DNA of 63,981 nt, filler included, from an uncultured bacterium (GTDB lineage: Bacteria > CAYJOG01), in assembly GCA_964371695.1 (NCBI GenBank). It is 7 parts of 7 records of this genome, joined end to end, with 100 filler letters (N's around TTAATTAATTAA, not from the genome) between each part and the next. Parts side by side here need not be neighbours in the genome. Positions count along the whole stretch, not along the records: positions 36,953 to 45,949 come from CAYJOG010000082.1; 6 more parts are not named here. One strand, written 5' to 3'. The position numbers were made by a program, and so were the translations under genes. Shown here piece after piece: positions 1 through 63,981 of the stretch (the stretch's first letter is position 1; the number at the start of each line of letters is the position of its first letter). Below the pieces are notes generated by a model, which ran no database searches, was not told where the DNA came from, and saw only the letters and a program-made list of their open reading frames with translations.

Positions 1-765
1 CGCCCCGCCGATGGCCGCTATGGCGAAAACCCCAACCGCCTTCAGCACTATTACCAATATCAGGTGCTGCTCAAACCCACGCCCGACGACGTGCAGGAAA
101 TGTACCTGGAAAGCCTGAGGGTGTTGGGTGTGCCGGTGGAAGACCTGGACGTGCGCTTTGTGGAAGACGACTGGGAAAGCCCCACCCTGGGGGCCTGGGG
201 ACTGGGCTGGGAGGTGTGGCTCAACGGCATGGAGGTGACGCAGTTCACTTACTTCCAGCAGGTGGGCGGCGTGGCGGTGGAGCCGGTGAGCTGTGAAATC
301 ACCTATGGCACCGAGCGCCTCGCGATGTTTTTGCAGGAGAAAGACAACGTGTATGACCTGATGTGGAAATCCCCGGATTTCACCTATGGCGACGTGCACC
401 GCGAAGACGAAGAACTTTTCAGCCGCTACAACTTCGAACTGGCCGACATCGAAAAACTGCGCCTGCGGTTTGACCACCTGGAGCAGGAGGCCGAGGCCGT
501 GATGGCGGCGGGGGCAGAGGCTGAAGACACCAACAACACCGCCAAGGGGCTGAACCGGCGGCACACCGCCGTGGCGGCCTATGACAACGTGTTGTTAATG
601 AGTCACACCTTTAACCTGCTGGAAGCCCGTGGGGCGCTGGGTCAGGCCGAGCGCCAGCGTTATGTACTGCGGGTGCGCAACCTGGCCCGGCGCGTGGCCA
701 TGGCTTATGTGGGTGTGGAGGAACCAGTCCGCCCGCCCCGCAGCAAGAAAAAGGAGAAATCCTAA
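1..765 (+). CDS. glyQ: Glycine--tRNA ligase alpha subunit (5'-truncated)
   Basis: Frame open from base 1: [70 protein letters not shown]. Confidence 0.98.
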
Positions 766-1037
766 TGATGCCGATTCCAATCCCAATTCCTGCTACCCTG
801 AATTGGAATCGTATATTTGGCCTTGCCGTTCGTCGTGAACGGCTGCGGCCCGGCGCTGCGCAGGCAAAGCCCGCTTGCGCCGCGAACACCTCCGGCCCTG
901 TCTGGGCCTCGGTGTTCGAGCCGAATTCATCCATGAATTCATACCAATTCCGCTCATCCCTTCCTGGTTTCATTATGGGTTCCTGTCAGCTAAACCTTCC
1001 GGCGGTTTCCCGCCATTTCAGATTGGAATTGGTATGA
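765..1037 (+). other. 90-codon bridge ORF across a repeat element between glyQ and glyS
   Basis: ATG overlaps the glyQ stop (TAATG) with AAGGAG upstream; its TGA overlaps the glyS ATG (ATGA). The sequence is repeat-derived. Confidence 0.5.
768..1035. mobile_element. Composite MITE-like palindromic element (family A), copy 1
   Basis: Imperfect terminal IR ATGCCGATTCC...GGAATTGGTAT; 133-bp core 817-949 matches 15371-15503 at 129/133; four internal hairpins. Confidence 0.75.
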
Positions 1038-3361
1038 AAGGCAAAAAAGCCCCTCTGGAGCCGGTGCCCGAACTGCCTGATTTTCTGGCCCCCCTGGCCA
1101 TTGAAATCGGCGTGGAGGAAATGCCCGCGGGGGCCATGCCGGGTGTGCTGGCTTATCTGAAGGAAAGCGCCGCCGCGTTTCTTGAAAAGGAACATCTGGA
1201 ACCCTCGCACCTGTTTGTGGGGGGCACCTGCCGCCGTCTGGTGGTGACCTGCGACAGCATTCTCAAAATTCAGGAAGACCGGCTGGTGATTCACAAAGGC
1301 CCGCCGGAAAAAGTGCTGAGAGACGCCGCCGGAAACTGGACGCCCCAGGCCGAAGGTTTCGCCAAAAAGTTTGGCTTGAAGGCGGCGGACATCGTGATGG
1401 AAGACGGCTACGCCACCATCGAGATTCTGGAGCGGGGCCAGCCCGCCACGGTGCTGTTGGGCCGGTTTGTGCGGGAGTTTCTGGACAAATGCCCCCTGCC
1501 CAAACGCATGGCCTGGGGCGATGACGTGACGTTTCTCAGGCCCGTGCGCTGGGTGTTGGGGCTGGTGGGGGTCGAGGTGATCCAGTTTGCCACCCGCAAG
1601 CTCAAGGCGGGTCACACCACCCACGAGCCGCGCCAGAACCGCAGCAAACCCCTCTCGTTTCTGCACGCCGGTGAATATGCCGAAAACATGAAACTGCTGG
1701 GCGTGGAGCTTTGCCCGGAGCGGCGCAAAGAGCGGCTCCGCCACCTCGCCCTCCACGCGCTGGAGGGCACGGGCCTGAAACCCCTGGAGGCGGATCAGGA
1801 AGAACTGCTGGAGGAAATCAACTGGCTGGTGGAAACCCCTCACGCCCTGCTGGCGTCTTTTGACAAGACGTTTCTGGAAGTGCCGCCAGAGGTGATTCGT
1901 GTGGTGCTCATGCGCCACCAGCGTTATCTGCCCTTGGTGGAAAAAAGCAGGGCCACCCCTGCCAATTACGCCAACCGTTTTGTGGTGGTGCTGGACAGGC
2001 AGGAGGAATCAGACACCACCACCGCCATGGGGGGCCACGAGCGGGTGGTGACGGCGCGCCTGAGCGATGCCCTGTTTTTTTGGCGGGCCGACAGCGCCGA
2101 GCCGCTGGACAGTCCCCACCGTCAGGAAAAACTCAAGGACATCACCTTTCACCCCAAAATCGGTTCGCTGTGGGAAAAACAAATGCGCGTGGCCGGGGCG
2201 GCCAAGGCATACCAAGAAAAACAGAAAAAGGAACAGGCGATATGGTTTACGGCTGACCTCTCCGATGAGCGGCGTCGGCAGTTGGAAAATCAATTGTCAC
2301 TGGCGGGTTTGTCTGAAGCTGCTGCCCTTTATCGTCAGGACAGAACAACAACGCTGGTGGGAGAGTTCCCGGAACTGGAAGGCGCGGTGGGGGCGCGGCT
2401 GCTCATGCAGCGGACGGGCCAAAATGCCGCCGCCGTGTTGGTGGCTGAGGCCATGGGGTTGACGCGTCAGGGAGCAGACAAGGTTGACCAGTTGGTTTTT
2501 TCCCAGGGTGTGCCTAGCAGTCGAGCAGGCGTGGCGCTGTTGATGCTGGACAGACTGGACACATTGCTGCATTTTTTTGCGCTGGGTCTGGTGCCCTCCG
2601 CCACAGAAGATCCCTTTGGTCTTCGCCGGTCTGCGGCCCAAGTACTCAGAACCACCCTTCGTTGGAATCTGGATGCCATAGTTGATCTGGATGATGTGAT
2701 GGAAATTCTAAGGACCGCATCGCAGTCCCTCGGTGACTTGGATGAACAGGTCTGGCGGCAACTCAAGGAAAAGATTCATGAGTTTTTGAAAGACAGGTTT
2801 CCTCATGTTTTGCTGGAAACATATCCAAGGGCAACCATGCCGTTTGTTCACGCGGCCCAAAAAGGCAAGGCAGTGAAACGAATGCTTTGGGGTGATTCAG
2901 AACGCGAAATTCTGCAAGCCGTTTGGCGATACTCAGATGTGCCCGATCGGCTTAAGGCGCTTCTGGACTTGGCTGCGGACAGTGAAAGCTTCAAGGCAAT
3001 TGCCTCTGCGGCCATCCGTGTCCAGAACATCAGCCAGCACGGCACCCAAGCGGAAATTTTGAAAAAGGTTCCTGATTGGGTGTGTGGAAGCGCGCCTTGG
3101 TTGGCGATGCACGAGTTTGCTCTAAAATGGATTGATTTGGTGAAAGGGAGCTTGTTTATCCCGGCCAGCTATCTGAAGAATGCGGGGGAATTGGCCTATG
3201 AGTGTTCGGATGTGGTGAATGATTTTTTCGACAAAGTGCTGGTGAACGACGAAGACCCGCAAAGACGCAAAGACAACCACACGCTGGTGGGGGCGGTGGC
3301 GCTGCTCTATGGCACGCTGGGGGATTTCAGGGAATTAAAATCGCTGCTGGGTCAGGAATGA
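1034..3361 (+). CDS. glyS: Glycine--tRNA ligase beta subunit
   Basis: EIGVEEMPA, KGPP, PKRMAWG...FLRPVRW, ARLSDALFFW, GEFPELEG, DPFGLRR, FFDKVLVNDED; follows glyQ. Start placed at ATG 1034 because the upstream extension is repeat DNA. Confidence 0.95.
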   Translation: MKGKKAPLEPVPELPDFLAPLAIEIGVEEMPAGAMPGVLAYLKESAAAFLEKEHLEPSHLFVGGTCRRLVVTCDSILKIQEDRLVIHKGPPEKVLRDAAGNWTPQAEGFAKKFGLKAADIVMEDGYATIEILERGQPATVLLGRFVREFLDKCPLPKRMAWGDDVTFLRPVRWVLGLVGVEVIQFATRKLKAGHTTHEPRQNRSKPLSFLHAGEYAENMKLLGVELCPERRKERLRHLALHALEGTGLKPLEADQEELLEEINWLVETPHALLASFDKTFLEVPPEVIRVVLMRHQRYLPLVEKSRATPANYANRFVVVLDRQEESDTTTAMGGHERVVTARLSDALFFWRADSAEPLDSPHRQEKLKDITFHPKIGSLWEKQMRVAGAAKAYQEKQKKEQAIWFTADLSDERRRQLENQLSLAGLSEAAALYRQDRTTTLVGEFPELEGAVGARLLMQRTGQNAAAVLVAEAMGLTRQGADKVDQLVFSQGVPSSRAGVALLMLDRLDTLLHFFALGLVPSATEDPFGLRRSAAQVLRTTLRWNLDAIVDLDDVMEILRTASQSLGDLDEQVWRQLKEKIHEFLKDRFPHVLLETYPRATMPFVHAAQKGKAVKRMLWGDSEREILQAVWRYSDVPDRLKALLDLAADSESFKAIASAAIRVQNISQHGTQAEILKKVPDWVCGSAPWLAMHEFALKWIDLVKGSLFIPASYLKNAGELAYECSDVVNDFFDKVLVNDEDPQRRKDNHTLVGAVALLYGTLGDFRELKSLLGQE

Positions 3362-3364
3362 AAC

Positions 3365-3874
3365 ATGGAGTTGCCCGGCCGCGCCACCATCGAAGCCGCC
3401 CTGGCCAGGGGCGGCGCGGACATCTGGCTGGCGCGGCCCGAAGAGTCGGGCGTGGTGGCGGATCTGCTGGCGGAACTGGCCCGCAAGGAATGGGCCCACA
3501 AACCGCTGTTCCTGCACGAGAACGTGCAGCACCTGCTGGAAGATCCCAAACCCGGTTGCTGGTTTTTGCTGGCGGGAGAAACAAAACCCGTGGCGCTGGC
3601 GGTGATTCATCTGCTGGCGTCTCCCGCCGAGGGCGCGTGGCAGATGTTCCTGAATGACTTGGTGGTGACCCAGACCCAGCGGGGCAAGGGGTGGGGAACA
3701 CGCCTGATGGAGGCGATCGTGGCGCTTGGCCGCGACGTGGGGGTGGTGCAGGTTTTTCTGCACACCGACCGGAAAAACAAAAACGCCCACGCCTTTTATC
3801 GCAAGCTTGGGTTCAAGGACATCGGCGATGACGTGTATGTGCTGGACTCAGCCCAGGCGAAAAAAAGTGTCTGA
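3365..3874 (+). CDS. GNAT family N-acetyltransferase
   Basis: Acetyl-CoA motif LVVTQTQRGKGWG and N..AHAFYRKLGF. Confidence 0.9.
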   Translation: MELPGRATIEAALARGGADIWLARPEESGVVADLLAELARKEWAHKPLFLHENVQHLLEDPKPGCWFLLAGETKPVALAVIHLLASPAEGAWQMFLNDLVVTQTQRGKGWGTRLMEAIVALGRDVGVVQVFLHTDRKNKNAHAFYRKLGFKDIGDDVYVLDSAQAKKSV

Positions 3875-4654
3875 AGGCGGGGCCGGTGATGACAATCCGG
3901 GGTTTTCCAGCGGCAGCGCCAACTGGTCCACACCCTTGCCCCGGCGGTTGCGCACCCTGTCCAGCATGTTCAGCCGGTGGCGGGTGATGGCGGGGGCGCT
4001 GTCTTCCTGGTCGGGGTCATCCGAAAAATAAAAACAGGGCACACCCGCTAGAGCGCACATCCGGGCGGCTTCTGCTTCCCAGGCCGGGTTCATGGGGCGG
4101 GCGTGCTGGCCGGTTTCGTGCCCCACGCTCACCCAGTGAATGCCGCTCAGGTCCAGCACCGGCGGCGGCCCCAGCAGGGGTGTCATGGAGATGAACTTGA
4201 CTTTGGCGGCGGTTTTTTTGAGGTGGTCCACACGAAAGGCGTAATCGGCGTTTTCCACCGTGGCCCCCAGCCACAGGTTTTCTGGCCAGGGCAGCGCATC
4301 GCCCAGTGCGGCGGCCCGGCCGGGGCGTTTGGTGATGATCATGAACTCGTGCCACCAGGCCTGCTGCATGGTCTCAAATACCTGCTGCAAAAATTCCACC
4401 GTCACGGCGGGGTGAAAAAGGTCGCTCATGGAGTTGACGAAGATCAGCCGCGAAGGCCGCCATGTGAGCGGTTGTTTAAGCAGCGCCGGGTGCAGCGTGG
4501 GGGCAAAGCCGTGCTGATATTTTTTCACCCCCTGGGCCTGAAGTCGCAGGGAGATGCGCTCGGCGTAGCAGTTGTCGCAGCCGGGGCTTAAGCGCGTGCA
4601 GCCGGTGACGGGGTTCCATGCCTGATACGGCAATGCTTTGGGGGCTTTGGCCAC
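3848..4654 (-). CDS. DUF5131 (phage Gp37/Gp68-like) radical-SAM-like protein
   Basis: WNPVTGCTRLSPGCDNCYA, IFVNSMSDLFH, NLWLGATVE. Confidence 0.92.
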   Translation of the reverse strand: MAKAPKALPYQAWNPVTGCTRLSPGCDNCYAERISLRLQAQGVKKYQHGFAPTLHPALLKQPLTWRPSRLIFVNSMSDLFHPAVTVEFLQQVFETMQQAWWHEFMIITKRPGRAAALGDALPWPENLWLGATVENADYAFRVDHLKKTAAKVKFISMTPLLGPPPVLDLSGIHWVSVGHETGQHARPMNPAWEAEAARMCALAGVPCFYFSDDPDQEDSAPAITRHRLNMLDRVRNRRGKGVDQLALPLENPGLSSPAPPSDTFFRLG

Positions 4655-4737
4655 GGGGCGGAAATATTAATGTTTGTTCGTGTGCCTTGGCAAGTGCTTT
4701 TTCAGGTCAGGCCAGATCATGACCATAAAATGCGACC

Positions 4738-6018
4738 ATGTTGTTGCTGATTGGAGCGTTGGACCCCACCGGCCTGTCGGGCCTTTCCCGCGACGCGGCC
4801 ACGGCGGCGGACCTGGCCTGCCCGGCGGCCACGGTGGCCACGGCGCTGGTGGCGGAAAACAGCCTGGGGGTGAGCGCCGTGGACTGGCGGCCCGCGCCGG
4901 AGCTGGTGAGGGACGTGAAGCTGGTGCTGTCCGAGCCGGGCCTGCGCCTGAGCGCCGTGAAAGTGGGTGTGATTTCTCCTGCTCAGGCTGCGGTGCTTTT
5001 TCCGCTGCTGAAAAAAACCAAAGTCCCCGTGGTGTTTGACCCGGTGCTTGTTGCCGCCAGCGGCGGTGTGTTTGTGCCCCGTCCGGCGGAGATGTTGCCC
5101 TGGTTGGCCCAGGCCAGTTTGGCCACACCCAACTGGCCAGAGGCCCAGGCGCTTTTGGGCCGGTCAAAAATCACCGAAAAAGACCTGCCCCGGCTGGGGC
5201 AAACGGTGTTGCTCAAGTCGGCGGAAAAAAACCGCCAGCAGGTGACGGACTGGTTTTTTGACGGCGAGAGCCTCCACCGGTTTTATACGCCCGTTTCTGC
5301 CGAAGACCCGCGCGGCACAGGCTGCACACTGGCCACGGCGGCGGCGGTTTTTCTCTCACGGGGCCTGCCGCTGCAACAGGCTATCAAAGAGGCGCGGGAA
5401 TATCTGGCCCAGGCCCGCGAACTGTCCCAGGGCAGGCGGCTGGGTTTGGTGAACGCCCCCAGGGCCGAGGTGCTTCAGGCCCTGGCGGGGGTGATGCCGT
5501 TGCTGGAGCGCCTGCCTGCCAGACCCCTGCTGGCCGAGGTGGGTCTGAACCTGGCTTATTGCCTGCCGGGCGCAAGGGGGCCGCATCAGGCGGCGGCGTT
5601 CACGGGGCGCGTGGTGGCGCGGCACGGGTTGTTGTCGGTGACCGGCTATCCCGCTTTTGGGGCCAGCAGCCACGTGGCCCGGGTGGCGGTGCAGGCGCAT
5701 CAGATTTTTCCCGGTGTGCGGGCGGCCATGAATCTGCGCCATGGCTCGGTGCTTCTCAAACTGGCCAAAGGGGCTGGTCTGAAAGGTGTTTCTTTTGACC
5801 GGGCGGACGAGCCTACCCACCAGCAGCACAAAGACGCCCACACCATGGACTGGGGGGTGCGCGCCGCCTGCGCGGGGCTGAAAAATCCGCCCGATTTCAT
5901 CTTTGACGAAGGCGGCCCCGGCAAGGAGCCGATGATCCGCCTGCTGGGGCGTGACCCCCTGGACCTGCTGGACAAAATCCAGCGGGCGCTGGGTTTCAGT
6001 CTGGAAGAAAAAGGGTGA
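4738..6018 (+). CDS. thiDN: Bifunctional HMP-P kinase / thiamine-phosphate synthase (ThiD-ThiN fusion)
   Basis: ThiD part: DPTG..G..D, AVKVG, VFDPV, TPNWPEA, GTGCTL. ThiN part: EVGLNLAY, FGASSHVAR, DEGGPGKEPMIRLLG. Confidence 0.88.
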   Translation: MLLLIGALDPTGLSGLSRDAATAADLACPAATVATALVAENSLGVSAVDWRPAPELVRDVKLVLSEPGLRLSAVKVGVISPAQAAVLFPLLKKTKVPVVFDPVLVAASGGVFVPRPAEMLPWLAQASLATPNWPEAQALLGRSKITEKDLPRLGQTVLLKSAEKNRQQVTDWFFDGESLHRFYTPVSAEDPRGTGCTLATAAAVFLSRGLPLQQAIKEAREYLAQARELSQGRRLGLVNAPRAEVLQALAGVMPLLERLPARPLLAEVGLNLAYCLPGARGPHQAAAFTGRVVARHGLLSVTGYPAFGASSHVARVAVQAHQIFPGVRAAMNLRHGSVLLKLAKGAGLKGVSFDRADEPTHQQHKDAHTMDWGVRAACAGLKNPPDFIFDEGGPGKEPMIRLLGRDPLDLLDKIQRALGFSLEEKG

Positions 6019-6254
6019 AGCGGGATCATGGGTTTGGCTTCATCCTGGGCCAGAGGCCATGGATGGCCGATTCCGCCGCCGGTTCAGCGTGGCTGGTGCT
6101 GGTCCAAAAGGGGACTTTTTATTTCGAGGTAAAAAATGGCAGATGTTTTTCTGGGTTTGGCTGGACCGTGCGGCGTTGTTCGCAAGGTTTCACGGATGAA
6201 ACCGGCGAACCAAACATAAGCGGGGTGGTTTGTGATGGTTCGTATTCAAGGTAA
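6015..6254 (+). other. 79-codon bridge ORF across a family C repeat between thiDN and anmK
   Basis: GTG overlaps the thiDN stop (GTGA); stop lies ~20 nt inside the anmK start; same frame as the 34370-34678 ORF (GQRPWMA.SAAG, VRRC.QGF.DETGEP). Confidence 0.45.
6047..6224. repeat. Family C palindromic element, copy 1
   Basis: Hairpins GGCCATGGATGGCC and GGTTTCACGGATGAAACC shared with 34378-34629; partial copy at ~52113-52216. Confidence 0.8.
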
Positions 6255-7443
6255 TCTCGGATTAGAGGATGTTAAGGCTCAAGGCCGATGGGTTCTGGGC
6301 CTGATGTCCGGCACCAGCCTGGATGGCCTGGATGTCGTCGCCGCCCGCCTGAGTTTGGATGACGCCGGAGGGGTGACGTTGCGGGAGCACCGTCACATGG
6401 CGTTTGATTATGACCCCGCCCTGCGCCACCGGGTGCTGGCCGTGACCGAAGGCCGACCCCTGCCCGCCGAGGCTTTTCTGGCGTTGCATCACGACCTGGG
6501 GCACTGGATGGCGCGCCTCGCCCAAGAGGCAGTGCTGGGCTGGGGGCTGAAGAACGTGGCGTTGGCGGGGTTGCATGGCCAGACCGTGTGGCACGCTCCC
6601 GCGCCGCGCCAGGAGCCGGAGGCTTCTCCTTCCGGGGCCACGTGGCAGATGGGCGAGGCGGGATATCTGGCGCTCGTCCTGGGTTGCCCCGTGGTGAGTG
6701 ACTTTCGCACCCATGATCTGCTGGTGGGGGGCCAGGGTGCGCCGCTGGTGCCGCTGGCGCAATCCTGCCTGTTGCAGGGCAGGGGAGGGGAACTGCCGCT
6801 GGTGACACTGAACCTGGGGGGCATTGTGAACGGCGCGGTGTTTGCGCCGGGCAGGCCGGTGGCGGCGTCGGATTTTGGCCCCTGCAACCTGTGGCTCAAC
6901 GCCGCACTGGGGTTGTATGGCCACGACGAACCTTATGACGAAGGCGGCTGCCGGGGACTGTCGGGGGCGGTCAACAAAAACCTGCTGGCGGCCATAGAAG
7001 CGTGGGATGACTTCCCCGGCTCGCCGCCCCCCGCCAGCACGGGGCGGGAGCATTACACCGAAGACGCATTGCGGGCACTGCTGGAAAGCTGCCCCGGCGG
7101 CAGGCCGACTTTGCCGGATGCCCTGGCCACGCTGGCGGCTTTCACCGCCCATTGTGTGGCGCGGGGGCTGGTGGCGCTGGGGCTGGACCCGCAGGACAGG
7201 TTTGAACTGTGCGTGGGCGGCGGCGGCGTGTGTAACGAAGCCCTCATGCAGGCCATCCGTGCCGAATTGCCCCAGGCGAATCATCAGGGTTGTGGAATCG
7301 TGTTCGGCGTGCCGCCCCAGGCGCTGGAGGCCCTGTGTTTTGCCGTGCTGGCCCTGTTGCGCGAGCGGGAAGTGCCCCTGGCTGCACCGGGCGTGACAGG
7401 GGCCGAACGGCCCGTGCTGCTGGGTAAAATCACGGTGGTGTGA
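6232..7443 (+). CDS. anmK: Anhydro-N-acetylmuramic acid kinase
   Basis: GLMSGTSLDGLD, HGQTVWH, DFRTHD..GGQGAPLVP, LNLGGIVN, DFGPCN, STGRE, EALCFA. Confidence 0.96.
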   Translation: MMVRIQGNLGLEDVKAQGRWVLGLMSGTSLDGLDVVAARLSLDDAGGVTLREHRHMAFDYDPALRHRVLAVTEGRPLPAEAFLALHHDLGHWMARLAQEAVLGWGLKNVALAGLHGQTVWHAPAPRQEPEASPSGATWQMGEAGYLALVLGCPVVSDFRTHDLLVGGQGAPLVPLAQSCLLQGRGGELPLVTLNLGGIVNGAVFAPGRPVAASDFGPCNLWLNAALGLYGHDEPYDEGGCRGLSGAVNKNLLAAIEAWDDFPGSPPPASTGREHYTEDALRALLESCPGGRPTLPDALATLAAFTAHCVARGLVALGLDPQDRFELCVGGGGVCNEALMQAIRAELPQANHQGCGIVFGVPPQALEALCFAVLALLREREVPLAAPGVTGAERPVLLGKITVV

Positions 7444-7485
7444 CGGGCGTCAATTACCGACGACTTAAAATGAGCTGCTGTCATA

Positions 7486-7509
7486 GTGCGGTGGGGACAC
7501 CGCACCTAC
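7486..7509 (-). repeat. GTAG-type REP (empty allele of the 60543-60624 REP)
   Basis: GTAG-GTGCGGTG-TCCC-CACCGCAC on the minus strand. Confidence 0.75.
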
Positions 7510-7565
7510 TCCTCATTTTTAACCAAATGAACCACTATTTCCGAAAATGCCTTATGGGTGGCTGA

Positions 7566-8126
7566 TTATTCCTCTGTCGGCGCAGAGGATTCCTCTGGCG
7601 ACAGGTCCTTGAGGTGTTCCAGGCTCAGCACCCAGGCCGAGACCGCCGGAGGCAAGGGGGGGCCGGGGTCTGGCCCGCCGCTTTCCCGCACCACCTCGGC
7701 GCAGGGCACATTGCCCCAGCGGCCCCGCAGCAGCCCCCGCACCATGGCCTGGGCGCACAGATTTTCGTGGCGTTTGAACCGCTGCAGAAAATAAAACCAT
7801 TTGGCATCCCAACCCAGCAGGCGGGTGCAGAGCTGGTATTGCTGAAAAGGCTCCAGAGACTGGCGATAGGCGATGCTCACCGCCCCCACCAGGGGCCGCC
7901 AGCCCTTTTTGGCCGAGGCCCCCAACAGGCCGTTGCGAATCAAAAGGTCCACGCGCCCCAGGTCCATCAGTGTGAGGTAACGCCCGTTGTTCATGTGGCC
8001 ATAGGCGTCCAGATCCATGGGTGAAACGGTGAGTGTGAGCACCGACTCCCCCAGAAAATCCAGTTTGGGGCGGGTGCCCGCTGTCAGGCTGGTCCAGACA
8101 AGCCGCCCGGTGGCGTCAAGCGCCAT
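7566..8126 (-). CDS. Acyl-CoA thioesterase (4HBT-like hotdog fold)
   Basis: DLDAYGHMNNGRYLTLMDLGR, LLGWDAKWFY. Confidence 0.9.
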   Translation of the reverse strand: MALDATGRLVWTSLTAGTRPKLDFLGESVLTLTVSPMDLDAYGHMNNGRYLTLMDLGRVDLLIRNGLLGASAKKGWRPLVGAVSIAYRQSLEPFQQYQLCTRLLGWDAKWFYFLQRFKRHENLCAQAMVRGLLRGRWGNVPCAEVVRESGGPDPGPPLPPAVSAWVLSLEHLKDLSPEESSAPTEE

Positions 8127-8150
8127 GGCGGAGGCCCTCTGCGTTTGCGG

Positions 8151-8807
8151 TCATTCTTCGTATCCCTCCAGTTTGGCCATGGACACCACCTTCTGGCGGA
8201 TGCCCTCGCTGAAGGCCAGGGCCTGTTCCTTGGTGGGCTCCTTGATGACCTTGGGGGGGTGGATCAGCTCGCCGTAGCGCAGCACCAGACGGCTGCCCAG
8301 CCTGGGCATTTTGGCCCCCTTGGGCCAGGCTTCGTAAGCGCCGGTGAGGGCCACCGGCAGCACGGGCACGCCGCCGCGCAGGGCCATCTGCCCCAGGCCC
8401 TGGCGAAAGGGGTGGATTTTGCCGTCTTCGCTGCGGGTGCCTTCGGGGAACAGGCCCACCATGCGGCCTTCCTGCAACCGCTCCAGGCCTTGCTGCACGG
8501 GGCCGAGGTCCCCCGTGCCGCGCTCCACGGCAATGCCGTCTACCATGTCGAACACGTGGCGCACCACGGGGTTTTTCAGGTAATTGGCCGCCGCAAAAAA
8601 CGACGCCACCCGGCCAGAAAGCACGGCTGTGACGCAGGAGACCAGCGGCGGGTCCAGATAACTCTGGTGGTTGCACGCCAGAATGGCTGCGCCGCTGCGG
8701 GGGATGTTGCGCTCACCAATGACCCGCAGGTCGAACAGGCGGTGGAAGGTGGCCACGATGGTGTGGGCCTCGACGGTGCGCAGTTCAAAGGGTTTAAGCT
8801 CAGTCAT
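8151..8807 (-). CDS. plsC: 1-acyl-sn-glycerol-3-phosphate acyltransferase
   Basis: NHQSYLDP (HX4D) and FPEGTRS motifs. Confidence 0.93.
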   Translation of the reverse strand: MTELKPFELRTVEAHTIVATFHRLFDLRVIGERNIPRSGAAILACNHQSYLDPPLVSCVTAVLSGRVASFFAAANYLKNPVVRHVFDMVDGIAVERGTGDLGPVQQGLERLQEGRMVGLFPEGTRSEDGKIHPFRQGLGQMALRGGVPVLPVALTGAYEAWPKGAKMPRLGSRLVLRYGELIHPPKVIKEPTKEQALAFSEGIRQKVVSMAKLEGYEE

Positions 8808-9205
8808 TAGTTCTCTCCTCCACCATGAGACGGGCCAGGGGGCATGGCGTCCCGCAGGGTTTTGGCTTGTTGCAACAGGGCCTCCAGCACGTCGTCGTCG
8901 CCTGACTGAAGGGTGTTTTCCAGCGCGGCGAGTTTTTCCTGAAAGCGGTGAACAGCGCTCAGGATGAACGACCGGTTTTCACTCACGATAAAACGCCACA
9001 GGGCAGGATTGCCGCTGGCGATGCGGGTGGTGTCCTTGAACCCCGTGGCCGCCAGCCGCCGGGCCAAGCCGTCGTCTTCCAGCCCCGCCAACACCAGCAG
9101 GCTCGCAGCCAGATGGGGCAGGTGGCTGATGAGCGCCACGGCGTGGTCGTGGTCGGTGGGGGAGGTCTCAATCACCTTGCCCCCCAGGGTTTCCCAAAAA
9201 GACCG
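8807..9205 (-). CDS. tyrA: Prephenate/arogenate dehydrogenase, C-terminal part (cut by contig end)
   Basis: HDHAVALISHLPH, GFKDTTRIASGNP.LW. Confidence 0.9.
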   Translation of the reverse strand, partial: RSFWETLGGKVIETSPTDHDHAVALISHLPHLAASLLVLAGLEDDGLARRLAATGFKDTTRIASGNPALWRFIVSENRSFILSAVHRFQEKLAALENTLQSGDDDVLEALLQQAKTLRDAMPPGPSHGGGEN

Positions 9206-9305
9206 NNNNNNNNNNNNNNNNNNNNNNNNNNNNNNNNNNNNNNNNNNNNTTAATTAATTAANNNNNNNNNNNNNNNNNNNNNNNNNNNNNNNNNNNNNNN
9301 NNNNN
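9206..9305. other. Artificial contig linker (also 18451-18550, 27685-27784, 36853-36952, 45950-46049, 54989-55088)
   Basis: 100-nt N run containing TTAATTAATTAA; contig lengths 9205, 9145, 9134, 9068, 8997, 8939, 8893 decrease monotonically. Confidence 0.98.
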
Positions 9306-9359
9306 GAGCCTGTCCAAAGTGGGCCATGTTTCACATAACCCACTTTTCAAACAGGCTCT
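9306..9359. mobile_element. ~55-bp mini-element with GAGCCTGT...ACAGGCTC ends
   Basis: Reverse complement aligns with 39396-39450 (shared ends and ATGTGAAACATGG centre). Confidence 0.7.
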
Positions 9360-9524
9360 TTGGGGAGAGGGTGGTCCGTAGGACCGGGTAATGGGCGCGG
9401 GAGGTCTTTTGGGGTTGCGGCAGCATATTGATGCTGCCGGGCGCGCCCAGCGGCACGACAGTGCCGGGGTAAAACATAAGTAGAAAATCAAAAAACAGTG
9501 GTTTTTTGCTTTTTTTTTTTTAAA

Positions 9525-9756
9525 CCCCTCTCCCCAACCCTCTCCCCATTAAAGGGGAGAGGGGGCCGGGGATGCATCCCGGTGGATAACCCGAACCCAA
9601 AGGACGTAAGAACGTCATGCGTTCAGGATTTCCCGTTTGAAAATCAGGGGTGATTAACCCCCTCTCCCCTGCTGGGGAGAGGGTTGGGGTGAGGGGTAAA
9701 ACATAAACATAAAACCTTTTTGGTTTTGTCGGGCTTCCCGCCTGCGCGGGAATGAC
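9525..9756. repeat. CCCTCTCCC-n-GGGAGAGGG palindrome pair (family D) plus a TTCCC-N8-GGGAAT hairpin
   Basis: Inverted copies at ~9525-9565 and ~9658-9697; family recurs at ~15257, 15648, 15736, 22540, 22628, 27785, 37950, 42964, 43111, 48726. Confidence 0.85.
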
Positions 9757-9782
9757 GCCAATCTGCGGGTCACGACAAGCTC

Positions 9783-11591
9783 TTACTTCCCCGGCGCACG
9801 TTTGAGGATGGAGACGAACGCCTCCTGCGGAATCTCCACCTTGCCGATCTGCTTCATGCGCTTTTTGCCTTCCTTCTGTTTTTCCAGCAGTTTGCGTTTG
9901 CGGGTGATGTCGCCGCCATAACACTTGGCGGTCACGTTCTTGCCCATGGCCTTGATGGTTTCGCGGGCCACGATTTTGCCGCCGATGGCCGCCTGCACGG
10001 GAATCACGAACATGTGGCGCGGAATCACGTCTTTCAGCCGCTCCACCAGTTCCTTGCCCCGGTCGTGGGCCTTGCTGCGATGCACCATCATGCTCAGCGC
10101 GTCCACCGGCTCGGCGTTCAGCAGAATGTCCATCTTCACGATGTCCGAATCCTGCTCGCCGTCCAGGGTGTAATCCATGCTGGCATAACCCTTGCTCTGG
10201 CTTTTGAGCTGGTCGAAAAAGTCGAAGATGATTTCGCCCAGGGGCAGACGGCAGTGGATGTTCACCCGACCGCCCTCCAGGTGCTCCATGTCGTGATATT
10301 CACCCCGGCGGCTGGTGATGAGTTCCATCATGGGGCCGATGTAATCGGCGGGCACAATGATGTCCACCTTCACCATGGGTTCAAAAATGCTCTCGATGCG
10401 GCTGCGGTCGGGCAACAGCGCCGGGTTGTCCACCCGTTTTTCCACGCCGTCGGTCATCACCACGCGATACACCACGCTGGGGGCCGTCACAATCAGCCCC
10501 AGGTTATATTCCCGTTCCAGGCGCTCCTGCACGATTTCCAGATGCAACAGCCCCAGAAAACCGCAGCGATAACCAAACCCCAGGGCCTGGCTGCTTTCGG
10601 GTTCATACACCAGGGCGGCGTCGTTCAGCGCGTATTTCTCCAGGCTGTCCTTGAGTTTGTGAATGTCTTCACCGTCAATGGGATACAACCCGGCGAACAC
10701 AAAAGGTTTCAGCTTGCGATAACCGGGCAACGGGTCGGGGGCGGGGTGGGCGCGGTGGGTGATGGTGTCGCCCACGGCCACGTCCTTGATGGACTTGATG
10801 CTGGCCACAAAATAACCCGTCTCGCCGGGGCCGAGTTCCGCCTGAGAGGTGGGGGCGGGGCAGAACACCCCCGTGTCCACTACCTCGTGCACACGCCCGC
10901 TGTGAAAACACTTGATGCGATCACCCTTTTTCATCACGCCGCTCTTGATGCGCACATAGGGAATCACGCCCTTGTAGCTGTCGTAGTTGCTGTCAAAAAT
11001 CAGCGCCCGCAGAAAATCGTCCTTGGGCGGCTTGGGGGCGGGAATGCGCTCCACCACGGCGTGCAGGATTTCTGTCACACCCACGCCCGTGCGGGCGCTG
11101 CACAGCAACACGTCTTCTTCGTCGCAGCCCAGCAGGTCACACACCATGTTGCGCACCCGCTCCACTTCTGCGCCGGGCAGGTCAATCTTGTTGAGCACCG
11201 GCACAATTTCCAGGCCGTTTTCGATGGCGAGGTATAGGTTGGAGAGGGGCTGCGCCTCAATGCCCTGGCTGGCGTCCACCACCAGCACCGCGCCCTCGCA
11301 GGCCGCCATGCTGCGGCTCACCTCATAGGTGAAATCCACATGCCCCGGCGTGTCAATCAGGTTGAGCACATGGGGCTGGCCCCCGTGTTCAAACTTCATG
11401 CGCACCGCCTGCAACTTGATGGTGATGCCCCGCTCGCGCTCAAGATCCAGCGTGTCCAGGGTCTGCTCCTTGAGCTTGGACTTCTCAATGGTGCCCGTCA
11501 GTTCCAGAAACCTGTCCGCCAGCGTGGTCTTGCCGTGATCAATGTGGGCAATGATGCAGAAATTGCGTATATCTCCCAGAACCAAGCTCAT
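9783..11591 (-). CDS. lepA: Elongation factor 4 (LepA)
   Basis: [72 protein letters not shown] 11591 is 9 nt after TACACT. Confidence 0.98.
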
Positions 11592-11637
11592 CGGGGGGGG
11601 AGTGTAAACGATTCCCTCATTGCTGTTAGGTTTATTT

Positions 11638-11774
11638 GTAGCCCCGGCGTCCCGTCGGGAGCAAAAAACGCCGAAGGCGTCACCCAATAGGTTTTTTCGG
11701 GGAAATATGAAGATAAATCTGAATGGTGCGCGCCTGCGGCGCGCTTGAAACTCCCGGCGGGACGCCGGTGCTAC
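11638..11774. repeat. REPIN-like pair of inverted GTAG REPs
   Basis: GTAGCCCCGGCGTCCCGTCGGGAG ... CTCCCGGCGGGACGCCGGTGCTAC. Confidence 0.8.
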
Positions 11775-11875
11775 TTCAAAAATCCTTGATAATCTGAGAG
11801 CCTGCGCAGGCTCTGACAGCAATGGGCGATTCCCCCCTCCTGTCCATGCTGCGGAGCTGCGCTACCATGGCGGCC

Positions 11876-13411
11876 ATGGTTCGGGTTTACAGCGCCACGG
11901 TGATGGGCATTGAGGCACTGCGGGTGATCGTGGAGGCCGATGTGTCCCCCGCCCTGCCCAGCTTCACCATCGTGGGTCTGCCCGATGCGGCGGTGAAGGA
12001 AGCCCGCGAGCGGGTGCGCGCCGCCGTCAAAAACAGCGCCTGCACGTTTCCCCTGGGACGCATCACGGTGAATCTCGCCCCCGCCAGCATTCCAAAAACC
12101 GGGCCGTTGTTTGACCTGCCCATTGCCCTGAGTGTGATTGCCGTGACCGGCGAGGTGCCCCAGGCGGCCTTTGAGGACATGGCCCTGATGGGCGAACTGG
12201 GGCTGGATGGCGTGGTGCGGCCCGTGCCGGGGGTGCTGGTGGTGGCCGAGCAGTTGCGGCGCGAGGGCGTGCGGCGGCTGGTGGTGGCGGTGGAAAACCT
12301 GCCCGAAGCCCGGCTGGTGGAGGGCCTGGAAAGCGTGGGGGTGAAAAGTCTGGCCCATCTGGTGGCCTGCCTGCGGGGAGACGACGACTGGGTGCTGCCC
12401 ACCGACGTGACCGTGGCGGCGGAGGAAGACGATCTGGCCCCAGACCTGGACGAGGTGAAGGGCCAGCCCTTTGCCCGCCGGGCGTTGGAAATCGCCGCTG
12501 CCGGGGGACACAACCTGTTGCTCATCGGCCCGCCCGGCAGCGGCAAAACCATGCTGGCCCGCCGTATGTCCAGCATTTTGCCCCCCATGACCTTTGAAGA
12601 AGCCCTGGAAGTGACGAAGATTCGCAGTGTGGTGAACGAGACGGGGGCGTCGCTCACGCTGGCGGGTCAGCGGCCTTTTCGTTCGCCCCACCACAGCGCC
12701 ACGTCACCCGCCATGGTGGGCGGGGGCCAGCCCATCCGCCCCGGCGAGGTCACCATGGCGCACCACGGCGTGCTGTTTCTGGACGAACTGCCGGAGTTCA
12801 ATCGCCCCACGCTGGAGAGCCTGCGTCAGGCCCTGGAAGATGGTTACGTGAACGTGAGCCGGGCCAGCGGCACGGTGCGTTTCCCGGCGCGGTTCTGCAT
12901 GGTGGCGGCCATGAACCCCAGCCCCACCGGTTACGCCCCCGACTCTGGCCACAAAGACGCCTGCACCACGCACCAGATGCGCCAATACCTCAGCCGCATC
13001 TCCGGCCCCTTGCTGGACCGCATCGATCTGCACGTGGAAGCCCCCAAGGTGAACCCCCGCGACCTGTCCCACGCGCCGCCGGGGGAATGTTCCGCCGTGG
13101 TGCGCGAGCGGGTGCTGGCGGCCCGTCAACAACAGGAGGCCCGCTTCAGGGACTTCCCCTTTTTCACCAACGCGTCGTTGCAGGGCAAGGCCATCGAGCG
13201 GTTCTGCCCCCTGGGCGACGAAGCCACCGCGCTGTTGAATCAGGCGGCGGACAAACTGGGTTTCAGCGCACGGGCCTATAGCCGGGTGCGCAAGGTGGCC
13301 CGCACCATCGCAGACCTGGAAGGCGCGGCGGACATCTCCGCCCACCACGTGGCCGAGGCCATTCAGTTTCGCAGTCTGGACCGGAAATATTTCGGCATGT
13401 ATCAGGGGTGA
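11876..13411 (+). CDS. comM: YifB/ComM family Mg-chelatase-like AAA+ ATPase
   Basis: IVGLPDAAVKEARERV, AAAGGHNLLLIGPPGSGKTMLA, RPFRSPHHS, GVLFLDELPEF, SGPLLDRIDL; ATG 7 nt after TACCAT. Confidence 0.96.
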   Translation: MVRVYSATVMGIEALRVIVEADVSPALPSFTIVGLPDAAVKEARERVRAAVKNSACTFPLGRITVNLAPASIPKTGPLFDLPIALSVIAVTGEVPQAAFEDMALMGELGLDGVVRPVPGVLVVAEQLRREGVRRLVVAVENLPEARLVEGLESVGVKSLAHLVACLRGDDDWVLPTDVTVAAEEDDLAPDLDEVKGQPFARRALEIAAAGGHNLLLIGPPGSGKTMLARRMSSILPPMTFEEALEVTKIRSVVNETGASLTLAGQRPFRSPHHSATSPAMVGGGQPIRPGEVTMAHHGVLFLDELPEFNRPTLESLRQALEDGYVNVSRASGTVRFPARFCMVAAMNPSPTGYAPDSGHKDACTTHQMRQYLSRISGPLLDRIDLHVEAPKVNPRDLSHAPPGECSAVVRERVLAARQQQEARFRDFPFFTNASLQGKAIERFCPLGDEATALLNQAADKLGFSARAYSRVRKVARTIADLEGAADISAHHVAEAIQFRSLDRKYFGMYQG

Positions 13412-13427
13412 AGCTTGATTCCGGCTC

Positions 13428-13596
13428 TAGAACTTGTCTCAAAAATCCCTCTGTGGATTTTTTCGATCGCCGTGGGCGGAAATGAATTCCGCCCACGAGC
13501 GCGAAAACCTGCGTGTTTTCAACCCTCCGGTTTTCGGTGCAGGCCATCCTTGGCCTGCCAGAAGCCATCTCATAAGTATTTTTGAGATGGCTTCTA
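13428..13596. mobile_element. MITE-like element with imperfect terminal IRs
   Basis: TAGAACTTGTCTCAAAA ... TTTTGAGATGGCTTCTA; internal hairpins GTGGGCGGAA/TTCCGCCCAC, CAGGCCATCCTTGGCCTG and GAAGCCATCTCA/TGAGATGGCTTC. Confidence 0.7.
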
Positions 13597-13625
13597 TCGC
13601 TTGGCGTCCTTTCTATACTCCCCCC

Positions 13626-15239
13626 GTGAGCCAGAAAACCCGCGCTCTTTCTGCCGCTGCTTTCATCGTGATGGCGGGCATGGGCCTGAGCCGTGTGTTG
13701 GGTTTTGTGCGCATGAGCGCCATCGCCCACGTGTTTGGCCGCAACCGGGCCACCGATGCTTTCATCGCGGCTTTTACCTTGCCCGACCTGCTTTACATTC
13801 TGGTGAGCGGCGGGGCGCTGGGGGCGGCGTTCATTCCGGTTTTCACCACCCTGCGGCAAAAGGGAGAAATGGAAAAAGCCTGGGGTCTGGCGAACAACCT
13901 GCTGAACGTGGTGAACCTGACCGTGTTCATTGGTGTGGTGTTGGGGGTGGTGACCACGCAACTAGTGGCCCTGCTGGTGCCGGGGTTTCACGCCACCGAC
14001 AAAGCCTTTGCCGAAACAGTGTGGTTCTCGCGCCTGCTGTTTCCCATGGTGCTGTTCACCACCATGAGCGGCCTGATGAACGGCTGGCTGCAAAGCCTGG
14101 GTGAGTTCAAGGCCCCGGCCCTGGCGTGGAGTGTCTACAACGTCGTCATCATCGCCGTGGCGCTCACCGTGGGCGAGCGGTTTGGCCTGCAAAGCCTGTG
14201 TGTGGCCACCGTGGCGGGGGCGGCGGCCATGGTGCTGGTGCAGGTGCCGGGTTTGCTCAGGCGGGGCTGGCGGCCCGCGTGGCGGCTCAACCTGCGCGAC
14301 GACGACCTGCGCCGCGTGCTCAAACTTTTTGTGTGGGCCATGCTGGGCATTGGCCTCTCGCAGATCAACCTCATGGTGCTGCCCACCCTGTTTGGCAGTT
14401 TTCTGGGGCCGGGCGACATCATGGCCCTGCAATACGCCATCCGTCTGGTGGTGTTTCCCCTGGGCATGTTCGGCAGCGCCATCAGCATGGCGATTTATCC
14501 CACGCTGTGCCGCGAGGCGGTGGAAGACGACGCCGGTTTCGCCAACACCCTCACCCTGGGTCTGCGGGCTGCGCTGGTGCTGTGTGTGCCCATGACGGTG
14601 GTGTTCATGGCGGCGGCCCCGGCTATCACACAAATCCTGTTTCTCACCGGCAAGTTCACGCTGGCAGACACCACCGCCACGGCGCGGGCGCTGGTGTTTC
14701 TGAGCCTGGGACTGGTGGGACTGGTGATGAACCAGATTCTCACCAAGGGGTTTCACGCGCATCAGGACATGGCCACGCCGCTGAAGACCGGCCTGGTGGC
14801 CACGTTTTTGGTCAGTGTGCCGCTCACCTGGCTGCTGACGGTGCGGGGTTACGCCATCGCCGGTGTGGGCGTGGGGCTGAGCGTGGGGGCGGTGAGCATG
14901 GGGCTGGTGCAGTTGTTTGTGCTCAGCCGGCGTTATCCCCTCATCAGCGCCAGCGCCATGCTGGTGTGCCTGCTGAAGGTGGCTCTGGCCAGCCTGCCCC
15001 TGGCGGGTTGCCTTTATTTCTTTCAAGAGGTGGCCTCGGCGCAGCACTTTGGCCGGTTATTACTGTTGGGGGGCTTCAGCGCCACGGGCGCAGCGGGGGG
15101 GCTGATGTTTGTGGTGCTGCTGGTGCTGCTGCGCGAAGAAAGCGCCGCCCTGGCCTTGGGGCGCTTGCCCGTGGTGGGGTCACGGATAAAAAGTTATGTG
15201 CAGAAAACGCCTGCGTCTCTTGGGGCAAAATCGCCCTAA
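13626..15239 (+). CDS. murJ: Lipid II flippase MurJ (MviN)
   Basis: LSRVLGFVR, DAFIAAFTLPD, GALGAAFIPVF, FPLGMFG; many TM helices; GTG 6 nt after TATACT. Confidence 0.95.
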   Translation: MSQKTRALSAAAFIVMAGMGLSRVLGFVRMSAIAHVFGRNRATDAFIAAFTLPDLLYILVSGGALGAAFIPVFTTLRQKGEMEKAWGLANNLLNVVNLTVFIGVVLGVVTTQLVALLVPGFHATDKAFAETVWFSRLLFPMVLFTTMSGLMNGWLQSLGEFKAPALAWSVYNVVIIAVALTVGERFGLQSLCVATVAGAAAMVLVQVPGLLRRGWRPAWRLNLRDDDLRRVLKLFVWAMLGIGLSQINLMVLPTLFGSFLGPGDIMALQYAIRLVVFPLGMFGSAISMAIYPTLCREAVEDDAGFANTLTLGLRAALVLCVPMTVVFMAAAPAITQILFLTGKFTLADTTATARALVFLSLGLVGLVMNQILTKGFHAHQDMATPLKTGLVATFLVSVPLTWLLTVRGYAIAGVGVGLSVGAVSMGLVQLFVLSRRYPLISASAMLVCLLKVALASLPLAGCLYFFQEVASAQHFGRLLLLGGFSATGAAGGLMFVVLLVLLREESAALALGRLPVVGSRIKSYVQKTPASLGAKSP

Positions 15240-15247
15240 ATGGAGGC

Positions 15248-15860
15248 GTGGAAAATGCCCTCTCCCTGAGGGAGAGGGCAAGAAAAAAGCCCTTATTTTG
15301 TCTACAGCTACTCCGAAAATGCTCTAATACCAATGAACATTCAAAATAGCAGGAATGTTCATTGGTTTTATTGGCCTTGCCATTCGTCGTGAATGGCTAC
15401 GGCCCGGCGCGGCGCAGGCAAAGCCCGCTTGCGCCGCGAACACCTCCGGCCCTGTCTGGGCCTCGGTGTTCGAGCCGAATTCATCCATGAATTCATACCA
15501 ATTTTCACCAAACCGTCTGAATTCGCAGCACCCGTTTCCAAACTGGTTCATCGCTCAGAATTAATGTTGTTTTGGTTGAAAATTGGTATAAAGAATTTCC
15601 GGAATTAATGGAGCAGGCATCCGAAGCTGACACAGGGCAATGTCCACCCCCTCTCCCCTTGAGGGAGAGGGTTGGGGTGAGGGGTTTATTCAAAAGCAAA
15701 AAAAACCAAGCAAGGTTTTCGTTTTTTGTTTGAACCCCTCACCCGGATGGATTGGCCAAAAAGGTCCAATCCATCCGACCTCTCCCTCAAGGGGAGAGGT
15801 GAAGGACCGCCCTACTTTTTGCTCTACCATTTCCGAAAATGCTCTGGGGAGAGGGCAAAA
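15248..15860. repeat. Repeat cluster: family A copy 2 (core 15371-15503) and family D palindromes
   Basis: Core 129/133 identical to 817-949; flanked by hairpin cassettes bounded by ATACCAAT...ATTGGT(A/T)T; CCGAAAATGCTCT ends at ~15313 and ~15833. Confidence 0.85.
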
Positions 15861-15911
15861 CACAACACGCCATATATCTGGTCACCACCAAAGCAAGGCT
15901 TGCTCTGATGA

Positions 15912-17795
15912 TCAAATCTGAAACTGGCCGGTGCTCTCTTTGAGCTGCTGGGCGGTGTTGAACAGCCGCTCGGCGTTTTCCTTGAGGATTTCGGACTGTC
16001 GCCGGGCCAGTTGCAGGTCTGCTTCAAAAGACTGCGCTGCCGCCAGCATCTGACCAGCTTTGGAGGCCTCTTCAATCTGCGCGTGTACCTTGCCGAACTC
16101 CTCGCGCAGCGCGCCGGTGGATCCGGAAAGATTTTGCGCCGTGTCCATGGTGGCGCTCAGGCGCTGGTGCATCTGGCCAAAAGCGTCGCGGGCCTCAGTG
16201 GCCCCAGCATAACCCTGCTGCACCATTTCGCCCTGGCGGGTCATGATGTGATGGGCGTGGCGTGAGCTTTCCTTGAGGTTGCCCATGAGGTGACGGATTT
16301 CCTGGAGCGCCTCGCCGGTGGCCACCGAGAGTTTTCGGATTTCTTCGGCCACCACGGCAAACCCGGCTCCCTCGGCCCCGGCGCGGGCGCTTTCCACGGC
16401 GGCGTTCAGCGAAAGCAGGCGGGTCTGGTCGGCGATGTTGTCAATGAGCTTTACAAACCGCTCCACCTCGGCCACGTCCTTCACCAGTCCGTTCACCACC
16501 ACCGCGCCGTCGCGGCGGCCTTCGTCCAGTGCGCCCATGGCGCCGTGCAGGGTTTCCATGCTGTCGCGGCCACGCCCGGCCCACTGGCCGCAGTCCTGGC
16601 TCTGCTGGTGAATGTTGGCGAGACCGGCCACGGCCTGATCCAGTTCGCGGGCGGCGCTCTCTAGCAACGCCAGGGTGCCGTCCAGCAGGGCCACCTGCCC
16701 TTGCACGCCAAAATAAATGCCATCAAAGGAATCCTTGATTTTTTCCAGCGCCGCGTGACCCGTGCCCGCTTCTTCAAACGTGGCGTGGCCAATGTCCGCC
16801 AGTGTGTTGCCCACGTCTTTCAGGCCGCTCACCAGTTCGCGCAGCTCTTGGATGGCCCCTTGCAGCGTGTGGGTCATCTCGCCCATTTCGCCTGCCATGG
16901 CGGGGGCCTTCACGGGGCGCAGATCACCCTTGGAAAGCCGCGCCAGCCCCTGTCGCATGGTGGCCACGGCCCGCACCAGGGGCATGCTCAGCAACCTGCC
17001 CGCCCCCATGGCAATCAGAAACACCACCAGGGCGATGCCCACGGCCACCAGCACCAGTGTGCGCAGGGGGGCCTGCACCTGTTCGGAGTCGGGCATCACC
17101 ACCACCGTCAGTTCGGGGCCGGAGAGGCCGCCCCGCCCGGCCTGCTGGCGGTTGTCCTGATTTTGCGCGGCGGTGGGGCGCACGTCGCGCATCCACTGGT
17201 TGTTGTCGGCCTCAATGGCAAACCCGCCCACCTGGGCCCCCAGGCCCTTCAGGTCTTTCTGCAACACCCGCTTCACCTTTTCGGTGTCCAGCACGGCTTT
17301 GACGCAGCCCACCACAAATACGTCCAGTTGTTTCACCGGCATCAAAAGCACGAGGGACGTTTTCCCCCCCGCTGTTTTCTGGGCCAGCAGGTGGGGTTCC
17401 TCTGGTTTGGCGGGGCAGCGGTCGATGTGGTTCAGGCTGGCCTCTCGCGTGGAAAGGAGCACCTTGCCAGACTGGTTGACGATGCGGATTTCCTCAAACA
17501 GGGCCATGTCGGCGCTTTTTTTCAGCCCCACCGTTGACTGGTTGGCGTCGGCCAGCATTTCGGCCAGTTGCTCGGTGGGCATGATGCCCTGCACCACCCG
17601 CTGGTTCTCACGCAGCAGCCTGTCCAGTTGCACCGACAAAAAGAAGCTGGCCTCGCGGGTGTTCTCCCGCGCCACGCCCAGGGCAAAGCTGCGAAAGGCA
17701 ATGAACATGGGCAGGCCCACCGCCACAATGCAAAACAGCGACAGGCCCAGAAAGGCCAGCACGAGCTGGGCGTGAAAAGACTGGTTGCGCTTCAT
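15912..17795 (-). CDS. Methyl-accepting chemotaxis protein (two TM, Cache-like sensor, HAMP, MCP signal domain)
   Basis: IADQTRLLSLNAAVESARAGAEGAGFAVVAEEIRKLS. Confidence 0.95.
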   Translation of the reverse strand: MKRNQSFHAQLVLAFLGLSLFCIVAVGLPMFIAFRSFALGVARENTREASFFLSVQLDRLLRENQRVVQGIMPTEQLAEMLADANQSTVGLKKSADMALFEEIRIVNQSGKVLLSTREASLNHIDRCPAKPEEPHLLAQKTAGGKTSLVLLMPVKQLDVFVVGCVKAVLDTEKVKRVLQKDLKGLGAQVGGFAIEADNNQWMRDVRPTAAQNQDNRQQAGRGGLSGPELTVVVMPDSEQVQAPLRTLVLVAVGIALVVFLIAMGAGRLLSMPLVRAVATMRQGLARLSKGDLRPVKAPAMAGEMGEMTHTLQGAIQELRELVSGLKDVGNTLADIGHATFEEAGTGHAALEKIKDSFDGIYFGVQGQVALLDGTLALLESAARELDQAVAGLANIHQQSQDCGQWAGRGRDSMETLHGAMGALDEGRRDGAVVVNGLVKDVAEVERFVKLIDNIADQTRLLSLNAAVESARAGAEGAGFAVVAEEIRKLSVATGEALQEIRHLMGNLKESSRHAHHIMTRQGEMVQQGYAGATEARDAFGQMHQRLSATMDTAQNLSGSTGALREEFGKVHAQIEEASKAGQMLAAAQSFEADLQLARRQSEILKENAERLFNTAQQLKESTGQFQI

Positions 17796-17987
17796 GGGGT
17801 TTGGGCGCGGAATTGCCGGGTTATCTCCTCTGGCATCACGTTTTGCTGGTCCGCAAGGCGGCATCCTAAGCACAAGGCACAGCCGCCAGCAACCACCGAA
17901 ACCAGTGAAGGCCAAAAGCGAAAATCTTTTGACACCCCGCCGGGTGTCCCATCCCTATAATGCGCTTCGGGCACGTCACGCCCTGTC

Positions 17988-18450
17988 ATGACCTTTTTCA
18001 AAACCTTTCGCGGCAAGCTCTATGGCGCATTTTTTGTGCTGGTTCTGTTTTGCCTGGTGACCGTGGGGGGCACGCTGGTGATGGGGTTCAACCGCCAGCT
18101 CAAACTGTCCGCCGCCGACAACACCCACCGCACAGGGCTTTTCATGGCCCGCGAACTGGGACTGCTGATGGTGGACATGGAAAAAGATCTGCGGGAGAAA
18201 CTGGACATTCCCGAAGTCCTGGCCCCTTATCTGTTCTCTGCCGAGGGGCGCGAAGAAGAAATCATCCAGTTTCCCCGCGACAATTTTTCCAAAGGCTCCC
18301 TGCCGCTGTTTGAAGACGTGTTTGTGGTTTCTGCCGAGGGGCGGTTGGCTTTTACCACACAAAAAGACGCCTCTGCGGATGGCTGGCGCTGCCCGTCACT
18401 CAAAAAGGAATCTTTCTTTTTTGTCAAGCCCGGCGAGGCCAGGCTGTGGT
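17988..18450 (+). CDS. Membrane-anchored sensor (Cache-like N-terminus), 3'-truncated
   Basis: N-terminal TM; LFEDVFVVSAEGRLAFTT resembles LFEEIRIVNQSGKVLLST of the divergent MCP; TATAAT upstream. Confidence 0.6.
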
Positions 18451-18550
18451 NNNNNNNNNNNNNNNNNNNNNNNNNNNNNNNNNNNNNNNNNNNNTTAATT
18501 AATTAANNNNNNNNNNNNNNNNNNNNNNNNNNNNNNNNNNNNNNNNNNNN

Positions 18551-19089
18551 ACGTGATGGTGCAGGGCAGGCCGTCGTTGTTGCCCCAGGTGGCCGCCGAG
18601 GTGGAGGCCGCCCGCGAAGCCGGTGTGGACGTGCCGCCTGTGTTGAGTTATCGCAAGGCCGAGCCGGAGCCGGAGATGGGCGCGGAAACCGGCGGACAGG
18701 TGGCGGGTCTGCCCGAGGGATTGCCCCAGTTGCCGGAAATGGGTGGTTTTGACTTCCCCCCCATGGAAGTCCATGGCACGCCACCTTCTCAGGAGCCGCC
18801 GCCCAAACCAGCGTATCCTTACAAACCCAGAGGCATTGTGATAGACGCAGACCCCGTAGTGATCATGACCAACGACAGAGGCCAGAGCCTGTATGCCCGC
18901 GTGGGCACCGTGCTGGAGCCGGGTGTGGAAGTGGTGGCGATCAAAAAGGATTTCATTCGCCTGAAAACGCCCGATGGCATTGAGGAAATGCCGCTGGTCT
19001 CTGAGGATTCCGCACCGCCGGTGGCGCAGTCCGCCAACCCTGGCGCACCCCCGCCGCCCCTGGCGACACCTGTGGGGGCGGGCCGATGA
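18551..19089 (+). CDS. Pro-rich protein upstream of secretin (PilP/GspC-like position), 5'-truncated
   Basis: GIV...YARVG..LEPGVEVVAIKKDFIRL beta domain; ATGA overlap with the secretin. Confidence 0.55.
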
Positions 19090-20966
19090 GGCAGCGGTTT
19101 TTTCATCATGCCCGCTGGGGCCTTTTGGCCCTGTGGGCGCTGCTCCCCGCCGGGGCGCGGGCGGCTGGGCTGGAACTCACCGACGTGCAACTCAACAATC
19201 AGCGGGGGCCTTTGAGCGTGCTGGTGAAGCTCAGCGGCGAAGTCCCCCAGGCCAGCCTGCGCAACGACGGCAAGAACACGCACATTCTGGTTTTGCCCGG
19301 CACCACGCTGGTTTTTCAGAAAGGCCGCACCAGCAAAATCTCGGTGGGGGGCCTGGGGCTGGAGCAAATTGATATTTATCCCCTCAAGGTGAAGGAAGAA
19401 GATCAGGTGCGGCTGGAACTGTTGCTGCAGGAAGGCTTCACCGTGGTGGACCGCACCGAGGCGGGCCTGAACGTGGTGCGGCTGGATATTCTGCCCGTGC
19501 CCGGCAGCGCGTCGGCCAAAGCCAAGACCCCTGCCGCCGAAAAACCCAAAATGCCCGCCGCCGCCATCCTGCCGCCGCCTTTGCCGCCGGTGATTGAAGT
19601 GGCCCCGCCCCCCAAGCTGCCGCCCGACGCGGTGCGGCCTGTTTCGCCGGGCCGGTCTGCCCTGCCGCCGCCGGTTTCGCCCGTTGCGCCAGAGACTCCC
19701 GCCACCCCCGACGCAGGCAATCTGCGCACCGACGCCGCCACCAGCGGCCCCAGCGGCGTGAGCAGCATCGAGGCCAAAATGCTGGCCACGCGCATCACCA
19801 ACCTCAGCTTTCGTCGGGCAGACCTGGAAGACGTGCTTTCGCTGCTGGCCCTCAAGGGTGGTTTTAACGTGGTGATTGCGCCGGGCCTCACGGGGCAGTC
19901 CACGCTGTCGCTCAACAACGTCACCGTCAAAGAGGCGCTGGACCTGTTGGGCCGCCTGAACAAGTTTCAATACAAGGTGTTCCAGAACACCGTGCTGGTC
20001 ACCCTCAACACCAAGGATGAAGGCATCGAACCGCTGGAAACCGAACTGATCGAACTGAGCTTTGTCAGTCCGGAAAACGTCAAGACCATCGTAGAGGGCC
20101 TGAGCCTGATAGACCGGGGCAAGGTGCAGACCATGGCTCCCAATTCCAGCGGCGCCGATGGCCGGGTGGACACCTCCACCACCAACGTGCTGATGGTGAA
20201 GGAAACCCCGGCCAACCTGCGGCTCATCCGCGAGGTGGTGCGCAAGGTGGACCGCAAACCCCGTCAGGTGATGGTGTCGGTGAAGTTTGTGGAAATGGAA
20301 GAAGGGGCGCTCAAAACCTTCATGGCCAACCCCACCATCAGCCGCACCAAGGGCAGCCGCACCAGCGCCAGCAGCAGCGTCAAGTTCAACGACCTGACCG
20401 GCACCGCCAGCGACCTGCTCATCAACATCGTGGGCCACCACAAGGGCTTCAACCTCAACACCGTGCTGCGCCACCAGGAACAGCAGAATCACCTGGAAGT
20501 CATCGCCGAGCCGAACCTGCTCACGCTGGACGGAAAAATGGGCGAAGTGGACCTGACCGAGAAAACGGGTTTCTTTTTGGCCGGGGCCACGGCCAACACC
20601 ACCGGCAACACACAAACCCGCCAGACGATTGATTTTGGCGTGAAGATGAACATTACGCCGCGCATCGACCGCGAAGGCGGCATCACCATGCTGGTAGAGC
20701 CGGAGGTGACCACCCCCGGCGAGCGGGGCGTGGACGGCCTGCCCAACGAAAAAACCAAAAAGGTCAAACTCACGGTGCGCGTGAAAAGCGGTGAAACCCT
20801 GATGGTCGGCGGGCTGATTCAGGAGGAATACGAAGAAATCATTCGCAAGGCTCCGCTGCTGGGTGACATCCCCATCCTCAAAAAGCTTTTCCGCTCCCGC
20901 TCCCGCGACAAATCCAAAAAAGAGCTGGTGATTTTTGTCACGCCCACCATCCTGGAGAACGATTGA
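19086..20966 (+). CDS. Secretin (PilQ/GspD family)
   Basis: Signal peptide, Pro-rich linker, LSFRRADLEDVL (STN), DRKPRQVMVSVKFVE, GETLMVGGLI, PLLGDIPILKKLFR, ELVIFVTPTIL. Confidence 0.93.
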   Translation: MRQRFFHHARWGLLALWALLPAGARAAGLELTDVQLNNQRGPLSVLVKLSGEVPQASLRNDGKNTHILVLPGTTLVFQKGRTSKISVGGLGLEQIDIYPLKVKEEDQVRLELLLQEGFTVVDRTEAGLNVVRLDILPVPGSASAKAKTPAAEKPKMPAAAILPPPLPPVIEVAPPPKLPPDAVRPVSPGRSALPPPVSPVAPETPATPDAGNLRTDAATSGPSGVSSIEAKMLATRITNLSFRRADLEDVLSLLALKGGFNVVIAPGLTGQSTLSLNNVTVKEALDLLGRLNKFQYKVFQNTVLVTLNTKDEGIEPLETELIELSFVSPENVKTIVEGLSLIDRGKVQTMAPNSSGADGRVDTSTTNVLMVKETPANLRLIREVVRKVDRKPRQVMVSVKFVEMEEGALKTFMANPTISRTKGSRTSASSSVKFNDLTGTASDLLINIVGHHKGFNLNTVLRHQEQQNHLEVIAEPNLLTLDGKMGEVDLTEKTGFFLAGATANTTGNTQTRQTIDFGVKMNITPRIDREGGITMLVEPEVTTPGERGVDGLPNEKTKKVKLTVRVKSGETLMVGGLIQEEYEEIIRKAPLLGDIPILKKLFRSRSRDKSKKELVIFVTPTILEND

Positions 20967-20967
20967 C

Positions 20968-22476
20968 ATGAGCTTTTTTGCAATTCGCAACACCCGTCCG
21001 CTGCTTTTTCTTTCCGCGCTGTTGCTGTGCCTGGGGTTTGCTGCCAGCCCGGCCCGCGCCGAGAGCATTCAACTGGAACCCCTTGTCGCCGGGGCCGCCG
21101 AAAAGGGCGTGGCCCGCGCGCTCAACGAGGCGTTTCTTTCCGCCGCTTCGCGTCAGCGGGGGCTGAAGGTGGTGCAGTCGGGGGCAGACTTCCGTCTGTC
21201 GCTTGCGGTGAAGGAATTCAGCTACAGCGCCGAAATCGGTCTGGCTGAGCAGCGGGTGGAGGCGTGGTTGCTGTCGCCTTCTGACGCCCGTGTGTTTCGC
21301 GCCAGCCTGTGGGGCACCAGTGGCGAGCGGGCCGGTTACAAGGGCGGCATGGACCCCCTGCTGAAAGAAGCCGCGCAGGACGCCGCCCAGCGGCTGGCTC
21401 AGGTTCTGGTCACCACCCTGCAATCCAAAGGCATGGTGGTGTCGTTGGCCGAGCCGGGCTATGTGCGGTTCGAAAACCGTTACGACAACCTGTTGCTGGA
21501 CGGCGTGGTGAGTGTGTTGCGACACGGCGACCTGCTGGCCACTGGCCGCGTGACCGATGTGTATGGCAAACACGCCCGCGCCAGGCTTGAGGAAGGCGCA
21601 CGGGAAATCCGCTATGGCGACGAAGTGATTTTGCGCGAGGTGAGCGAAGAGCCGGTGCGCTGGCATCAGTTCACGGCGGTGAAAAAGAAAAAGAAAAAGT
21701 TTTTGGGCATGTTGCTGGGGGCTATCGGCATCGGGCTGGTGGTGACGCTGGCGACCGAAAACAACAACGACCGCCCCGGCCAGGGCACCGGCCCCACCGC
21801 GCCCGCGTCCATCAATCTGCTCAGCGACGCGGCTTCGGTGGCGCGGTTTGGCCTGGGGGCGGCGGGGCAGAAAACCACGGCCACCCTCACGGCCACGGTG
21901 CTCAACGGCAGCAACAACACCCTCGACGCCGACGTGAGTTTTGAAACCACAGCGGGCTTCGTCACCGAAAACGTCGGCGGCAACTCGGCGGTGTTCAGCC
22001 CCCCGGCCACCAGCCAGATTGTCACCGTCACCGCCCGCGCCGCAGGCGGCGTGAGCAGGGAGTTTCGTGTGCACGTGGGCGGCGACCCGGCGCGTTTCAA
22101 GGCGGCCAACGACAGCGCCGCGCTTCAGGCCCCTCAGGGTGTGGATACGGCCCTCACTCTGCTGGCTTACGACGCCAACACGCTGGACCCATCTGGCCCG
22201 GTGTTGGTGCCCACCGGCACGCGCCTTACGGCGATTCTGCAAACCGTCGCCGGGGCAGGCGCTGCCAGTCAACTGGTGCCGCTAAACCCTGATACAGGTG
22301 CTGCCGAAACCGCAGCCAATCCGGCCACCCTCACCAGCAACAAAAACGGTGAGTTCAAACTGCTGGTGCGCCGCAATGTTGCCGAGCCAAACACCCAACT
22401 CAAGCTGGTGCTGCGCGAGGCCGGGGGCAACACCCTCAGCCTGATCGGCGGCGGAGACTTTCAGGTCACGCCATAA
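20968..22476 (+). CDS. Exported protein with internal poly-Lys/hydrophobic segment and Ig-like C-terminus
   Basis: Signal peptide ending ARA-E; KKKKKKFLGMLLGAIGIGLVVTLA; Thr/Ala-rich beta region similar to the repeats of the next gene. Confidence 0.75.
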   Translation: MSFFAIRNTRPLLFLSALLLCLGFAASPARAESIQLEPLVAGAAEKGVARALNEAFLSAASRQRGLKVVQSGADFRLSLAVKEFSYSAEIGLAEQRVEAWLLSPSDARVFRASLWGTSGERAGYKGGMDPLLKEAAQDAAQRLAQVLVTTLQSKGMVVSLAEPGYVRFENRYDNLLLDGVVSVLRHGDLLATGRVTDVYGKHARARLEEGAREIRYGDEVILREVSEEPVRWHQFTAVKKKKKKFLGMLLGAIGIGLVVTLATENNNDRPGQGTGPTAPASINLLSDAASVARFGLGAAGQKTTATLTATVLNGSNNTLDADVSFETTAGFVTENVGGNSAVFSPPATSQIVTVTARAAGGVSREFRVHVGGDPARFKAANDSAALQAPQGVDTALTLLAYDANTLDPSGPVLVPTGTRLTAILQTVAGAGAASQLVPLNPDTGAAETAANPATLTSNKNGEFKLLVRRNVAEPNTQLKLVLREAGGNTLSLIGGGDFQVTP

Positions 22477-22670
22477 TGTTCGCAGAGCCTTGGCGGAAAA
22501 TTGATATGGCCAAAAAATCATGGGAGATAAAACCTTTTTCCCTCTCCCCTTTATGGGGAGCGGGTGAAGGGCGCAGTAGGGCGGGCGGCCCCGCCCGCCT
22601 GCACAAAAATAAAAATACGCCGTTGTCCCCTCTCCCCTTTACGGGGAGAGGGTGGCCGAAGGCCGGGTGA
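22476..22670 (+). other. 64-codon bridge ORF across family D repeats
   Basis: TAATG overlap with the upstream stop; TGA ends 10 nt before ATG 22681 and overlaps its GAGG SD. Confidence 0.4.
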
Positions 22671-22680
22671 GGGGTCAGAC

Positions 22681-25041
22681 ATGAACCGCAAATCCAACCC
22701 CCTTTTTGTGATAGCCCTTCTGCTGGCGATTCTCACCACAGGCTGCGGCGGTGGCGGGGGCGGCGGCGCAACGGCTGGAGGTGCGCCTGCGCCAGCCGTG
22801 CCGGGGCAAATCACGGGCACGGTCATGGCCCCGCCGCTGGTTAATCTCGGTGTCAACCGCCAGGCCAGCAACAACGTCCGCACCGCCAGCGCCAACGGTC
22901 TGGTGATCAAGGCGGGGGTGCTGGTGTCGTTGTATCTTGTTGACGACAACGGCAACCCCTCTGGGGATGTGCTGGCGACTTCCCTCACCGATGCCAACGG
23001 CCAGTTTTCCTTTATGTTGCCCGCCGGTGTCAGTCTTGGCCCCAACCTGATGGTGTCGGTGGGCACGGGCAACAGCCGCATTCGCGCCCTGGCTGGCGGA
23101 GCCAGTCTGACGGTGACGCCGTTGAGTGAAAAAGTGGTGCAGGATCTGGTGGCTGACGCCAAACCCTTGTCGATTTTCACGACGACGGAAATCAGTGTAA
23201 AAACCCAGCAGGCCCAGGCCGCCGCCGCTGCACTGGATTTCTCCGCCGCCACCACCATTTCACAGGCTTTGAGTCTGTTTGAAGAGGTTGAGGAAGGGCC
23301 GGGGGTGGTGCCTACCCGTCTGTTGGTGCAGATTGATCCTGACACGTTGGCTACCGCCGACAGCACGACCGGAACAAAAACCGCCACCGTGCGGGCGGTT
23401 GCGCTGGGAGAGGGAAACGTGTCTGTGGGTTTGCCCAACACGCCGGTGAGCTTTTCTTTTGCTGCCGTCACCACCGCCATGTTGGGCGCACCGGTGTATA
23501 AAAATGGTGGCTGGGAGGCCACTCTCAACGCCCCGACCACCGAGGGCGCGCTCACGGTTTTGGCCACCACTGCCACTGGCTTGACAGGCAGCGCTGTTGT
23601 GCAGGTGGTGGAATCACTGGATCCCCAGGGGCAGGCCGGTGGCGACCCCGCCACGCCGGTGGCCCTGCTGGTGCAGGCCACGCCTCAGGCGCTGGCGCCC
23701 TTCGGGTCTACGGGCACCGGTGTGGTGACCCAGGCTTTGATCAAGGTGACAGTGCTCAATGGTGCGAACATCAATATCACCAGTGGAGAAACAGTGGTTT
23801 CCTTCGTTGCCGACAAAGGCGTATTGAGTGGTATCCGGTTTGCGGGCAGCACCTGGGATGCCGTTTTCACGGCTCCCTCCTCTGCGGGCACGGCCACCAT
23901 CACGGCCACGCTCGAAAACGGCATTTCGGCAAAAGTACTTGTTCCCATTGCCGCCAACGTGACAAAACCTGCGGGGGTGACATTGCAAACGGGCTTGGCG
24001 GTGCTGGCTCCTTCGGGCACCGCCAATGTGGCTACTTCCACGGTGGTGACCGCCAGGGTGGTGAACGACCTGGGCGAACCCACGGGCACGGCCAACGACC
24101 CGGTGACCTTCCTCGCGTCGCAAAAAGGCCTAGATATCACGGCGGGCAGCATCGGTAACGTGACTTTTGTGGAAACCGGAAAATGGCAGGCCACCTTTAA
24201 CGCGCCCATTACCACCGGCAGTGTGCTGATTAAAGCCGTCACCTCCAACAACCTGAGTTCCAGCATAGAAGTTCTGGTGGATAGCGCCGTGAACCAGTCC
24301 AACGTGCCTGACCGCATTCAGGTGACCATTGCCAAACGGGCCATCGGCAAGTTCAACGGCATGGCCGGGCCGAGCACCACCGATGTTGAGGTGACCATTT
24401 TCAACAGTTCAGAAGTCCCTGCGACAGTGAACGGCGTCAACTTTGAAATCACCGACTCGGTAAACGGGAAAAACACGGATGCCTGGATCACCAGCCCCCA
24501 GTCACTTGGCAATGGAACGTGGAAAACAATTCTCACAGCGCCTTCGGTGTCAGGGTCTGTCACCGTTAGGGCCACCACCGCCAACGGGATTTCCGGTCAG
24601 GCCTCGGTGCGCGTTTCTGGCCGGGCCTATTCCTGGGATGTGTTGAAATTTCGCCCCACTGACCCCGAAATAACTGAGGTTTTTTTACCCTACAGCGGCT
24701 CTGCCCGTGTTGTGGTGGCGCTTTATGACGAAGAGGGTTTTCCCGTGGCTTCCGATATGACGGTGGATCCCCGCGTCTTCTTTTTTCCTCCTGATGAACC
24801 GAGCAAAGCCAGCTTTTTCAGCCCTGAAGATGGAACAACTCAATCTTCAGGGGCATTGAATAATTTCAGTCTGGTGGGCATTGATATCCAGCGGCCCGAC
24901 AAAAGTGAGCGAATGGTGTGGCTTGCACTGAAAGATTTTGCAGGCAGAGATCTGATATTTAAACCGACGGGAGAGAAGGGCGGAAAATTGGAGCTATGTG
25001 TTTCCTGTTCTGCGCTTAGAATGGCCGGGCGAACCCAATGA
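22681..25041 (+). CDS. Lipoprotein with four invasin/intimin-like (Big_1-type) Ig repeats
   Basis: Lipobox LTTG-C then poly-Gly; four repeats WEATLNAP / WDAVFTAP / WQATFNAP / WKTILTAP, each followed by G...V.AT..NG-like strands. Confidence 0.8.
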   Translation: MNRKSNPLFVIALLLAILTTGCGGGGGGGATAGGAPAPAVPGQITGTVMAPPLVNLGVNRQASNNVRTASANGLVIKAGVLVSLYLVDDNGNPSGDVLATSLTDANGQFSFMLPAGVSLGPNLMVSVGTGNSRIRALAGGASLTVTPLSEKVVQDLVADAKPLSIFTTTEISVKTQQAQAAAAALDFSAATTISQALSLFEEVEEGPGVVPTRLLVQIDPDTLATADSTTGTKTATVRAVALGEGNVSVGLPNTPVSFSFAAVTTAMLGAPVYKNGGWEATLNAPTTEGALTVLATTATGLTGSAVVQVVESLDPQGQAGGDPATPVALLVQATPQALAPFGSTGTGVVTQALIKVTVLNGANINITSGETVVSFVADKGVLSGIRFAGSTWDAVFTAPSSAGTATITATLENGISAKVLVPIAANVTKPAGVTLQTGLAVLAPSGTANVATSTVVTARVVNDLGEPTGTANDPVTFLASQKGLDITAGSIGNVTFVETGKWQATFNAPITTGSVLIKAVTSNNLSSSIEVLVDSAVNQSNVPDRIQVTIAKRAIGKFNGMAGPSTTDVEVTIFNSSEVPATVNGVNFEITDSVNGKNTDAWITSPQSLGNGTWKTILTAPSVSGSVTVRATTANGISGQASVRVSGRAYSWDVLKFRPTDPEITEVFLPYSGSARVVVALYDEEGFPVASDMTVDPRVFFFPPDEPSKASFFSPEDGTTQSSGALNNFSLVGIDIQRPDKSERMVWLALKDFAGRDLIFKPTGEKGGKLELCVSCSALRMAGRTQ

Positions 25042-25640
25042 GCCAACGCATCATGACACTTGAGCGCAACACCACCGAAACCCAGATCACGCTGGGGCTG
25101 AATCTTGACGCGCGGGGACAGCAGGCGGCGGAGCTGGATTTGCCCGTGCCTTTTCTCGCGCACATGCTGGACAGCTTTGCCCGCCACAGTGGTTTTGGTC
25201 TGAGTGTGAAGGCCACCGGCGACACCCACGTGGACGACCACCACCTGGTGGAAGACACTGGTCTGGTGCTGGGGCAGGCGCTGTTGCAGGCCCTGGGCGA
25301 CAAAAAGGGCATCACCCGTTTTGCCCAGGCGGTTGTGCCCATGGATGAAACCCTGGTGCTGGCGGCGGTGGACCTGAGCGGGCGGCCCTATCTGGCCTGG
25401 AACATGGACATTCCCCTCACCCACGTGGGCAGTTTCGACACGGCGCTGGCGCTGGAGTTCTTCCGCGCCTTCACCATGGAAGCCAAAATGAACCTGCACC
25501 TGCGCCAACTGGCGGGCGAAAACGCCCACCACCTCATCGAGGCCGCCTTCAAGGCCACCGCCCGCGCCCTGGCCGTGGCGGTGTCGCCAGACAAACTGCG
25601 GGGCGGCGGCGTGCCCAGCACCAAGGGGTCTTTGGTGTAG
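25038..25640 (+). CDS. hisB: Imidazoleglycerol-phosphate dehydratase
   Basis: RNTTETQI, DDHHLVED, PMDE, GENAHHLIEAAFKA, VPSTKG. Confidence 0.97.
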   Translation: MSQRIMTLERNTTETQITLGLNLDARGQQAAELDLPVPFLAHMLDSFARHSGFGLSVKATGDTHVDDHHLVEDTGLVLGQALLQALGDKKGITRFAQAVVPMDETLVLAAVDLSGRPYLAWNMDIPLTHVGSFDTALALEFFRAFTMEAKMNLHLRQLAGENAHHLIEAAFKATARALAVAVSPDKLRGGGVPSTKGSLV

Positions 25641-25653
25641 GGTCAAGGTTGCC

Positions 25654-25677
25654 CGGCGACGGGGGCGTCGCCGCTAC
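25654..25677 (-). repeat. GTAG REP between convergent genes
   Basis: GTAG-CGGCGACG-CCCC-CGTCGCCG. Confidence 0.7.
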
Positions 25678-25719
25678 TCGGAGGGGATGTTGGTGGGGCG
25701 CTTTGAGAAATGGGTGTTT

Positions 25720-26673
25720 TTATTCCCCCGCCATGGCCTGGGCCGCCACCACGCCCGCGCCCATCAGGGCGATGTCGTCGGGGCGGGTGCTCACAAAAAT
25801 TTCCACGTTGTCGCAAAACGAAGGAAAGGCGTGACGCCGCATGGCCGCCACGGCCTGGGTTTGCATCAGCCCCCACTGGTTGGCCACACCGCCCCCCAGC
25901 ACCATGCGGTCTGGCCCCAGCACGTTCACGATGCCGCCAAAGGCCCGGCCCATGTCGGCGGCGATTTCGTCGTTCAGCGCCGTGGCCCACGGCTCACCCG
26001 TCTGCACCGCATGAAAAAACGCCGGTGTGCTGAGGCGGCTGTTTTTTTTACCGTGGTGCTGAAACCACGCCTCCCGCGCCCGGCGGGCGATTGCGGTGCC
26101 AGAGCAATGGGCTTCGAAACACCCTCTGGAGCCGCAGCCGCAGGGGTGGCCGCCGGGGTAAAGATTGAGATGGCCAAACTCGGTGCCGCCGCCGCCCGCG
26201 CCGCGATAAAGCTGGCCGTCTATCAAAAACCCGCTGCCGATGCCCGTGCTGAGGGTGAGGTAGACAAACCGCCGCGAGCGGGTGTGGCCCCCCAGGTGAT
26301 ATTCCCCCATCGCCGCCGCGTTGGCGTCGTTTTCCATCACCACCGGCACGTCCAGCGCTTCGCTCAGCCACGCCACCACAGGGAACTCCTCGAACCCCGG
26401 CATGTTGGGCAGGTTCAGCGCCACGCCGCGCTCAAGGTCCAGCGGCCCGGCGATGGAAAGTCCGGCGGCGCACAAGTCTTTTTTGCGCACACCGGCGGTT
26501 TTCATCACCTGACGCCCCAGGGCCACCAAGGCGCCCAGCACTTTTTGGGGCTGCGTGGTTTTGGGGGTGGGGCGGCGCAGAGCGGCCTTCAGGGTGTTGT
26601 CACGCCCCAACACACCGGCGGCCAGCTTGGTGCCGCCCGCGTCAAGACCCAGTATGAAACCGTTTGCGGCCAA
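25720..26673 (-). CDS. ROK family sugar kinase (glucokinase-like)
   Basis: GLDAGGTK, ENDANAAAMGE, STGIGSG, EFGH, CGCGSRGCFE. Confidence 0.93.
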   Translation of the reverse strand: MAANGFILGLDAGGTKLAAGVLGRDNTLKAALRRPTPKTTQPQKVLGALVALGRQVMKTAGVRKKDLCAAGLSIAGPLDLERGVALNLPNMPGFEEFPVVAWLSEALDVPVVMENDANAAAMGEYHLGGHTRSRRFVYLTLSTGIGSGFLIDGQLYRGAGGGGTEFGHLNLYPGGHPCGCGSRGCFEAHCSGTAIARRAREAWFQHHGKKNSRLSTPAFFHAVQTGEPWATALNDEIAADMGRAFGGIVNVLGPDRMVLGGGVANQWGLMQTQAVAAMRRHAFPSFCDNVEIFVSTRPDDIALMGAGVVAAQAMAGE

Positions 26674-26998
26674 GGACGTAATGACGATATTTCCTGGTCA
26701 ACTGGTAGCGCAACCAAAACCACCGACTTCTGCCCTGTAGGTCCCGTGCGCTGACTTTGTCGTAGCGGATGACGAAGGGGTGTTTTTTGGGGCGCTTGGT
26801 GCTGGCGCAATAAACCCGCTCCGGCTGGCCCAGGTTCAAAAAGAACACGCCCCCCAGAAACACCCCCAGAAAGGGGATCGCCACCTGCACCAGGGGCTTG
26901 AGATCTGCATAGAGGCTTTCTCCCACACCCCTAATTTCGGCTTTTCCTTCAACTTTATTCACAAAAAACCGGGCTTTTTTCCAGAACTCACTGAACAT
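26642..26998 (-). CDS. Small basic hypothetical membrane protein
   Basis: Fills the ribF-ROK gap, overlapping both; one hydrophobic segment (VAIPFLGVFLGGVFFL). Confidence 0.5.
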   Translation of the reverse strand: MFSEFWKKARFFVNKVEGKAEIRGVGESLYADLKPLVQVAIPFLGVFLGGVFFLNLGQPERVYCASTKRPKKHPFVIRYDKVSARDLQGRSRWFWLRYQLTRKYRHYVLGRKRFHTGS

Positions 26999-27684
26999 TG
27001 GCGTTTTTTAAGGAGGATTGAACAGTTTCCACGTCCAAAGCGATTTGTTTCTGTAATGATTCAATGTCCGTGAACTTTTTTTCGTCCCGGATTCGGGTGA
27101 GAAACTCAACTTTCAGCCGTTCGCCATAAAAATCTGGCCCAGAATAGTTAACCAGATGGGCCTCTACCACGGTTTTGTCGCCTCCGGCGGTGGTGGGGCG
27201 GGTGCCGATGTTGATGCCGCCTGGGGGGGGCAGCGGGTTTTCCCCCACGGTGGCCAGGCCGCCATAAACCCCCTGGGCGGGCAACATTTGATAGGGGTTC
27301 GTCAAAACATTGGCGGTCGGAAAGCCGATTTGCCGCCCCAGACCCCTGTCTCGCACCACCTCGGCCTCCAGCGAAAAGGGCCGCCCCAGCATTTCGGCTG
27401 ATTTTTCCACGTCTCCCAGCGCCAGCAGGTCGCGCACCAGTGTGCTCTTGATGGTTTCGCCGTGGGGTGTGGACTGGGCGGGCACCACCACCACGCTTAC
27501 GCCGCGTTCCTCGCCCATTTGCCGGATGCGCGCCGCGCCGGCCTCCTGTTTGTGGCCGATGCACAGGTCATAGCCAATCACCAGGTGCGCGGCCTTCAGG
27601 CGGTCTTTCAAAAACTCCTGCCAAAAGGCCGCCGCGCTGATGCCCGCAAACTGACAGGAAAACTGCACCACCAGGCAAAAATCC
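26988..27684 (-). CDS. ribF: Bifunctional riboflavin kinase/FAD synthetase (5'-truncated)
   Basis: GYD..G, IKSTLVR, GRQIGFPTAN, GVY, NIGTRPT, VEAHL, IRDEKKF. Confidence 0.95.
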
Positions 27685-27871
27685 NNNNNNNNNNNNNNNN
27701 NNNNNNNNNNNNNNNNNNNNNNNNNNNNTTAATTAATTAANNNNNNNNNNNNNNNNNNNNNNNNNNNNNNNNNNNNNNNNNNNNGCCCTCTCCCTGAGGG
27801 AGAGGGCAAGGACTGGCCCCGCCCTTTGTCTACGTCAAACATGAATTTGCTCTATTCATGTTCAGACGCGC

Positions 27872-28654
27872 TCAGCCGCTTTTTCGCCGCCCCAGCACCT
27901 GGCCATAACCAAAATACAGCGCCCAGCACGCCGGGTCTTCGGTGAAGGCCAAAAGCCCCTCGATGTCCTCTGTCTCAACCTGGCCGCTGGCCAGAAGCCC
28001 CTCTGCCAGCACCGTGATGCTCTGGCCCATCATCCGGGCGATGGCCGACTGCCCCGGCCCCACCATCAGCCGGGCCTCGAACTTTTCCACGGCCACGCCC
28101 TGAGCGGCAAAAAGCTCCGGCAGCACTGTGCCAATGTCCACGCACATCTTGCGGTTTTGATAAACCACCCGAATCGCCTCAAACACACGGTCGGCGGCGC
28201 GGCGCAGGTGTTCGGGGCCAGACAGTGTGCGGGACATCATGAAGTCGCCGTCTTCCACCACCAGCGCGCCACCGGGTTCCAGTGCTTCGTGCAAACGGTG
28301 GATGACCTGGGCGCAGGCGGGAATGTGCAGCAGCACAAAGCGGGTGTGGATCAGGCCATAGCCGCCTGAGTCCAGGTTTTCCTGGGTGATGTCGCCCTGT
28401 TTGATGGCCACGCCAGGGAACTCGGCCTCACTCAAAAACCGGGGGTTCAGGTCCAGCGCCTCCAGCCGGTTGCAGCGGGGCTGGAGCCAGTGCAACAGCG
28501 CGCCCGCGCCGGGGCCCACTTCCAGCACCCTGTTCCAGCGGGCGTCATCGCCCACAAAAGTGTGGGTCATGGGGTCAAAAATGCTTTCCAGGTGCCGCAG
28601 CCGGGCTTTTTCCTGCTCTGGCGAGATGGGGTCAAAAACATATTTGCGGGCCAT
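27872..28654 (-). CDS. Class I SAM-dependent methyltransferase
   Basis: VLEVGPGAG, LIHTRFVLLH, LEPGG; ATG 5 nt after TATACT. Confidence 0.9.
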   Translation of the reverse strand: MARKYVFDPISPEQEKARLRHLESIFDPMTHTFVGDDARWNRVLEVGPGAGALLHWLQPRCNRLEALDLNPRFLSEAEFPGVAIKQGDITQENLDSGGYGLIHTRFVLLHIPACAQVIHRLHEALEPGGALVVEDGDFMMSRTLSGPEHLRRAADRVFEAIRVVYQNRKMCVDIGTVLPELFAAQGVAVEKFEARLMVGPGQSAIARMMGQSITVLAEGLLASGQVETEDIEGLLAFTEDPACWALYFGYGQVLGRRKSG

Positions 28655-28739
28655 GGGCCAGTATAACCAGCCGGAAAAAAGGCTGGCAGAGCGCATTCTC
28701 ATGGCGTCGGGACGGCCTCTCACCGAATGAGGTTTAAAC

Positions 28740-28762
28740 GGCGGTGAGGACACCGCCGCTAC
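28740..28762 (-). repeat. GTAG REP
   Basis: GTAG-CGGCGGTG-TCCT-CACCGCC. Confidence 0.7.
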
Positions 28763-28819
28763 TCTTTATCCAAGCCGGGTGAACCTGCCCGGCCGCCTCT
28801 GAAAAAAAGGCCGAGGTTT

Positions 28820-29248
28820 TTACATTCCCGCCGCAGACGCCGTGCGCAGGTGAAACACCGCATCGGCCCGGCCGGTCACCCGTGCCCAGTGCAGGGGCGT
28901 GCCGCCGGTGTTGTCTTTGGCTTTGGTGTTGGCCCCGGCGTGAATCAGGAACAACACCATGGGTGCATTGCCCTTCATGGCGGCTTCGTGCAGGGGGGTC
29001 CAGCCGAACTTGTCCTTCAGGTTCAGCGATGCGCCTCCCCCCGCCAGGGCCTTGGCAATGCCCACGTCGCCGCGCTCTGCTGCGCAGTGCAGGGGTGAGC
29101 GCCCCAGACTGTCCTGGGCGTTTGCGGACAAACCCTCTTTCAGCAGTGTCTGTACCGACCACAAATCTCCCACGCTGGCCGCTGTATGAAGCGGGGTCCA
29201 GCCCGGCGGTTTGTGGCCGTTCCGAGCCTGACTGACATAAAACATGAC
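28820..29248 (-). CDS. Small ankyrin-repeat protein
   Basis: Four G.(T/S)PLH.A repeats; AAGGAG SD before MFYVSQ (start +/- a few nt). Confidence 0.88.
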   Translation of the reverse strand, partial: VMFYVSQARNGHKPPGWTPLHTAASVGDLWSVQTLLKEGLSANAQDSLGRSPLHCAAERGDVGIAKALAGGGASLNLKDKFGWTPLHEAAMKGNAPMVLFLIHAGANTKAKDNTGGTPLHWARVTGRADAVFHLRTASAAGM

Positions 29249-29656
29249 ATTCTCCTTTTTATTCTTGGCCCGTTGGTGTGAGGTTTTGGAGGATGGCCGG
29301 ATTCTATCAGAGAAGGCCATTGTTGTCCAGCATTACTTTGTGTTTTATGAAGATTTGAACAAGTGATGGCCGTCGCATTGCGTGAAAAAAACCACAATAT
29401 AGGCAGTTTTATCAGGGTTATTTTAGTTTTATTTTTTCACTGGTCAGCTTTAAATATTTATTAACTTTTAATATATAATTAAACACGACCCTGTTTGAAA
29501 AGTAGGGCTGTGCTGGTGAAAAAAAGACCTCTCCACCCCCGTCACATGGGGCTGAAAAAGCAGTTTGCCGAAAGTCGGCCCACTGCCCAAAAGCGGTGGT
29601 TTTGGCATTAGGATGCTAGGGCAGCCGGGCGCCTTTTTCTGGCTGCAGGAGGACCC

Positions 29657-31798
29657 ATGAGTCAAGACTGTTCAACCGAATACGCCAACTGGCAGCGTCT
29701 GTTGGAAAAAGAAACCAAAGGCAAGGGGCCAGACGCCCTGGCCTGGATGTCGCCCGAAGGCATTCCCCTCAAGCCGCTTTACACCGCCCAGGACCTGGAA
29801 AACCTGGAAAACACCAACACCCTGCCGGGGCTGTTTCCGTTTCTGCGGGGTGTGCGGGCCAGCATGTACGCAGGCCGCCCCTGGACGATTCGCCAGTATT
29901 CCGGTTTTTCCACCGCTGAGGAAAGCAATGCTTTTTATCGCCGCAATCTGGCCGCCGGACAAAAGGGCCTGAGCGTAGCGTTTGACCTGGCCACCCACCG
30001 GGGTTATGACAGCGATCACCCCCGCGTGGTGGGCGACGTGGGCAAGGCGGGCGTGGCGATAGACAGCATCGAGGACATGAAGATCCTCTTCGACGGCATT
30101 CCGCTCAAGGAAATGTCCGTCTCCATGACCATGAACGGCGCGGTGCTGCCGGTGCTGGCCATGTTTGTGGCCGCCGGTGAAGAGCAGGGCGCGAGTCAGG
30201 CCGACCTCACGGGCACCATCCAGAACGACATCCTCAAGGAATTCATGGTGCGCAACACCTATATCTACCCGCCGGAAATGTCCATGCGCATTGTGGGCGA
30301 CATCATCGAATACACCAGCCAGCACATGCCGCGTTTCAACAGCATTTCCATCAGCGGTTATCACATGCAGGAGGCAGGCTCCACCTGCGTGCAGGAACTG
30401 GGCTACACCCTGGCCGATGGTGTGGAATATGTAGAGGAAGCCCTGCGCCGGGGGCTGGACATAGACAGCTTTGCCCCGCGCCTGAGTTTTTTCTGGTCCA
30501 TCGGCATGAACTTTTACATGGAAATCGCCAAGATGCGCGCCGCGCGGATGCTCTGGGCCAAGCTGATTTCCCGCTACAACCCCAAAAAGCCCGACAGCAT
30601 GATGCTGCGGGTGCATTGCCAGACAAGCGGCGCAAGCCTCACCGAGCAGGACCCTTACAACAACGTCATCCGCACCACGCTGGAGGCGCTCGCGGCCGTG
30701 CTGGGGGGCACGCAGTCGCTGCACACCAACAGTTTTGACGAGGCCGTGGCCCTGCCCACCGACTTCAGCATGCGCATCGCCCGCAACACCCAGTTGATCT
30801 TGCAGGAGGAGAGCCACATCACCCATGTGGTGGATCCCTTCGGTGGTAGTTATTTCATGGAGTCCCTCACCCACAGCGTGGCCGCTGAGGCCATGAAGCT
30901 GTTTGACGAAGTGCAGGAACTGGGGGGCATGGGCAAGGCCATCGAGGCGGGGATTCCCAAAATGCGTATCGAAGAAAGCGCCGCCCGGCGGCAGGCCATG
31001 GTAGACAGCGGCATGGAAACCGTGGTGGGGGTGAACCGCTACAAGGCGTCTGAGGAAACCTCTTTTGACGTGCTGGACATTGACAACCACGCCGTGTTGT
31101 TGGCCCAGCAGGCGCGCCTGGACAAAATCAGGAAAGAGCGCGACCCGGCCCGCTGCGCCGCTGCGCTCAAGGCCATCGAAGACGCGGCCCGCAGTGGCCA
31201 GGGCAACCTGCTGGCGCTCAGCATTGAGGCGGCGCACGCACGGGCCACGCTGGGTGAAATCAGCCAAGCCATTGAAAATGTGTGTGGACGGCACCGGGCG
31301 GTGATCCGTACCATTCGAGGGGTGTACGCAGGCGCGAACCAGAACCAGGACGATCTGAAGGCCATCCGCACCGAGGTGGAGGATTTTGAAAAGGCCCATG
31401 GCCGCAGGCCGCGCATTCTGGTGGCCAAGCTGGGTCAGGACGGACACGACCGGGGGGCCAAGGTCATCGCCACCTCGTTTGCCGACCTGGGGTTTGACGT
31501 GGACGTGGGGCCGCTGTTCAGCACGCCGCAGGAAGTCGCCCGCATGGCGGTGGAAAACGACGTACACGTGGTGGGGGTGAGCACCCAGGCGGCGGGACAC
31601 AAAACCCTGGTGCCCCAACTGGTGCAGGCCCTGGCGCAGGAGGGGGCCACGGATATTCGCGTGGTGGGGGGCGGCGTGATTCCCAAGAAGGATTACGACG
31701 CGCTGAAACAGGCGGGGGTCGTGTGCATTTTTGGCCCCGGCACGCCGGTGCCCCAGGCGGCGCGGGACGTGCTCAGGGCCATTGGCAACGGGGTGTAG
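29657..31798 (+). CDS. scpA: Methylmalonyl-CoA mutase (single-chain, B12-binding)
   Basis: [59 protein letters not shown]. Confidence 0.97.
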
Positions 31799-31804
31799 CC
31801 CTCT

Positions 31805-32794
31805 GTGCAAACCCCTTCATTGAACTGGTTTGTCGAGGCGGTGAAGGGTGGCTCGCGCCACGGTCTGGCCAAGGCCATCACCCTGGTGGAATCACACCAC
31901 CCCGAACACCGGCGGCTGGCGGGGGAACTCTTGAGCGCCCTGGGGCCGCCGCCAGAAGACACGCGGCGTATTGGTTTGAGCGGCGTGCCCGGTGTGGGAA
32001 AGTCCACGTTCATTGAATCTTTCGGCCTGTTTTTGATTGAGAAAGGTCACCGGGTGGCGGTGCTTTCGGTGGACCCCACCAGCCCCCTCAGCGGCGGCAG
32101 CATTCTGGGCGACAAAACCCGCATGCCCCAATTGAGCAATCACCCCCAGGCGTTCATCCGGCCCAGTCCCTCGGGCGGCGCGCTGGGGGGTGTGGCGTGG
32201 CGCACCCGCGAGACACAACACCTGCTGGAGGCGGCGGGTTATGACACGGTGCTGGTGGAGACCGTGGGCGTGGGGCAGTCCGAAACCGACGTGGCGGACA
32301 TGACGGATTTTTTTCTGCTGTTGATGCTGGCGGGCGCGGGAGATGAACTGCAGGGCATGAAAAAAGGCATTCTGGAACTGGCCGACGCCATGGTGATCAA
32401 CAAGGTGGACGACGTGGGTAAGGCGGCGGCCCTGAGGGCCAGGGCGGACATTGAAAGCGCACTGGGTCTGACGCCGCAAAGTGACCGCCCCGGTGCGCTG
32501 GCGGGCTGGCGTGCGCCGGTGTTGCTGGCCAGCGGTCTGACGGGCGAGGGGCTGGCTGAAATTCACGATGTGATTGAACGGCATCAGCGGCAGGCGGCTG
32601 AGACAGGGGCCAAGGCGCGGCGGCGCAGGCATCAGAACCTCGCCTGGTTTCACCGCCTGCTGCAAGAGGAACTGATGGTGCGCCTGCGGTCACATGCGGG
32701 CGTGGGCAAAATCTGGCCAGCGGTGGAGGCCGACGTGGAGGCGGGCAACCTGGGTGTGCAGGAGGCCGTGGCGCGTGTGCTGGCTTTTTTGTGA
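31805..32794 (+). CDS. meaB: Methylmalonyl-CoA mutase-associated GTPase
   Basis: GVPGVGKST, VDPTSPLSGGSILGDKTRM, ETVGVGQSE, GDELQGMKKG. Confidence 0.96.
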   Translation: MQTPSLNWFVEAVKGGSRHGLAKAITLVESHHPEHRRLAGELLSALGPPPEDTRRIGLSGVPGVGKSTFIESFGLFLIEKGHRVAVLSVDPTSPLSGGSILGDKTRMPQLSNHPQAFIRPSPSGGALGGVAWRTRETQHLLEAAGYDTVLVETVGVGQSETDVADMTDFFLLLMLAGAGDELQGMKKGILELADAMVINKVDDVGKAAALRARADIESALGLTPQSDRPGALAGWRAPVLLASGLTGEGLAEIHDVIERHQRQAAETGAKARRRRHQNLAWFHRLLQEELMVRLRSHAGVGKIWPAVEADVEAGNLGVQEAVARVLAFL

Positions 32795-32804
32795 CCGGCT
32801 GTTT

Positions 32805-33434
32805 TCACTGCAAAAACGGGTTGAGGCGTTTCTCCTGCAAAAGCGTGGTGTCTTCGCCGTGGCCGGTGATGACGTGGGTGTGTTCCGGCAGTTTCAGCAG
32901 GCGGCTGTGAATGCTGTTCATGATGGTGTCATAACTGCCGCCCCACAGGTCGGTGCGGCCAATGCTGCCCGCAAACAGTGTGTCGCCCGCCAGCAGCAGC
33001 GGGGTTTCGGTGTTCAGAAAAAAACACACGCTGCCCGGTGAGTGGCCGGGGGTGTGCAGCACCTCCAGGGGAGTTTGCAGGTCTTCCAGCATTTCCCTGT
33101 CTTTAAGGGGAGAGCCCAGGGCGGTGGTGGCCACACGGGGCAGGCCCAGCAGTCGGCTTTGCAGGTCCATCATGGCATACAGGCCATTGTCTTCGCTGTG
33201 CAGGCGCACGGGAATGTCATATTCCTCGCTCAGTTCCTTGGCGGCCACCACGTGGTCGATGTGGGCGTGGGTGATGAGAATGGCCACGGGGGTGAGGCCC
33301 AGTGTGCTCAGGCGTTCGCGCACCCAGTGGCCGTCGCCGCCGGGGTCAATGATGTAGGCCTTTTTGGTGTGGGGGTCTCCCAGGATGGTGCAGTTGCAGC
33401 CCAGCAGCCCCACAGGTTTTGTTTCACGAATCAT
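32805..33434 (-). CDS. MBL-fold metallo-hydrolase (glyoxalase II-like)
   Basis: THAHIDH, HTPGHSPG, GDTLF.GSIGRTD, GHG. Confidence 0.94.
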   Translation of the reverse strand: MIRETKPVGLLGCNCTILGDPHTKKAYIIDPGGDGHWVRERLSTLGLTPVAILITHAHIDHVVAAKELSEEYDIPVRLHSEDNGLYAMMDLQSRLLGLPRVATTALGSPLKDREMLEDLQTPLEVLHTPGHSPGSVCFFLNTETPLLLAGDTLFAGSIGRTDLWGGSYDTIMNSIHSRLLKLPEHTHVITGHGEDTTLLQEKRLNPFLQ

Positions 33435-33489
33435 GGGGGCATTTTATGTCGGGAGCGGAAAGCGCCGCAGGTTCATATAACATGAGCCG

Positions 33490-34377
33490 GTGCCGTTTGT
33501 GATTTTGTCCAAGCCCGGTGTGGGGGAGACCCTGCGGCGGGTGTTGCCTCTGACCGTGGGGCTTGTGCTGATGGTTTCTCCGGCCAGGGCCGAGGAAAAC
33601 GCCGACTGGGTGGCCGGGCGCGCCGAACAGGACTTCGCCCGTGTGGCCGAGGCGCTGCTGCGCCTGCCGGAATCCACCGTGCTGTCTCTGAGTCACGACA
33701 CCGACGCGCTGGAAAAACTCATCCAGCAACTCAAAAACCAGCCGGGGGGGCAAAAGACTTTTCTCACCCTGCCGTTTGCCGCGCCCAAAACGGGCACTTG
33801 GTTTGTGGTGCAGGGGCAACTGGACCTGGTGAGCCACCGCAAGGGCACCAGCAACGCCTGGGCGTGGGATCTCGTGCTGAAAAACGCCGCAGGCCAGCAG
33901 ACCGACCCGGTCAAAAGCGGCAACGAGGCGCACTTTTGCTGGAACCAGCCGGTGCTGGCCCCCGCCCCCGGCGCGGTGCTGAAGGTGGAAAACAGCAAGC
34001 CCGATCACGCCCCCAGCGCCGTGCCCAAAGATGGTGGCAATTTTGTGATTCTGGACCACCTCAACGGCGAGGCCACGGCGCTGTGGCATTTCAAGCAGGG
34101 CAGCGTGGTGGTCAAACCGGGCGACCGTGTGCGGCGGGGCGACATGTTGGGGGCCTGTGGCAACAGCGGCAACAGCCTGTTCCCGCACATTCACATGCAA
34201 CTGGACAAACTGGACCCGGTCACCGGCCAGCGCACCGCCGCCCCCGCTGTGCTGGGCATTTACCGCCGGGGCAAAACGGGCGAGACCCTGGAGCGCCACC
34301 GCGTGGCCAAAAGGGGCGAGTTTCTCGCGCCCTTTTCGCTTACGCCCGCGCTGCCTGTTGGGGTGAGCGGTGATTGA
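33490..34377 (+). CDS. M23 family metallopeptidase, exported
   Basis: Signal peptide; H..AWD, GNFVILDH, H...GS..VKPGDRV, GNSGNSLFPHIH. Confidence 0.85.
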   Translation: MPFVILSKPGVGETLRRVLPLTVGLVLMVSPARAEENADWVAGRAEQDFARVAEALLRLPESTVLSLSHDTDALEKLIQQLKNQPGGQKTFLTLPFAAPKTGTWFVVQGQLDLVSHRKGTSNAWAWDLVLKNAAGQQTDPVKSGNEAHFCWNQPVLAPAPGAVLKVENSKPDHAPSAVPKDGGNFVILDHLNGEATALWHFKQGSVVVKPGDRVRRGDMLGACGNSGNSLFPHIHMQLDKLDPVTGQRTAAPAVLGIYRRGKTGETLERHRVAKRGEFLAPFSLTPALPVGVSGD

Positions 34378-34678
34378 TACCATTTCCCAACCAAAAGTGC
34401 GACAACCCCGGCCCCTTGGCGACACCCATGGCCAGAGGCCATGGATGGCCGTTTCCGCCGCCGGGCCAGAGTGGTCGGTGTTCATCCAAAGGGTTGGGGC
34501 TGGTCAAAAAACCATGATGAGCAAACGGTTTCCAGGGCTGGTCTGGCCCGTGCGGCGTTGTTTGCAAGGTTTCAAGGATGAAACCGGCGAACCAGAAAAC
34601 ATAAGCCGGGCAGGCCTCCTGTTTGTCTTGCCCTTTTCGCTTGCGCCCGCGCTGCCTGTTGGGGTGAGCGGTGATTGA
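34329..34678 (+). repeat. 49-bp direct repeat (34329-34377 / 34630-34678) flanking family C element copy 2
   Basis: GCCCTTTTCGCTT(A/G)CGCCCGCGCTGCCTGTTGGGGTGAGCGGTGATTGA twice with one mismatch, 301 bp apart. Confidence 0.92.
34370..34678 (+). other. 102-codon bridge ORF between the M23 and GT2 genes
   Basis: Starts at the duplicated GT2 start (GTGATTGA) and ends with the duplicated M23 C-terminus PFSL.PALPVGVSGD*. Confidence 0.5.
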
Positions 34679-35369
34679 GGGCCTGAGCGTGGGTCTGGCG
34701 CTGCCGTGCCTGAACGAAGAAGAAGCCCTGCGGCTGATGCTGCCCGGCCTGCCGCCGGGGTTTGATGAAGTGGTGGTGGCGGACAACGGCAGCACCGACG
34801 CCACGGCTCAGGTGGCTGCCAGCCTGGGGGCCAGGGTGGTGCCTGTGCCCCAGCGGGGATACGGCCACGCCTGCCGGGCGGGACTCATGGCGGTGAAAAG
34901 CGACGTGGTGGTCATCATGGACGCGGACAACACCTATCCCATTCAGGCCGTGCCGGAACTGGTGCGCCTGATGGCCAGGGAGAATCTGGATTTCATCAGT
35001 GTGGCCCGTGGCGGCATGGACCCCTTTCGCAGCCTGGACGCTTTTGTGCGGCGTCTGGGCGAGCGCATTCTGGCCCTGGCGGTGTGGCAGGCCACGGGGG
35101 TAAAACTGCTGGACAGCCAGAGCGGCATGTGGGTGATCCGCACCCGGTGTCTTGAGGCCATTTTGCCCGTGAGCGGCGGCATGAGTTTTTCGCAGGAAAT
35201 CAAGACCATCGCGCTCACGCAAAAGGGCCTGCGGGCGCGGGAACTGAGTGTGCCTTTTCCCAACAATGCCCGTGCGGGTAAAAGCAAATTGCGTCTGTGG
35301 CACGATGGCCTGGATAATCTGAAACAGGCCCTTTTGCTGGGCAGGAGACTGCGTGAGCGCCAGACGTAA
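34671..35369 (+). CDS. GT2 glycosyltransferase (polyprenol-phosphate sugar synthase-like)
   Basis: PCLNEE, VADNGSTDAT, GYGHA, MDADNTY, DSQSG, RAGKSKL. Confidence 0.9.
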   Translation: MIEGLSVGLALPCLNEEEALRLMLPGLPPGFDEVVVADNGSTDATAQVAASLGARVVPVPQRGYGHACRAGLMAVKSDVVVIMDADNTYPIQAVPELVRLMARENLDFISVARGGMDPFRSLDAFVRRLGERILALAVWQATGVKLLDSQSGMWVIRTRCLEAILPVSGGMSFSQEIKTIALTQKGLRARELSVPFPNNARAGKSKLRLWHDGLDNLKQALLLGRRLRERQT

Positions 35370-36201
35370 AACCCTTTCTGTTCCCCCCGAAGCCCGCGTG
35401 CGCCTGCCCCCTCACAGCGCCATGCCGCTTCTGGGGCTGGGGCCGGGGGGCGTGCTTTTGGTGGTGGTGGCGCACCCCGACGACGAACTGGCGATTGCCG
35501 CCACACTGCGCGAAGTGGTGCGCCGGGGGCATCCGGTGTTTCTGCACATCGCCACCAGCGGCGAGCGCAGCCAGAGCGGCGCCACCGGCCCTGAGCGCGA
35601 GGCCGAAAGCACACAGGCCTGCGCCGCCCTGGGCATTGGCCGGGGGCATCTTTCGTTTCAGCGCCTGCCCGATGGCGGTGTGCTGGAACACCTGCCCCAA
35701 CTGGTCGAAAAAACCCGCAGCCTGATTCACCGCCATCATCCACAAACGGTGTTGTCCATCGGTTTTGAAGGGGGACACCTGGATCACGACAGCGTGAACG
35801 CGGCGGTGTTCCTGGCCCGGCGCGGCACCCCCACGGTGATGTTCGAGTTCCCTGCCTATCACGTGGAAGGCATGATGCCCCGGGCGCTCAGGTTTCCGCG
35901 CCACGGCCCGCCGGGGGGGGCTGCGCAATATGTCAAAGCGCCCGATCACAAGGCACTTTATGAGCAGCAGAAAAATCTTTACCCCAGCCAGATCAAGGGT
36001 TTGAGCCAGATGGAAAAAACAGCCGATGTATCTGGCCTGATTCGGCGCGGTGAATCGGTGCGGCTGGTGCCCAGAGACCGGGATTTTTCCAGCGCCCCCG
36101 GCACGCGGCCCCTGGGTTATGAAATCATGGCCTTTCCACGCCGCCGCTGGTTTGGCGAGTTCCGCCACGCCCTCAGGGCGCTTCAGGGCAAGGGCGAATG
36201 A
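35353..36201 (+). CDS. PIG-L/LmbE family de-N-acetylase
   Basis: VVAHPDDE, ATSGE, RE.E...A...LG, GGHLDH. Confidence 0.9.
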   Translation: MSARRKTLSVPPEARVRLPPHSAMPLLGLGPGGVLLVVVAHPDDELAIAATLREVVRRGHPVFLHIATSGERSQSGATGPEREAESTQACAALGIGRGHLSFQRLPDGGVLEHLPQLVEKTRSLIHRHHPQTVLSIGFEGGHLDHDSVNAAVFLARRGTPTVMFEFPAYHVEGMMPRALRFPRHGPPGGAAQYVKAPDHKALYEQQKNLYPSQIKGLSQMEKTADVSGLIRRGESVRLVPRDRDFSSAPGTRPLGYEIMAFPRRRWFGEFRHALRALQGKGE

Positions 36202-36852
36202 CCGAAACCGCGCCTGTGCCGGTGGATGAAAAAACCACGGGGCGGTTGCCGTGGCTGGCGGCGCTGTTTGCTTTTGCGGTTTTCTTTTTCTGTTACAGCG
36301 GCAAGCCGGACAACAGCATTGACGGGCGTTACATGATTCGCGTGACCCACAACCTGCTTGATCACGGCAGCTTTTCCATCAACGCGCCAGAAGAAAAAAC
36401 CGTGTTTTCAAAATACGGCATCGGTCTTTCGCTGGTGTATCTGCCGATGGATGCGCTGGGCAAAACCGTGGGGGCCCTGTTGCCGGTGGGGCCCGAAAAA
36501 GCCTTTTGGGTGCGGGAGTTCATTCTGGGGCTTTCGCACGCGGTGTTTGGCGCGCTCACGGTGGCGGGGGCGGTGTTGCTGTTGCTGTCGCTGGGGCTGA
36601 CGCCGCGCCAGTCGGTGACCGGGGGGTTGTTGTCGGTCTTTTCCACCGCCCTGTGGGTCTACGCCAAGGCGGACTTCGCCGAGTCGTTGCAGGCCTGTTG
36701 TCTGGTGTGGTTGTTTTATGTGCTGGGGCCGGTGGCGGCCCGGCGGCCCGGCCGGTCGGCCTTTTGGGCCGGGGGGCTGGTGGGGTTGCTGTTTCTGAGC
36801 AAGGTGACGGTGCTGCTGGCCGCGCCGGAGGCGGCGGTGTATGCCCTGGTGT
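36198..36852 (+). CDS. Polytopic membrane protein, probable GT-C (ArnT/PMT-like) glycosyltransferase, 3'-truncated
   Basis: TM1 followed by SIDG acidic loop, SKYGIG, multiple TMs, FAE, L.K; in an operon with GT2. Confidence 0.65.
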
Positions 36853-36952
36853 NNNNNNNNNNNNNNNNNNNNNNNNNNNNNNNNNNNNNNNNNNNNTTAA
36901 TTAATTAANNNNNNNNNNNNNNNNNNNNNNNNNNNNNNNNNNNNNNNNNNNN

Positions 36953-37623
36953 CCCCGCGCCAGCCACAGGGCGGCGGCCACGGCGTCTACCACGTGTACA
37001 AAAGGCAGGCGGTTGTCCGCCGAGGTGCTCACCACCGGAATGGGCAGGGCCGCGAGGGTCTTCACCATGGTGAACACGCCGTAGCGGTTGCGGGGGCCAT
37101 ACATGGGGGCGGGGCGGACAAACAGCGCGGGCAGGCCCTCGGCGTCGATGTATTCCTGCACGGCGATTTCCATTTCCAGCTTGCTCTGGTCAAAGAAGTT
37201 GCCGGGGTGTTTGGGCGTGTCCTCACGCACGGGGATGTATTCGCCGCGAGGGGTGCCATACACGCCGATGCTGCTCCACACCACCATTTTTTCCACACCC
37301 TGCAAAAGCGCCGCCTCGCACAGGTTGCGGGTGCCGAACACGTTCACGCGCCGGTTGAGGCGGATGGGCGCGGTGTAATCAAAAAGCGCGGCGATGTGAA
37401 ACACCCAGCCCACGTTTCGGAGCAACGGGCGCAGGGCCTGTTTGTCCAGAATGTCGGCGGGCATGAAGGTGACGTTGGGCAGTTCGTCGATATAGGCGGC
37501 GTCGGCGCCCGGCAGGTCGGTGGCGATCACCTCTGCGCCGGCGGCCACCAGTTTTTCTACCATATAGCGGCCACAAAAACCGGCCGCGCCGGTGACAAGA
37601 CAACGAGGGGGCTTCTGACTCAT
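36953..37623 (-). CDS. NAD-dependent epimerase/dehydratase (3-beta-HSD-like), 3'-truncated
   Basis: VTGAAGFCG, FHIAA, VNV.GT.N, FDQSK (Phe in place of the usual YxxxK Tyr), RP..YGP. Confidence 0.88.
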
Positions 37624-37769
37624 GGCGACAGTCTAGCAATTCATCGGAAGGCTGGTCCGGCTCTGTCGCGCAGTCTCAGAATCGGCGGCGCGCAAATTCG
37701 AGGGGGATGCCGAAAGGGTCACCTCCCATAGCTGCTAACTTTGAATGAATCGGCGTGGCCGCGCTTCTG

Positions 37770-38112
37770 TGCGGCATCGTTTACGTTTATTCAAAAGCGA
37801 GGCCGCAGGCCCCACCTTGAACCCCCCTGTGGGGGGTTTGGGGGGCTGGCGGGTTGTCCGACGGATGGTTTTCGCCAAACTGATAAACATCACAAAAAGC
37901 CCGAAACTGGCGGGGTTTTTTAATCAACCCCCATCCCCCGCGCCGCAATGCGCCACCCCCCTTCCCCGCCGGGGAAGGGGGGTGGCGGGGGCGCTGCCGC
38001 GCTCCGGATTTTTTATTGGATGGGCGGACCTGTCAGCCCGCTTGGCGCCCTCGGCAGGTTCCATGCTGCCCCCGTTGAGAAATCCCAGGCGGGGCTTCCT
38101 CAACAATCTGAG
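37770..38112. repeat. Palindrome-rich composite element
   Basis: ACCCCCCTGTGGGGGGT, CCCCCCTTCCCC-GCC-GGGGAAGGGGGG, GGCAGGTTCCATGCTGCC; TCAACAATCTGA end resembles ~11786-11797. Confidence 0.6.
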
Positions 38113-38276
38113 GAAGAGGGAGTTTCAATGGGTTCATCTTCCAGATACAACTCCACGGCTTCTTTCAAGTTGACCAGGGCTTCTTCCACCGTGCGGCCTT
38201 CGCTCACCACGTCCACTTCCAGGCAGCGGGCCATCACGCCACCTTCTTCTGGCATCAGCACGGTGGTCATTCTCAC
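38100..38276 (-). CDS. HicB-family (UPF0150) antitoxin, 58 aa, absent from the ORF track
   Basis: MRMTTVLMPEEGGVMARCLEVDVVSEGRTVEEALVNLKEAVELYLEDEPIETPSSSDC*; GTG 6 nt after TACCCT. Confidence 0.85.
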   Translation of the reverse strand: MRMTTVLMPEEGGVMARCLEVDVVSEGRTVEEALVNLKEAVELYLEDEPIETPSSSDC

Positions 38277-38354
38277 CACTTAAGGGTAGCGCGAGTTGGC
38301 GTTGCCGGGCGCAGAATGAAGCCTCCTGGGGGTTCATCAGATTAAAAAAAGGTG

Positions 38355-38410
38355 GTAGCGCAGGCTTCCCGCCTGCGATTTTAAAAGCTCAGGCAAGATG
38401 CCTGAGCCAC
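38355..38410. repeat. Inverted REP pair (GTAG/GTGG)
   Basis: GTAGCGCAGGCTTCCCGCCTGCG ... CTCAGGCAAGATGCCTGAGCCAC. Confidence 0.75.
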
Positions 38411-38441
38411 CAATTTTAAGCCGAATGAACCACCGGGGGTT

Positions 38442-39380
38442 TTATCCCACCGGAAACAGTTTCTTCAGCAACTCACCCGCGCCGTCATAGGGCGTTGTTT
38501 TGCCCGCCGCCACCGCCGCGGTCAGGGGCGCCGCCGGGCCGTTCAGCAACGCCTCGCGGCGCGTCTCCCAGGCTTCGTTCAGAAAAAGCCGCGTGAGCGA
38601 AAGCCTGCGGTCGCCCTCTACGGTTTCGCGCTGGCCAGACGTGTCCAGCCATCCGCCGTGTTTTTGCACCAGCGCCCAAAAGTCGGTCACGCCCTGGCCG
38701 GTCAGGCTGTTCACCAGGGCCACGGGCACGGCCCAGCCGCCGCTGGCGGGCAACTGGTGCAGTTCATTCTGCACCTGCAAAAAAAGCTCCCGTGCGCCGG
38801 GCATGTCGGCCTTGTTCACCACAAACAGGTCCGCCAGTTCAATGATGCCCGCCTTCATGAACTGGATGGTGTCGCCATAGCCGGGCACCAGCACCACCAC
38901 GGTGGTGTGGGCCGCCTGACGCACATCGGCCCCCAACTGGCCCATGCCCACCGTCTCCAGCAGCACCACGTCAAAACCCAGCCACTCAAACACTTCCAGG
39001 CCGCCCCGGGCCGCCTTGCTCAGGCCCCCCAGGCTTTCTTTGCTGGCGTAACTGCGAATGAAAACGCCGTCGTCCAGACCGGCGCTGGTCATGCGGATGC
39101 GGTCGCCCAATATGCTGCCGCCGCTGAAGGGGCTGGTGGGGTCCACCGCCACCACGGCCACGGTTTTTTTCTGGCCGCGCAGGTGGCGGATGAGCTGATC
39201 CAGAAACGTGCTTTTGCCCGCGCCGGGCGGCCCGGTCACGCCCAGCACCAGTGAGCGTTTCTTTTTCAGCCCCAGGTCGCCCAGGCGGGAGAGGTCCGAT
39301 TCCACGGCGCTCAGCAACTTGCCGATGGCCCGCTTGTCCATCTTTTTTGCGCTGGCGATGAGGCTTTTGTCCAGGGCCAT
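38442..39380 (-). CDS. meaB: Second MeaB/ArgK family GTPase
   Basis: GVTGPPGAGKST, VDPTSPFSGGSILGDRIRM, ETVG.GQ, PGYGDTIQFMKAGIIELAD, NKAD. Confidence 0.93.
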   Translation of the reverse strand: MALDKSLIASAKKMDKRAIGKLLSAVESDLSRLGDLGLKKKRSLVLGVTGPPGAGKSTFLDQLIRHLRGQKKTVAVVAVDPTSPFSGGSILGDRIRMTSAGLDDGVFIRSYASKESLGGLSKAARGGLEVFEWLGFDVVLLETVGMGQLGADVRQAAHTTVVVLVPGYGDTIQFMKAGIIELADLFVVNKADMPGARELFLQVQNELHQLPASGGWAVPVALVNSLTGQGVTDFWALVQKHGGWLDTSGQRETVEGDRRLSLTRLFLNEAWETRREALLNGPAAPLTAAVAAGKTTPYDGAGELLKKLFPVG

Positions 39381-39395
39381 GGGGGGCCAAGTATA

Positions 39396-39637
39396 AGAGC
39401 CTGTTTTAAAATTGCGCCATGTGAAACATGGTGTGATTTGAACAGGCTCTTGCGGTCATGAGTTTGCGAGGAGTCTTTCCAGATGCCCATTGGGGCATCT
39501 GGCCGAGCAAAGGCGATAGCGACCGTACCCGAAAGCCGAAACTTTAAAAAAGTTGAGGTTTTCGCCACGCCGAGGGGGCTTTGCCCCTGAAGGCGTTGGG
39601 TTTGAAAAGTCCACGATGGACTTTTCAAACAGGTTCT
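39396..39637. mobile_element. Composite MITE-like element: 55-bp cassette plus hairpin carrying the 60-nt module
   Basis: AGAGCCTGTTT left end, AAACAGGTTCT right end, internal AACAGGCTCT. Confidence 0.7.
39461..39520. repeat. 60-nt module B, copy 1
   Basis: AGTTTGCGAGGAGTCTTTCCAGATGCCCATTGGGGCATCTGGCCGAGCAAAGGCGATAGC, identical at 52139-52198 and 60551-60610. Confidence 0.95.
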
Positions 39638-39665
39638 AAGAGGCCGAGAGAAAAAGTTGAGGCGG

Positions 39666-40985
39666 TTAAACCTTGTCCAGATGACCCGCCGCAATCAGTT
39701 CGCGCACCTCGCCAAACTCGCTGTCGTCCATGGCCGAAAAATTGACCATGAACTTGGTGGCGTCGTCCAGTTCATGCACGTAACTTTCAAAGGTGTCGTA
39801 ATTGCCCAGCACTTTGTCTTTCACCACGTGGAACATGTCCGTGCCCGGATAAGCCGTGGCCATGAACATGTTCCGGTTGCCCAGGTCGTGCTCCATGATG
39901 AACTGCGCCGTGTTGCGCAACTGCTCGCGGGTCTCACCGGGATAACCGGCGATCCAGGTGCAGTTGGGGTGAATGCCGGCGGCCTTGGTATCGCGGATGG
40001 CCCGGTGCATCTGGTCGGGCGTGATTTTTTTCCGCATGGCCAGGAGCGTGCCGGGGTCGGCGCTTTCTGCGCCATAACCGATGTAAACGCAGCCTGCGTC
40101 GGACATGAGTTCCAGGGTTTCGGGGTCGGCTTCGTCCAGCCTGCCGTGGCAGCCCCACTTGATGTTCATGGCCTTGAAAATGGGGTGCAATGCCTTGATG
40201 CGTTTTTTGCTCACCATGAAGTTGTCATCCACAAACCCCATGAAATCGATGTCATATTTTTCGATGAGCAGGCGCACTTCTTCGGCCACGTTTTCGGCGC
40301 TGCGAAAGCGGTAGTTGCGCCCGCCCGTCATGTTGCGGTCGCAAAAGGTGCAGGCAAAAGGGCAGCCCCGGCTGGAGACGGTGTTGGCCGAGCGGTGCAT
40401 TTCAAAAGGCGTGACGGAGCTGTTCTGGGCCGCCTTGCCCCACACCGGGCTGGCAAGGTAGGTTTCCATGTCCACCAAGTGCCACGCCGGAAAGGGCAGG
40501 TCGTCCAGCCCCCGTACAATGGTGCCCCCATAAGACTTGCGGGGCCGCTGGCCCCCCAGGCCCAGTCGGGCGTCTTCCACGATGTTGAAAATCTCGTCGT
40601 CGCCTTCGCCGGTGCAAACGGCGTCAATCTCCGGCGCCCAGTCCATGAGCATGTCTTTCAGGTCGGTGGCCAGGCCGCCGCCAGAGACAAGGTAGGTGTC
40701 CGGCATGTGTTTTCGAAACATTTTGGCCAGAGGTTTTTGCCATTTGTAAGTGGTGATGAGGCCGCTGAAGGCGACGACATCCCACTGGCCCAGGCTCGCC
40801 ACCACTTCGTCGAGTTGCTCCAGTGTGAGTTGGGGGCGGTGGAGGTTAAGGTCCAGTATCTGTGTTTCGATGCCCTTGGTTTCCAGGTTGGCGGCCATCA
40901 GGGCGGGGCCAAGGGGCAGGTTGTTGGGGGGGGCCGTGGCCCGGATGGGCATATTGACAAAAAGGACTCTGACATCTTTTTTCAC
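39666..40985 (-). CDS. Cobalamin-binding radical SAM protein (class B methyltransferase-like)
   Basis: N-terminal B12 domain (PLG, D.V..GEG); SRGCPFACTFC; FVDDNF; GAES; GYPGET; YPGT. Confidence 0.92.
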   Translation of the reverse strand: MKKDVRVLFVNMPIRATAPPNNLPLGPALMAANLETKGIETQILDLNLHRPQLTLEQLDEVVASLGQWDVVAFSGLITTYKWQKPLAKMFRKHMPDTYLVSGGGLATDLKDMLMDWAPEIDAVCTGEGDDEIFNIVEDARLGLGGQRPRKSYGGTIVRGLDDLPFPAWHLVDMETYLASPVWGKAAQNSSVTPFEMHRSANTVSSRGCPFACTFCDRNMTGGRNYRFRSAENVAEEVRLLIEKYDIDFMGFVDDNFMVSKKRIKALHPIFKAMNIKWGCHGRLDEADPETLELMSDAGCVYIGYGAESADPGTLLAMRKKITPDQMHRAIRDTKAAGIHPNCTWIAGYPGETREQLRNTAQFIMEHDLGNRNMFMATAYPGTDMFHVVKDKVLGNYDTFESYVHELDDATKFMVNFSAMDDSEFGEVRELIAAGHLDKV

Positions 40986-41231
40986 GACGGTCTCCTGAAG
41001 GGCTGAATTGGGGCAAACATTAGGGGTTTAGACGGTTTTTTGAGGCTCCGTGAGGATTTTGTGGGTTAAACACGCTCTCCTGCTCCGGTTTTTCATCAAA
41101 AACCCCGTCATTTTTTGCCTTTGGAGCTTTTTATCGGGTGAACAGGTTCCACCTTTAATAATGGCCAAATCCATTCTGTGCATCTGACCTTGCACGGGAT
41201 TCCTGAAACCGCTAGAGTCCATCTCCAAATT

Positions 41232-41318
41232 CGCACGGTGCCGGACGTGAGGGCGGTGCCCCCGACAGGGGGTTCCCAAGCGGTTGAAGGCCCCGGAAGC
41301 AAAAAAACCAAGGAGGTG
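41232..41318 (+). promoter_or_regulatory. rpsB 5' leader (probable S2 autoregulatory structure) and AGGAGG SD
   Basis: Long GC-rich structured UTR directly before rpsB; S2 leaders are known at this position. Confidence 0.5.
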
Positions 41319-41326
41319 CCCCCGAT

Positions 41327-42157
41327 ATGGGCGCAATCAGCATGAAACAGCTACTGGAGGCTGGCGTCCACTTCGGCCATCAGGCCAAGAAGTGGGATCC
41401 GAGGATGAAACCGTTCATCTTCCAGGCGCGCAACGGCATTCACATCATCGACCTGCAGCAGACCGTGGTGCGGGCGCAGCAGGTTTACGACATGGTCAAA
41501 GAAGAAGCCGCCAAGGGCAAGACGGTGATGTTCGTGGGCACCAAAAAGCAGGCCGTGGATTCCATCCGCGACGAAGCCGAGCGGTGCGCCATGCCCTATG
41601 TCACCCAGCGCTGGCTGGGGGGCTTTCTCACCAACTTCAAGCAGTTGCACACCCGCATCGAAAAACTGCGCCAGATGCACGAGGCCATCGAAAGCAACAA
41701 CTACGGCAGCCTCACCAAAAAAGAAATCAAGCTGTACCGGGATCGCTACAACCGGCTCAAAAAGTTTTTCTGGGGCGTGCGCAACCTGGATGACGCGCCG
41801 GATTATGTGTTCATCCTCGACCTCAAAAAAGAAGCCACCGCGCTGAACGAAGCACGCAAGGTGGGCATTCCCGTTATCGCCCTGGTGGACACCAACTGCA
41901 ACCCCAACGAGGTGGATTACCCCATCCCCGCCAACGACGACGCCATCCGCAGCATTGACCTGTTTTGCAAAATGATGGCCAACGCCGTGATTGAAGGGCG
42001 CGACCGCATTGCGCCGCAGTCTGGCGACGAACTCAAAGACCCCATCATGAGCGAAGAAAAAGCCGCCCCAGCCGCAGCGCCTGTTGCGGCGCCCGCGCTG
42101 GATTTTGACGCCGCCAAACCTGTTGTGGCGGGTGAAGACGAAGAGGAGAACATCTGA
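41327..42157 (+). CDS. rpsB: 30S ribosomal protein S2
   Basis: [39 protein letters not shown]. Confidence 0.99.
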
Positions 42158-42158
42158 C

Positions 42159-42941
42159 ATGAGTGACGTGAATGCAAAAGTGGTGATGGACCTGCGCCAG
42201 CGCACCGGCAGCGGCCTGATGGACTGCAAAAAAGCCCTGGCCGAAACCGGCGGCGACATGGAAAAGGCCATCGAATACCTGCGCAAGAAAGGCATCGCCT
42301 CGGCGTCCAAAAAGGCCGAGCGTGAGGCGCGCCAGGGGGGTGTGTTCGCCCGCACCGAAGGCGGCAAGGGCGTGTTGATGGAACTGAACTGCGAGACTGA
42401 TTTTGTGGCCCGCAACGAAAACTTTCAGCAACTGGCGGCAGACCTGCTGGACATTCTCATTAAAGGGCAGGATGTGCCCGAAGAAACGCTGANNNNNNNN
42501 NNGAAGGAAGCCATCGCCCGGCTGGGTGAAAACATCGTGCTGCGCAATGTGGTGCGGTTTGACGGCAATGAGGTGTTTGCCTACATCCACGCCGGGGGCC
42601 GCGTGGGGGCCATGGTGCTGGGCACCGGTCTGGGCGAAGCCGCAGGCAAGGACCTGGCCATGCAGGCCACAGCCCAAAGCCCCACCTATCTGAAACCCGA
42701 AGAAGTGCCCGCCGAAGTGATTGAAAAAGAAAAAGAAATCTACGCAGAGCTTTGCAAAAAAGAAGGCAAACCCGAAGTGGCTTGGCCGAAGATCATCGAA
42801 GGCCGCCTTCAGAAGTGGTTTTCGGACACATGTCTGCTTGAGCAGGAACACTGGAAAGAAGCCAAACAGAAGGTGAAGGACACCCTGCCCAAGGGCGCGA
42901 CGGTGGACAAATTCGTGCGCGTTGAGCTGGGTCAGGGCTGA
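42159..42941 (+). CDS. tsf: Elongation factor Ts (10-N gap at 42493-42502)
   Basis: [31 protein letters not shown]. Confidence 0.97.
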
Positions 42942-42963
42942 GGCGGTAAAGCGCCCCATCATT

Positions 42964-43137
42964 CCCCTCTCCCCTTTATGGGGAGAGGGTGCCCCGTAGG
43001 GGCGGGTGAGGGGTTTATTCAAAAGCAAAAAACCAAATTCTTTTTTGGTTTTTTTGCCTGTGGTTGACCCCGTCACCGGTTTGTATTGGCCCCATTGGCC
43101 AATTCAATCCACCCTCTTCCCATAAAGGGGAGAGGGT
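42964..43137. repeat. Family D palindrome pair between convergent genes
   Basis: CCCCTCTCCCCTTTATGGGGAGAGGG ... CCCTCTTCCCATAAAGGGGAGAGGG. Confidence 0.8.
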
Positions 43138-43157
43138 AATAAGGCGCTTTTTCACCG

Positions 43158-44240
43158 TTACGGCCGGATGGCCTTGAACACCCGCAGAAAGTTGCCCCCC
43201 AGGGCTTTCTGGATGGCTTTTTCTTTCCAGCCCCGGTTCAGCATGGCCTGCACCAGACGGGGCAGCTCCATGCAACTGGGCATGTCGTGGGGGGTGATCA
43301 CCAGGCCGTCCCAGTCGCTGCCCAGGGCCACAAAATCTTCGCCCGCCACGTTCACCACATGCTCCATGTGGTCCACAATGCGCTCCAGGCTATAACGGAA
43401 CTTCTCCGGCCCCAGAAAATCGCCTTGATACATGATGCCGATGACGCCGCCGGTTTTGGCCACGGCGCGCACCTGATCATCGTCCAGATTGCGCCAGTGC
43501 TCCCACACGCCTTTCACGCCGGTGTGGGTGACGGCCACGGGTTGTTTTGTGTCATGCACGTCCAGGGCGTCCCAGAACCCCTGGGGGCTGATGTGGGCCA
43601 GATCCACCAATATCTTTTGCTGATTCAGCCGCCGCACCAGTTCCCGGCCGGTGTCAGTCAGGCTCTGATTGCCGCCGCTGGTGCTCAGCGGGCTGCTGGT
43701 GACACCGATTCTGGAGTTGCTCAGGTGCACCAGGGTGAGGCACACGATTTCGTCGTTCACGTGTTCCAGGGCGTCCAGGTTTTCCTGAAAGGCCTGCCCC
43801 CCCTGCACCACGATCATGGCGGCGTGTTTGCCTTCTTTGCGGGCCTGGGTGTATTCGTGGTGGTTTCGCACCACGGCCACGTCGTGGGGCAGGCGGGCAA
43901 ACTGGTCTTTGATGTTCTTCAGGTTTTCAAAAAAGGTTTTTTCCAGGTCCTGCCCCCGGCGCAGGGGGTTGGTGGTGATGCTCCACATGGCCCCACCCAC
44001 GCCCGCCCGCCTCAGGCGGGGGATGTCGCAGTGGCCAAACCCCACGCCAAAAAACGGGGCCGTGCCGTGGGGTTGGGTGAAGTCGTAACCCCACATGCGG
44101 TGGCACAAAAAGGTGTCGATGTGCAGGTCAATGACCTCGCTTTTGGCATAAAGCGCCACGGCCTGCTCGCTGATGCCCAGTTCCCTGGCCCAGGTGGCGG
44201 TGTCGTTGAGGTGGAATTGGGGCGCGGCAGTGGTGGTCAT
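43158..44240 (-). CDS. Membrane dipeptidase (M19)-family amidohydrolase
   Basis: DLHID, VDLAH, THTG, RNLDD, GGVIG, LGSDWDG, LGGNFLRV. Confidence 0.9.
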   Translation of the reverse strand: MTTTAAPQFHLNDTATWARELGISEQAVALYAKSEVIDLHIDTFLCHRMWGYDFTQPHGTAPFFGVGFGHCDIPRLRRAGVGGAMWSITTNPLRRGQDLEKTFFENLKNIKDQFARLPHDVAVVRNHHEYTQARKEGKHAAMIVVQGGQAFQENLDALEHVNDEIVCLTLVHLSNSRIGVTSSPLSTSGGNQSLTDTGRELVRRLNQQKILVDLAHISPQGFWDALDVHDTKQPVAVTHTGVKGVWEHWRNLDDDQVRAVAKTGGVIGIMYQGDFLGPEKFRYSLERIVDHMEHVVNVAGEDFVALGSDWDGLVITPHDMPSCMELPRLVQAMLNRGWKEKAIQKALGGNFLRVFKAIRP

Positions 44241-44381
44241 GGCCGGTGCATGGTAGCAGAGGGTGTTGGCGGGCCGACAATTGATGTCGCAAACGCAAGA
44301 ATGGGCCACTTTATTGTGACGCCAATCACATTTTAGATTTGCTTGAAATAAAGGTGGCGTTTAATATGACTGCGCATTTTC

Positions 44382-45949
44382 ATGACTTCTCATTCTCCCC
44401 TTGGCAAGGAGCAGAACCCGTGGCCCCAGGAATTGGGGGCGGTCTGGGCTGCCCAAGAGCCATTTCAGAACCTGCTGGAGAGCCTCTCTGAAGGCGTGCT
44501 GCTGTTCACGCCCCAGGGGCAGGTGGCCTGGGCCAATCCGGCGGCGGTGGAACTGTTCCGTTACACCCCTGGGGAAATCACCACTCTGAATTGGTCAAAA
44601 CTGTTTCCTGGCCTGAAAAATGCACCAGTGCCCACCGAGCCGGTGCGGCGCGAAGCCATGATTCTGGATAAATTCAACACACTTTTGCCCGTTCAACTTC
44701 GTCTTTTGCCCCAACGTGGTGAAAAGACGGGATGGTTCGCCGCACTTTTTTCCACGGACCCCAGCCGTCAGGGGGGGAATCCCCTGGAAGGGGCAGACGA
44801 AAAACTGGTGAGCGCCGTGCTGGACACCAGCGGCGCGCTGGTGGTGGTGCTGGACGACCAGGGCCGTGTGGTGTATCTGAATCTGGCCTGTCAGGAACTG
44901 ACGGGTTTTGCGCCAGAAGAAGTCCGCAACCGGCACATTCTGGAAGTATTGCAGGACCCCACCGATGTGGACGCCCTGCGCGAGAGCCTGTGGAAGCTCA
45001 AAAAAGGCGAGCACCTGTTCCGGTTCGAGAGCACCTGGATCACCAAACGGGCCGAGGCCCGCCGCATCACCTGGACAAACGCACGCCTCAGCGACAGCCA
45101 GGGCAGTTTCAACTACATCATCTGCACCGGCGTGGACATCACCGAGCGCAAACGGGCCGAAGATGCCCTGCGCTTCACCCAGTTTGCCGTGGACCGGGCC
45201 GAAGAGGCGATTTTCTGGGTGGATGAAGAAGGCCGGTTCCGCTATGTGAACGAGGCCGCCTGCCGTTACCTTCAGTTTTCCAAGGCCGACCTGGAAGGCC
45301 GCCGCTTGCAGGAAGTGGCCACCCACATTCCTTTGGGCCGCTGGAACAGCCTGTGGCGCGTGGTGCAGGAAAAGGGCGCGTTCACCTTTGAGGGCGTCCT
45401 GCGCGACAGCAACGGCCGGGAGTTTCCGGTGGAGATTCTGGCCAACTTTCTGTCGGCAGGGGATCAGGAATATGTGTGCGCCTTTGCCCGCGACCTCACC
45501 GACCGCAAACGGAGCGAGGCCGCCCTGCGCGAGAGCGAAGAGAAATACCGCAAACTGGCCGAGGCCGCCGGCGACGCCATGATGGTGATGGACGCCGAAA
45601 CCGCCGTGATTGTGGACGCCAACCACCGCGCCGAAGTGCTCTTTGGCCTCAGCCGGGTTGATCTGGTGGGGCGTATGTGTCAGGAACTGCACCCCCCCGA
45701 GGCCGTGGACGCCTGCCGCCTGTTTCTGGAAAGCTGTAAAAATGGCGAGGCCCCCGGCCAGGTGATGCAGATGGAAGTGCTGCACCAGAACGGCAAGGTG
45801 GTGCCGGTGGAAGTGAGCGCCAGTGTGGTGGACGTGGGGGGGCGGCGGCTGGTGCAGAGCATTCTCAGGGACATCACCCAGCGCATAGAGGCCGACCGGG
45901 AACTGCGCATGACCCGCGAGCGCTACATGCTCAGCACCCAGGCCACCTT
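44382..45949 (+). CDS. Multi-PAS signal transduction protein (3'-truncated)
   Basis: At least four PAS/PAC units (DITERKRAE, DLTDRKRSE, DITQR). Confidence 0.92.
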
Positions 45950-46134
45950 NNNNNNNNNNNNNNNNNNNNNNNNNNNNNNNNNNNNNNNNNNNNTTAATTA
46001 ATTAANNNNNNNNNNNNNNNNNNNNNNNNNNNNNNNNNNNNNNNNNNNNTTTTTTTCCCCGTGCCGGTCTTGAACTGTCCGGGTGGTACGGGGCGTTTTT
46101 TCAGGCGCAAAGCGCCGACGTGGGGCCAATGGCG

Positions 46135-46260
46135 GTTAACCAGTGGGTCGTGGTTAACAGACTCCGTTAACCAGTGGGTCACCCTTCTCAGCCGTTTTTG
46201 AGAGGCTGAGAGCAAAAGGGCGCTTCCTGGGGAGGAAGTCTGCTCTCCGTGGTTAACTGG
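46135..46260. repeat. GTTAAC-centred short repeats next to the tRNA 3' end
   Basis: GTTAACCAGTGGGTC at 46135-46149 and 46166-46180; CGTGGTTAAC at 46149-46158 and 46248-46257. Confidence 0.75.
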
Positions 46261-46360
46261 CAGCCGCCGGGACACTCCAAAAACATGCCCCAAACCTGGG
46301 CCTTAAGGCGGGTTTTTCGGGAGGGCAAAAACACTCCCGAAAAAGGGTTCGTTTGTTCTT

Positions 46361-46436
46361 TGGCTCCCCGGACTGGACTCGAACCAGTGACCTATTGGTT
46401 AACAGCCAACCGCTCTACCAACTGAGCTACCGAGGA
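46361..46436 (-). tRNA. tRNA-Asn(GTT)
   Basis: TCCTCGGTAGCTCAGTTGGTAGAGCGGTTGGCTGTTAACCAATAGGTCACTGGTTCGAGTCCAGTCCGGGGAGCCA: 76-nt cloverleaf with encoded CCA. Confidence 0.98.
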
Positions 46437-46490
46437 ATGACTTCTTCTTGCGCCTCTCATTTTGTTGATTCAGCGCGGACAGTCAACCTT

Positions 46491-47675
46491 TCAGGTCACC
46501 GGCGAAGCCAGGGCCTTGCGCAGGCGCTTGAGGCCTTTTTTGAGTTCGTCTTCGGTGAGGATCAACGCGGGCAGCAGGCGCAGCACCTTTTCGCCGCACA
46601 GGTTCAGCAGCAGGCCCTCGCGCAGGCACGCCTGCCACACGGGCTTCGCCGACTCCTTGAACTGCACACCCCACATGAACCCCCGGCCCCGCACCTCTTC
46701 AATGCCCTCAAACTCGTTTTGAAGTTCCCGCAGGCCCTGCTCGAACATCGGCGCCAGCGCCCGCACGTTGGGAATCGCCTCGCGCACCAGCAGCCTGACC
46801 ACCGTGCGCGACACCCCCGTGACAAACACGTTGCCGCCATAGGTGGTGCCGTGATCACCCGGTTTGAGCACATCAATCAGTTTTTCATTCACCAGCCAGG
46901 CCCCCAGGGGCAGGCCGCCGCCAATGCCCTTGGCCAGCAGCACCATGTCGGGTTTCAGCGGCGTGCCCTCGCAGGCCAGAAACGCCCCTGCCCTGCCCGC
47001 GCCGCTCTGGATTTCATCCGCCACCAAAAGCGTGCCGGTTTCTTCGCACCGCCGGGCCAGGGCTTCCATGAATGGCTGGCTCAGGGGAATGATGCCGCTC
47101 TCGCCCAGAATTGGCTCCACAAACACGGCGGCGAAGGTGTCGTCCAGGGTTTTGTTCAGCGCGTCCACGTCGTTCACCGGCACGTGATAAACCTCTGGCA
47201 ACAGGGGCAGAAACGGCTCTTGATAAGCGGGCACGCCGGTGAGGGTGACCGCCCCGGTGGTGCGGCCATGAAACGACGGCGTGAGCGCCAGCAGCTTCAC
47301 CCGCTTTTGGGGTTGCTGATTGCCCCAGGCCCGCGCCACCTTGATGGCCGCCTCGACACATTCCGCCCCGCTGCTCTGAAAAAACACCCGCGCCATGCCG
47401 GTGTGGCGCAGCAGATCCTGGGCCAGCCGCACGGGGTTTTCGTGCAACAGCACACCGCTGATGTGCCAAGGCTCCTTGAGCATTTTGCGGGCGGCGTTCA
47501 TCACCTGGGGGTGGCGATAACCCAGGGCGTTCACGGCAAAGCCCCCCTGAAAATCCAGATACCGCTTGCCGTCGGTGGCGGTGAGCCACACCCCCTTGGC
47601 CCGTTTGACCTGGATGGGATAGCGCTTGTAGATGGGCAGGATGACCTGTGGATCGAGCTTTTGGATGTTGGACAT
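46491..47675 (-). CDS. argD: Acetylornithine aminotransferase
   Basis: SGAE.VEAAIK, SFHGRT, EPILGESG, DEIQSG.GR, AKGIGGG, HGTTYGGN. Confidence 0.94.
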   Translation of the reverse strand: MSNIQKLDPQVILPIYKRYPIQVKRAKGVWLTATDGKRYLDFQGGFAVNALGYRHPQVMNAARKMLKEPWHISGVLLHENPVRLAQDLLRHTGMARVFFQSSGAECVEAAIKVARAWGNQQPQKRVKLLALTPSFHGRTTGAVTLTGVPAYQEPFLPLLPEVYHVPVNDVDALNKTLDDTFAAVFVEPILGESGIIPLSQPFMEALARRCEETGTLLVADEIQSGAGRAGAFLACEGTPLKPDMVLLAKGIGGGLPLGAWLVNEKLIDVLKPGDHGTTYGGNVFVTGVSRTVVRLLVREAIPNVRALAPMFEQGLRELQNEFEGIEEVRGRGFMWGVQFKESAKPVWQACLREGLLLNLCGEKVLRLLPALILTEDELKKGLKRLRKALASPVT

Positions 47676-47699
47676 GGGATTCCCTTTCGTGGGGTGATG

Positions 47700-48521
47700 T
47701 CAGGGCAGCAGCGTGGCGCCTGAGCCGGGGTGGTTGAGCAGACGGCCAAGCCCGCCGGGGGCCTGACCGCCGCCGATACGCACGCGGCAACCGGCACGGG
47801 CCGCCACCACCGCGCCCTCCAGTTTGGGGGCCATGCCGCCGTCAAAAAATGCTTCGTCCAGCCACTTCTGCACCTGAGTTATCGAGAGGGTTTTCAGCAC
47901 GCCGGTTTTGGCGGAGAGGTCTTCGTAGATTTCTTCCACGTCGGTGAGGCACACCAGCAGGTCGGCCCCCAGGGCCGCCGCCAACCAGCCTGCGGCGATG
48001 TCGGCGTTCACGTTCATGGCTTCGTGGCGAGGCCCCGCGCTCACGGGGCTGATGACCGGCAGAAAACCGGCCTGCCATAGGGCCTGAATGAGTTTTGGGT
48101 TTACCTGATGCACCAGGCCCGTGAGGCCGCTGTGGGCGTCTTTGGGCGCAGCGCAGAACAGGTCCGCGTCCTGACCGCTCACACCCACCGCCGCCACGCC
48201 CAGGGCGCACAGGTCCGCCACCAGGGCCTTGTTGGCCTCTGCCGAGAGCACCCACTGCACCACCGTCATGTTTTCGGGCGTAGTCACGCGGTGACCCTGC
48301 AAAAACTCAGACTGCTGTCCCAGTTGTTCCATGACAGCATTGATGCGCTTGCCACCGCCATGCACCAGCGCCACGCTGGCCCCGGCGCGGCAGAGCGCCG
48401 CCAGTTCCTGCAAAAAAGCTGCCGTGGCCGCTTTGTTCTCCGCCATGCTGCCGCCAAACTTCACCACCAGCCGCTGGCCGGTGAAGCCTGAAAAAGAAAG
48501 TGGCGGGTTTTTTTGTGACAT
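47700..48521 (-). CDS. argB: Acetylglutamate kinase
   Basis: VVKFGGS, LVHGGG, RVT, NVNAD, LTDV, GGMAPK; frame stays open upstream to ATG 48704. Confidence 0.94.
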   Translation of the reverse strand: MSQKNPPLSFSGFTGQRLVVKFGGSMAENKAATAAFLQELAALCRAGASVALVHGGGKRINAVMEQLGQQSEFLQGHRVTTPENMTVVQWVLSAEANKALVADLCALGVAAVGVSGQDADLFCAAPKDAHSGLTGLVHQVNPKLIQALWQAGFLPVISPVSAGPRHEAMNVNADIAAGWLAAALGADLLVCLTDVEEIYEDLSAKTGVLKTLSITQVQKWLDEAFFDGGMAPKLEGAVVAARAGCRVRIGGGQAPGGLGRLLNHPGSGATLLP

Positions 48522-48566
48522 AAACGGGTGATCTGGCCTTTCAAAAATTTTGGGTCTTATTGAAGC

Positions 48567-48772
48567 GTAGCGGTGACACCCCCGTCGCCATTGGATTGAA
48601 GGAAATTCAAGTGTTTTTGACCCTTCTGGAGTAGGCGCGGTGTCCTCACCGCGCTTTAAATTAACGGCGATGAGGACATCGCCGCTACTCCTGTATGCAA
48701 ACATTGTAAATATGCTCTAATTGAACCCCTCACCCGGCCCTTCGGGCCACCCGCTCCCCTTGATGGGGATAG
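48567..48772. repeat. REP cluster (three GTAG REPs plus a family D hairpin) between argJ and argB
   Basis: GTAG REPs at 48567-48589, 48631-48654 and 48666-48688 (inverted); CCCCTCACCCGGCC at ~48726. Confidence 0.8.
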
Positions 48773-48777
48773 GGCAA

Positions 48778-49965
48778 CTAGGTGGTGTATTCCGCGTTGA
48801 TCTTGACGTATTCGTAGCTGAGGTCGCCGGTGAGGAACTGGTAGCTCTTTTTGCCGCTGGCCAGGTTTACGTCCAGGTGAATCTCCTTGCCCGAAAGGCG
48901 TTTGAGCCGGCCCGTGGGCTGGCCGTTTTCAAACAGGCGGTGGCCGTTGATGGTGAGGCTCACCTTGTCCATGTTCAGCCCCGCGCCCGCATAACCCATG
49001 GCGTTCACCACCCGGCCCCAGTTGGGGTCTTCACCAAAAATGGCGGTTTTCACCAACATGCTGCCCGCAATGGCCCGCCCCACCTGCCGCGCCTGGGGCA
49101 GGTCGCGGCAACCACTCAGGTTGATGCACACCAGTTTGGTCACGCCCTCGCCATCCAGCACCAGCTTTTTGGCCAGTTCGCTCAGCAGCATTTTCAGCCC
49201 CTGGGTGGTTGTTTTCAGCGGCGCGTTCACCCCTGCGCCCGGCGGAAGACCAAACCACAGCAACATGTCGTTGGGGCTTTGGTCGTTGTCGATGCACATC
49301 ATGTTGTAGGTTTCCTGCACGGCCTGCGACAACACCGCCTGCATGTCGGCCTGGGCCAGGGCGGCAGAGGTGCTCACAAAAGTGAGCGTGGTGGCCATGT
49401 TGGGGCAGATCATGCCCGCTCCTTTGGTCATGCCGCCCAGCACCAGGTCCGTGTGTTTGCCGTGACGATAGGCGCTGTATTTTGGCACGGTGTCGGTGGT
49501 CATGATGGCCCGCGCCAGACTCAAAGCGTCGCGGCCTGTGCCCTGCAACAGGGTGCGCAGTCCCTTTTGAATGCGCGCCATGGGCAACTGGTTGCCGATG
49601 ACGCCGGTGGAGGCGAAAAGAATCTGGTCACTGTGGCAACCCAGGCTTTCGGCGGCCTGCCGACACACGGCGTGATAATTGCGCTCGCCTTCGTCGCCCG
49701 TGCAGGTGTTGGCCACGCCGCTGTTCACCACCAGCGCCCGCACGAAGCCTTTTTTGATTTTCCGCCGGTTTTCGAGCACGCAGATGCTTTTGAGATCGTT
49801 GGTGGTGAACACACCCGCCACGGGGGTGGGCGCGGGCCACGTCATCAGGCACAGGTCCTGCTTGTCCACGTTTTTGCGGATGCCCACGTGGATTCCCTGG
49901 CCCCTCAGGCCCGGCGTGGCCAGAAAACCACCTTGCATTTTTTTCCACTCATTCAGGGCGCTCAT
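48778..49965 (-). CDS. argJ: Ornithine acetyltransferase
   Basis: NSGVANTCTG, STGVIG, IMTTD, KGAGMICPNMAT (autocleavage Thr), DGEG.TK, DPNWGR, YVKINAEYTT. Confidence 0.97.
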   Translation of the reverse strand: MSALNEWKKMQGGFLATPGLRGQGIHVGIRKNVDKQDLCLMTWPAPTPVAGVFTTNDLKSICVLENRRKIKKGFVRALVVNSGVANTCTGDEGERNYHAVCRQAAESLGCHSDQILFASTGVIGNQLPMARIQKGLRTLLQGTGRDALSLARAIMTTDTVPKYSAYRHGKHTDLVLGGMTKGAGMICPNMATTLTFVSTSAALAQADMQAVLSQAVQETYNMMCIDNDQSPNDMLLWFGLPPGAGVNAPLKTTTQGLKMLLSELAKKLVLDGEGVTKLVCINLSGCRDLPQARQVGRAIAGSMLVKTAIFGEDPNWGRVVNAMGYAGAGLNMDKVSLTINGHRLFENGQPTGRLKRLSGKEIHLDVNLASGKKSYQFLTGDLSYEYVKINAEYTT

Positions 49966-50996
49966 GTCAGCCCCTCCGTTTCGGCAAATCCCGCCATCAC
50001 ATTGGCGTTCTGAATGGCCTGACCGCTGGCGCCCTTCACCAGATTGTCAATGACACTGAAAACTTTGAGCAGGCCGACAGCCGGGTCAAAGGCCACGTTG
50101 ATCAGGCACAGGTTGGTGTTTGTCACCCGTTTAATATCCGGCCAGTCGCCGGGGTTGAGCACCTTCACAAAAGGTTCATCGCGGTAGGCGGACTGAAGCG
50201 CCTCACGGGCGTCGTCTTCGGTTTTGCCCGCCTTCATCGCCACATAACAGGTGGCCGACATGCCCCGCACCACCGGCAGAAGATGGGGCGTAAAGCTCAC
50301 CCGCACCGGCGCACCGGCGGCGTCTTGCAGCAGGTGGCGAATCTCGGCGGTGTGCCGGTGACCCACCACGCCATAGGGGCGCAGGCTTTCCGCGCATTCG
50401 TTAAAAAGCAGGTCTTCGCGCAGCGCCTTGCCCGCGCCGCTCACACCGCTTTTGGCGTCCACAATCACGGGCTGGGACAAATCCGCCAGTGGCATGAGGG
50501 GCCAGAGCGCCAGACCCGAACAGGTGGGGTAACAACCAGGGTTGGCCACCAGCCGGGCTTCTTTCAGCGCCGGGCGGTTGTGCTCCGTCAGGCCATACAC
50601 CGCCCCAGGTAACCTGTCCGCCGCCCGGTGGGCCTCGCCATAAACTGCCTCATATTCAGCAGCGTCCTTCAGGCGGAAGTCCGCGCTCAGGTCCACTACT
50701 TTGGCGTGGCACTGGCCCAGGGCCGCCACAAAGGCCATGGACTCATGGTGCGGCAGCGCCAGAAACAACACGTCCACCTCGCCCGCCTTGCCGGAGTCGG
50801 GGGCCTTGACCCTCAGGGGCTGGTCCTGCGGCCAGAAAGGGTAAAAACCGTCCAGCGGTTTGCCCGCCCAACTGCGGCTCATGACGTTGGTGAGGCGAAA
50901 CCCCTGGTGCCGCGCCAGCCAGCGCGCCAGTTCCTGGCCGGTATAACCGCTGATGCCGACAATGCCGACCGAAATGGCCTTTTCATGAATAGCCAT
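49962..50996 (-). CDS. argC: N-acetyl-gamma-glutamyl-phosphate reductase
   Basis: GISGYTG, DLSADFRL, ANPGCYPT, KSGVSGAG, DNLVKGASGQA. Confidence 0.98.
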   Translation of the reverse strand: MAIHEKAISVGIVGISGYTGQELARWLARHQGFRLTNVMSRSWAGKPLDGFYPFWPQDQPLRVKAPDSGKAGEVDVLFLALPHHESMAFVAALGQCHAKVVDLSADFRLKDAAEYEAVYGEAHRAADRLPGAVYGLTEHNRPALKEARLVANPGCYPTCSGLALWPLMPLADLSQPVIVDAKSGVSGAGKALREDLLFNECAESLRPYGVVGHRHTAEIRHLLQDAAGAPVRVSFTPHLLPVVRGMSATCYVAMKAGKTEDDAREALQSAYRDEPFVKVLNPGDWPDIKRVTNTNLCLINVAFDPAVGLLKVFSVIDNLVKGASGQAIQNANVMAGFAETEGLT

Positions 50997-51107
50997 AAAA
51001 ACCTCCCGCGAAGAATAACGTCAGCACACCCGGTGTAAATGCGAACATTTCCACCGAAGACAGGGGAAAGAAGACCTTTCCCCCAACCGCAAGACCCAGA
51101 AACCTGC

Positions 51108-51530
51108 TTAACGCTTGCTGTATTGAAAGCGTTTGCGGGCGCGCTTGCGGCCGTACTTCTTACGTTCCTTCACGCGGGGGTCGCGTGTCATGAGACCTTC
51201 TTTTTTAAGTCCGCTGCGATAGTCGGGATTCTCCACCACCAAAGCGCGGGAAATGCCCATGCGCAGTGCGTCGCACTGGCCAGCAATGCCGCCCCCCTGG
51301 GTGGTGGCGAACACGTTGACCGTGCCAAAAACACCGGCGACCCGCAGGGGTTTTTCCACCCTGGCGATGTCGGTCACACGGGTGGTGAACTCCAGCAGAT
51401 TTTTTCCGTTGATCTTGATTTCACCCACACCGGGGGTGATGCGCACCCGCGCCACGGCGCATTTGCGGCGGCCCGTGTAAACCTTGGGGATGTTGGTGTG
51501 GGGAGCGGGAGCTTTTTTTGCCTGTGCCAT
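51108..51530 (-). CDS. rpsI: 30S ribosomal protein S9
   Basis: TGRRK.AVARV, GGG..GQ, TRDPRVKERKKYG..ARKRFQYSKR. Confidence 0.99.
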   Translation of the reverse strand: MAQAKKAPAPHTNIPKVYTGRRKCAVARVRITPGVGEIKINGKNLLEFTTRVTDIARVEKPLRVAGVFGTVNVFATTQGGGIAGQCDALRMGISRALVVENPDYRSGLKKEGLMTRDPRVKERKKYGRKRARKRFQYSKR

Positions 51531-51545
51531 GGGAATGCCTGCCTT

Positions 51546-51983
51546 TTACGCCTGAGCCCGTTTCTCGGTGCCCGTGATCTGTGCCGTGTGCCTGGGTTCT
51601 GGACCAGTGTAGACCTTGAGGTGCTTAAAAATACGATTGCCCAGCTTGTTTTTGGGCAACATGCCCTTCACGGCGGCCTCAATGGCCCGTTCGGGATATT
51701 TGTCCAGCCGCTCGCGCAGGGTTTCGGTTTTCAACCCGCCGGGGCGGCCACTGTGACGGTAATAGACTTTTTCTTCGAGCTTGCGGCCGGTGACCTTGAT
51801 TTTTTCGGCGTTGGTGACCACCACAAAAATGCCCATGTCCACGTCGGGGGTGTAGTCCGGCAGGTGCTTGCCCCGCAGCAGCGTGGCCACCTGCACGGCG
51901 AATCGCCCCAGTGTCTGGCCGCTGGCGTCCAGATGCACCCAGGTTTCCGGCCTGTCGTTAAATTTTGCCCGTGTGGTTTTCAT
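51546..51983 (-). CDS. rplM: 50S ribosomal protein L13
   Basis: [47 protein letters not shown]. Confidence 0.98.
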
Positions 51984-52112
51984 CACCTTGCTCCTTGCAA
52001 AAAGCCCCTGTGTTTCCAGGGGGCCGCCATTATGAGAGCGCCTATTTTGAAAGTCAACCAGGGGCGGCAAGTCCCCCGGTTTGCCCCCTTGAGCAAATTG
52101 TCCGCCAAAGAG

Positions 52113-52216
52113 GGCGACACCCGGGGCCAGAGGCCATGAGTTTGCGAGGAGTCTTTCCAGATGCCCATTGGGGCATCTGGCCGAGCAAAGGCGATAGCGG
52201 CCGTTTCCGCCGCCGG
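52113..52216. repeat. Partial family C element carrying module B copy 2 (52139-52198)
   Basis: GGCCAGAGGCCATG-[60 nt]-GGCCGTTTCCGCCGCCGG versus the empty allele at ~34430-34464. Confidence 0.9.
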
Positions 52217-52432
52217 TGAAGCCTGGTGGGGGTCTGCCCAGAACGTTTCTCTCCCCATAAAACCCGGCTCAAAGCAGCCTTTTTTTGGGGTGGGCTGAGC
52301 CGTGCGGCGCTGTTCGGCAGTTTTCATGGAGGAAAACGCCGAACCAGGCAAAAAACCGGGCATGCTCTTTGCGCCCGTTACCCAAAACGCTTTCCCATCT
52401 TCACATATATCGGTGTTTGATATAGTGACACC

Positions 52433-53800
52433 ATGCGTTCCTCATTCATCCGTCAAACCCTTGTCAAAGGGCTGGTTCTGGCCGCTTTGGCCATGCTGCT
52501 GCCCTCTTCTCTTCTATTGGCTGCGCCCAGCAAAGAAGACGCGCAGTTGCAGGAGGCCGCCACCGCCGGTGACCTGAACGCCGCCATGGAGGCCCTCAAG
52601 GCCGGGGCCGACCTGGACACCCAGGACAAATGGGGCCGCACGCCCCTGCACAACGCGCTTTTCAGCCACCGCAAGGAGGTGGCCTATTACCTGATCGAAA
52701 AAGGCTCCAACCTCACGCTCAAAGACAAGGAATATGGCGGCACCCCCCTGCATTACGCCGCCATGATGGGCCTGAAAGACGTCACCCGCGCCCTGCTGGC
52801 CAAAAATCCCGACGTGTTCGCCAAGTCGGGCACGGGCTGGATTCCCCAACACTGGGCGGGCGTGTGGAAAGGCTGCTGCGAAGATTCCCTGCTGCAAGAG
52901 GCGGGCTGGGCGCACATCCTCACCCCCCACAACGACGAACTCGCAGACGACCTGCGGCGCGAAATCATCGAGCGCTACGACAAAGGCGACTTCGCCTGCT
53001 CATGCTCCTGCGGCCTGAAAACCAAACCGGTGTGGACCGAAAGCGGCTGTTGTGGCTATGAACGCACCAGCAAATGGGTGGATGACCGCGACATCACCGG
53101 GGCCAAACCCTGTGGCCGCTGCGCCGCAGACTGGCAAACCCGCACGGGCCGTTATGGCGACAGCCGCTGGTTGTATTCCCCCAATGGCGAGCCGCTGCGC
53201 CCCCTGGGCGTGGACGAAGGCAACCGCCTGCCGGGGCGGTTTTATGCCTATGGCGCGCCGTGGCACGACCCGGCCTATGGCGGCCCCGCCTGCGGCGCCT
53301 GCAACGGCGCGGCGCCAGCCAACAACCCCATGGGTTATGCGTGCAGCAAGGGCATGGGCTGCGGGCTGGACGGAAAATATGGCAATTCCAGCGCAATGTC
53401 CGGGCCGTTTTGCGGCTGGGGCGGCGATGCGCTCAAAGGCCAGGGCGGATGCGGCTGGTCGTGGCAGGGCAAGGACGTGGGCACGCTGCGCGACGGCAAA
53501 ATCGCCCCGCCCTGCGCCTATCAGCGGGGTTTTGAGCCAGCCAGCGGCGCACCCTGCGCAATGGCCGAGCCGCCCCACAGCCCGGCCCGTCCCCACCTGA
53601 GTTGCAACGTCACGCCCTACGCCGACGGCGACGCGCTTTATGTCGAGCCGGTGTGCTGCCTGCAAACCGGCGACGACGGCAAGGTCTACCGCCACATCAA
53701 GGTGTGGCAATACCGCCCCCACACCCACCGCGACGCCAACGGCGACCTCTTCACCCACACCCACCCGTTCTTCTCAGAGATACGGCTGGAGGTGAAGTGA
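52433..53800 (+). CDS. Exported ankyrin-repeat protein with a Cys/Gly/Trp-rich C-terminal region
   Basis: Signal peptide; GRTPLHNA and GGTPLHYAA repeats; about 20 Cys downstream. Confidence 0.85.
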   Translation: MRSSFIRQTLVKGLVLAALAMLLPSSLLLAAPSKEDAQLQEAATAGDLNAAMEALKAGADLDTQDKWGRTPLHNALFSHRKEVAYYLIEKGSNLTLKDKEYGGTPLHYAAMMGLKDVTRALLAKNPDVFAKSGTGWIPQHWAGVWKGCCEDSLLQEAGWAHILTPHNDELADDLRREIIERYDKGDFACSCSCGLKTKPVWTESGCCGYERTSKWVDDRDITGAKPCGRCAADWQTRTGRYGDSRWLYSPNGEPLRPLGVDEGNRLPGRFYAYGAPWHDPAYGGPACGACNGAAPANNPMGYACSKGMGCGLDGKYGNSSAMSGPFCGWGGDALKGQGGCGWSWQGKDVGTLRDGKIAPPCAYQRGFEPASGAPCAMAEPPHSPARPHLSCNVTPYADGDALYVEPVCCLQTGDDGKVYRHIKVWQYRPHTHRDANGDLFTHTHPFFSEIRLEVK

Positions 53801-53923
53801 GGTTTTTTTTCTCTAACCGCGCCACAGGCGAGGAGGCTTGTGATAACTGTATTGCCTTTTGCAAAACCCCCTTTCTTAAGAACAAAAATCAACCCAAATC
53901 AAGGGGAGTGTTAGGAATTAGCC

Positions 53924-54859
53924 ATGGCCAGCTTGGTACTTGATCTTCAAAAAATGGCGTGCGACGGAAACGTCTCCGTCTCTGAGTTGTTGAGACACGC
54001 GATCGTGGTCGCAAAAAAAACTGGTTCAGTTGAAATCGAATCTTGGCTCAAAAATGAGTCCGATGGATACAAACGGTTCGAAGATATTCCAGAATACAGA
54101 ATATTGAATGCAAAACCGTACATGGTAGATGAACGTAATTCGAACTTAAAAACACTTTTGGATTGCGATGACCAAGACCTGATGAAAAAACTAATTATTC
54201 ATCCACGTTTTGATTCAATTTCTTGCCTGGAGAAAGTTTCGACTGATTTGAAAGGGCCTATTGCATCATTTCAACCCCCTCTTCACAACGAAAAAATCCT
54301 AAGACTGATATTTAAAAGCGACAGACCCATAAACTTTTCTTTTGAAACGCCCAGTATTGAGATTACTGGCATCTTTAACAAAGTGCGGAACCTGATTCTG
54401 AACTGGGGGCTTGAACTTGAAGAAGAAGGCGTGCGTGGCGAGAACTGGAGTTTTTCAGGTAAGGAAAAAGAACTGTCAAAACAGGCTTCAATCACAATTA
54501 TAAATAATTATACCGTGACGATTCATAGCTCATCCGAGTCCGCCATTCAGATCGGTTCCAATGGGGCGCATCAAAATTTTTACTGCAATAAAGATAAAGG
54601 GTTAAAAATATTGCTTGACTTGAAAAACTTTTTTAACAACTCAGATGTGTCGGATGAAATAAAAAATGAAGCCCAGAGCCTGATTGATGAATTAAAAACA
54701 GAAATTTCTTCATCCACATTAACCAACACCAAGTTGGGTGACTTTATGTCCAAAATCAAAACCATCGGCTCAAAAGCTGCCCAAAAAACGCTGGATATTG
54801 GTTTAAACCTCTTGCTGCAACAACTGGCGGCTGCTTTGATAAGTCAAATGCCAGGTTGA
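53924..54859 (+). CDS. AbiTii-domain protein (putative anti-phage), low GC
   Basis: SLVLDLQ...VSVSELLR.A.VVA.K.....W...E..GY.....PEYR matches the AbiTii pattern as I recall it; conspicuously AT-rich. Confidence 0.75.
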   Translation: MASLVLDLQKMACDGNVSVSELLRHAIVVAKKTGSVEIESWLKNESDGYKRFEDIPEYRILNAKPYMVDERNSNLKTLLDCDDQDLMKKLIIHPRFDSISCLEKVSTDLKGPIASFQPPLHNEKILRLIFKSDRPINFSFETPSIEITGIFNKVRNLILNWGLELEEEGVRGENWSFSGKEKELSKQASITIINNYTVTIHSSSESAIQIGSNGAHQNFYCNKDKGLKILLDLKNFFNNSDVSDEIKNEAQSLIDELKTEISSSTLTNTKLGDFMSKIKTIGSKAAQKTLDIGLNLLLQQLAAALISQMPG

Positions 54860-54870
54860 AGCGGCTTTCA

Positions 54871-54988
54871 GTGGCACGGACACTCCTGTCCGTGCATCAA
54901 AAAAAATCCAACCCAATTTCATTACTTTTTGGTGGCGCAGGCATCTTGCCTGCGTTCATATAAAAGGCAGGCGGGACGCCTGCCCCAC
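54871..54988. repeat. Three GTGG-type REP hairpins
   Basis: GTGGCACGGACACTCCTGTCCGTGC; GTGGCGCAGGCATCTTGCCTGCG; GCAGGCGGGACGCCTGCCCCAC. Confidence 0.75.
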
Positions 54989-55088
54989 NNNNNNNNNNNN
55001 NNNNNNNNNNNNNNNNNNNNNNNNNNNNNNNNTTAATTAATTAANNNNNNNNNNNNNNNNNNNNNNNNNNNNNNNNNNNNNNNNNNNN

Positions 55089-56139
55089 CGCCGACCGCGA
55101 CAACAGCCTGCACCTGAGCCACGCCTCGCAGGAGACCTGGCACTATCTGCTGCGGCTTTATCCGCTTCAAAACGGCAAGCCGGGCAAAAAACCCGTCTGG
55201 GTCACACTCACGTTCAATCAGGCCGGGTCCATCATGCTGCCCGCCCACTACGCCAGTGTGCAGGTGCTCGACACCCGCACCGGCGACACCTTTCAGCACA
55301 CCCACGGCAACCCCCTGATGGAAGAAGCCGTGCGCCGGGGCCTGCAGAACATGGCTGCCAAAACCCCCACCCCCTGGAGCATAAAACTCTGGACCGGATT
55401 CCAGGCCGGGCAGCGTTTCAACTTCACCCGTTTTGATGGCAAAAAGGGCTTGGCCACCATGGGGGGCAAGCCCTTTCGCCTCATGTTCGGCGAAATGAAA
55501 CTCACCGGCAGCGACAAGGGGTATGAAATCAGCGCACCACTGCCCAAGCTGGGGGCGCTCAGGGTGTGGCTCACCCCCGCCGACCGGCACTTTCCCCTCA
55601 GCGGGGGCAACCGTTTTTTGTGGGGCGGCTTGCCCACACAGGGCACCGTGAGCACCGCGCTGACCGCACGGGGCCAGTTGGGGACCAAGGCTGTTTCGGG
55701 ACAGGCCTGGGTGCTGCACACCTGGGGCCAGCCGCCAGAAAAAGGTCGCTTCACACCCCGCCCCACCGCCCAGGTGCTGGTGCTGCAAAACAACCCCTTG
55801 TTGTTTCAGTGGCGCGGCGGCGAAAAACCGGGCGTTTTCAATGGCCCGCTTTTGTATGACCCCAACACGCCTCAACCCAATCAATCACGCCTCAAGGTGA
55901 TCAAATCCGTTCCCAGCACCGACGGCAAACAGGTTTATCCCCAGCGCTTCACCGCCACGTTGCCCAGGCACAGCAAGCCCTGCGCCGAGCTGGTTTTTGA
56001 TTCCCTGCACCCCAAACAGGAAGACAGCATTTTCGCCGGTCTCAACGCCCGTTTTCAGGGACTGTTTGCGGTGAGTTGTCCCGGCAAACCCAGTCACGGC
56101 AACGCCTTTGTGCGCCTGTTCGGGTTTAGTGTGAAGTGA
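55089..56139 (+). CDS. AttH/CrtC-like (lipocalin-fold) protein, 5'-truncated, divergent
   Basis: Frame open from the contig start: RD..LH....ETWHY; G.AW..H.W; YP.RF; P.QE; terminal G.AFV.L.G. Confidence 0.6.
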
Positions 56140-56156
56140 CGATTATCAGGCCGTCG

Positions 56157-56444
56157 CTACGTTTTGGCCGACACCATCTCCCGCTTCAGACGCGCCCGGC
56201 GAAAACCCCGGTAAAAGGGACTGACAAGCGCCCGGTGCACCTGCGTGGCCGTGGCTTTGTAACGGAACACCGGCTCGCCGTCCACCAGCAGCACGGGCAG
56301 GTGGGGCCGCCATTTTTCACCCTCCGGGAGTTGATGAATGTCCTGTTCCTCAAACAACAGCCCGGCTTCTTTGAGTGTGGCCTTGAGGGTGTCGCACAGG
56401 CAACAGCCCGGCGCGGTGAGCAAAGTGAGGCGCGGCCTGTTCAC
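56157..56444 (-). CDS. Glutaredoxin-like protein (DUF836 type)
   Basis: LTLLTAPGCCLCD, LPVLLVDG. Confidence 0.85.
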   Translation of the reverse strand: MNRPRLTLLTAPGCCLCDTLKATLKEAGLLFEEQDIHQLPEGEKWRPHLPVLLVDGEPVFRYKATATQVHRALVSPFYRGFRRARLKREMVSAKT

Positions 56445-57454
56445 GCCAGCCAGTCTGCAAGGCGCGGGGCATAAAACGCCACGGTGCGGCGGATGCCTTC
56501 TTCAAAACCCACCTGGGGAGACCAGCCCAACAGCGTCCGCGCCTTTTCGCTGCTGGCGGCGAAGTCTCCCACCTCAATGGCCTTGCGGTCTTCGGGCCAT
56601 GCCACGTGTTCATAACCGGCCTCTACGCCCGTGGCTTCGCGGGCGGCGTCAATGGCCGTGAGCACCATGTGTTTGAACGTGACCGGCTGTTCGCTGGAAA
56701 CGTTCAGAACCTCCCCCGCCGCCGCCGAGTTTTCCGCCGCCAGCAACATGGCGCTCAGGGCGTCGTCCACAAAGGTGTAATCCCGCAACTGGCTGCCCTC
56801 GCCAAAAATGCGCAGGGTTTTGCCCTGCAGGGCCTGGCCCAGCATCCAGTTGAGAATGCCAAAGCTGGGGGCCTTGATTTGCGCACGGGGGCCATAGGCG
56901 TTGCTCAGGCGCAGGCACACCGTGTGCAGGCCAAACTTGCGGGCAAACAGCAGGTGATATTGCTCACCCGCCCATTTGTTCACGCCATAAATGTCCACCG
57001 GATGGGGGGTGACTTCTTCGTGGGCGGGGGATTCTTTGGGGCTGCCATAAACCGCGCGGGTGCCGCAATAAACCACCCGCGCCTGGGGGGCGTGCTGGCG
57101 CACGGCCTGCAACAGCACCACGTTGCCCCGGCAGTTGATGTCCACGTCCAGCAAAGGATCGGTCATGCTGTCCACGTGGCTGGTCTGGCCTGCGATGTGA
57201 AAAATCACGGCCTGATTTTTCACCAGTTGGTTCATGGCGTCGGCGTCGCGAATGTCCCGCTGATGCATCGTGATGCGGTCACGGATTTCTTCAACGTTCA
57301 GCCAGTTTGCGCCGTGGCCGGGCAGCAGGCAGTCCACCAGACTCACCTGCGCCCCCAGTTGCAGCAGGCGGTGGGCCAGGTTGCTGCCCAGAAACCCAAG
57401 CCCCCCCGTGATCAGCACCGGCTGGTTTTTGAAGAAGTCAGGGGAGGGATTCAT
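56441..57454 (-). CDS. NAD-dependent nucleotide-sugar epimerase/dehydratase
   Basis: ITGGLGFLGS, YGVNK, RLSNAYGP, G.GSQLRDY. Confidence 0.93.
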   Translation of the reverse strand: MNPSPDFFKNQPVLITGGLGFLGSNLAHRLLQLGAQVSLVDCLLPGHGANWLNVEEIRDRITMHQRDIRDADAMNQLVKNQAVIFHIAGQTSHVDSMTDPLLDVDINCRGNVVLLQAVRQHAPQARVVYCGTRAVYGSPKESPAHEEVTPHPVDIYGVNKWAGEQYHLLFARKFGLHTVCLRLSNAYGPRAQIKAPSFGILNWMLGQALQGKTLRIFGEGSQLRDYTFVDDALSAMLLAAENSAAAGEVLNVSSEQPVTFKHMVLTAIDAAREATGVEAGYEHVAWPEDRKAIEVGDFAASSEKARTLLGWSPQVGFEEGIRRTVAFYAPRLADWLA

Positions 57455-58500
57455 GGTGCAAAAACCGGTGGCGGCAGAGGGGGATTGTAACCAATCTTTT
57501 TCCNNNNNNNNNNGACCAGCAATGGCCCCCCCGCCGCGCCGGTGACGATGGCCTCGGCGGCGGTGGCGGTGAGCGTGACGCCTTGCGCGGCGGCGGGAAT
57601 CACCAGCGCCTGCCAGGGCAGCAGGGTAAACCCCCCGCCCAGGCCGTTTTCCACACGGGCCGAACCCCGCGACAGCACCACCACCCGCAGGGTGTGGGGC
57701 GTGGGGGGGGCTGTCCAGCGGCCGTGCAGCATCAGTTTTTCGATGCGATAGGCGGGTTTTTCCAGCAGCGTGACGTGGGTGCCCCAGGGGGCGCTGCACA
57801 GGTGGCGGGCCGCCTCGGCGGCGCTGTGCAGGGGTGGGGGAGGGGTTTCGCTCAGGGCCGCCAGGGCCTGCTGGGTGTGCAGGGGTCGGGGGCGGCCATG
57901 GTCATAAAGCCGCCACGTCACGTCCGAGGGTTCCTGCACTTCCAGCACCGTCACGCCGCCCAGAATGGCGTGAACGGTGCCGGGGGGAACGTCCACCGTG
58001 TCGCCGGCAAACACCTCTTCGCGCCGCAGCAGGTTTTCAAGGCCCCGTTGTTTCAGGGCTTGGGAAAGGTCGTCCCGGGTCACGCCGGGGGCCAGACCGC
58101 GATATATGCCGCCGGGCGCGCCTTCGGGCGTGGTGCGCAGAATCACCCAGCTTTCTTCTTTGCCCTGGCCGGGGGCCTGGGCCTGAGAAGGATGCACCTG
58201 CACGCTCAGCGGCTCGCGGGCGTCGATAATCTTGATGAGCAGGGGCAGGGGGCCTTCGCCAAAAGCCGTTCCCCCCAGTCCTTCACCCCAGGCTTGGCGC
58301 AACCGGGCCATGGTGTGGCCCGCCAGAGGCCCCGCCGCCACGGTGGATTGATGCTGCTCCAGGTCGGCCACCAGCCAGGCTTCGCCCCAGGGCTCGCCGT
58401 TTTGGGGGGTCTCTCCCAGCGCCGAGAGATGATGCCCCCCCCAGGGTTTGGCCAACATCAGCGGCTGACACAAAAAAGCATGGGGTGGCGCGGTGGCCAT
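57451..58500 (-). CDS. manA: Type I mannose-6-phosphate isomerase (10-N gap at 57504-57513; 3' end uncertain)
   Basis: KPWGG, GEAW, PLLIKIIDA...LSVQVHP, KEESW, GTVHA, EVQEPSDVTWRLYD. Confidence 0.9.
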   Translation of the reverse strand: MATAPPHAFLCQPLMLAKPWGGHHLSALGETPQNGEPWGEAWLVADLEQHQSTVAAGPLAGHTMARLRQAWGEGLGGTAFGEGPLPLLIKIIDAREPLSVQVHPSQAQAPGQGKEESWVILRTTPEGAPGGIYRGLAPGVTRDDLSQALKQRGLENLLRREEVFAGDTVDVPPGTVHAILGGVTVLEVQEPSDVTWRLYDHGRPRPLHTQQALAALSETPPPPLHSAAEAARHLCSAPWGTHVTLLEKPAYRIEKLMLHGRWTAPPTPHTLRVVVLSRGSARVENGLGGGFTLLPWQALVIPAAAQGVTLTATAAEAIVTGAAGGPLLVXXXXKKIGYNPPLPPPVFAP

Positions 58501-58609
58501 GGGCCGCGACATTGTAGAAGGCGTGGGCTCAAGAACATGCACCTGGGCGGACATGGCTTCAATATCGGCGTTTTGCGCCGTGGTGTTGACAGGTTTTTAC
58601 AATGCCTTG

Positions 58610-60319
58610 GTGAAGCGGGCAGACAAAGCCATGGCAGGGTGGGGCATGTTGGCCCTGCTGGCGTTGTTGTGGGCCATGCCGGTGCGGGCGAACGCCGAGG
58701 ACCCCTACCGCCCCCATCGTGCTGCCGCCCTGGGAGACCTGCGCAAGCTGGAGGCCCTGGTGCTGGCGGGGGCAGGTGTGGATTTGCAGTATGAAGAGGG
58801 GAACACGGCGGTGATCTGGGCGGCGCGCAACGGCCACGCCCACGTGGTGGAGTGGCTGGCCCAGCGGGGGGCCAGTCTGTTTCTGCGAGACCGTGACGGC
58901 AACACGGCCCTGGACTGGGCGGCTTTTCTGGGCCACGAAAAAGTGGTGGCAAAACTGGTGGACGCCGCCCCGCTGGACGCACAGGACGCCCAGGGCCGCA
59001 CCCCTCTGCATGAGGCCAGCCAGGGGGGGCACGCGGGTGTGGCCCGGCTGCTTATCAACTTTGGCGCGGCGGCAGACCTGCCCGATCAGGATGGCGACAC
59101 GCCCCTGCACTACGCCGCGAACGAGGCCGTGGCCCGTGTGCTGCTGAGCGCCTCTGCGCCGGTGAACGCCCGCAACAACGACGGCCTCACACCCCTGGCG
59201 CTGGTGGCGTGGGAGGGCAATCTGCCGCTGGCCCAGGTGTTGCTGGAAAACGGCGCAGAGGTGAACCAGGGCGACGACGCCGGTGAAACGCCCCTGCACA
59301 AGGCCATCCGGGCGGGACAGATGGACATGGCTGGCCTGCTGCTGCGCCACGGGGCCATGGCGGGCGCGCCCGACGACTTTGGTGAGTCTCCTCTTGAAGA
59401 AGCCGCGAGTCTGGGCCGGGAGAACCTGTCGGGCTTGCTGCTGGGTCTGGGGGTGAGTCCCGACACCCGCACGATGACCGGCCGCACGCCACTGATGAGC
59501 GCCGCCGCCGAGGGGCGTCTGCCCGTGGCGCTGCAACTGCTGGGGGCGGGGGCAGACCTGAGCGCCACCGACGGGTTGGGTTTCAGCGCCCTGCATCTGG
59601 CGGTGTCTGGCGGACACGGGGTCATGACGGCGCTGCTGCTCAAACAGGGCGCGCCGGTGAATCAGTTAAGCCAGGAAGGGCTGAGTGCCCTGCATTTTGC
59701 GGCGGCGGCGGGGGCCTTGAGCCTGAGCGAACTGTTGCTGTCGGCGGGGGCCAGTCCGTCGCCCGTGGACAATCAGCAGCGCACGCCACTGGGTCTGGCG
59801 GTGCGCTCCGGCCACGTGGCCCTGGCGAAAATTTTGCGCCAGCGGGGGGGGCGGGCCACCACTGCGGAACTCACCGCTGGTTTGCTCGAGGCCGTGATGG
59901 TGAACAATCCCCAGCACCTCAAAACTTTGGTGGCCTTTGGGGCAGACGTGAAAACCCTCTCGTCCAGCCTGCCCGCGCCGGTGGTTCTGGCGTCTGGCTC
60001 AAACCCGGCCCTGCCCGCCGTGGCCACGGGTTATGGACCGCTACACCTGGCCGCGTGGCTGAAGCGGCCCGCGCTGGTGCGGGTGTTGCTCAACCTGGGG
60101 GCAGACCCCAATCAGGCGGCCAGCGTGTTTGGTGATTGCCAGAGTTGCACGCCGCTGCACCTCGCGGCCCTGACAGGAGACGAAACCACGGCGTGGACGC
60201 TGATGGAAAAAGGCGCGAACCCCCAGTTGACCAATGCCCAGGGCCATACACCGGCGGTGCTGGCGCGGTCAAAAGGATTTTCCATGTTGGCCGAAAGGCT
60301 TGCGGGGCCAGTGCGGTGA
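58610..60319 (+). CDS. Exported long ankyrin-repeat protein (~14-15 repeats)
   Basis: Signal peptide; many G.T(P/A)LH.AA..G repeats; GTG 6 nt after TACAAT. Confidence 0.93.
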   Translation: MKRADKAMAGWGMLALLALLWAMPVRANAEDPYRPHRAAALGDLRKLEALVLAGAGVDLQYEEGNTAVIWAARNGHAHVVEWLAQRGASLFLRDRDGNTALDWAAFLGHEKVVAKLVDAAPLDAQDAQGRTPLHEASQGGHAGVARLLINFGAAADLPDQDGDTPLHYAANEAVARVLLSASAPVNARNNDGLTPLALVAWEGNLPLAQVLLENGAEVNQGDDAGETPLHKAIRAGQMDMAGLLLRHGAMAGAPDDFGESPLEEAASLGRENLSGLLLGLGVSPDTRTMTGRTPLMSAAAEGRLPVALQLLGAGADLSATDGLGFSALHLAVSGGHGVMTALLLKQGAPVNQLSQEGLSALHFAAAAGALSLSELLLSAGASPSPVDNQQRTPLGLAVRSGHVALAKILRQRGGRATTAELTAGLLEAVMVNNPQHLKTLVAFGADVKTLSSSLPAPVVLASGSNPALPAVATGYGPLHLAAWLKRPALVRVLLNLGADPNQAASVFGDCQSCTPLHLAALTGDETTAWTLMEKGANPQLTNAQGHTPAVLARSKGFSMLAERLAGPVR

Positions 60320-60404
60320 GCTGGAGACCGGAGGCTTGATGTTGGCGTTTGGAAGCTGGAGATTGGAAGTCGGTGAAAGAAAAAGGCCCCTCCTCGTTTC
60401 AGGC

Positions 60405-60432
60405 CATCATTCCCGCTTTCGGGGGAATGATG
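60405..60432. repeat. ATTCCC-N8-GGGAAT palindrome (dRS3-like)
   Basis: CATCATTCCC-GCTTTCGG-GGGAATGATG; related hairpin at ~9735-9756. Confidence 0.6.
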
Positions 60433-60510
60433 GCGGGGGAGGCGATGGGGTCTTTTCTTTAGCAGGCTGTTGATAAACACCCTGTTGGTGGTTCATCCAA
60501 TTTGAAATGA

Positions 60511-60624
60511 GTAGCAGCGATGTCCCCATCGCTGCCTTATTTGGTGCGGTAGTTTGCGAGGAGTCTTTCCAGATGCCCATTGGGGCATCTGGCCGAGCAA
60601 AGGCGATAGCGACACCGCACCTAC
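60511..60624. repeat. Inverted GTAG REP pair; second REP carries module B copy 3 (60551-60610)
   Basis: GTAGCAGCGATGTCCCCATCGCTGC ... GGTGCGGT-[60 nt]-GACACCGCACCTAC. Confidence 0.9.
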
Positions 60625-60715
60625 TCTTCATTTTGAAACAGAAAACCACGCGTGCGGTCGTGGCCCATTTGTTTTGGTGCATCACAGGTTTTTGCCAACT
60701 GGACCAGGAGGGCAC

Positions 60716-60751
60716 AAAAAAAAGGCTTCGCCGAAGCGAAGCCTTTTTTTT
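60716..60751 (-). terminator. Intrinsic (potentially bidirectional) terminator
   Basis: A-tract-GGCTTCG-CCGAAG-CGAAGCC-T-tract just downstream of the histone-like gene. Confidence 0.85.
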
Positions 60752-60776
60752 GAAAGCTGCCAATCGGCAGACACCC

Positions 60777-61076
60777 TTATTTTTTCTTGGCGGGAGCCTT
60801 TTTGGCCACGGTGGCTTTTTTCACCGGGGCCGCCTTTTTGGCGGCAGCGGCGGCCTTGGCAGGCGCCGCTTTTTTCGCCGCAGGTTTCGCGGCTACTTTT
60901 TTGGCCGCAGGTTTGGCGGCGGCCTTGGGAGCCGCTTTTTTCGCCGCAGGTTTCGCGGCGGCTTTTTTCACTGCGGGTTTGGCGGCGGCCTTGGGAGCCG
61001 CTTTTTTCGCTGCAGGTTTCGCAGCGGCTTTCTTCGGAGCCGCTTTTTTAGCGGCGGGTTTTTTTGCAATTGCCAT
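60777..61076 (-). CDS. Histone H1-like Ala/Lys/Pro-rich protein
   Basis: 99 aa made almost entirely of KPAAKKAAP repeats; SD-like GGGGG upstream and terminator downstream. Confidence 0.85.
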   Translation of the reverse strand: MAIAKKPAAKKAAPKKAAAKPAAKKAAPKAAAKPAVKKAAAKPAAKKAAPKAAAKPAAKKVAAKPAAKKAAPAKAAAAAKKAAPVKKATVAKKAPAKKK

Positions 61077-61286
61077 GAGTCAATCACCCCCCTTCTGTTG
61101 TGACGTAAAAGGGATGAACAAAGTGAGTGCAGCGGCGCTGCGACCAAAACCAGTGGCGGCGGCGAAGGGGCCTTTGCGCCCAGGGGTGGCGAACGAACCT
61201 TTGCGCCGGGCGGCCCGGTTCAACAGACTCCCCGGCGGCGGCGGTGGATGCTTTGCTGTGTGGAACACGCCGCGTAATAAAAAAAA

Positions 61287-61407
61287 TGTGGATGACCGTG
61301 GGCCATGGATGAAAACTGATGCACATTCTGCGACATTACGCGGCGCTGTCAAGTAGGATATTCACAAATTCACAACGCAAGAAAACTTATTCACACACTT
61401 ATTCACA
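61287..61407. promoter_or_regulatory. DnaA-box-like cluster
   Basis: TTATTCACA at 61387-61395 and 61399-61407; one-mismatch boxes at 61358-61366 and 61287-61295 (minus strand). Confidence 0.6.
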
Positions 61408-61419
61408 ACCGGAGGTTCC

Positions 61420-62250
61420 ATGGTGGACACGTCGCTCTCAACCCGTCTGGCAAAAAGTTTGCATCCCTTGCTTTTGGATCTACTGCACAAGCCCCTGCCC
61501 GAAGAACTGGACCGGGGAAAAATCACCCGCGCCGCACAGGAATGGATTGACCTGCTGAGCGCTTTTCACGAGGAACCCAAAAAGGAACTCAAGCACAAAA
61601 AACACCTGCGCGAGTGGATCATGCACCAACTCGAAGTGGACTGGGCCGAGGACATGGACGACGCCAAACTCAAAGAGGCGACGCGCATTATCCAGCGGCG
61701 CATTCTGGGCGAGCGCGAGCGCGAGGCGTTTGCCCGCTGCCAGAGCCGAGAGATATTGGTTTACCTCGAAGCGGTGGAAGACAAAGAGTGGAAGGCGCTG
61801 CTGCATGGCAGTCACTCGCTCGAAAAAATCTGTCGCCACTTTGAAGACGACGACGGCAAGTGGCAGCCCGCGCTGCTGGATCATCTGGACTTCGCCCTGA
61901 ATCTTTTGGAGCGGGTGTGGGGCAGCAGGCAGTTTGGCGCGTGGGTGGAGAAGGGATTGGTCCCCGTGTTGCAGGCCCAGATTGACGATGCTCCCACGGC
62001 GCTGCCGCTGGAAAAAGCCGTGGCCAAAGTGTGGGAGTTCACCAAGGTGGAAAAGTGTCTGGTACACGCGTTCCCCGCGCTGCTCCTGGGGGACCTGGTG
62101 ATGTCTGGGCTGAAGGGCGCGCTCGGTAACGACGGCGTGAAAACCCCCATCGAGGCCATCCGCAATCTGTTGGTGCAACTGCTGCGCACCGTGCTGAAAG
62201 AAGCCGACACCAAGGAGCTGAAAAAATGGGTGAAGGCCCTGAAGGTTTGA
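61420..62250 (+). CDS. Hypothetical helical protein
   Basis: GGAGG SD and host-like codon usage; no motif recognised. Confidence 0.8.
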   Translation: MVDTSLSTRLAKSLHPLLLDLLHKPLPEELDRGKITRAAQEWIDLLSAFHEEPKKELKHKKHLREWIMHQLEVDWAEDMDDAKLKEATRIIQRRILGEREREAFARCQSREILVYLEAVEDKEWKALLHGSHSLEKICRHFEDDDGKWQPALLDHLDFALNLLERVWGSRQFGAWVEKGLVPVLQAQIDDAPTALPLEKAVAKVWEFTKVEKCLVHAFPALLLGDLVMSGLKGALGNDGVKTPIEAIRNLLVQLLRTVLKEADTKELKKWVKALKV

Positions 62251-62275
62251 TCCTGTTTTGCAGGGGGCACTGACC

Positions 62276-63981
62276 ATGAAAAACTTTTTGCCCCGATGGT
62301 GGCTGTGGCTGCTGCCTTGTCTGTTTTTTTTCACGGGTCAGCGGGCCGGTGCGGTCACCGCGCTTTTTCAGAATGGGGAAGGTTGGTTTGACGCGCCTTT
62401 TCCCTCGGCCCGGTGGTCGCGGCCCGATGGCGGCTTGATTTTGCCGCCCCTGCCCAAAAAGGCAGACAAGGAGATGAAGAATCTGTGGAAGGGGTTTGAG
62501 ACAGACAACCAGGGTTTTTCTGTCGCGCCGCTGGTGGTGTTTCCCCTGAGTGGCGCGCTGGACGAAAAAAAACTCCCCGATCACCCCCGCGAAACCATCC
62601 TGCGCACCGCGCCTGTTTTTCTCATGGCCATTCAGCCGGGCGCGCGGGATTACGGCCTGCTGTATCCGCTGAAAGTGTGGCAGGTGAAGGCAGACAAGGG
62701 CGAAAAAGCAACGCACTATCTGGTGTTCTCGCCCATGCCGGGTGTGACGCTGGAGCCGGGCGCGTGGTACGCAGCCGTGCTCACCACCCACCTGAAAGAC
62801 AAAAAGGGCGGAGCACTCAAGGCCGACATGCCTTTTCTCAGTGTGTTTGCCAACACGCGCCGGGCCGGTGCGGTGGGGTTTGGTTTTGGCCTGCTGCATC
62901 AGGCCATGGCCGCACGCCAACTGGACCTGCGTACGGTGGCCGCCGCCACGGTTTTTCAAACGGGCAAACCCTTTGACGAAATGTTTCAACTGGCGGAATA
63001 TCAGCGCACGCTCAAGACACCGGTGTTCGCGCCCCAGGGCAAAAGCGAGCAGAACAAAACCTTTTGCCGTCAGGACGGCCACGTGGACCTGCCGTTGTTC
63101 CGGCATCCCAAACAGCAGCGGATGTGGTTCAAGCTGGGGGGACAACCCGCACAATTCGGTGTGCGCCCCCTCACGGTGTCGCTTTTTATTCCCGCCCGCC
63201 CCGTGCCGGGTCCGGGTTTTCCCGTGGTGGTGGTAGAAGAGCCGGACGGTGGCCTGAAAAATGCCGGTGTGCTCTCGGCGGTGAAAGCCCTGAGCGCACA
63301 GGGCGTGGCGGCTGTGGTGCTGCACGAGGAGTCCAATTCCAAAATGATTGAGGCTGATTTTTTTCAGGTCCGTGATTTCTTCCGCCAGCGGGCGGTGGAT
63401 GTCATCGGTGCCGGGGCCATGATGCGTGAAGCGGTTTTCTCACGGGAGATGTGTCCGGCGGCGGCCTTCAAGATACGGTTTTCTCGTCTGGAAACCGGCC
63501 TTTGGGGTATTGGTAATGGAAGTGGGGTCGCCGCATCCGCTTTGGGTGCGGGCAAGTTTTGGCGGTCAGGTGTTTTTTCGGAAAGCGCCCATGTGTGGTG
63601 GTTGGGGAACGTCGTGCTTCTGCCTATTTTGGAACCTTGGCAAGGTGCAGAACATGTGGAATCCCTGTTGACCATCATGTCCTTTGAAAAAAGCTTCGAG
63701 AATATGGTCGCTCCCAAGTGGTTGTTGAATCCACCACCGGCCACGCCGCCCAAACATGTCCTGCTGATTGGCGACGCAGAAGAAGACGGGGCGCTGGCCC
63801 TGGCCGGTGGCCTGGAGGCTGCGGGTGAGTTCCCCAAAAAACTCAAGCGGGTGATTGAACAGAACGCCATGGTGGGTCTGAAACAGCGGCCCCTGCCCGT
63901 GCGCTCCAACCAGCGTTATGGCCCCATGGCGGTGACGGCGGCGTGGGTTTTTCCGGCGCGGGACAAAAAAAAGAATTGGAC
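62276..63981 (+). CDS. Exported alpha/beta-hydrolase-like protein (extracellular lipase-like family), runs off the window, absent from the ORF track
   Basis: Signal peptide MKNFLPRWWLWLL...AGA; APFPS, GFS...FPLSGALD..LP, YAAVLT..LKD, ATVFQTG, GFPVVV, RDFFRQ.AVD. Confidence 0.7.
   Translation, partial: MKNFLPRWWLWLLPCLFFFTGQRAGAVTALFQNGEGWFDAPFPSARWSRPDGGLILPPLPKKADKEMKNLWKGFETDNQGFSVAPLVVFPLSGALDEKKLPDHPRETILRTAPVFLMAIQPGARDYGLLYPLKVWQVKADKGEKATHYLVFSPMPGVTLEPGAWYAAVLTTHLKDKKGGALKADMPFLSVFANTRRAGAVGFGFGLLHQAMAARQLDLRTVAAATVFQTGKPFDEMFQLAEYQRTLKTPVFAPQGKSEQNKTFCRQDGHVDLPLFRHPKQQRMWFKLGGQPAQFGVRPLTVSLFIPARPVPGPGFPVVVVEEPDGGLKNAGVLSAVKALSAQGVAAVVLHEESNSKMIEADFFQVRDFFRQRAVDVIGAGAMMREAVFSREMCPAAAFKIRFSRLETGLWGIGNGSGVAASALGAGKFWRSGVFSESAHVWWLGNVVLLPILEPWQGAEHVESLLTIMSFEKSFENMVAPKWLLNPPPATPPKHVLLIGDAEEDGALALAGGLEAAGEFPKKLKRVIEQNAMVGLKQRPLPVRSNQRYGPMAVTAAWVFPARDKKKNW

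Follow-up and report, generated by a model that had tools for sequence, protein, structure and literature searches.

Why does an open reading frame run from the stop codon of glyQ to the start codon of glyS, straight through the palindromic repeat that separates the two genes? The question is raised by positions 751-1037 of a 63,981-nt stretch of DNA from an uncultured bacterium (the window, in what follows, is this whole stretch), and it recurs at three further co-directional junctions. A sequence-only reading had proposed that these four "bridge ORFs" relay translational coupling across repeat elements inside operons. By reading the sequence and calling ORFs, we found all four as described (Table 1), at the junctions glyQ-glyS (J1), thiDN-anmK (J2), 20968 gene-lipoprotein (J3) and M23-GT2 (J4). 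Pfam confirmed the identities of the neighbouring genes, and the repeats do fall into three families: A, C and B-type hairpins. We put at roughly one half the probability that the bridge ORFs are scars of insertion, for which selection is unnecessary and no evolved device is needed.

Table 1. Positions of the features discussed, counted along the window
Feature	Position	Strand	Remarks
Putatively orphaned Shine-Dalgarno sequence, AAGGAG	751..756	+	inside glyQ 3' end, 8 nt before ATG765
J1 bridge ORF, 90 codons	765..1037	+	from putatively orphaned ATG765 to TGA 1035-1037
TGA target duplication, left copy	766..768	+	
TGA target duplication, right copy	1035..1037	+	stop of the bridge ORF; overlaps the putatively rebuilt glyS ATG
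A-family MITE, 266 nt	769..1034	+	TIRs 769-782 / 1021-1034; conserved core 817-949
Perfect 14-bp helix (predicted)	938..1038	+	938-951 with 1025-1038, glyS AUG included
glyS	1034..3361	+	Pfam PF02092; no SD before ATG1034
J2 bridge ORF, 79 codons	6015..6254	+	across C-family copy C1 (~6034-6225)
comM>murJ ORF (counter-example)	13408..13485	+	GTG overlaps comM TGA (GTGA)
Second A-family copy (A2), 261 nt	15328..15588	+	TAA/TAA-flanked; convergent murJ/MCP spacer
J3 bridge ORF, 64 codons	22476..22670	+	crosses two B-type hairpins and a GC hairpin
58-nt direct duplication, first copy	34320..34377	+	M23 3' end and GTGATTGA overlap
J4 bridge ORF, 102 codons	34370..34678	+	crosses C-family copy C2 (~34416-34610)
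58-nt direct duplication, second copy	34621..34678	+	carries GT2 SD and start
rSAM>meaB2 spanning ORF, 127 aa	39311..39694	-	loosely anchored (start -28, end +69); crosses D4 repeat
Third C-family copy (C3)	52199..52347	+	divergent rplM/Ank2 spacer; nested D4 element

A MITE between glyQ and glyS

The J1 ORF begins in a -1 overlap with the glyQ stop (TAATG; TAA at 763-765) and ends in a -4 overlap with the glyS start (ATGA). The AAGGAG motif ahead of it is similar to the Shine-Dalgarno (SD) sequences used by rpsB, tsf, mcm and argJ, and we infer that it is the native glyS ribosome-binding site, now orphaned. The 268-nt spacer is derived, because in 69 of 76 distant loci among the matches listed the extrapolated glyS start overlaps or adjoins the glyQ stop. 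Our GlyQ search of genome contigs gave only distant loci, with at most 60% identity, among the matches listed, where close relatives may be missing. In six distant genomes the glyQ-glyS spacer measures 95-396 nt, and none of them has a bridging ORF; therefore, glyS can do without one.

The element that fills the spacer has the anatomy of a MITE. Its TIRs are 87% complementary over 15 nt, and its core is 97% identical to 15371-15503 in a second copy, A2, which also carries TIRs (15327-15356 with 15560-15589). A short target duplication lies directly outside the TIRs of each, in two copies only: TGA at J1, and TAA at 15325-15327 and 15589-15591 around A2. Both elements, the two copies in 64 kb, are small (266 and 261 nt) and have no Pfam match; no transposase was found in the window, where an Rfam scan returned one tRNA and no other match. 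A candidate for the autonomous partner would be an IS5/IS1031-like element with a TNA target. In run X1 the summed contig depth of the J1 MITE is ~650, against ~4.5 for the flanking single-copy contigs, a rough figure to which other organisms may contribute. Read in the frame of the J1 ORF, A2 is open for 69 aa only, with stops near both element ends. The phase at J1 is set by its left arm, which is 5 nt longer than that of A2 and has a different sequence.

The locus is present in four sediment DNA runs, all from one study, and no RNA run is among those listed for it. Run contigs span both MITE/gene boundaries at J1 and J2, and no joint skips the whole insert (contigs cannot show absence). Metagenome contigs gave 0 matches to an exact 21-mer of the A core and 0 to a gapped C-family pattern.

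These features show how the junction probably arose. The MITE of 266 nt, with its TIRs and a 3-nt duplication of TNA type, would have entered an ancestral glyQ-TAATG-glyS overlap, at the T-G-A after the first A of glyS. The insertion would have stranded the native SD and ATG765 at the glyQ stop, and the element's final A, from which the first base of the glyS ATG (A1034) derives, would have joined the duplicated TG to rebuild ATG1034, the current glyS start. Since the element length of 266 is 2 mod 3, the duplicated TGA falls in frame and gives 90 codons that end in ATGA; the element would by chance have been open when read from the orphan ATG. The insert and its duplication amount to 269 nt (266+3), which is no multiple of 3, and glyS is read in another frame than the ORF.

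The RNA of the J1 MITE is predicted to be highly structured (MFE -117.3 kcal/mol, z -5.4). In the MFE structure, 766-783 are paired with ~1019-1037, so that the element is closed off as a whole, while the centroid structure favours the alternative pairing 938-951/1025-1038, which includes the glyS AUG. The unpaired probability of this AUG is 0.058 (predicted 94% paired). We dropped the idea of an exceptional sequestration: among 47 genes, the AUG ranks sixth from the bottom in accessibility, and the wider start region tenth. By our own reading of upstream sequences, ~60% of the genes in the window have no clear SD.

Duplicated and looser ends at J4, J2 and J3

At J4, the GT2 GTG and the M23 TGA each occur twice; the first copy of the GTG opens the ORF, and the second copy of the TGA closes it. 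The GTGATTGA motif is present at both ends, with a -8 overlap at each, as part of a 58-nt direct duplication (93% identity; 49 nt at 98%). The C-terminus of the bridge peptide is a copy of that of M23, and the last 18 M23 codons, the stop and the overlap are replayed before GT2. The 58-nt duplication puts the M23-stop/GT2-start overlap on both sides of the insert, and with it two anchors. Insertion at J1 and J4 hit stop/start overlaps and came with target duplication, and the upstream "start" there is probably the orphaned native start of the downstream gene and the "stop" the duplicated stop. Both ORFs are probably translated, because they inherited intact ribosome-binding sites. At J1, such translation may bring terminating ribosomes to the glyS AUG, which has no SD and is predicted to be paired.

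The ends of J2 are looser. Its GTG6015 overlaps the thiDN TGA (6016-6018) with no SD, and is no orphaned start. The ORF was said to end at or near the downstream start, and it does end near but not at it, with a TAA (6252-6254) ~17 nt past the anmK ATG6235. The TGA at 6016-6018 recurs at 6233-6235, which fits duplication of a TGA at a putative ancestral TGATG overlap. The two C-family copies at J2 and J4 are, as had been noted, read in the same frame, and a further C-family ORF elsewhere (P0004) uses it too. C3 has a TGA at 52296 in this frame, where C1 and C2 have TGG. The differences between C1 and C2 fall on codon positions 1/2/3 as 18/19/14; of the altered codons, 1 is synonymous and 30 are non-synonymous. 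A stop-avoidance test on this pair was dropped, the chance of staying open after ~51 differences being ~0.1-0.3 (a rough estimate of ours).

At J3, the hairpins crossed are two 25-nt palindromes (22540-22564 and 22628-22652) that belong to a type present about ten times in the window. The ATG of the ORF overlaps a TAA at 22474-22476 (TAATG) with no SD, and its TGA lies within the SD-like motif GGTGAGGGG, 10 nt before the lipoprotein ATG, which is at 22681 and not 22682 and has its own SD. This combination of a TAATG coincidence and a TGA inside an SD-like motif looks fortuitous. SD-like motifs are present at the downstream genes of both J2 and J3. ATGA overlaps are common in the window (25038/25041, 36198/36201, 49962/49965 and 57451/57454).

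The repeat-filled junctions offered as a contrast, whose downstream genes were said to have TANNNT boxes of their own, had been taken to be free of bridges. This does not hold: a spanning ORF crosses the rSAM>meaB2 junction. In addition, a 118-aa ORF at ribF>ROK overlaps both neighbours. At comM>murJ, an ORF overlapping the comM stop ends after ~25 codons and falls ~140 nt short of GTG13627, the likely start of murJ. A sigma-70 consensus scan gave one site in the five contrast junctions, which is chance level, and none in the four bridge junctions; terminator consensus scans were at chance level in both sets.

The bridge ORFs do not look like genes

The ORFs had also been seen as small de novo proteins. 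As selected products these find no support: there is no coding signature, there are no homologues, and the C1/C2 comparison shows no constraint on the peptide. Coding scores per codon range from -0.18 to -0.28 in the bridge ORFs, against about +0.07 to +0.40 in real genes, and GC3 is 0.56-0.60, against mostly 0.7-0.84. None of the ORFs matches a Pfam family. A search of 5.8 billion proteins with the J1 peptide brought back that peptide and nothing else, and no longer protein carries it (weak evidence). For the J4 peptide, one further C-family ORF was matched besides the query itself. As a predicted protein, the J1 ORF has already been recorded on four contigs, and a contig of 120 kb carries it.

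How often would frames be anchored by chance?

The caution that stops are rare in GC-rich DNA was well placed. Dinucleotide shuffles contain a spanning open frame, in any of the three frames, with P = 0.35, 0.53, 0.24 and 0.53 for J1-J4, that is, in 24-53% of trials. Fully anchored bridges are less easily obtained. Four were observed among the nine co-directional spacers of at least 150 nt in this window, against 0.68 expected from shuffles (P=9e-4), 0.79 when the spacer ends were preserved (P=0.0016), 0.33 when the spacers were replaced by real control ones (P=7.5e-5) and 1.44 when only the phase was varied (P=0.016). A block-shuffle null gave P=7.7e-5 and is probably too harsh, as the real spacers are depleted in TA and this feature is lost on block shuffling. 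In the phase test, six of the nine phases give a bridge across the J4 spacer. Sense frames are open in 6/9 co-directional spacers and antisense frames in 3/9; for the other strands the count is 3/18 (Fisher P=0.036). Antisense frames are open across J3 and J4. The proposal had been tied to bridges being more frequent than in shuffled spacers. Within the window the count does lie above every null, although the open frames themselves are common in shuffles. With bridge criteria set post hoc, a small n and a single window, the excess of anchored bridges is suggestive, not established.

Discussion

The insertion scars as such are real, and they require no selection. Stop-poor, hairpin-rich elements of this kind yield a spanning frame in a quarter to half of the shuffles. 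The anatomy and the window count behind the proposed relay both stand, but the anchoring at J1 and J4 has a mechanical cause, the TGA and 58-nt duplications, which had gone unnoticed. Scars alone leave several observations to account for. Anchored bridges exceed every null, even with duplicated ends kept (P=0.0016; 0.016); sense frames are open in more of the co-directional spacers than other strands; A2 and C3, both outside operon junctions, carry stops in the corresponding frame; the left arm that sets the phase at J1 differs from that of A2; and the glyS AUG, without an SD, is predicted to be 94% paired. It is tempting to speculate that insertions persist only where the frame read from the orphan start crosses the element and ends on the rebuilt overlap, with ribosomes melting the MITE hairpins and reinitiating downstream, at J1 and perhaps at J4. 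We hold this selected relay as a tentative reading, one that we would rather bet against. The geometry of J1 fits it: an SD and an ATG stand at the glyQ stop (overlap -1), and the glyS start, itself part of an ATGA, has no SD and lies inside a perfect 14-bp helix. Moreover, glyQ and glyS encode a heteromer, and among gene pairs of this kind short overlaps are enriched (PMC10666635). The replay of the M23 end ahead of GT2, the excess over the nulls and the closed frames of A2 and C3 point the same way. Against it stand the reliance on one window, nine junctions and after-the-fact criteria, the many genes without a clear SD and the five whose AUG is less accessible than that of glyS. J4 needs no relay, because the duplicate keeps its own SD and start context, and its spacer bridges in most phases anyway. 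J2 and J3 miss the distance rule and have SD-like motifs downstream; the orphan-type ORF at comM>murJ stops early; and long glyQ-glyS spacers elsewhere are bridged in 0/6. J1 is thus a plausible place for a relay and J4 has less need of one, and as a general strategy the relay is unproven. Its wider form would be a genome-wide filter on the MITE copies that persist in operons: MITEs would colonise coupled, even essential, operon overlaps only under the condition just described, so that two termination-reinitiation events replace one. This selective filter we consider unlikely.

The remaining readings ask less of the ORFs. They could be pure coincidence, never translated, with frames open since stops are rare in GC-rich hairpin elements. 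The shuffles, the open antisense frames at J3 and J4 and the lack of an SD at the J2 and J3 starts all favour this; however, the J1 and J4 starts appear to be native gene starts equipped with SDs, so that non-use would need an active block, and the anchored count exceeds all nulls, which together make coincidence improbable. Alternatively, pairing of the TIRs could close the MITE stem and bring the orphan SD near the rebuilt glyS AUG, the ORF being irrelevant. The MFE structure closes the element in this way and leaves an SD-to-AUG distance of ~12 nt across the stem, and split ribosome-binding sites of this kind are known from phage T4. The centroid structure prefers another pairing, ATG765 and ATG768 are better spaced from the SD and would compete, and the 266-nt insert is far larger than known split sites; we regard such a bypass as very unlikely. 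Least probable of all, and already disfavoured, is that the ORFs are genuine small protein genes. The predicted protein on four contigs and the P0004 ORF in the same C-family frame speak for it, and the absence of coding signature, peptide constraint, family and homologues speaks against it, as does the fact that the sequence is that of repeat elements.

Several known systems resemble parts of this picture. Rickettsia palindromic elements are inserted in frame within genes, and their translation product is incorporated into the protein. Like the elements described here, they are mobile palindromes tolerated at or in essential genes via translation through them; however, they are intragenic, whereas the J1 insert lies between two cistrons and, at 269 nt, keeps no frame across them. 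REPs are usually regarded as untranslated mRNA stabilisers or attenuators. REP/BIME elements inside operons recall the J3 spacer, with its two 25-nt palindromes between co-directional genes, although the J3 ORF ends 10 nt before a start with its own SD. Translational coupling by termination-reinitiation at -4/-1 overlaps has reportedly been described by Huber et al. The overlaps at J1 (TAATG, ATGA), the same 8-nt overlap at both J4 ends and the heteromeric GlyQS fit this process; in contrast, known termination-reinitiation couples two real genes directly, and here a non-coding-looking 90-codon ORF would be a putative intermediate link. Taking the overlap geometry from PMC10666635, where coupling is nearly lost at a stop-start distance of ~20 nt, we find it only at J1 (-1, -4) and J4 (-8, -8), and not at J2 and J3. 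Bacterial MITEs commonly carry contiguous ORFs, as in ERIC/IRU, YPAL/RU-2, RU-3 and the 107-bp Correia element (Delihas 2008, PMC2229807). The MITEs of that review are, like the element here, small, TIR-bounded, TSD-flanked and multi-copy, with long stem-loops, often one stop-free frame, and co-transcription with their neighbours. Their frame is fused in frame to host ORFs, whereas here it is separate and would run from an orphaned start to a duplicated target stop (PMC2229807). Our literature search found no paper that treats translational coupling of this relay kind together with MITE or REP elements.

If true, a relay would link MITE biology with translational coupling and would account for mobile repeats invading essential operons without polarity. 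It would also explain that operon copies are open and in phase, and convergent or divergent copies of the same families are not, and it would offer a natural test of ribosome flow through a meaningless cistron. Even without a relay, glyQ/glyS remains a clean, seamless MITE insertion, with the start codon rebuilt and the ribosome-binding site orphaned. Annotation pipelines call such scar ORFs hypothetical proteins, as they already do for J1 on the four contigs.

Bridge ORFs at repeat-filled junctions

The sequence-only reading had described four bridge ORFs, each running from an overlap with the stop of one gene, across a repeat, to or near the start of the next, and all four are indeed present, at the glyQ-glyS (J1), thiDN-anmK (J2), 20968 gene-lipoprotein (J3) and M23-GT2 (J4) junctions. 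The three repeat families claimed for them (A, C and B-type GGGGAGAGGG hairpins) were all found, with 817-949 of the A family matching 15371-15503 at 97%, and the C-family copies at J2 (C1) and J4 (C2) do share a reading frame. The genome is a draft originating from a sediment community, and the window (60.6% GC) is made up of ~9.2-kb contigs in descending length, so that genes or junctions on either side of a contig joint are not true neighbours; several contigs have repeats at their ends. The gene map was built from codon statistics and Pfam, and the gene starts are our own calls.

Coordinates of bridge ORFs, repeat elements and other features
Feature	Position	Strand	Remarks
J1 bridge ORF	765-1037		ATG765 and glyQ TAA share the A; TGA 1035-1037 overlaps glyS ATG1034
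J2 bridge ORF	6015-6254		GTG6015 overlaps thiDN TGA; ends ~17 nt inside anmK (ATG6235)
J3 bridge ORF	22476-22670		TAATG start; ends 10 nt upstream of lipoprotein ATG22681
J4 bridge ORF	34370-34678		GTGATTGA at both ends
J1 A-family element	769-1034		266 nt; terminal inverted repeats 769-782 and 1021-1034
A2, second A copy	15328-15588		261 nt; ends TACCAAT/ATTGGTA; TAA on each side
C-family copies	about 6034-6225, 34416-34610, 52199-52347		
C-family right-arm hairpin	6166-6214, 34548-34596, 52300-52348		shape kept in 3/3 copies by paired changes
D4 element	39461-39523, 52139-52199, 60551-60613		61-63 nt; 100% identical, three unrelated contexts
GC hairpin GCGGTG.GGACACCGC then CTACTC	7488-7525, 28741-28778, 48667-48704, 60603-60640		adjoins gene ends/starts
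ribF/ROK ORF	26642-26998	-	118 aa; ATG 8 nt before ribF stop; ends 31 nt inside ROK
Lysine/alanine repeat protein	60777-61076	-	99 aa; KAAAKPAAKK units
Ankyrin-repeat proteins near 60777-61076	28820-29320, 52433-53800, 58499-60319		
N44-TTAATTAATTAA-N44 linkers (contig joints)	9206-9305, 18451-18550, 27685-27784, 36853-36952, 45950-46049, 54989-55088		
N10 stretches	42493-42502, 57504-57513		

That a frame is open is in itself weak evidence: dinucleotide shuffling yields one or more open frames out of three in 35% (J1), 53% (J2), 24% (J3) and 53% (J4) of cases, antisense frames are also open across J3 and J4, and a 69-aa ORF in the J1 frame is present in A2, which lies in a convergent spacer. 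Among co-directional spacers of at least 150 nt, a sense frame is open in 6/9 (expected 3.08, P=0.036), with open frames in 3/9 on the antisense and 3/18 on other strands (Fisher P=0.036). A suggestive but not established excess over shuffled spacers was seen for anchored bridges, which start -10 to +3 nt from the upstream stop and end -15 to +20 nt from the next start: with windows set post hoc, a finding chosen as striking and two of the four cases having a common repeat family, they occur at 4/9 junctions, against 0.68 expected (P=9e-4). The expectation is 0.79 if spacer ends are kept (P=0.0016), 0.33 if real control spacers are swapped in (P=7.5e-5) and 1.44 if the real sequence is kept and only phase varies (P=0.016). 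Loosening the windows gives bridges at 6/9 junctions, and four shorter spacers add one more (expected 0.32).

The idea that these ORFs are small de novo proteins did not survive, as they have neither coding composition nor a Pfam family nor peptide constraint. Their per-codon scores are -0.18 to -0.28 (about +0.07 to +0.40 in real genes) and their GC3 is 0.56-0.60 (mostly 0.7-0.84 in real genes). Searched against 5.8 billion proteins, the J1 peptide matched only itself and no longer protein containing it was found; the J4 peptide matched itself and one other same-frame C-family ORF. Between C1 and C2 there are 51 differences, distributed 18/19/14 over codon positions 1/2/3, and the codon changes are 1 synonymous and 30 non-synonymous, with more synonymous ones in the two other frames. 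The stem is kept in C3, the copy in the divergent rplM/Ank2 spacer, through paired changes on both arms. By this pattern of changes, what is conserved in the C family is the hairpin structure and not the peptide.

A MITE in the glyQ-glyS overlap

Rather than a loose collection of palindromes, the J1 spacer (766-1033) contains an A-family element, with a TGA immediately outside each end (766-768 and 1035-1037). Because TGA flanks the J1 element on both sides and TAA flanks A2, the A family makes 3-nt T-N-A target duplications, which are typical of some IS5-type elements. Without the element and one of the two TGAs, the junction reads glyQ-TAATG-glyS, a -1 overlap, and a canonical AAGGAG (751-756) lies 8 nt upstream. 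Extrapolation places glyS in overlap with, or next to, the glyQ stop in 69/76 distant glyQS loci, and the 268-nt J1 spacer is therefore derived.

The element inserted into the T-G-A directly behind the first base (A) of the glyS start. Since it ends in A, ATG1034 was rebuilt from A1034 and the duplicated TG, and the present glyS reading frame starts there, while the native SD and ATG765 were left at the glyQ stop, now opening a frame into the element. This frame has no stop through the element and, because 266 = 2 mod 3, the duplicated TGA is in phase; the J1 bridge ORF is thus orphan start, whole MITE and duplicated target.

The J1 RNA folds at -117.3 kcal/mol (z -5.4; reached by 0/100 shuffles), and a perfect 14-bp helix of 938-951 with 1025-1038 contains the rebuilt glyS AUG. 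Both boundaries between element and genes are covered, without differences, in Logan contigs from four runs of a single study. Summed contig depth, to which other organisms add, is ~650 on the A core versus ~4.5 on flanking single-copy contigs, which suggests a high-copy family. In the MITE tests run, the J1 element shows terminal inverted repeats and target duplication, and is small, multi-copy and stably folded.

The other three junctions

Around the 243-nt insert at J4 lie the two copies (34320-34377 and 34621-34678; 93%, last 49 nt at 98%) of a 58-nt direct duplication. Each copy comprises the final 18 codons of M23, its stop and, overlapping that, the GT2 start. The M23 3' end and the start of GT2 are both preserved, and the second copy retains the full native upstream context of GT2. 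The ORF runs from the GTG of the first-copy GT2 to the TGA of the second-copy M23, repeating the M23 C-terminus in its last 18 residues. At 58 nt, this duplication is much longer than those that transposases usually make at their targets.

At J2, TGA occurs at 6016-6018 and again at 6233-6235, a pair that fits TGA duplication at a TGATG overlap; no terminal inverted repeats were found there. The GTG that opens the J2 ORF is no orphaned start and lacks an SD; anmK has a GGGGTGG motif. No duplication was found at J3, whose stop is the TGA within the GGTGAGGGG motif ending a B-type element, a motif that also ends other B copies; the lipoprotein has its own GAGGGG motif.

Other elements and genes

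The D4 element, which contains the hairpin CCAGATGCCC...GGGCATCTGG, has no match in Rfam, and one copy is nested within the first hairpin of C3. The GC hairpin scores as terminator-like at 28739-28760 (+ strand) in a scan. The ribF/ROK ORF, with a hydrophobic stretch and no repeats, is probably no bridge but a genuine small membrane protein, and the lysine/alanine repeat protein resembles histone H1-like nucleoid proteins. Within the DUF5131 gene, 4299-4605 has a summed contig depth of ~15-24 versus ~4-5 in neighbouring bins (four runs), and is either multi-copy or common to other community members. Upstream of the likely murJ start (GTG13627), the frame is open for ~195 nt (13431-13626) over three hairpins, and within the extended ORF the Pfam match starts at residue 97; MurJ would be over-extended by automatic annotation.

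Relay or insertion scar

The reconstructed insertion geometry is shown to make both anchors at J1 and J4, a mechanical origin that is both new and well supported. An open frame by itself has precedent, since PMC2229807 describes contiguous ORFs in many bacterial MITEs, found joined in frame to ORFs of the host. The literature searched did not yield the combination of an orphaned start with a frame across a MITE and a stop on the rebuilt overlap, and J1 differs from in-frame inserts of the Rickettsia palindromic element (RPE) type in being 269 nt and a separate cistron.

Because the J1 and J4 ORFs inherited intact ribosome-binding sites, they are probably translated. It had been proposed that all four ORFs pass ribosomes on to the next gene. 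According to the experiments of PMC10666635, reinitiation requires that stop and start overlap or lie very close together, and ~20 nt almost abolishes it; by this rule only J1 (-1, -4) and J4 (-8, -8) could relay ribosomes. The anatomy of the four ORFs stands, with J1 and J4 in reinitiation geometry and J2 and J3 outside it; at the latter two, relay is unlikely. That relay was selected at J1, and perhaps J4, is a doubtful but arguable alternative: the SD-less glyS AUG, predicted to be 94% paired, would profit from it, the copies outside operons are closed (A2 in the J1 frame, C3 in the J2/J4 frame), and the phase of the J1 copy comes from its left arm, which exceeds that of A2 by 5 nt and has another sequence. 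However, 6/9 phases bridge at J4 regardless, glyQ-glyS spacers of 95-396 nt hold a bridging ORF in 0/6 distant genomes, and at comM>murJ a GTGA start lies at the stop yet its ORF ends after ~25 codons. Moreover, no clear SD precedes roughly 60% of the genes here in our own reading of upstream sequences, and five genes have an AUG less accessible than that of glyS, so glyS may manage without relay. A relay function at J1 is plausible; at J4 it is not needed. With a remainder spread over other rivals, we give a probability of about 0.5 to the bridge ORFs being unselected insertion scars, possibly translated.

Follow-up and report, generated by a model that had tools for sequence, protein, structure and literature searches.

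How does one and the same 60-nt hairpin sequence come to lie, letter for letter, inside palindromic repeats on three separate contigs of a bacterial genome? The question arises from a stretch of 63,981 nt, here called the window, in which seven pieces of ~9 kb are joined by spacers of the form N44-TTAATTAATTAA-N44 and whose G+C content is 60.6%. Its genes are ordinary housekeeping ones (glyQS, thiD, anmK, lepA, murJ, pilQ, hisB, rpsB-tsf, argCJB-argD, rplM-rpsI), accompanied by two methylmalonyl-CoA mutase/MeaB sets and several ankyrin-repeat proteins, and a tRNA at 46364-46436 is its sole Rfam match at gathering score. With candidates scored from 5.8 billion proteins, LepA shares 63% identity with its best non-self match, and against species-representative genomes the best among the matches listed, which are spread over many phyla, stands at 62%; because LepA relatives reach only 62-63% identity, the source organism is judged to be an uncultured, deep-branching bacterium. 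The public runs that contain the locus are sediment metagenomes, and no RNA run is among the public sequencing runs listed for it.

Across the whole window the 60-mer has three matches with 0 mismatches, all on the + strand and on separate contigs, which confirms the 60/60 identity given in the initial annotation:

39461..39520, + strand: module copy 1, 60 nt, exact match, between a B12-radical-SAM gene (39666-40985, - strand) and meaB (38442-39380, - strand)
52139..52198, + strand: module copy 2, exact match, within a REP-B element between rplM (51546-52070, - strand) and an ankyrin gene (52433-53800, + strand)
60551..60610, + strand: module copy 3, exact match, in a REP-A hairpin between an ankyrin gene (58493-60319, + strand) and a Lys/Ala-rich ORF (60777-61076, - strand)
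60569..60592, + strand: apical hairpin of the module (module positions 19-42), from folding, 10-bp stem with loop ATTG; equivalents at 39479-39502 and 52157-52180

Copy 1 is antisense to both flanking genes, copy 2 stands in a divergent spacer and copy 3 in a convergent one. Three ORFs of 118-127 codons cross the module in the window. No fourth match appears there at up to 3 mismatches, local blastn at word size 7 detected no partial or diverged module copies in the window, and 100 shuffles yielded 0 matches to the 60-mer. The left flanks of the three copies differ from the first base onward, and the right flanks share one extra G before they, too, diverge. The module ends, AGTTTGCG and GCGATAGC, are not inverted repeats, and flanking direct repeats of the kind that mark a target duplication are absent at 3/3 copies; the earlier description of an insert lacking both features stands for all three.

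The fold of the module has an energy of -15.4 kcal/mol (z -4.05), which 0/200 shuffles equal. Its apical stem of 10 bp (CCAGATGCCC/GGGCATCTGG, loop ATTG) is perfect, just as had been claimed, and is separated by an asymmetric internal loop from a basal stem of 5 bp (TTTGC/GCAAA), with arms of 18 nt on either side of the one central hairpin. All stems are Watson-Crick, and for this reason no strand can be assigned to the module.

Copy 3 resides in a repeat, REP-A, that is built from a tag GAGTAG (complement CTACTC), a stem of 8 bp and a loop whose 4 nt follow the pattern RGGR. Of its seven units in the window one is filled by the module; GAGTAG or CTACTC adjoins the 8-bp stem in 7/7, and the loop measures 4 nt in the six empty units:

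7486..7511, + strand: empty REP-A, 8-bp stem, loop GGGA, tail CTACTC
25654..25679, + strand: empty single REP-A
28739..28764, + strand: empty single REP-A
48629..48691, + strand: empty REP-A doublet, REPIN-like, between argJ and argB, from folding
60509..60535, + strand: partner REP-A, inverted, tag GAGTAG, 9-bp stem, loop TCCC, in a REPIN-like doublet with 60543-60626
60543..60626, + strand: filled REP-A, with 5' arm GGTGCGGT (60543-60550), module, GAC, 3' arm ACCGCACC (60614-60621) and tail CTACTC (60621-60626)

In GTAG REPs a conserved GTAG directly adjoins a stem of 6-9 bp that closes a short loop (PMC3733652), and a REPIN consists of two inverted REPs with a short spacer (PMC3337134). By these features REP-A counts as an ordinary GTAG REP that also forms REPIN-like doublets: GTAG stands at one end, directly beside a stem in that size range with a short loop, and 4/7 units form two inverted, closely spaced doublets (48629-48691 and 60509-60626). 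For the empty doublet, which forms a single folded unit, the energy is -26.6 kcal/mol (z -8.45), and in the filled one, where the stem GGTGCGGT/ACCGCACC encloses copy 3, the doublet fold reaches -37.7 kcal/mol (z -7.85). The empty unit at 7486 reads GTGCGGT-GGG-GACACCGCAC, with GGG standing where the module lies in copy 3, and its 3' side matches the right flank of copy 3 at 85% over 40 nt.

The second host, REP-B, is an element of ~190 nt (without the module) that occurs in three copies, at 6036, 34418 and 52113, one of them filled:

6036..6228, + strand: empty REP-B, GGCCATG-GAT-GGCC at 6055-6068
34418..34611, + strand: empty REP-B, GGCCATG-GAT-GGCC at 34437-34450
39393..39449, + strand: REP-C, palindromic repeat of 57 nt that directly adjoins the copy-1 host hairpin on its left; second copy at 9306-9362
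39452..39526, + strand: host hairpin of copy 1, in which GCGGTC (39452-39457) pairs with GACCGT (39521-39526, one G-T pair) and ATG stands left of the module
52113..52361, + strand: REP-B carrying copy 2, with GGCC (52132-52135) and GGCC (52199-52202) flanking ATG plus module

Module copies 1 and 2 lie in a common 78-nt unit of 95% identity (repeat family D4), which makes the copy-1 host one of REP-B type and reduces the three different host hairpins of the initial annotation to two. The empty sites at 6055, 34437 and 7486 have the sequences that were described for them and are paralogues of the filled sites, not the same loci. In both families the module stands in place of 3 host nt, GAT or GGG in the empty paralogues, in agreement with the replacement of about 3 nt proposed before, and its offset relative to the loop differs between the families. 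Junctions are fixed per family, with GCGGT to the left and GA to the right in REP-A and CCATG to the left and GGCC to the right in REP-B; the left flanks of the three window copies read CATG, CATG and CGGT, and their right flanks have no common motif.

How firmly the host stems enclose the module was gauged against 200,000 random junctions of the window. Five Watson-Crick pairs flank the junctions of copy 1, four those of copy 2 and eight those of copy 3, with probabilities of at least as many pairs of 0.036, 0.108 and 0.0027, respectively. By these random-junction probabilities the nesting is graded copy 3 > copy 1 > copy 2: the enclosing stem is strong in copy 3, moderate in copy 1 and not significant by itself in copy 2. 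In the folds of copies 1 and 3 the host stem does enclose the module; the minimum-energy fold of copy 2 pairs a neighbouring GGCC-AGA-GGCC, not the 4-bp enclosing stem. The placement of every copy at a host-hairpin apex, as first read, is thus retained with these grades.

The extent of the repeat beyond the window can be read from contigs of four public runs (X1, X4, X5 and X8) from three studies, placed on 60320-60790. The contigs used number 42, 10, 69 and 5, respectively, and such contigs drop rare variants. Overall, the module stands at ~10-140x the depth of its unique flanks: 349-677 vs 4.3-5.2 in X1, 23-33 vs 2-4 in X4, and 1912-2335 vs 0-7.5 in X5, a groundwater run of another study in which most of the flank is missing; the X8 run also contains the module. 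It is therefore present, as the depths and the contexts below indicate, as many near-identical copies in the uncultured sediment bacterium and in groundwater relatives. In 24/55 loose-end rows, on which all statements about junctions in these contigs rest, the REP-A and REP-B junctions are invariably in the window's orientation. REP-A contexts show many distinct outer flanks beyond a common left GCGGT and a common right GACACCGCACCTACTC, and REP-B contexts likewise beyond CCAGAGGCCATG (left) and GGCCGTTT (right); as these outer flanks diverge just beyond the repeat junctions, both contexts must recur at many loci. One X5 REP-A context acquires a different 3' arm right after GACA, 4 nt from the junction, which means that stems vary immediately beside an invariant module. 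A few contexts have no obvious enclosing stem (for example, the X1 loose ends at 60552 and 60610), and the left flank of one X1 context is ACG.

In the four runs, variation within the module that reaches >=5% depth is confined to a single base pair: position 28 (60578) shows C>T and position 33 (60583) shows G>A, and these two positions form the apical pair of the stem. C28T and G33A have equal depth in all four runs and are the sole two differences of one X8 contig, so that the two changes are linked and the apical pair is kept as C-G becomes T-A; the hairpin is conserved through compensatory change. No contig of X1, X4, X5 or X8 has an empty copy-3 locus; the two joints detected in them belong to paralogous empty REP doublets and not to that locus. 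A loose end of X5 matches window positions 48679-48708 at 27/30 and would place a filled site between argJ and argB, where the window has an empty doublet. CTGTATAC, which follows the REP tail in this match, recurs in another X5 context and leaves only ~10 unique bases, and the match is a hint of a possible orthologous filled/empty pair. On these data, the earlier view of a recently spreading REP parasite holds as regards dispersal, high copy number, homogeneity and the occupation of at least two families, and lacks filled and empty forms of one locus in the four runs.

Wider nucleotide searches were negative: the exact 60-mer has 0 matches in species-representative genome contigs, its exact 26-nt core 0 in metagenome contigs and 0 in viral contigs, and module nt 6-27, again exact, 0 in a metagenome contig collection; blastn in a distant setting returned no match in plasmids or phages. 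The minus-frame-1 ORF of copy 2 likewise gave 0 matches in a word-index protein search. A profile of the module's minus-frame-1 translation found two matches among 1.84 billion protein representatives. P0124 proved to be an unrelated MGIWK repeat protein and was dropped as a module match, and P0125-P0127 form one genuine cluster that crosses the module on 20-32 kb contigs of other public assemblies. The N-terminal flank of these proteins agrees with the translated right flank of copy 1 at 18/21 residues, the module arms are unchanged (0 changes in 18 arm codons), and HW replaces PM at two loop-adjacent residues, as results when the apical loop is read in reverse, hence a flipped loop. Their other flank is the translation of window repeat D5, of which 133 nt (817-949 / 15371-15503) match at 97% in the window and whose full extent at the second locus we read as ~15330-15560. 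By these translations, a relative carries the module at its counterpart of the copy-1 locus, the neighbouring repeats being reshuffled.

Together, these data establish the module as a real, high-copy, structure-constrained nested repeat. It is a very small non-autonomous dispersed repeat that is placed, in one orientation, in the tips of pre-existing palindromic repeats. As to how it came to be there, we tentatively favour, at a probability of roughly 0.45, the reading in which the module arose from REP-type DNA and is processed by machinery of the same type, namely a trans-acting enzyme that works on extruded hairpins as single-stranded DNA (ssDNA). This reading is built on the parallel between the module and a REP-A doublet: the former runs GGAGTC, TTT, hairpin, 9-nt spacer and then GGCGATAGC, the latter GGAGTAG, hairpin, 11-nt spacer and then GGCGATG.... 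That the last 9 nt of the module resemble a REP-A 5' arm counts against it, since this likeness would fit a recombinational origin as well. In the scheme we propose, the module would spread as ssDNA. The host REP hairpin would extrude at the replication fork and be opened near its loop by a trans-acting hairpin-specific nuclease/transferase, either of the RAYT type (HUH Y1) or some other ssDNA nuclease, and the same putative enzyme would join the module into the opened hairpin, the host stem thereby becoming the base of a longer nested one. The candidate recognition site would be the module's GGAGT plus hairpin, akin to the REP-A tag plus hairpin. If spread is indeed enzyme-driven, such a structure-directed ssDNA integrase would be of practical interest.

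The RAYT gene of a REP-bearing genome is usually flanked by REPs. RAYT (TnpA-REP) enzymes go with REP/REPIN elements (PMC3116915); TnpA-REP acts on ssDNA only, requires GTAG plus a hairpin, and in vitro recognises tag and hairpin and cuts nearby (PMC3333891). The module resembles this system in being short, intergenic, high-copy hairpin DNA with a tag-like GGAGT beside its hairpin, in its freedom from inverted terminal repeats and duplications, and in the expectation of an ssDNA-acting enzyme as driver. It differs from it in a tag that is not GTAG, in its 18-nt arms, in that no doublet of it was seen, in lying inside other REPs and not beside genes, and in the lack of a RAYT in the window. Further observations weigh against the REP-machinery reading: the 3 nt are replaced at differing loop offsets, unlike in a simple cut-and-join reaction; the element beside the module hairpin is GAGTC-TTT, not GTAG; no candidate enzyme (transposase, RAYT, IS200/IS605, IS110 or GIY-YIG protein) was found among 58 window ORF translations, 18 of them searched against NCBIfam and 40 against Pfam, and filled and empty forms of the copy-3 locus did not appear in the four runs; and there are both the 4-bp stem of copy 2 and the stemless X1 context. 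As an identity for the module itself a GTAG-type REP was rejected, given GAGTC and then TTT before the stem and neither GTAG nor CGTC on either strand.

Several of these points would also be expected if no dedicated transposition took place and the module, after one illegitimate entry per family, was passed between REPs by template switching or gene conversion with the repeat arms as homology. A junction position that is fixed within each family, three host bases that are replaced and not kept, at offsets differing between families, and the extreme uniformity of the copies all sit well with such passive copying; GGCGATAGC, the 3' end of the module, can be aligned to 5' arms of REP-A, for example GGCGATGAG (repeat D10), and a flipped loop between intact arms, as in the relative, is a typical product of intrastrand template switching. 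It would, however, have to bridge two host families with almost no flank homology, its tract would have to end at the module edge in the X5 context whose 3' arm differs 4 nt from the junction, and ~10-140x flank depth looks high for a passive process, a judgement for which no benchmark is known. We regard it as the main rival, though somewhat unlikely; were it correct, hairpin-to-hairpin template switching could amplify a sequence genome-wide.

The module might instead be a 60-nt ssDNA micro-transposon in its own right, whose putative ssDNA nuclease/ligase would recognise the shape of an extruded hairpin tip and not a sequence. That targeting follows structure rather than sequence was part of the initial annotation, and the flanks, which have no common motif, make it plausible; on three copies and 24/55 loose-end rows it stays unproven. 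We know of no smaller mobile element with a known enzyme than 60 nt. This reading seems to us unlikely; if true, nested hairpin modules of this kind would constitute a class of selfish DNA of their own, dependent on REPs in the way that REPs depend on genomes.

Uniformity may also reflect purifying selection on a motif, be it a structured RNA domain or a site recognised by an RNA-binding or nucleoid protein, and this may coexist with enzymatic or conversion-driven spread. At >=5% depth the pair 28/33 is the sole variation listed across the four runs (three studies), the hairpin has z-scores of -4.05 and -4.56, and in the relative 3/21 residues of the copy-1 flank have changed as against 0/18 arm codons. 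Read off the sequence, the module further carries AGGAG, 9 nt and ATG and is open in 5/6 frames. Set against this are the orientation of the three copies relative to their neighbouring genes, which is inconsistent; the all-Watson-Crick stems, which give no strand; and the absence of any Rfam family on the module. A scan of 60400-60760 at E <= 10 returned no match on it, nor did any reach gathering score there in the window-wide scan, and a chance-level wcaG match (E 2.9) touches only its last 5 nt. The copy-3 locus has no promoter-like site at 60300-60800, and of the terminator-like hairpins listed for that interval, which comprise the partner REP-A and further sites, none falls within the module; a promoter or terminator reading was rejected on this ground. 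A selected motif as the main explanation strikes us as quite improbable.

Very improbable, in our estimate, is a MITE-like derivative moved by an IS110-family recombinase guided by a bridge RNA, after the manner of ssr9 and ISPpu9, which use a fixed dinucleotide in REPs. Insertion sequences of five families target REPs (PMC1525189), among them IS110-family elements, which are described as lacking inverted repeats and long duplications in passages of PMC1525189 and PMC12288879. The latter source portrays ssr9 of Pseudomonas putida as a small non-coding module with the ends of ISPpu9 (IS110 family) that stands alone inside REPs; it has defined boxes (A' and B'), an AG core that does not vary, a single target sequence in REPs and a known parent IS; its authors propose trans copying by the transposase and a selfish, MITE-like element (PMC12288879). 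Our module is likewise a small non-coding unit in REPs, and it starts with AG and has AG again at positions 58-59, like the AG core at ISPpu9 ends. It has no parent IS in the window, however, where a DEDD transposase is absent from the ORFs scanned; the REP-A and REP-B flanks differ and have no common target sequence, the junctions of empty sites carry GGG or GAT and not AG, and we reason that a double-stranded circle of 60 bp is physically implausible. An ssr9/IS110-type insert was rejected as an identity on the flanks and empty sites. Lastly, an artefact of the assembly or of the library, such as repeat collapse or a synthetic oligonucleotide, is conceivable in a draft made up of short contigs and N gaps but practically negligible as an explanation, the mis-assembly objection being contradicted by independent contigs from four runs and three studies, by the many contexts and natural variants, and by predicted proteins of other public assemblies that cross the module.

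Where does the REP-handled module that we favour stand among known repeats? Elhai et al. in 2008 reportedly described the small dispersed repeats (SDR) of the cyanobacterium Nostoc punctiforme, hairpin repeats of 21-27 nt that are said to cause no target duplication, to nest in other repeats and to be mobile by an unknown mechanism. These seem closest in spirit; the present unit differs in its 60 nt, its two-tier hairpin and its GC-rich uncultured lineage. Nested palindromes are also in print: passages of PMC3733652 describe REP loops that may hold self-pairing inserts of up to 27 bp, GTAG REPs of Thermomicrobium roseum within small palindromes, hundreds of which are also present without an insert, and nested cases in T. 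roseum (GTAG-23), Anabaena (GTAG-15) and Bradyrhizobium (GTAG-14). There as here, a palindromic repeat has a second one at its centre, and empty and filled hosts coexist; in the cases given there, however, the GTAG REP is the insert, whereas here it is the host, and the insert is 60 nt of other sequence common to two host families. The initial claim that no named element resembles the module was therefore too strong, both a palindromic repeat nested in another (PMC3733652) and a small module copied in trans into REPs (PMC12288879) having been published, as far as the passages concerned describe them. For hairpin modules nested in REP loops the literature covered comprises the papers cited here, and the supplementary tables of PMC3733652 and PMC12288879 may hold closer parallels. 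What is new is the particular unit (60 nt, two-tier hairpin, two host families, uncultured lineage) together with its compensatory and flip variants.

Several other identities were rejected. A MITE in the usual sense is out, since the module has neither terminal inverted repeats nor a target-site duplication, and an integron attC fails by eye for want of R'/R'' core sites. Miniature derivatives of IS200/IS605 elements are the PATEs. They share with the module hairpins and the lack of inverted terminal repeats and duplications, but they possess two hairpins, one close to either end, and their insertion point lies 3' of a set tetranucleotide; the module folds into a single central hairpin and shows no fixed target tetranucleotide (CATG, CATG, CGGT; ACG in X1). 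The parent IS200/IS605 elements move by strand-specific ssDNA 'peel and paste', cause no duplication and have hairpin recognition sites (PMC3333891).

REPs and REPINs are among the commonest bacterial repeats, and the build-up of REP mosaics is poorly understood; tens to hundreds of module copies in two REP families suggest a second layer of parasitism or recombination at hairpin tips. In practical terms, such repeats break short-read assemblies and create spurious ORFs.

A further ssDNA system that was compared is that of the Ssn GIY-YIG nucleases, which recognise a high-copy NTS/SRM hairpin repeat as ssDNA, with loop identity non-essential and extensions at the loop tolerated in vitro (PMC11893778). 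Their target, too, is a high-copy hairpin repeat in the description given there; the module does not contain the NTS sequence and was rejected as such a repeat. The dRS3 pattern matches the window at 60409-60428 and, with 1 mismatch, at 9734-9753, both outside the module, and an NTS/dRS3-like hairpin lies near copy 3, at 60405-60432.

The genome of this uncultured bacterium is a mosaic of palindromic repeats, with several families present in the window besides the 60-nt hairpin repeat that we call the module.

Repeat features of the window
6036-6228, 34418-34611 and 52113-52361: REP-B, an intergenic repeat of about 190 nt, the last copy hosting module copy 2
39393-39449 and 9306-9362: REP-C, a 57-nt palindromic repeat, the two copies 80% identical
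817-949 and 15371-15503: repeat D5, 97% match over 133 nt, full extent about 15330-15560
9536, 15647, 22538, 22626, 42963, 43110 and 48748: hairpin family CCCTCTCCCC...GGGGAGAGGG, seven copies
15257, 15777 and 27785: 70-nt repeat unit
7494-7497, 48674-48677, 6060-6063 and 6169-6172: examples of NGGA hairpin loops

The REP-B copies have three unrelated genes downstream (anmK, a glycosyltransferase and an ankyrin gene) and share a fold that combines a long-range stem with a terminal hairpin, both of which retain their pairing despite double changes: 6 of the 52 predicted pairs are compensatory when the two copies without the module are compared. REP-B had no match in Rfam at E ≤ 1; a structured RNA and a mobile unit of larger size are both possible readings. 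A 58-nt direct repeat with 93% identity lies on either side of one copy (34320-34377 and 34621-34678), duplicating around REP-B the 3' end of an M23-peptidase-like gene (33490-34377). Downstream of the ankyrin gene adjoining module copy 2, an AbiTii-domain protein of the abortive-infection family is encoded at 53924-54859 (+). Most of the loops read in REP-B hairpins and in REP-A, the GTAG-tagged palindrome hosting module copy 3, are of the form NGGA (GGGA, AGGA, TGGA or CGGA), a loop of another form being the GGGG in the REP-A at 25654; GGA within a hairpin loop is the binding motif of CsrA/RsmA.

REP-C, directly to the left of the host hairpin of module copy 1, contains the inner hairpin CCATGTGAAACATGG. 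Its copy at 9306-9362 forms the very first bases of its contig, a start that is possibly an assembly break at the repeat. The 70-nt unit at 15257 includes ...CTACTCCGAAAATGCTCTA, a motif seen again in loose ends, where public contigs diverge from the window. D5 starts with a 14-bp hairpin, and its translation makes up the C-terminal 130 residues of P0125, a relative's predicted protein encoded through the module at the homologue of the copy-1 locus, so that D5 directly adjoins the module in that relative.

The module itself carries AGGAG followed after 9 nt by ATG (for example at 39469-39485), is open in five of its six frames and, with a net size change of +57, is frame-neutral. All three copies are crossed in the same minus-strand frame by ORFs of 118-127 codons, which look spurious.

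A hairpin at 60405-60432 with an 11-bp stem fits the palindrome pattern (dRS3/NTS) known from Neisseria-type repeats, and a second match, with 1 mismatch, lies at 9734-9753. Such repeats are the targets of Ssn single-strand nucleases (PMC11893778). Further along, a repeat of 27-nt period (60862-61059) codes for a Lys/Ala/Pro-rich, histone-H1-like minus-strand protein (60777-61076), which had no match in NCBIfam.

The lineage of the bacterium is deep-branching; among the candidates scored from the protein collection, and its own record aside, LepA (9783-11822, minus strand) had no relative above 63% identity. The LepA ORF as listed has about 80 additional N-terminal residues, the LepA record being 602 aa long.
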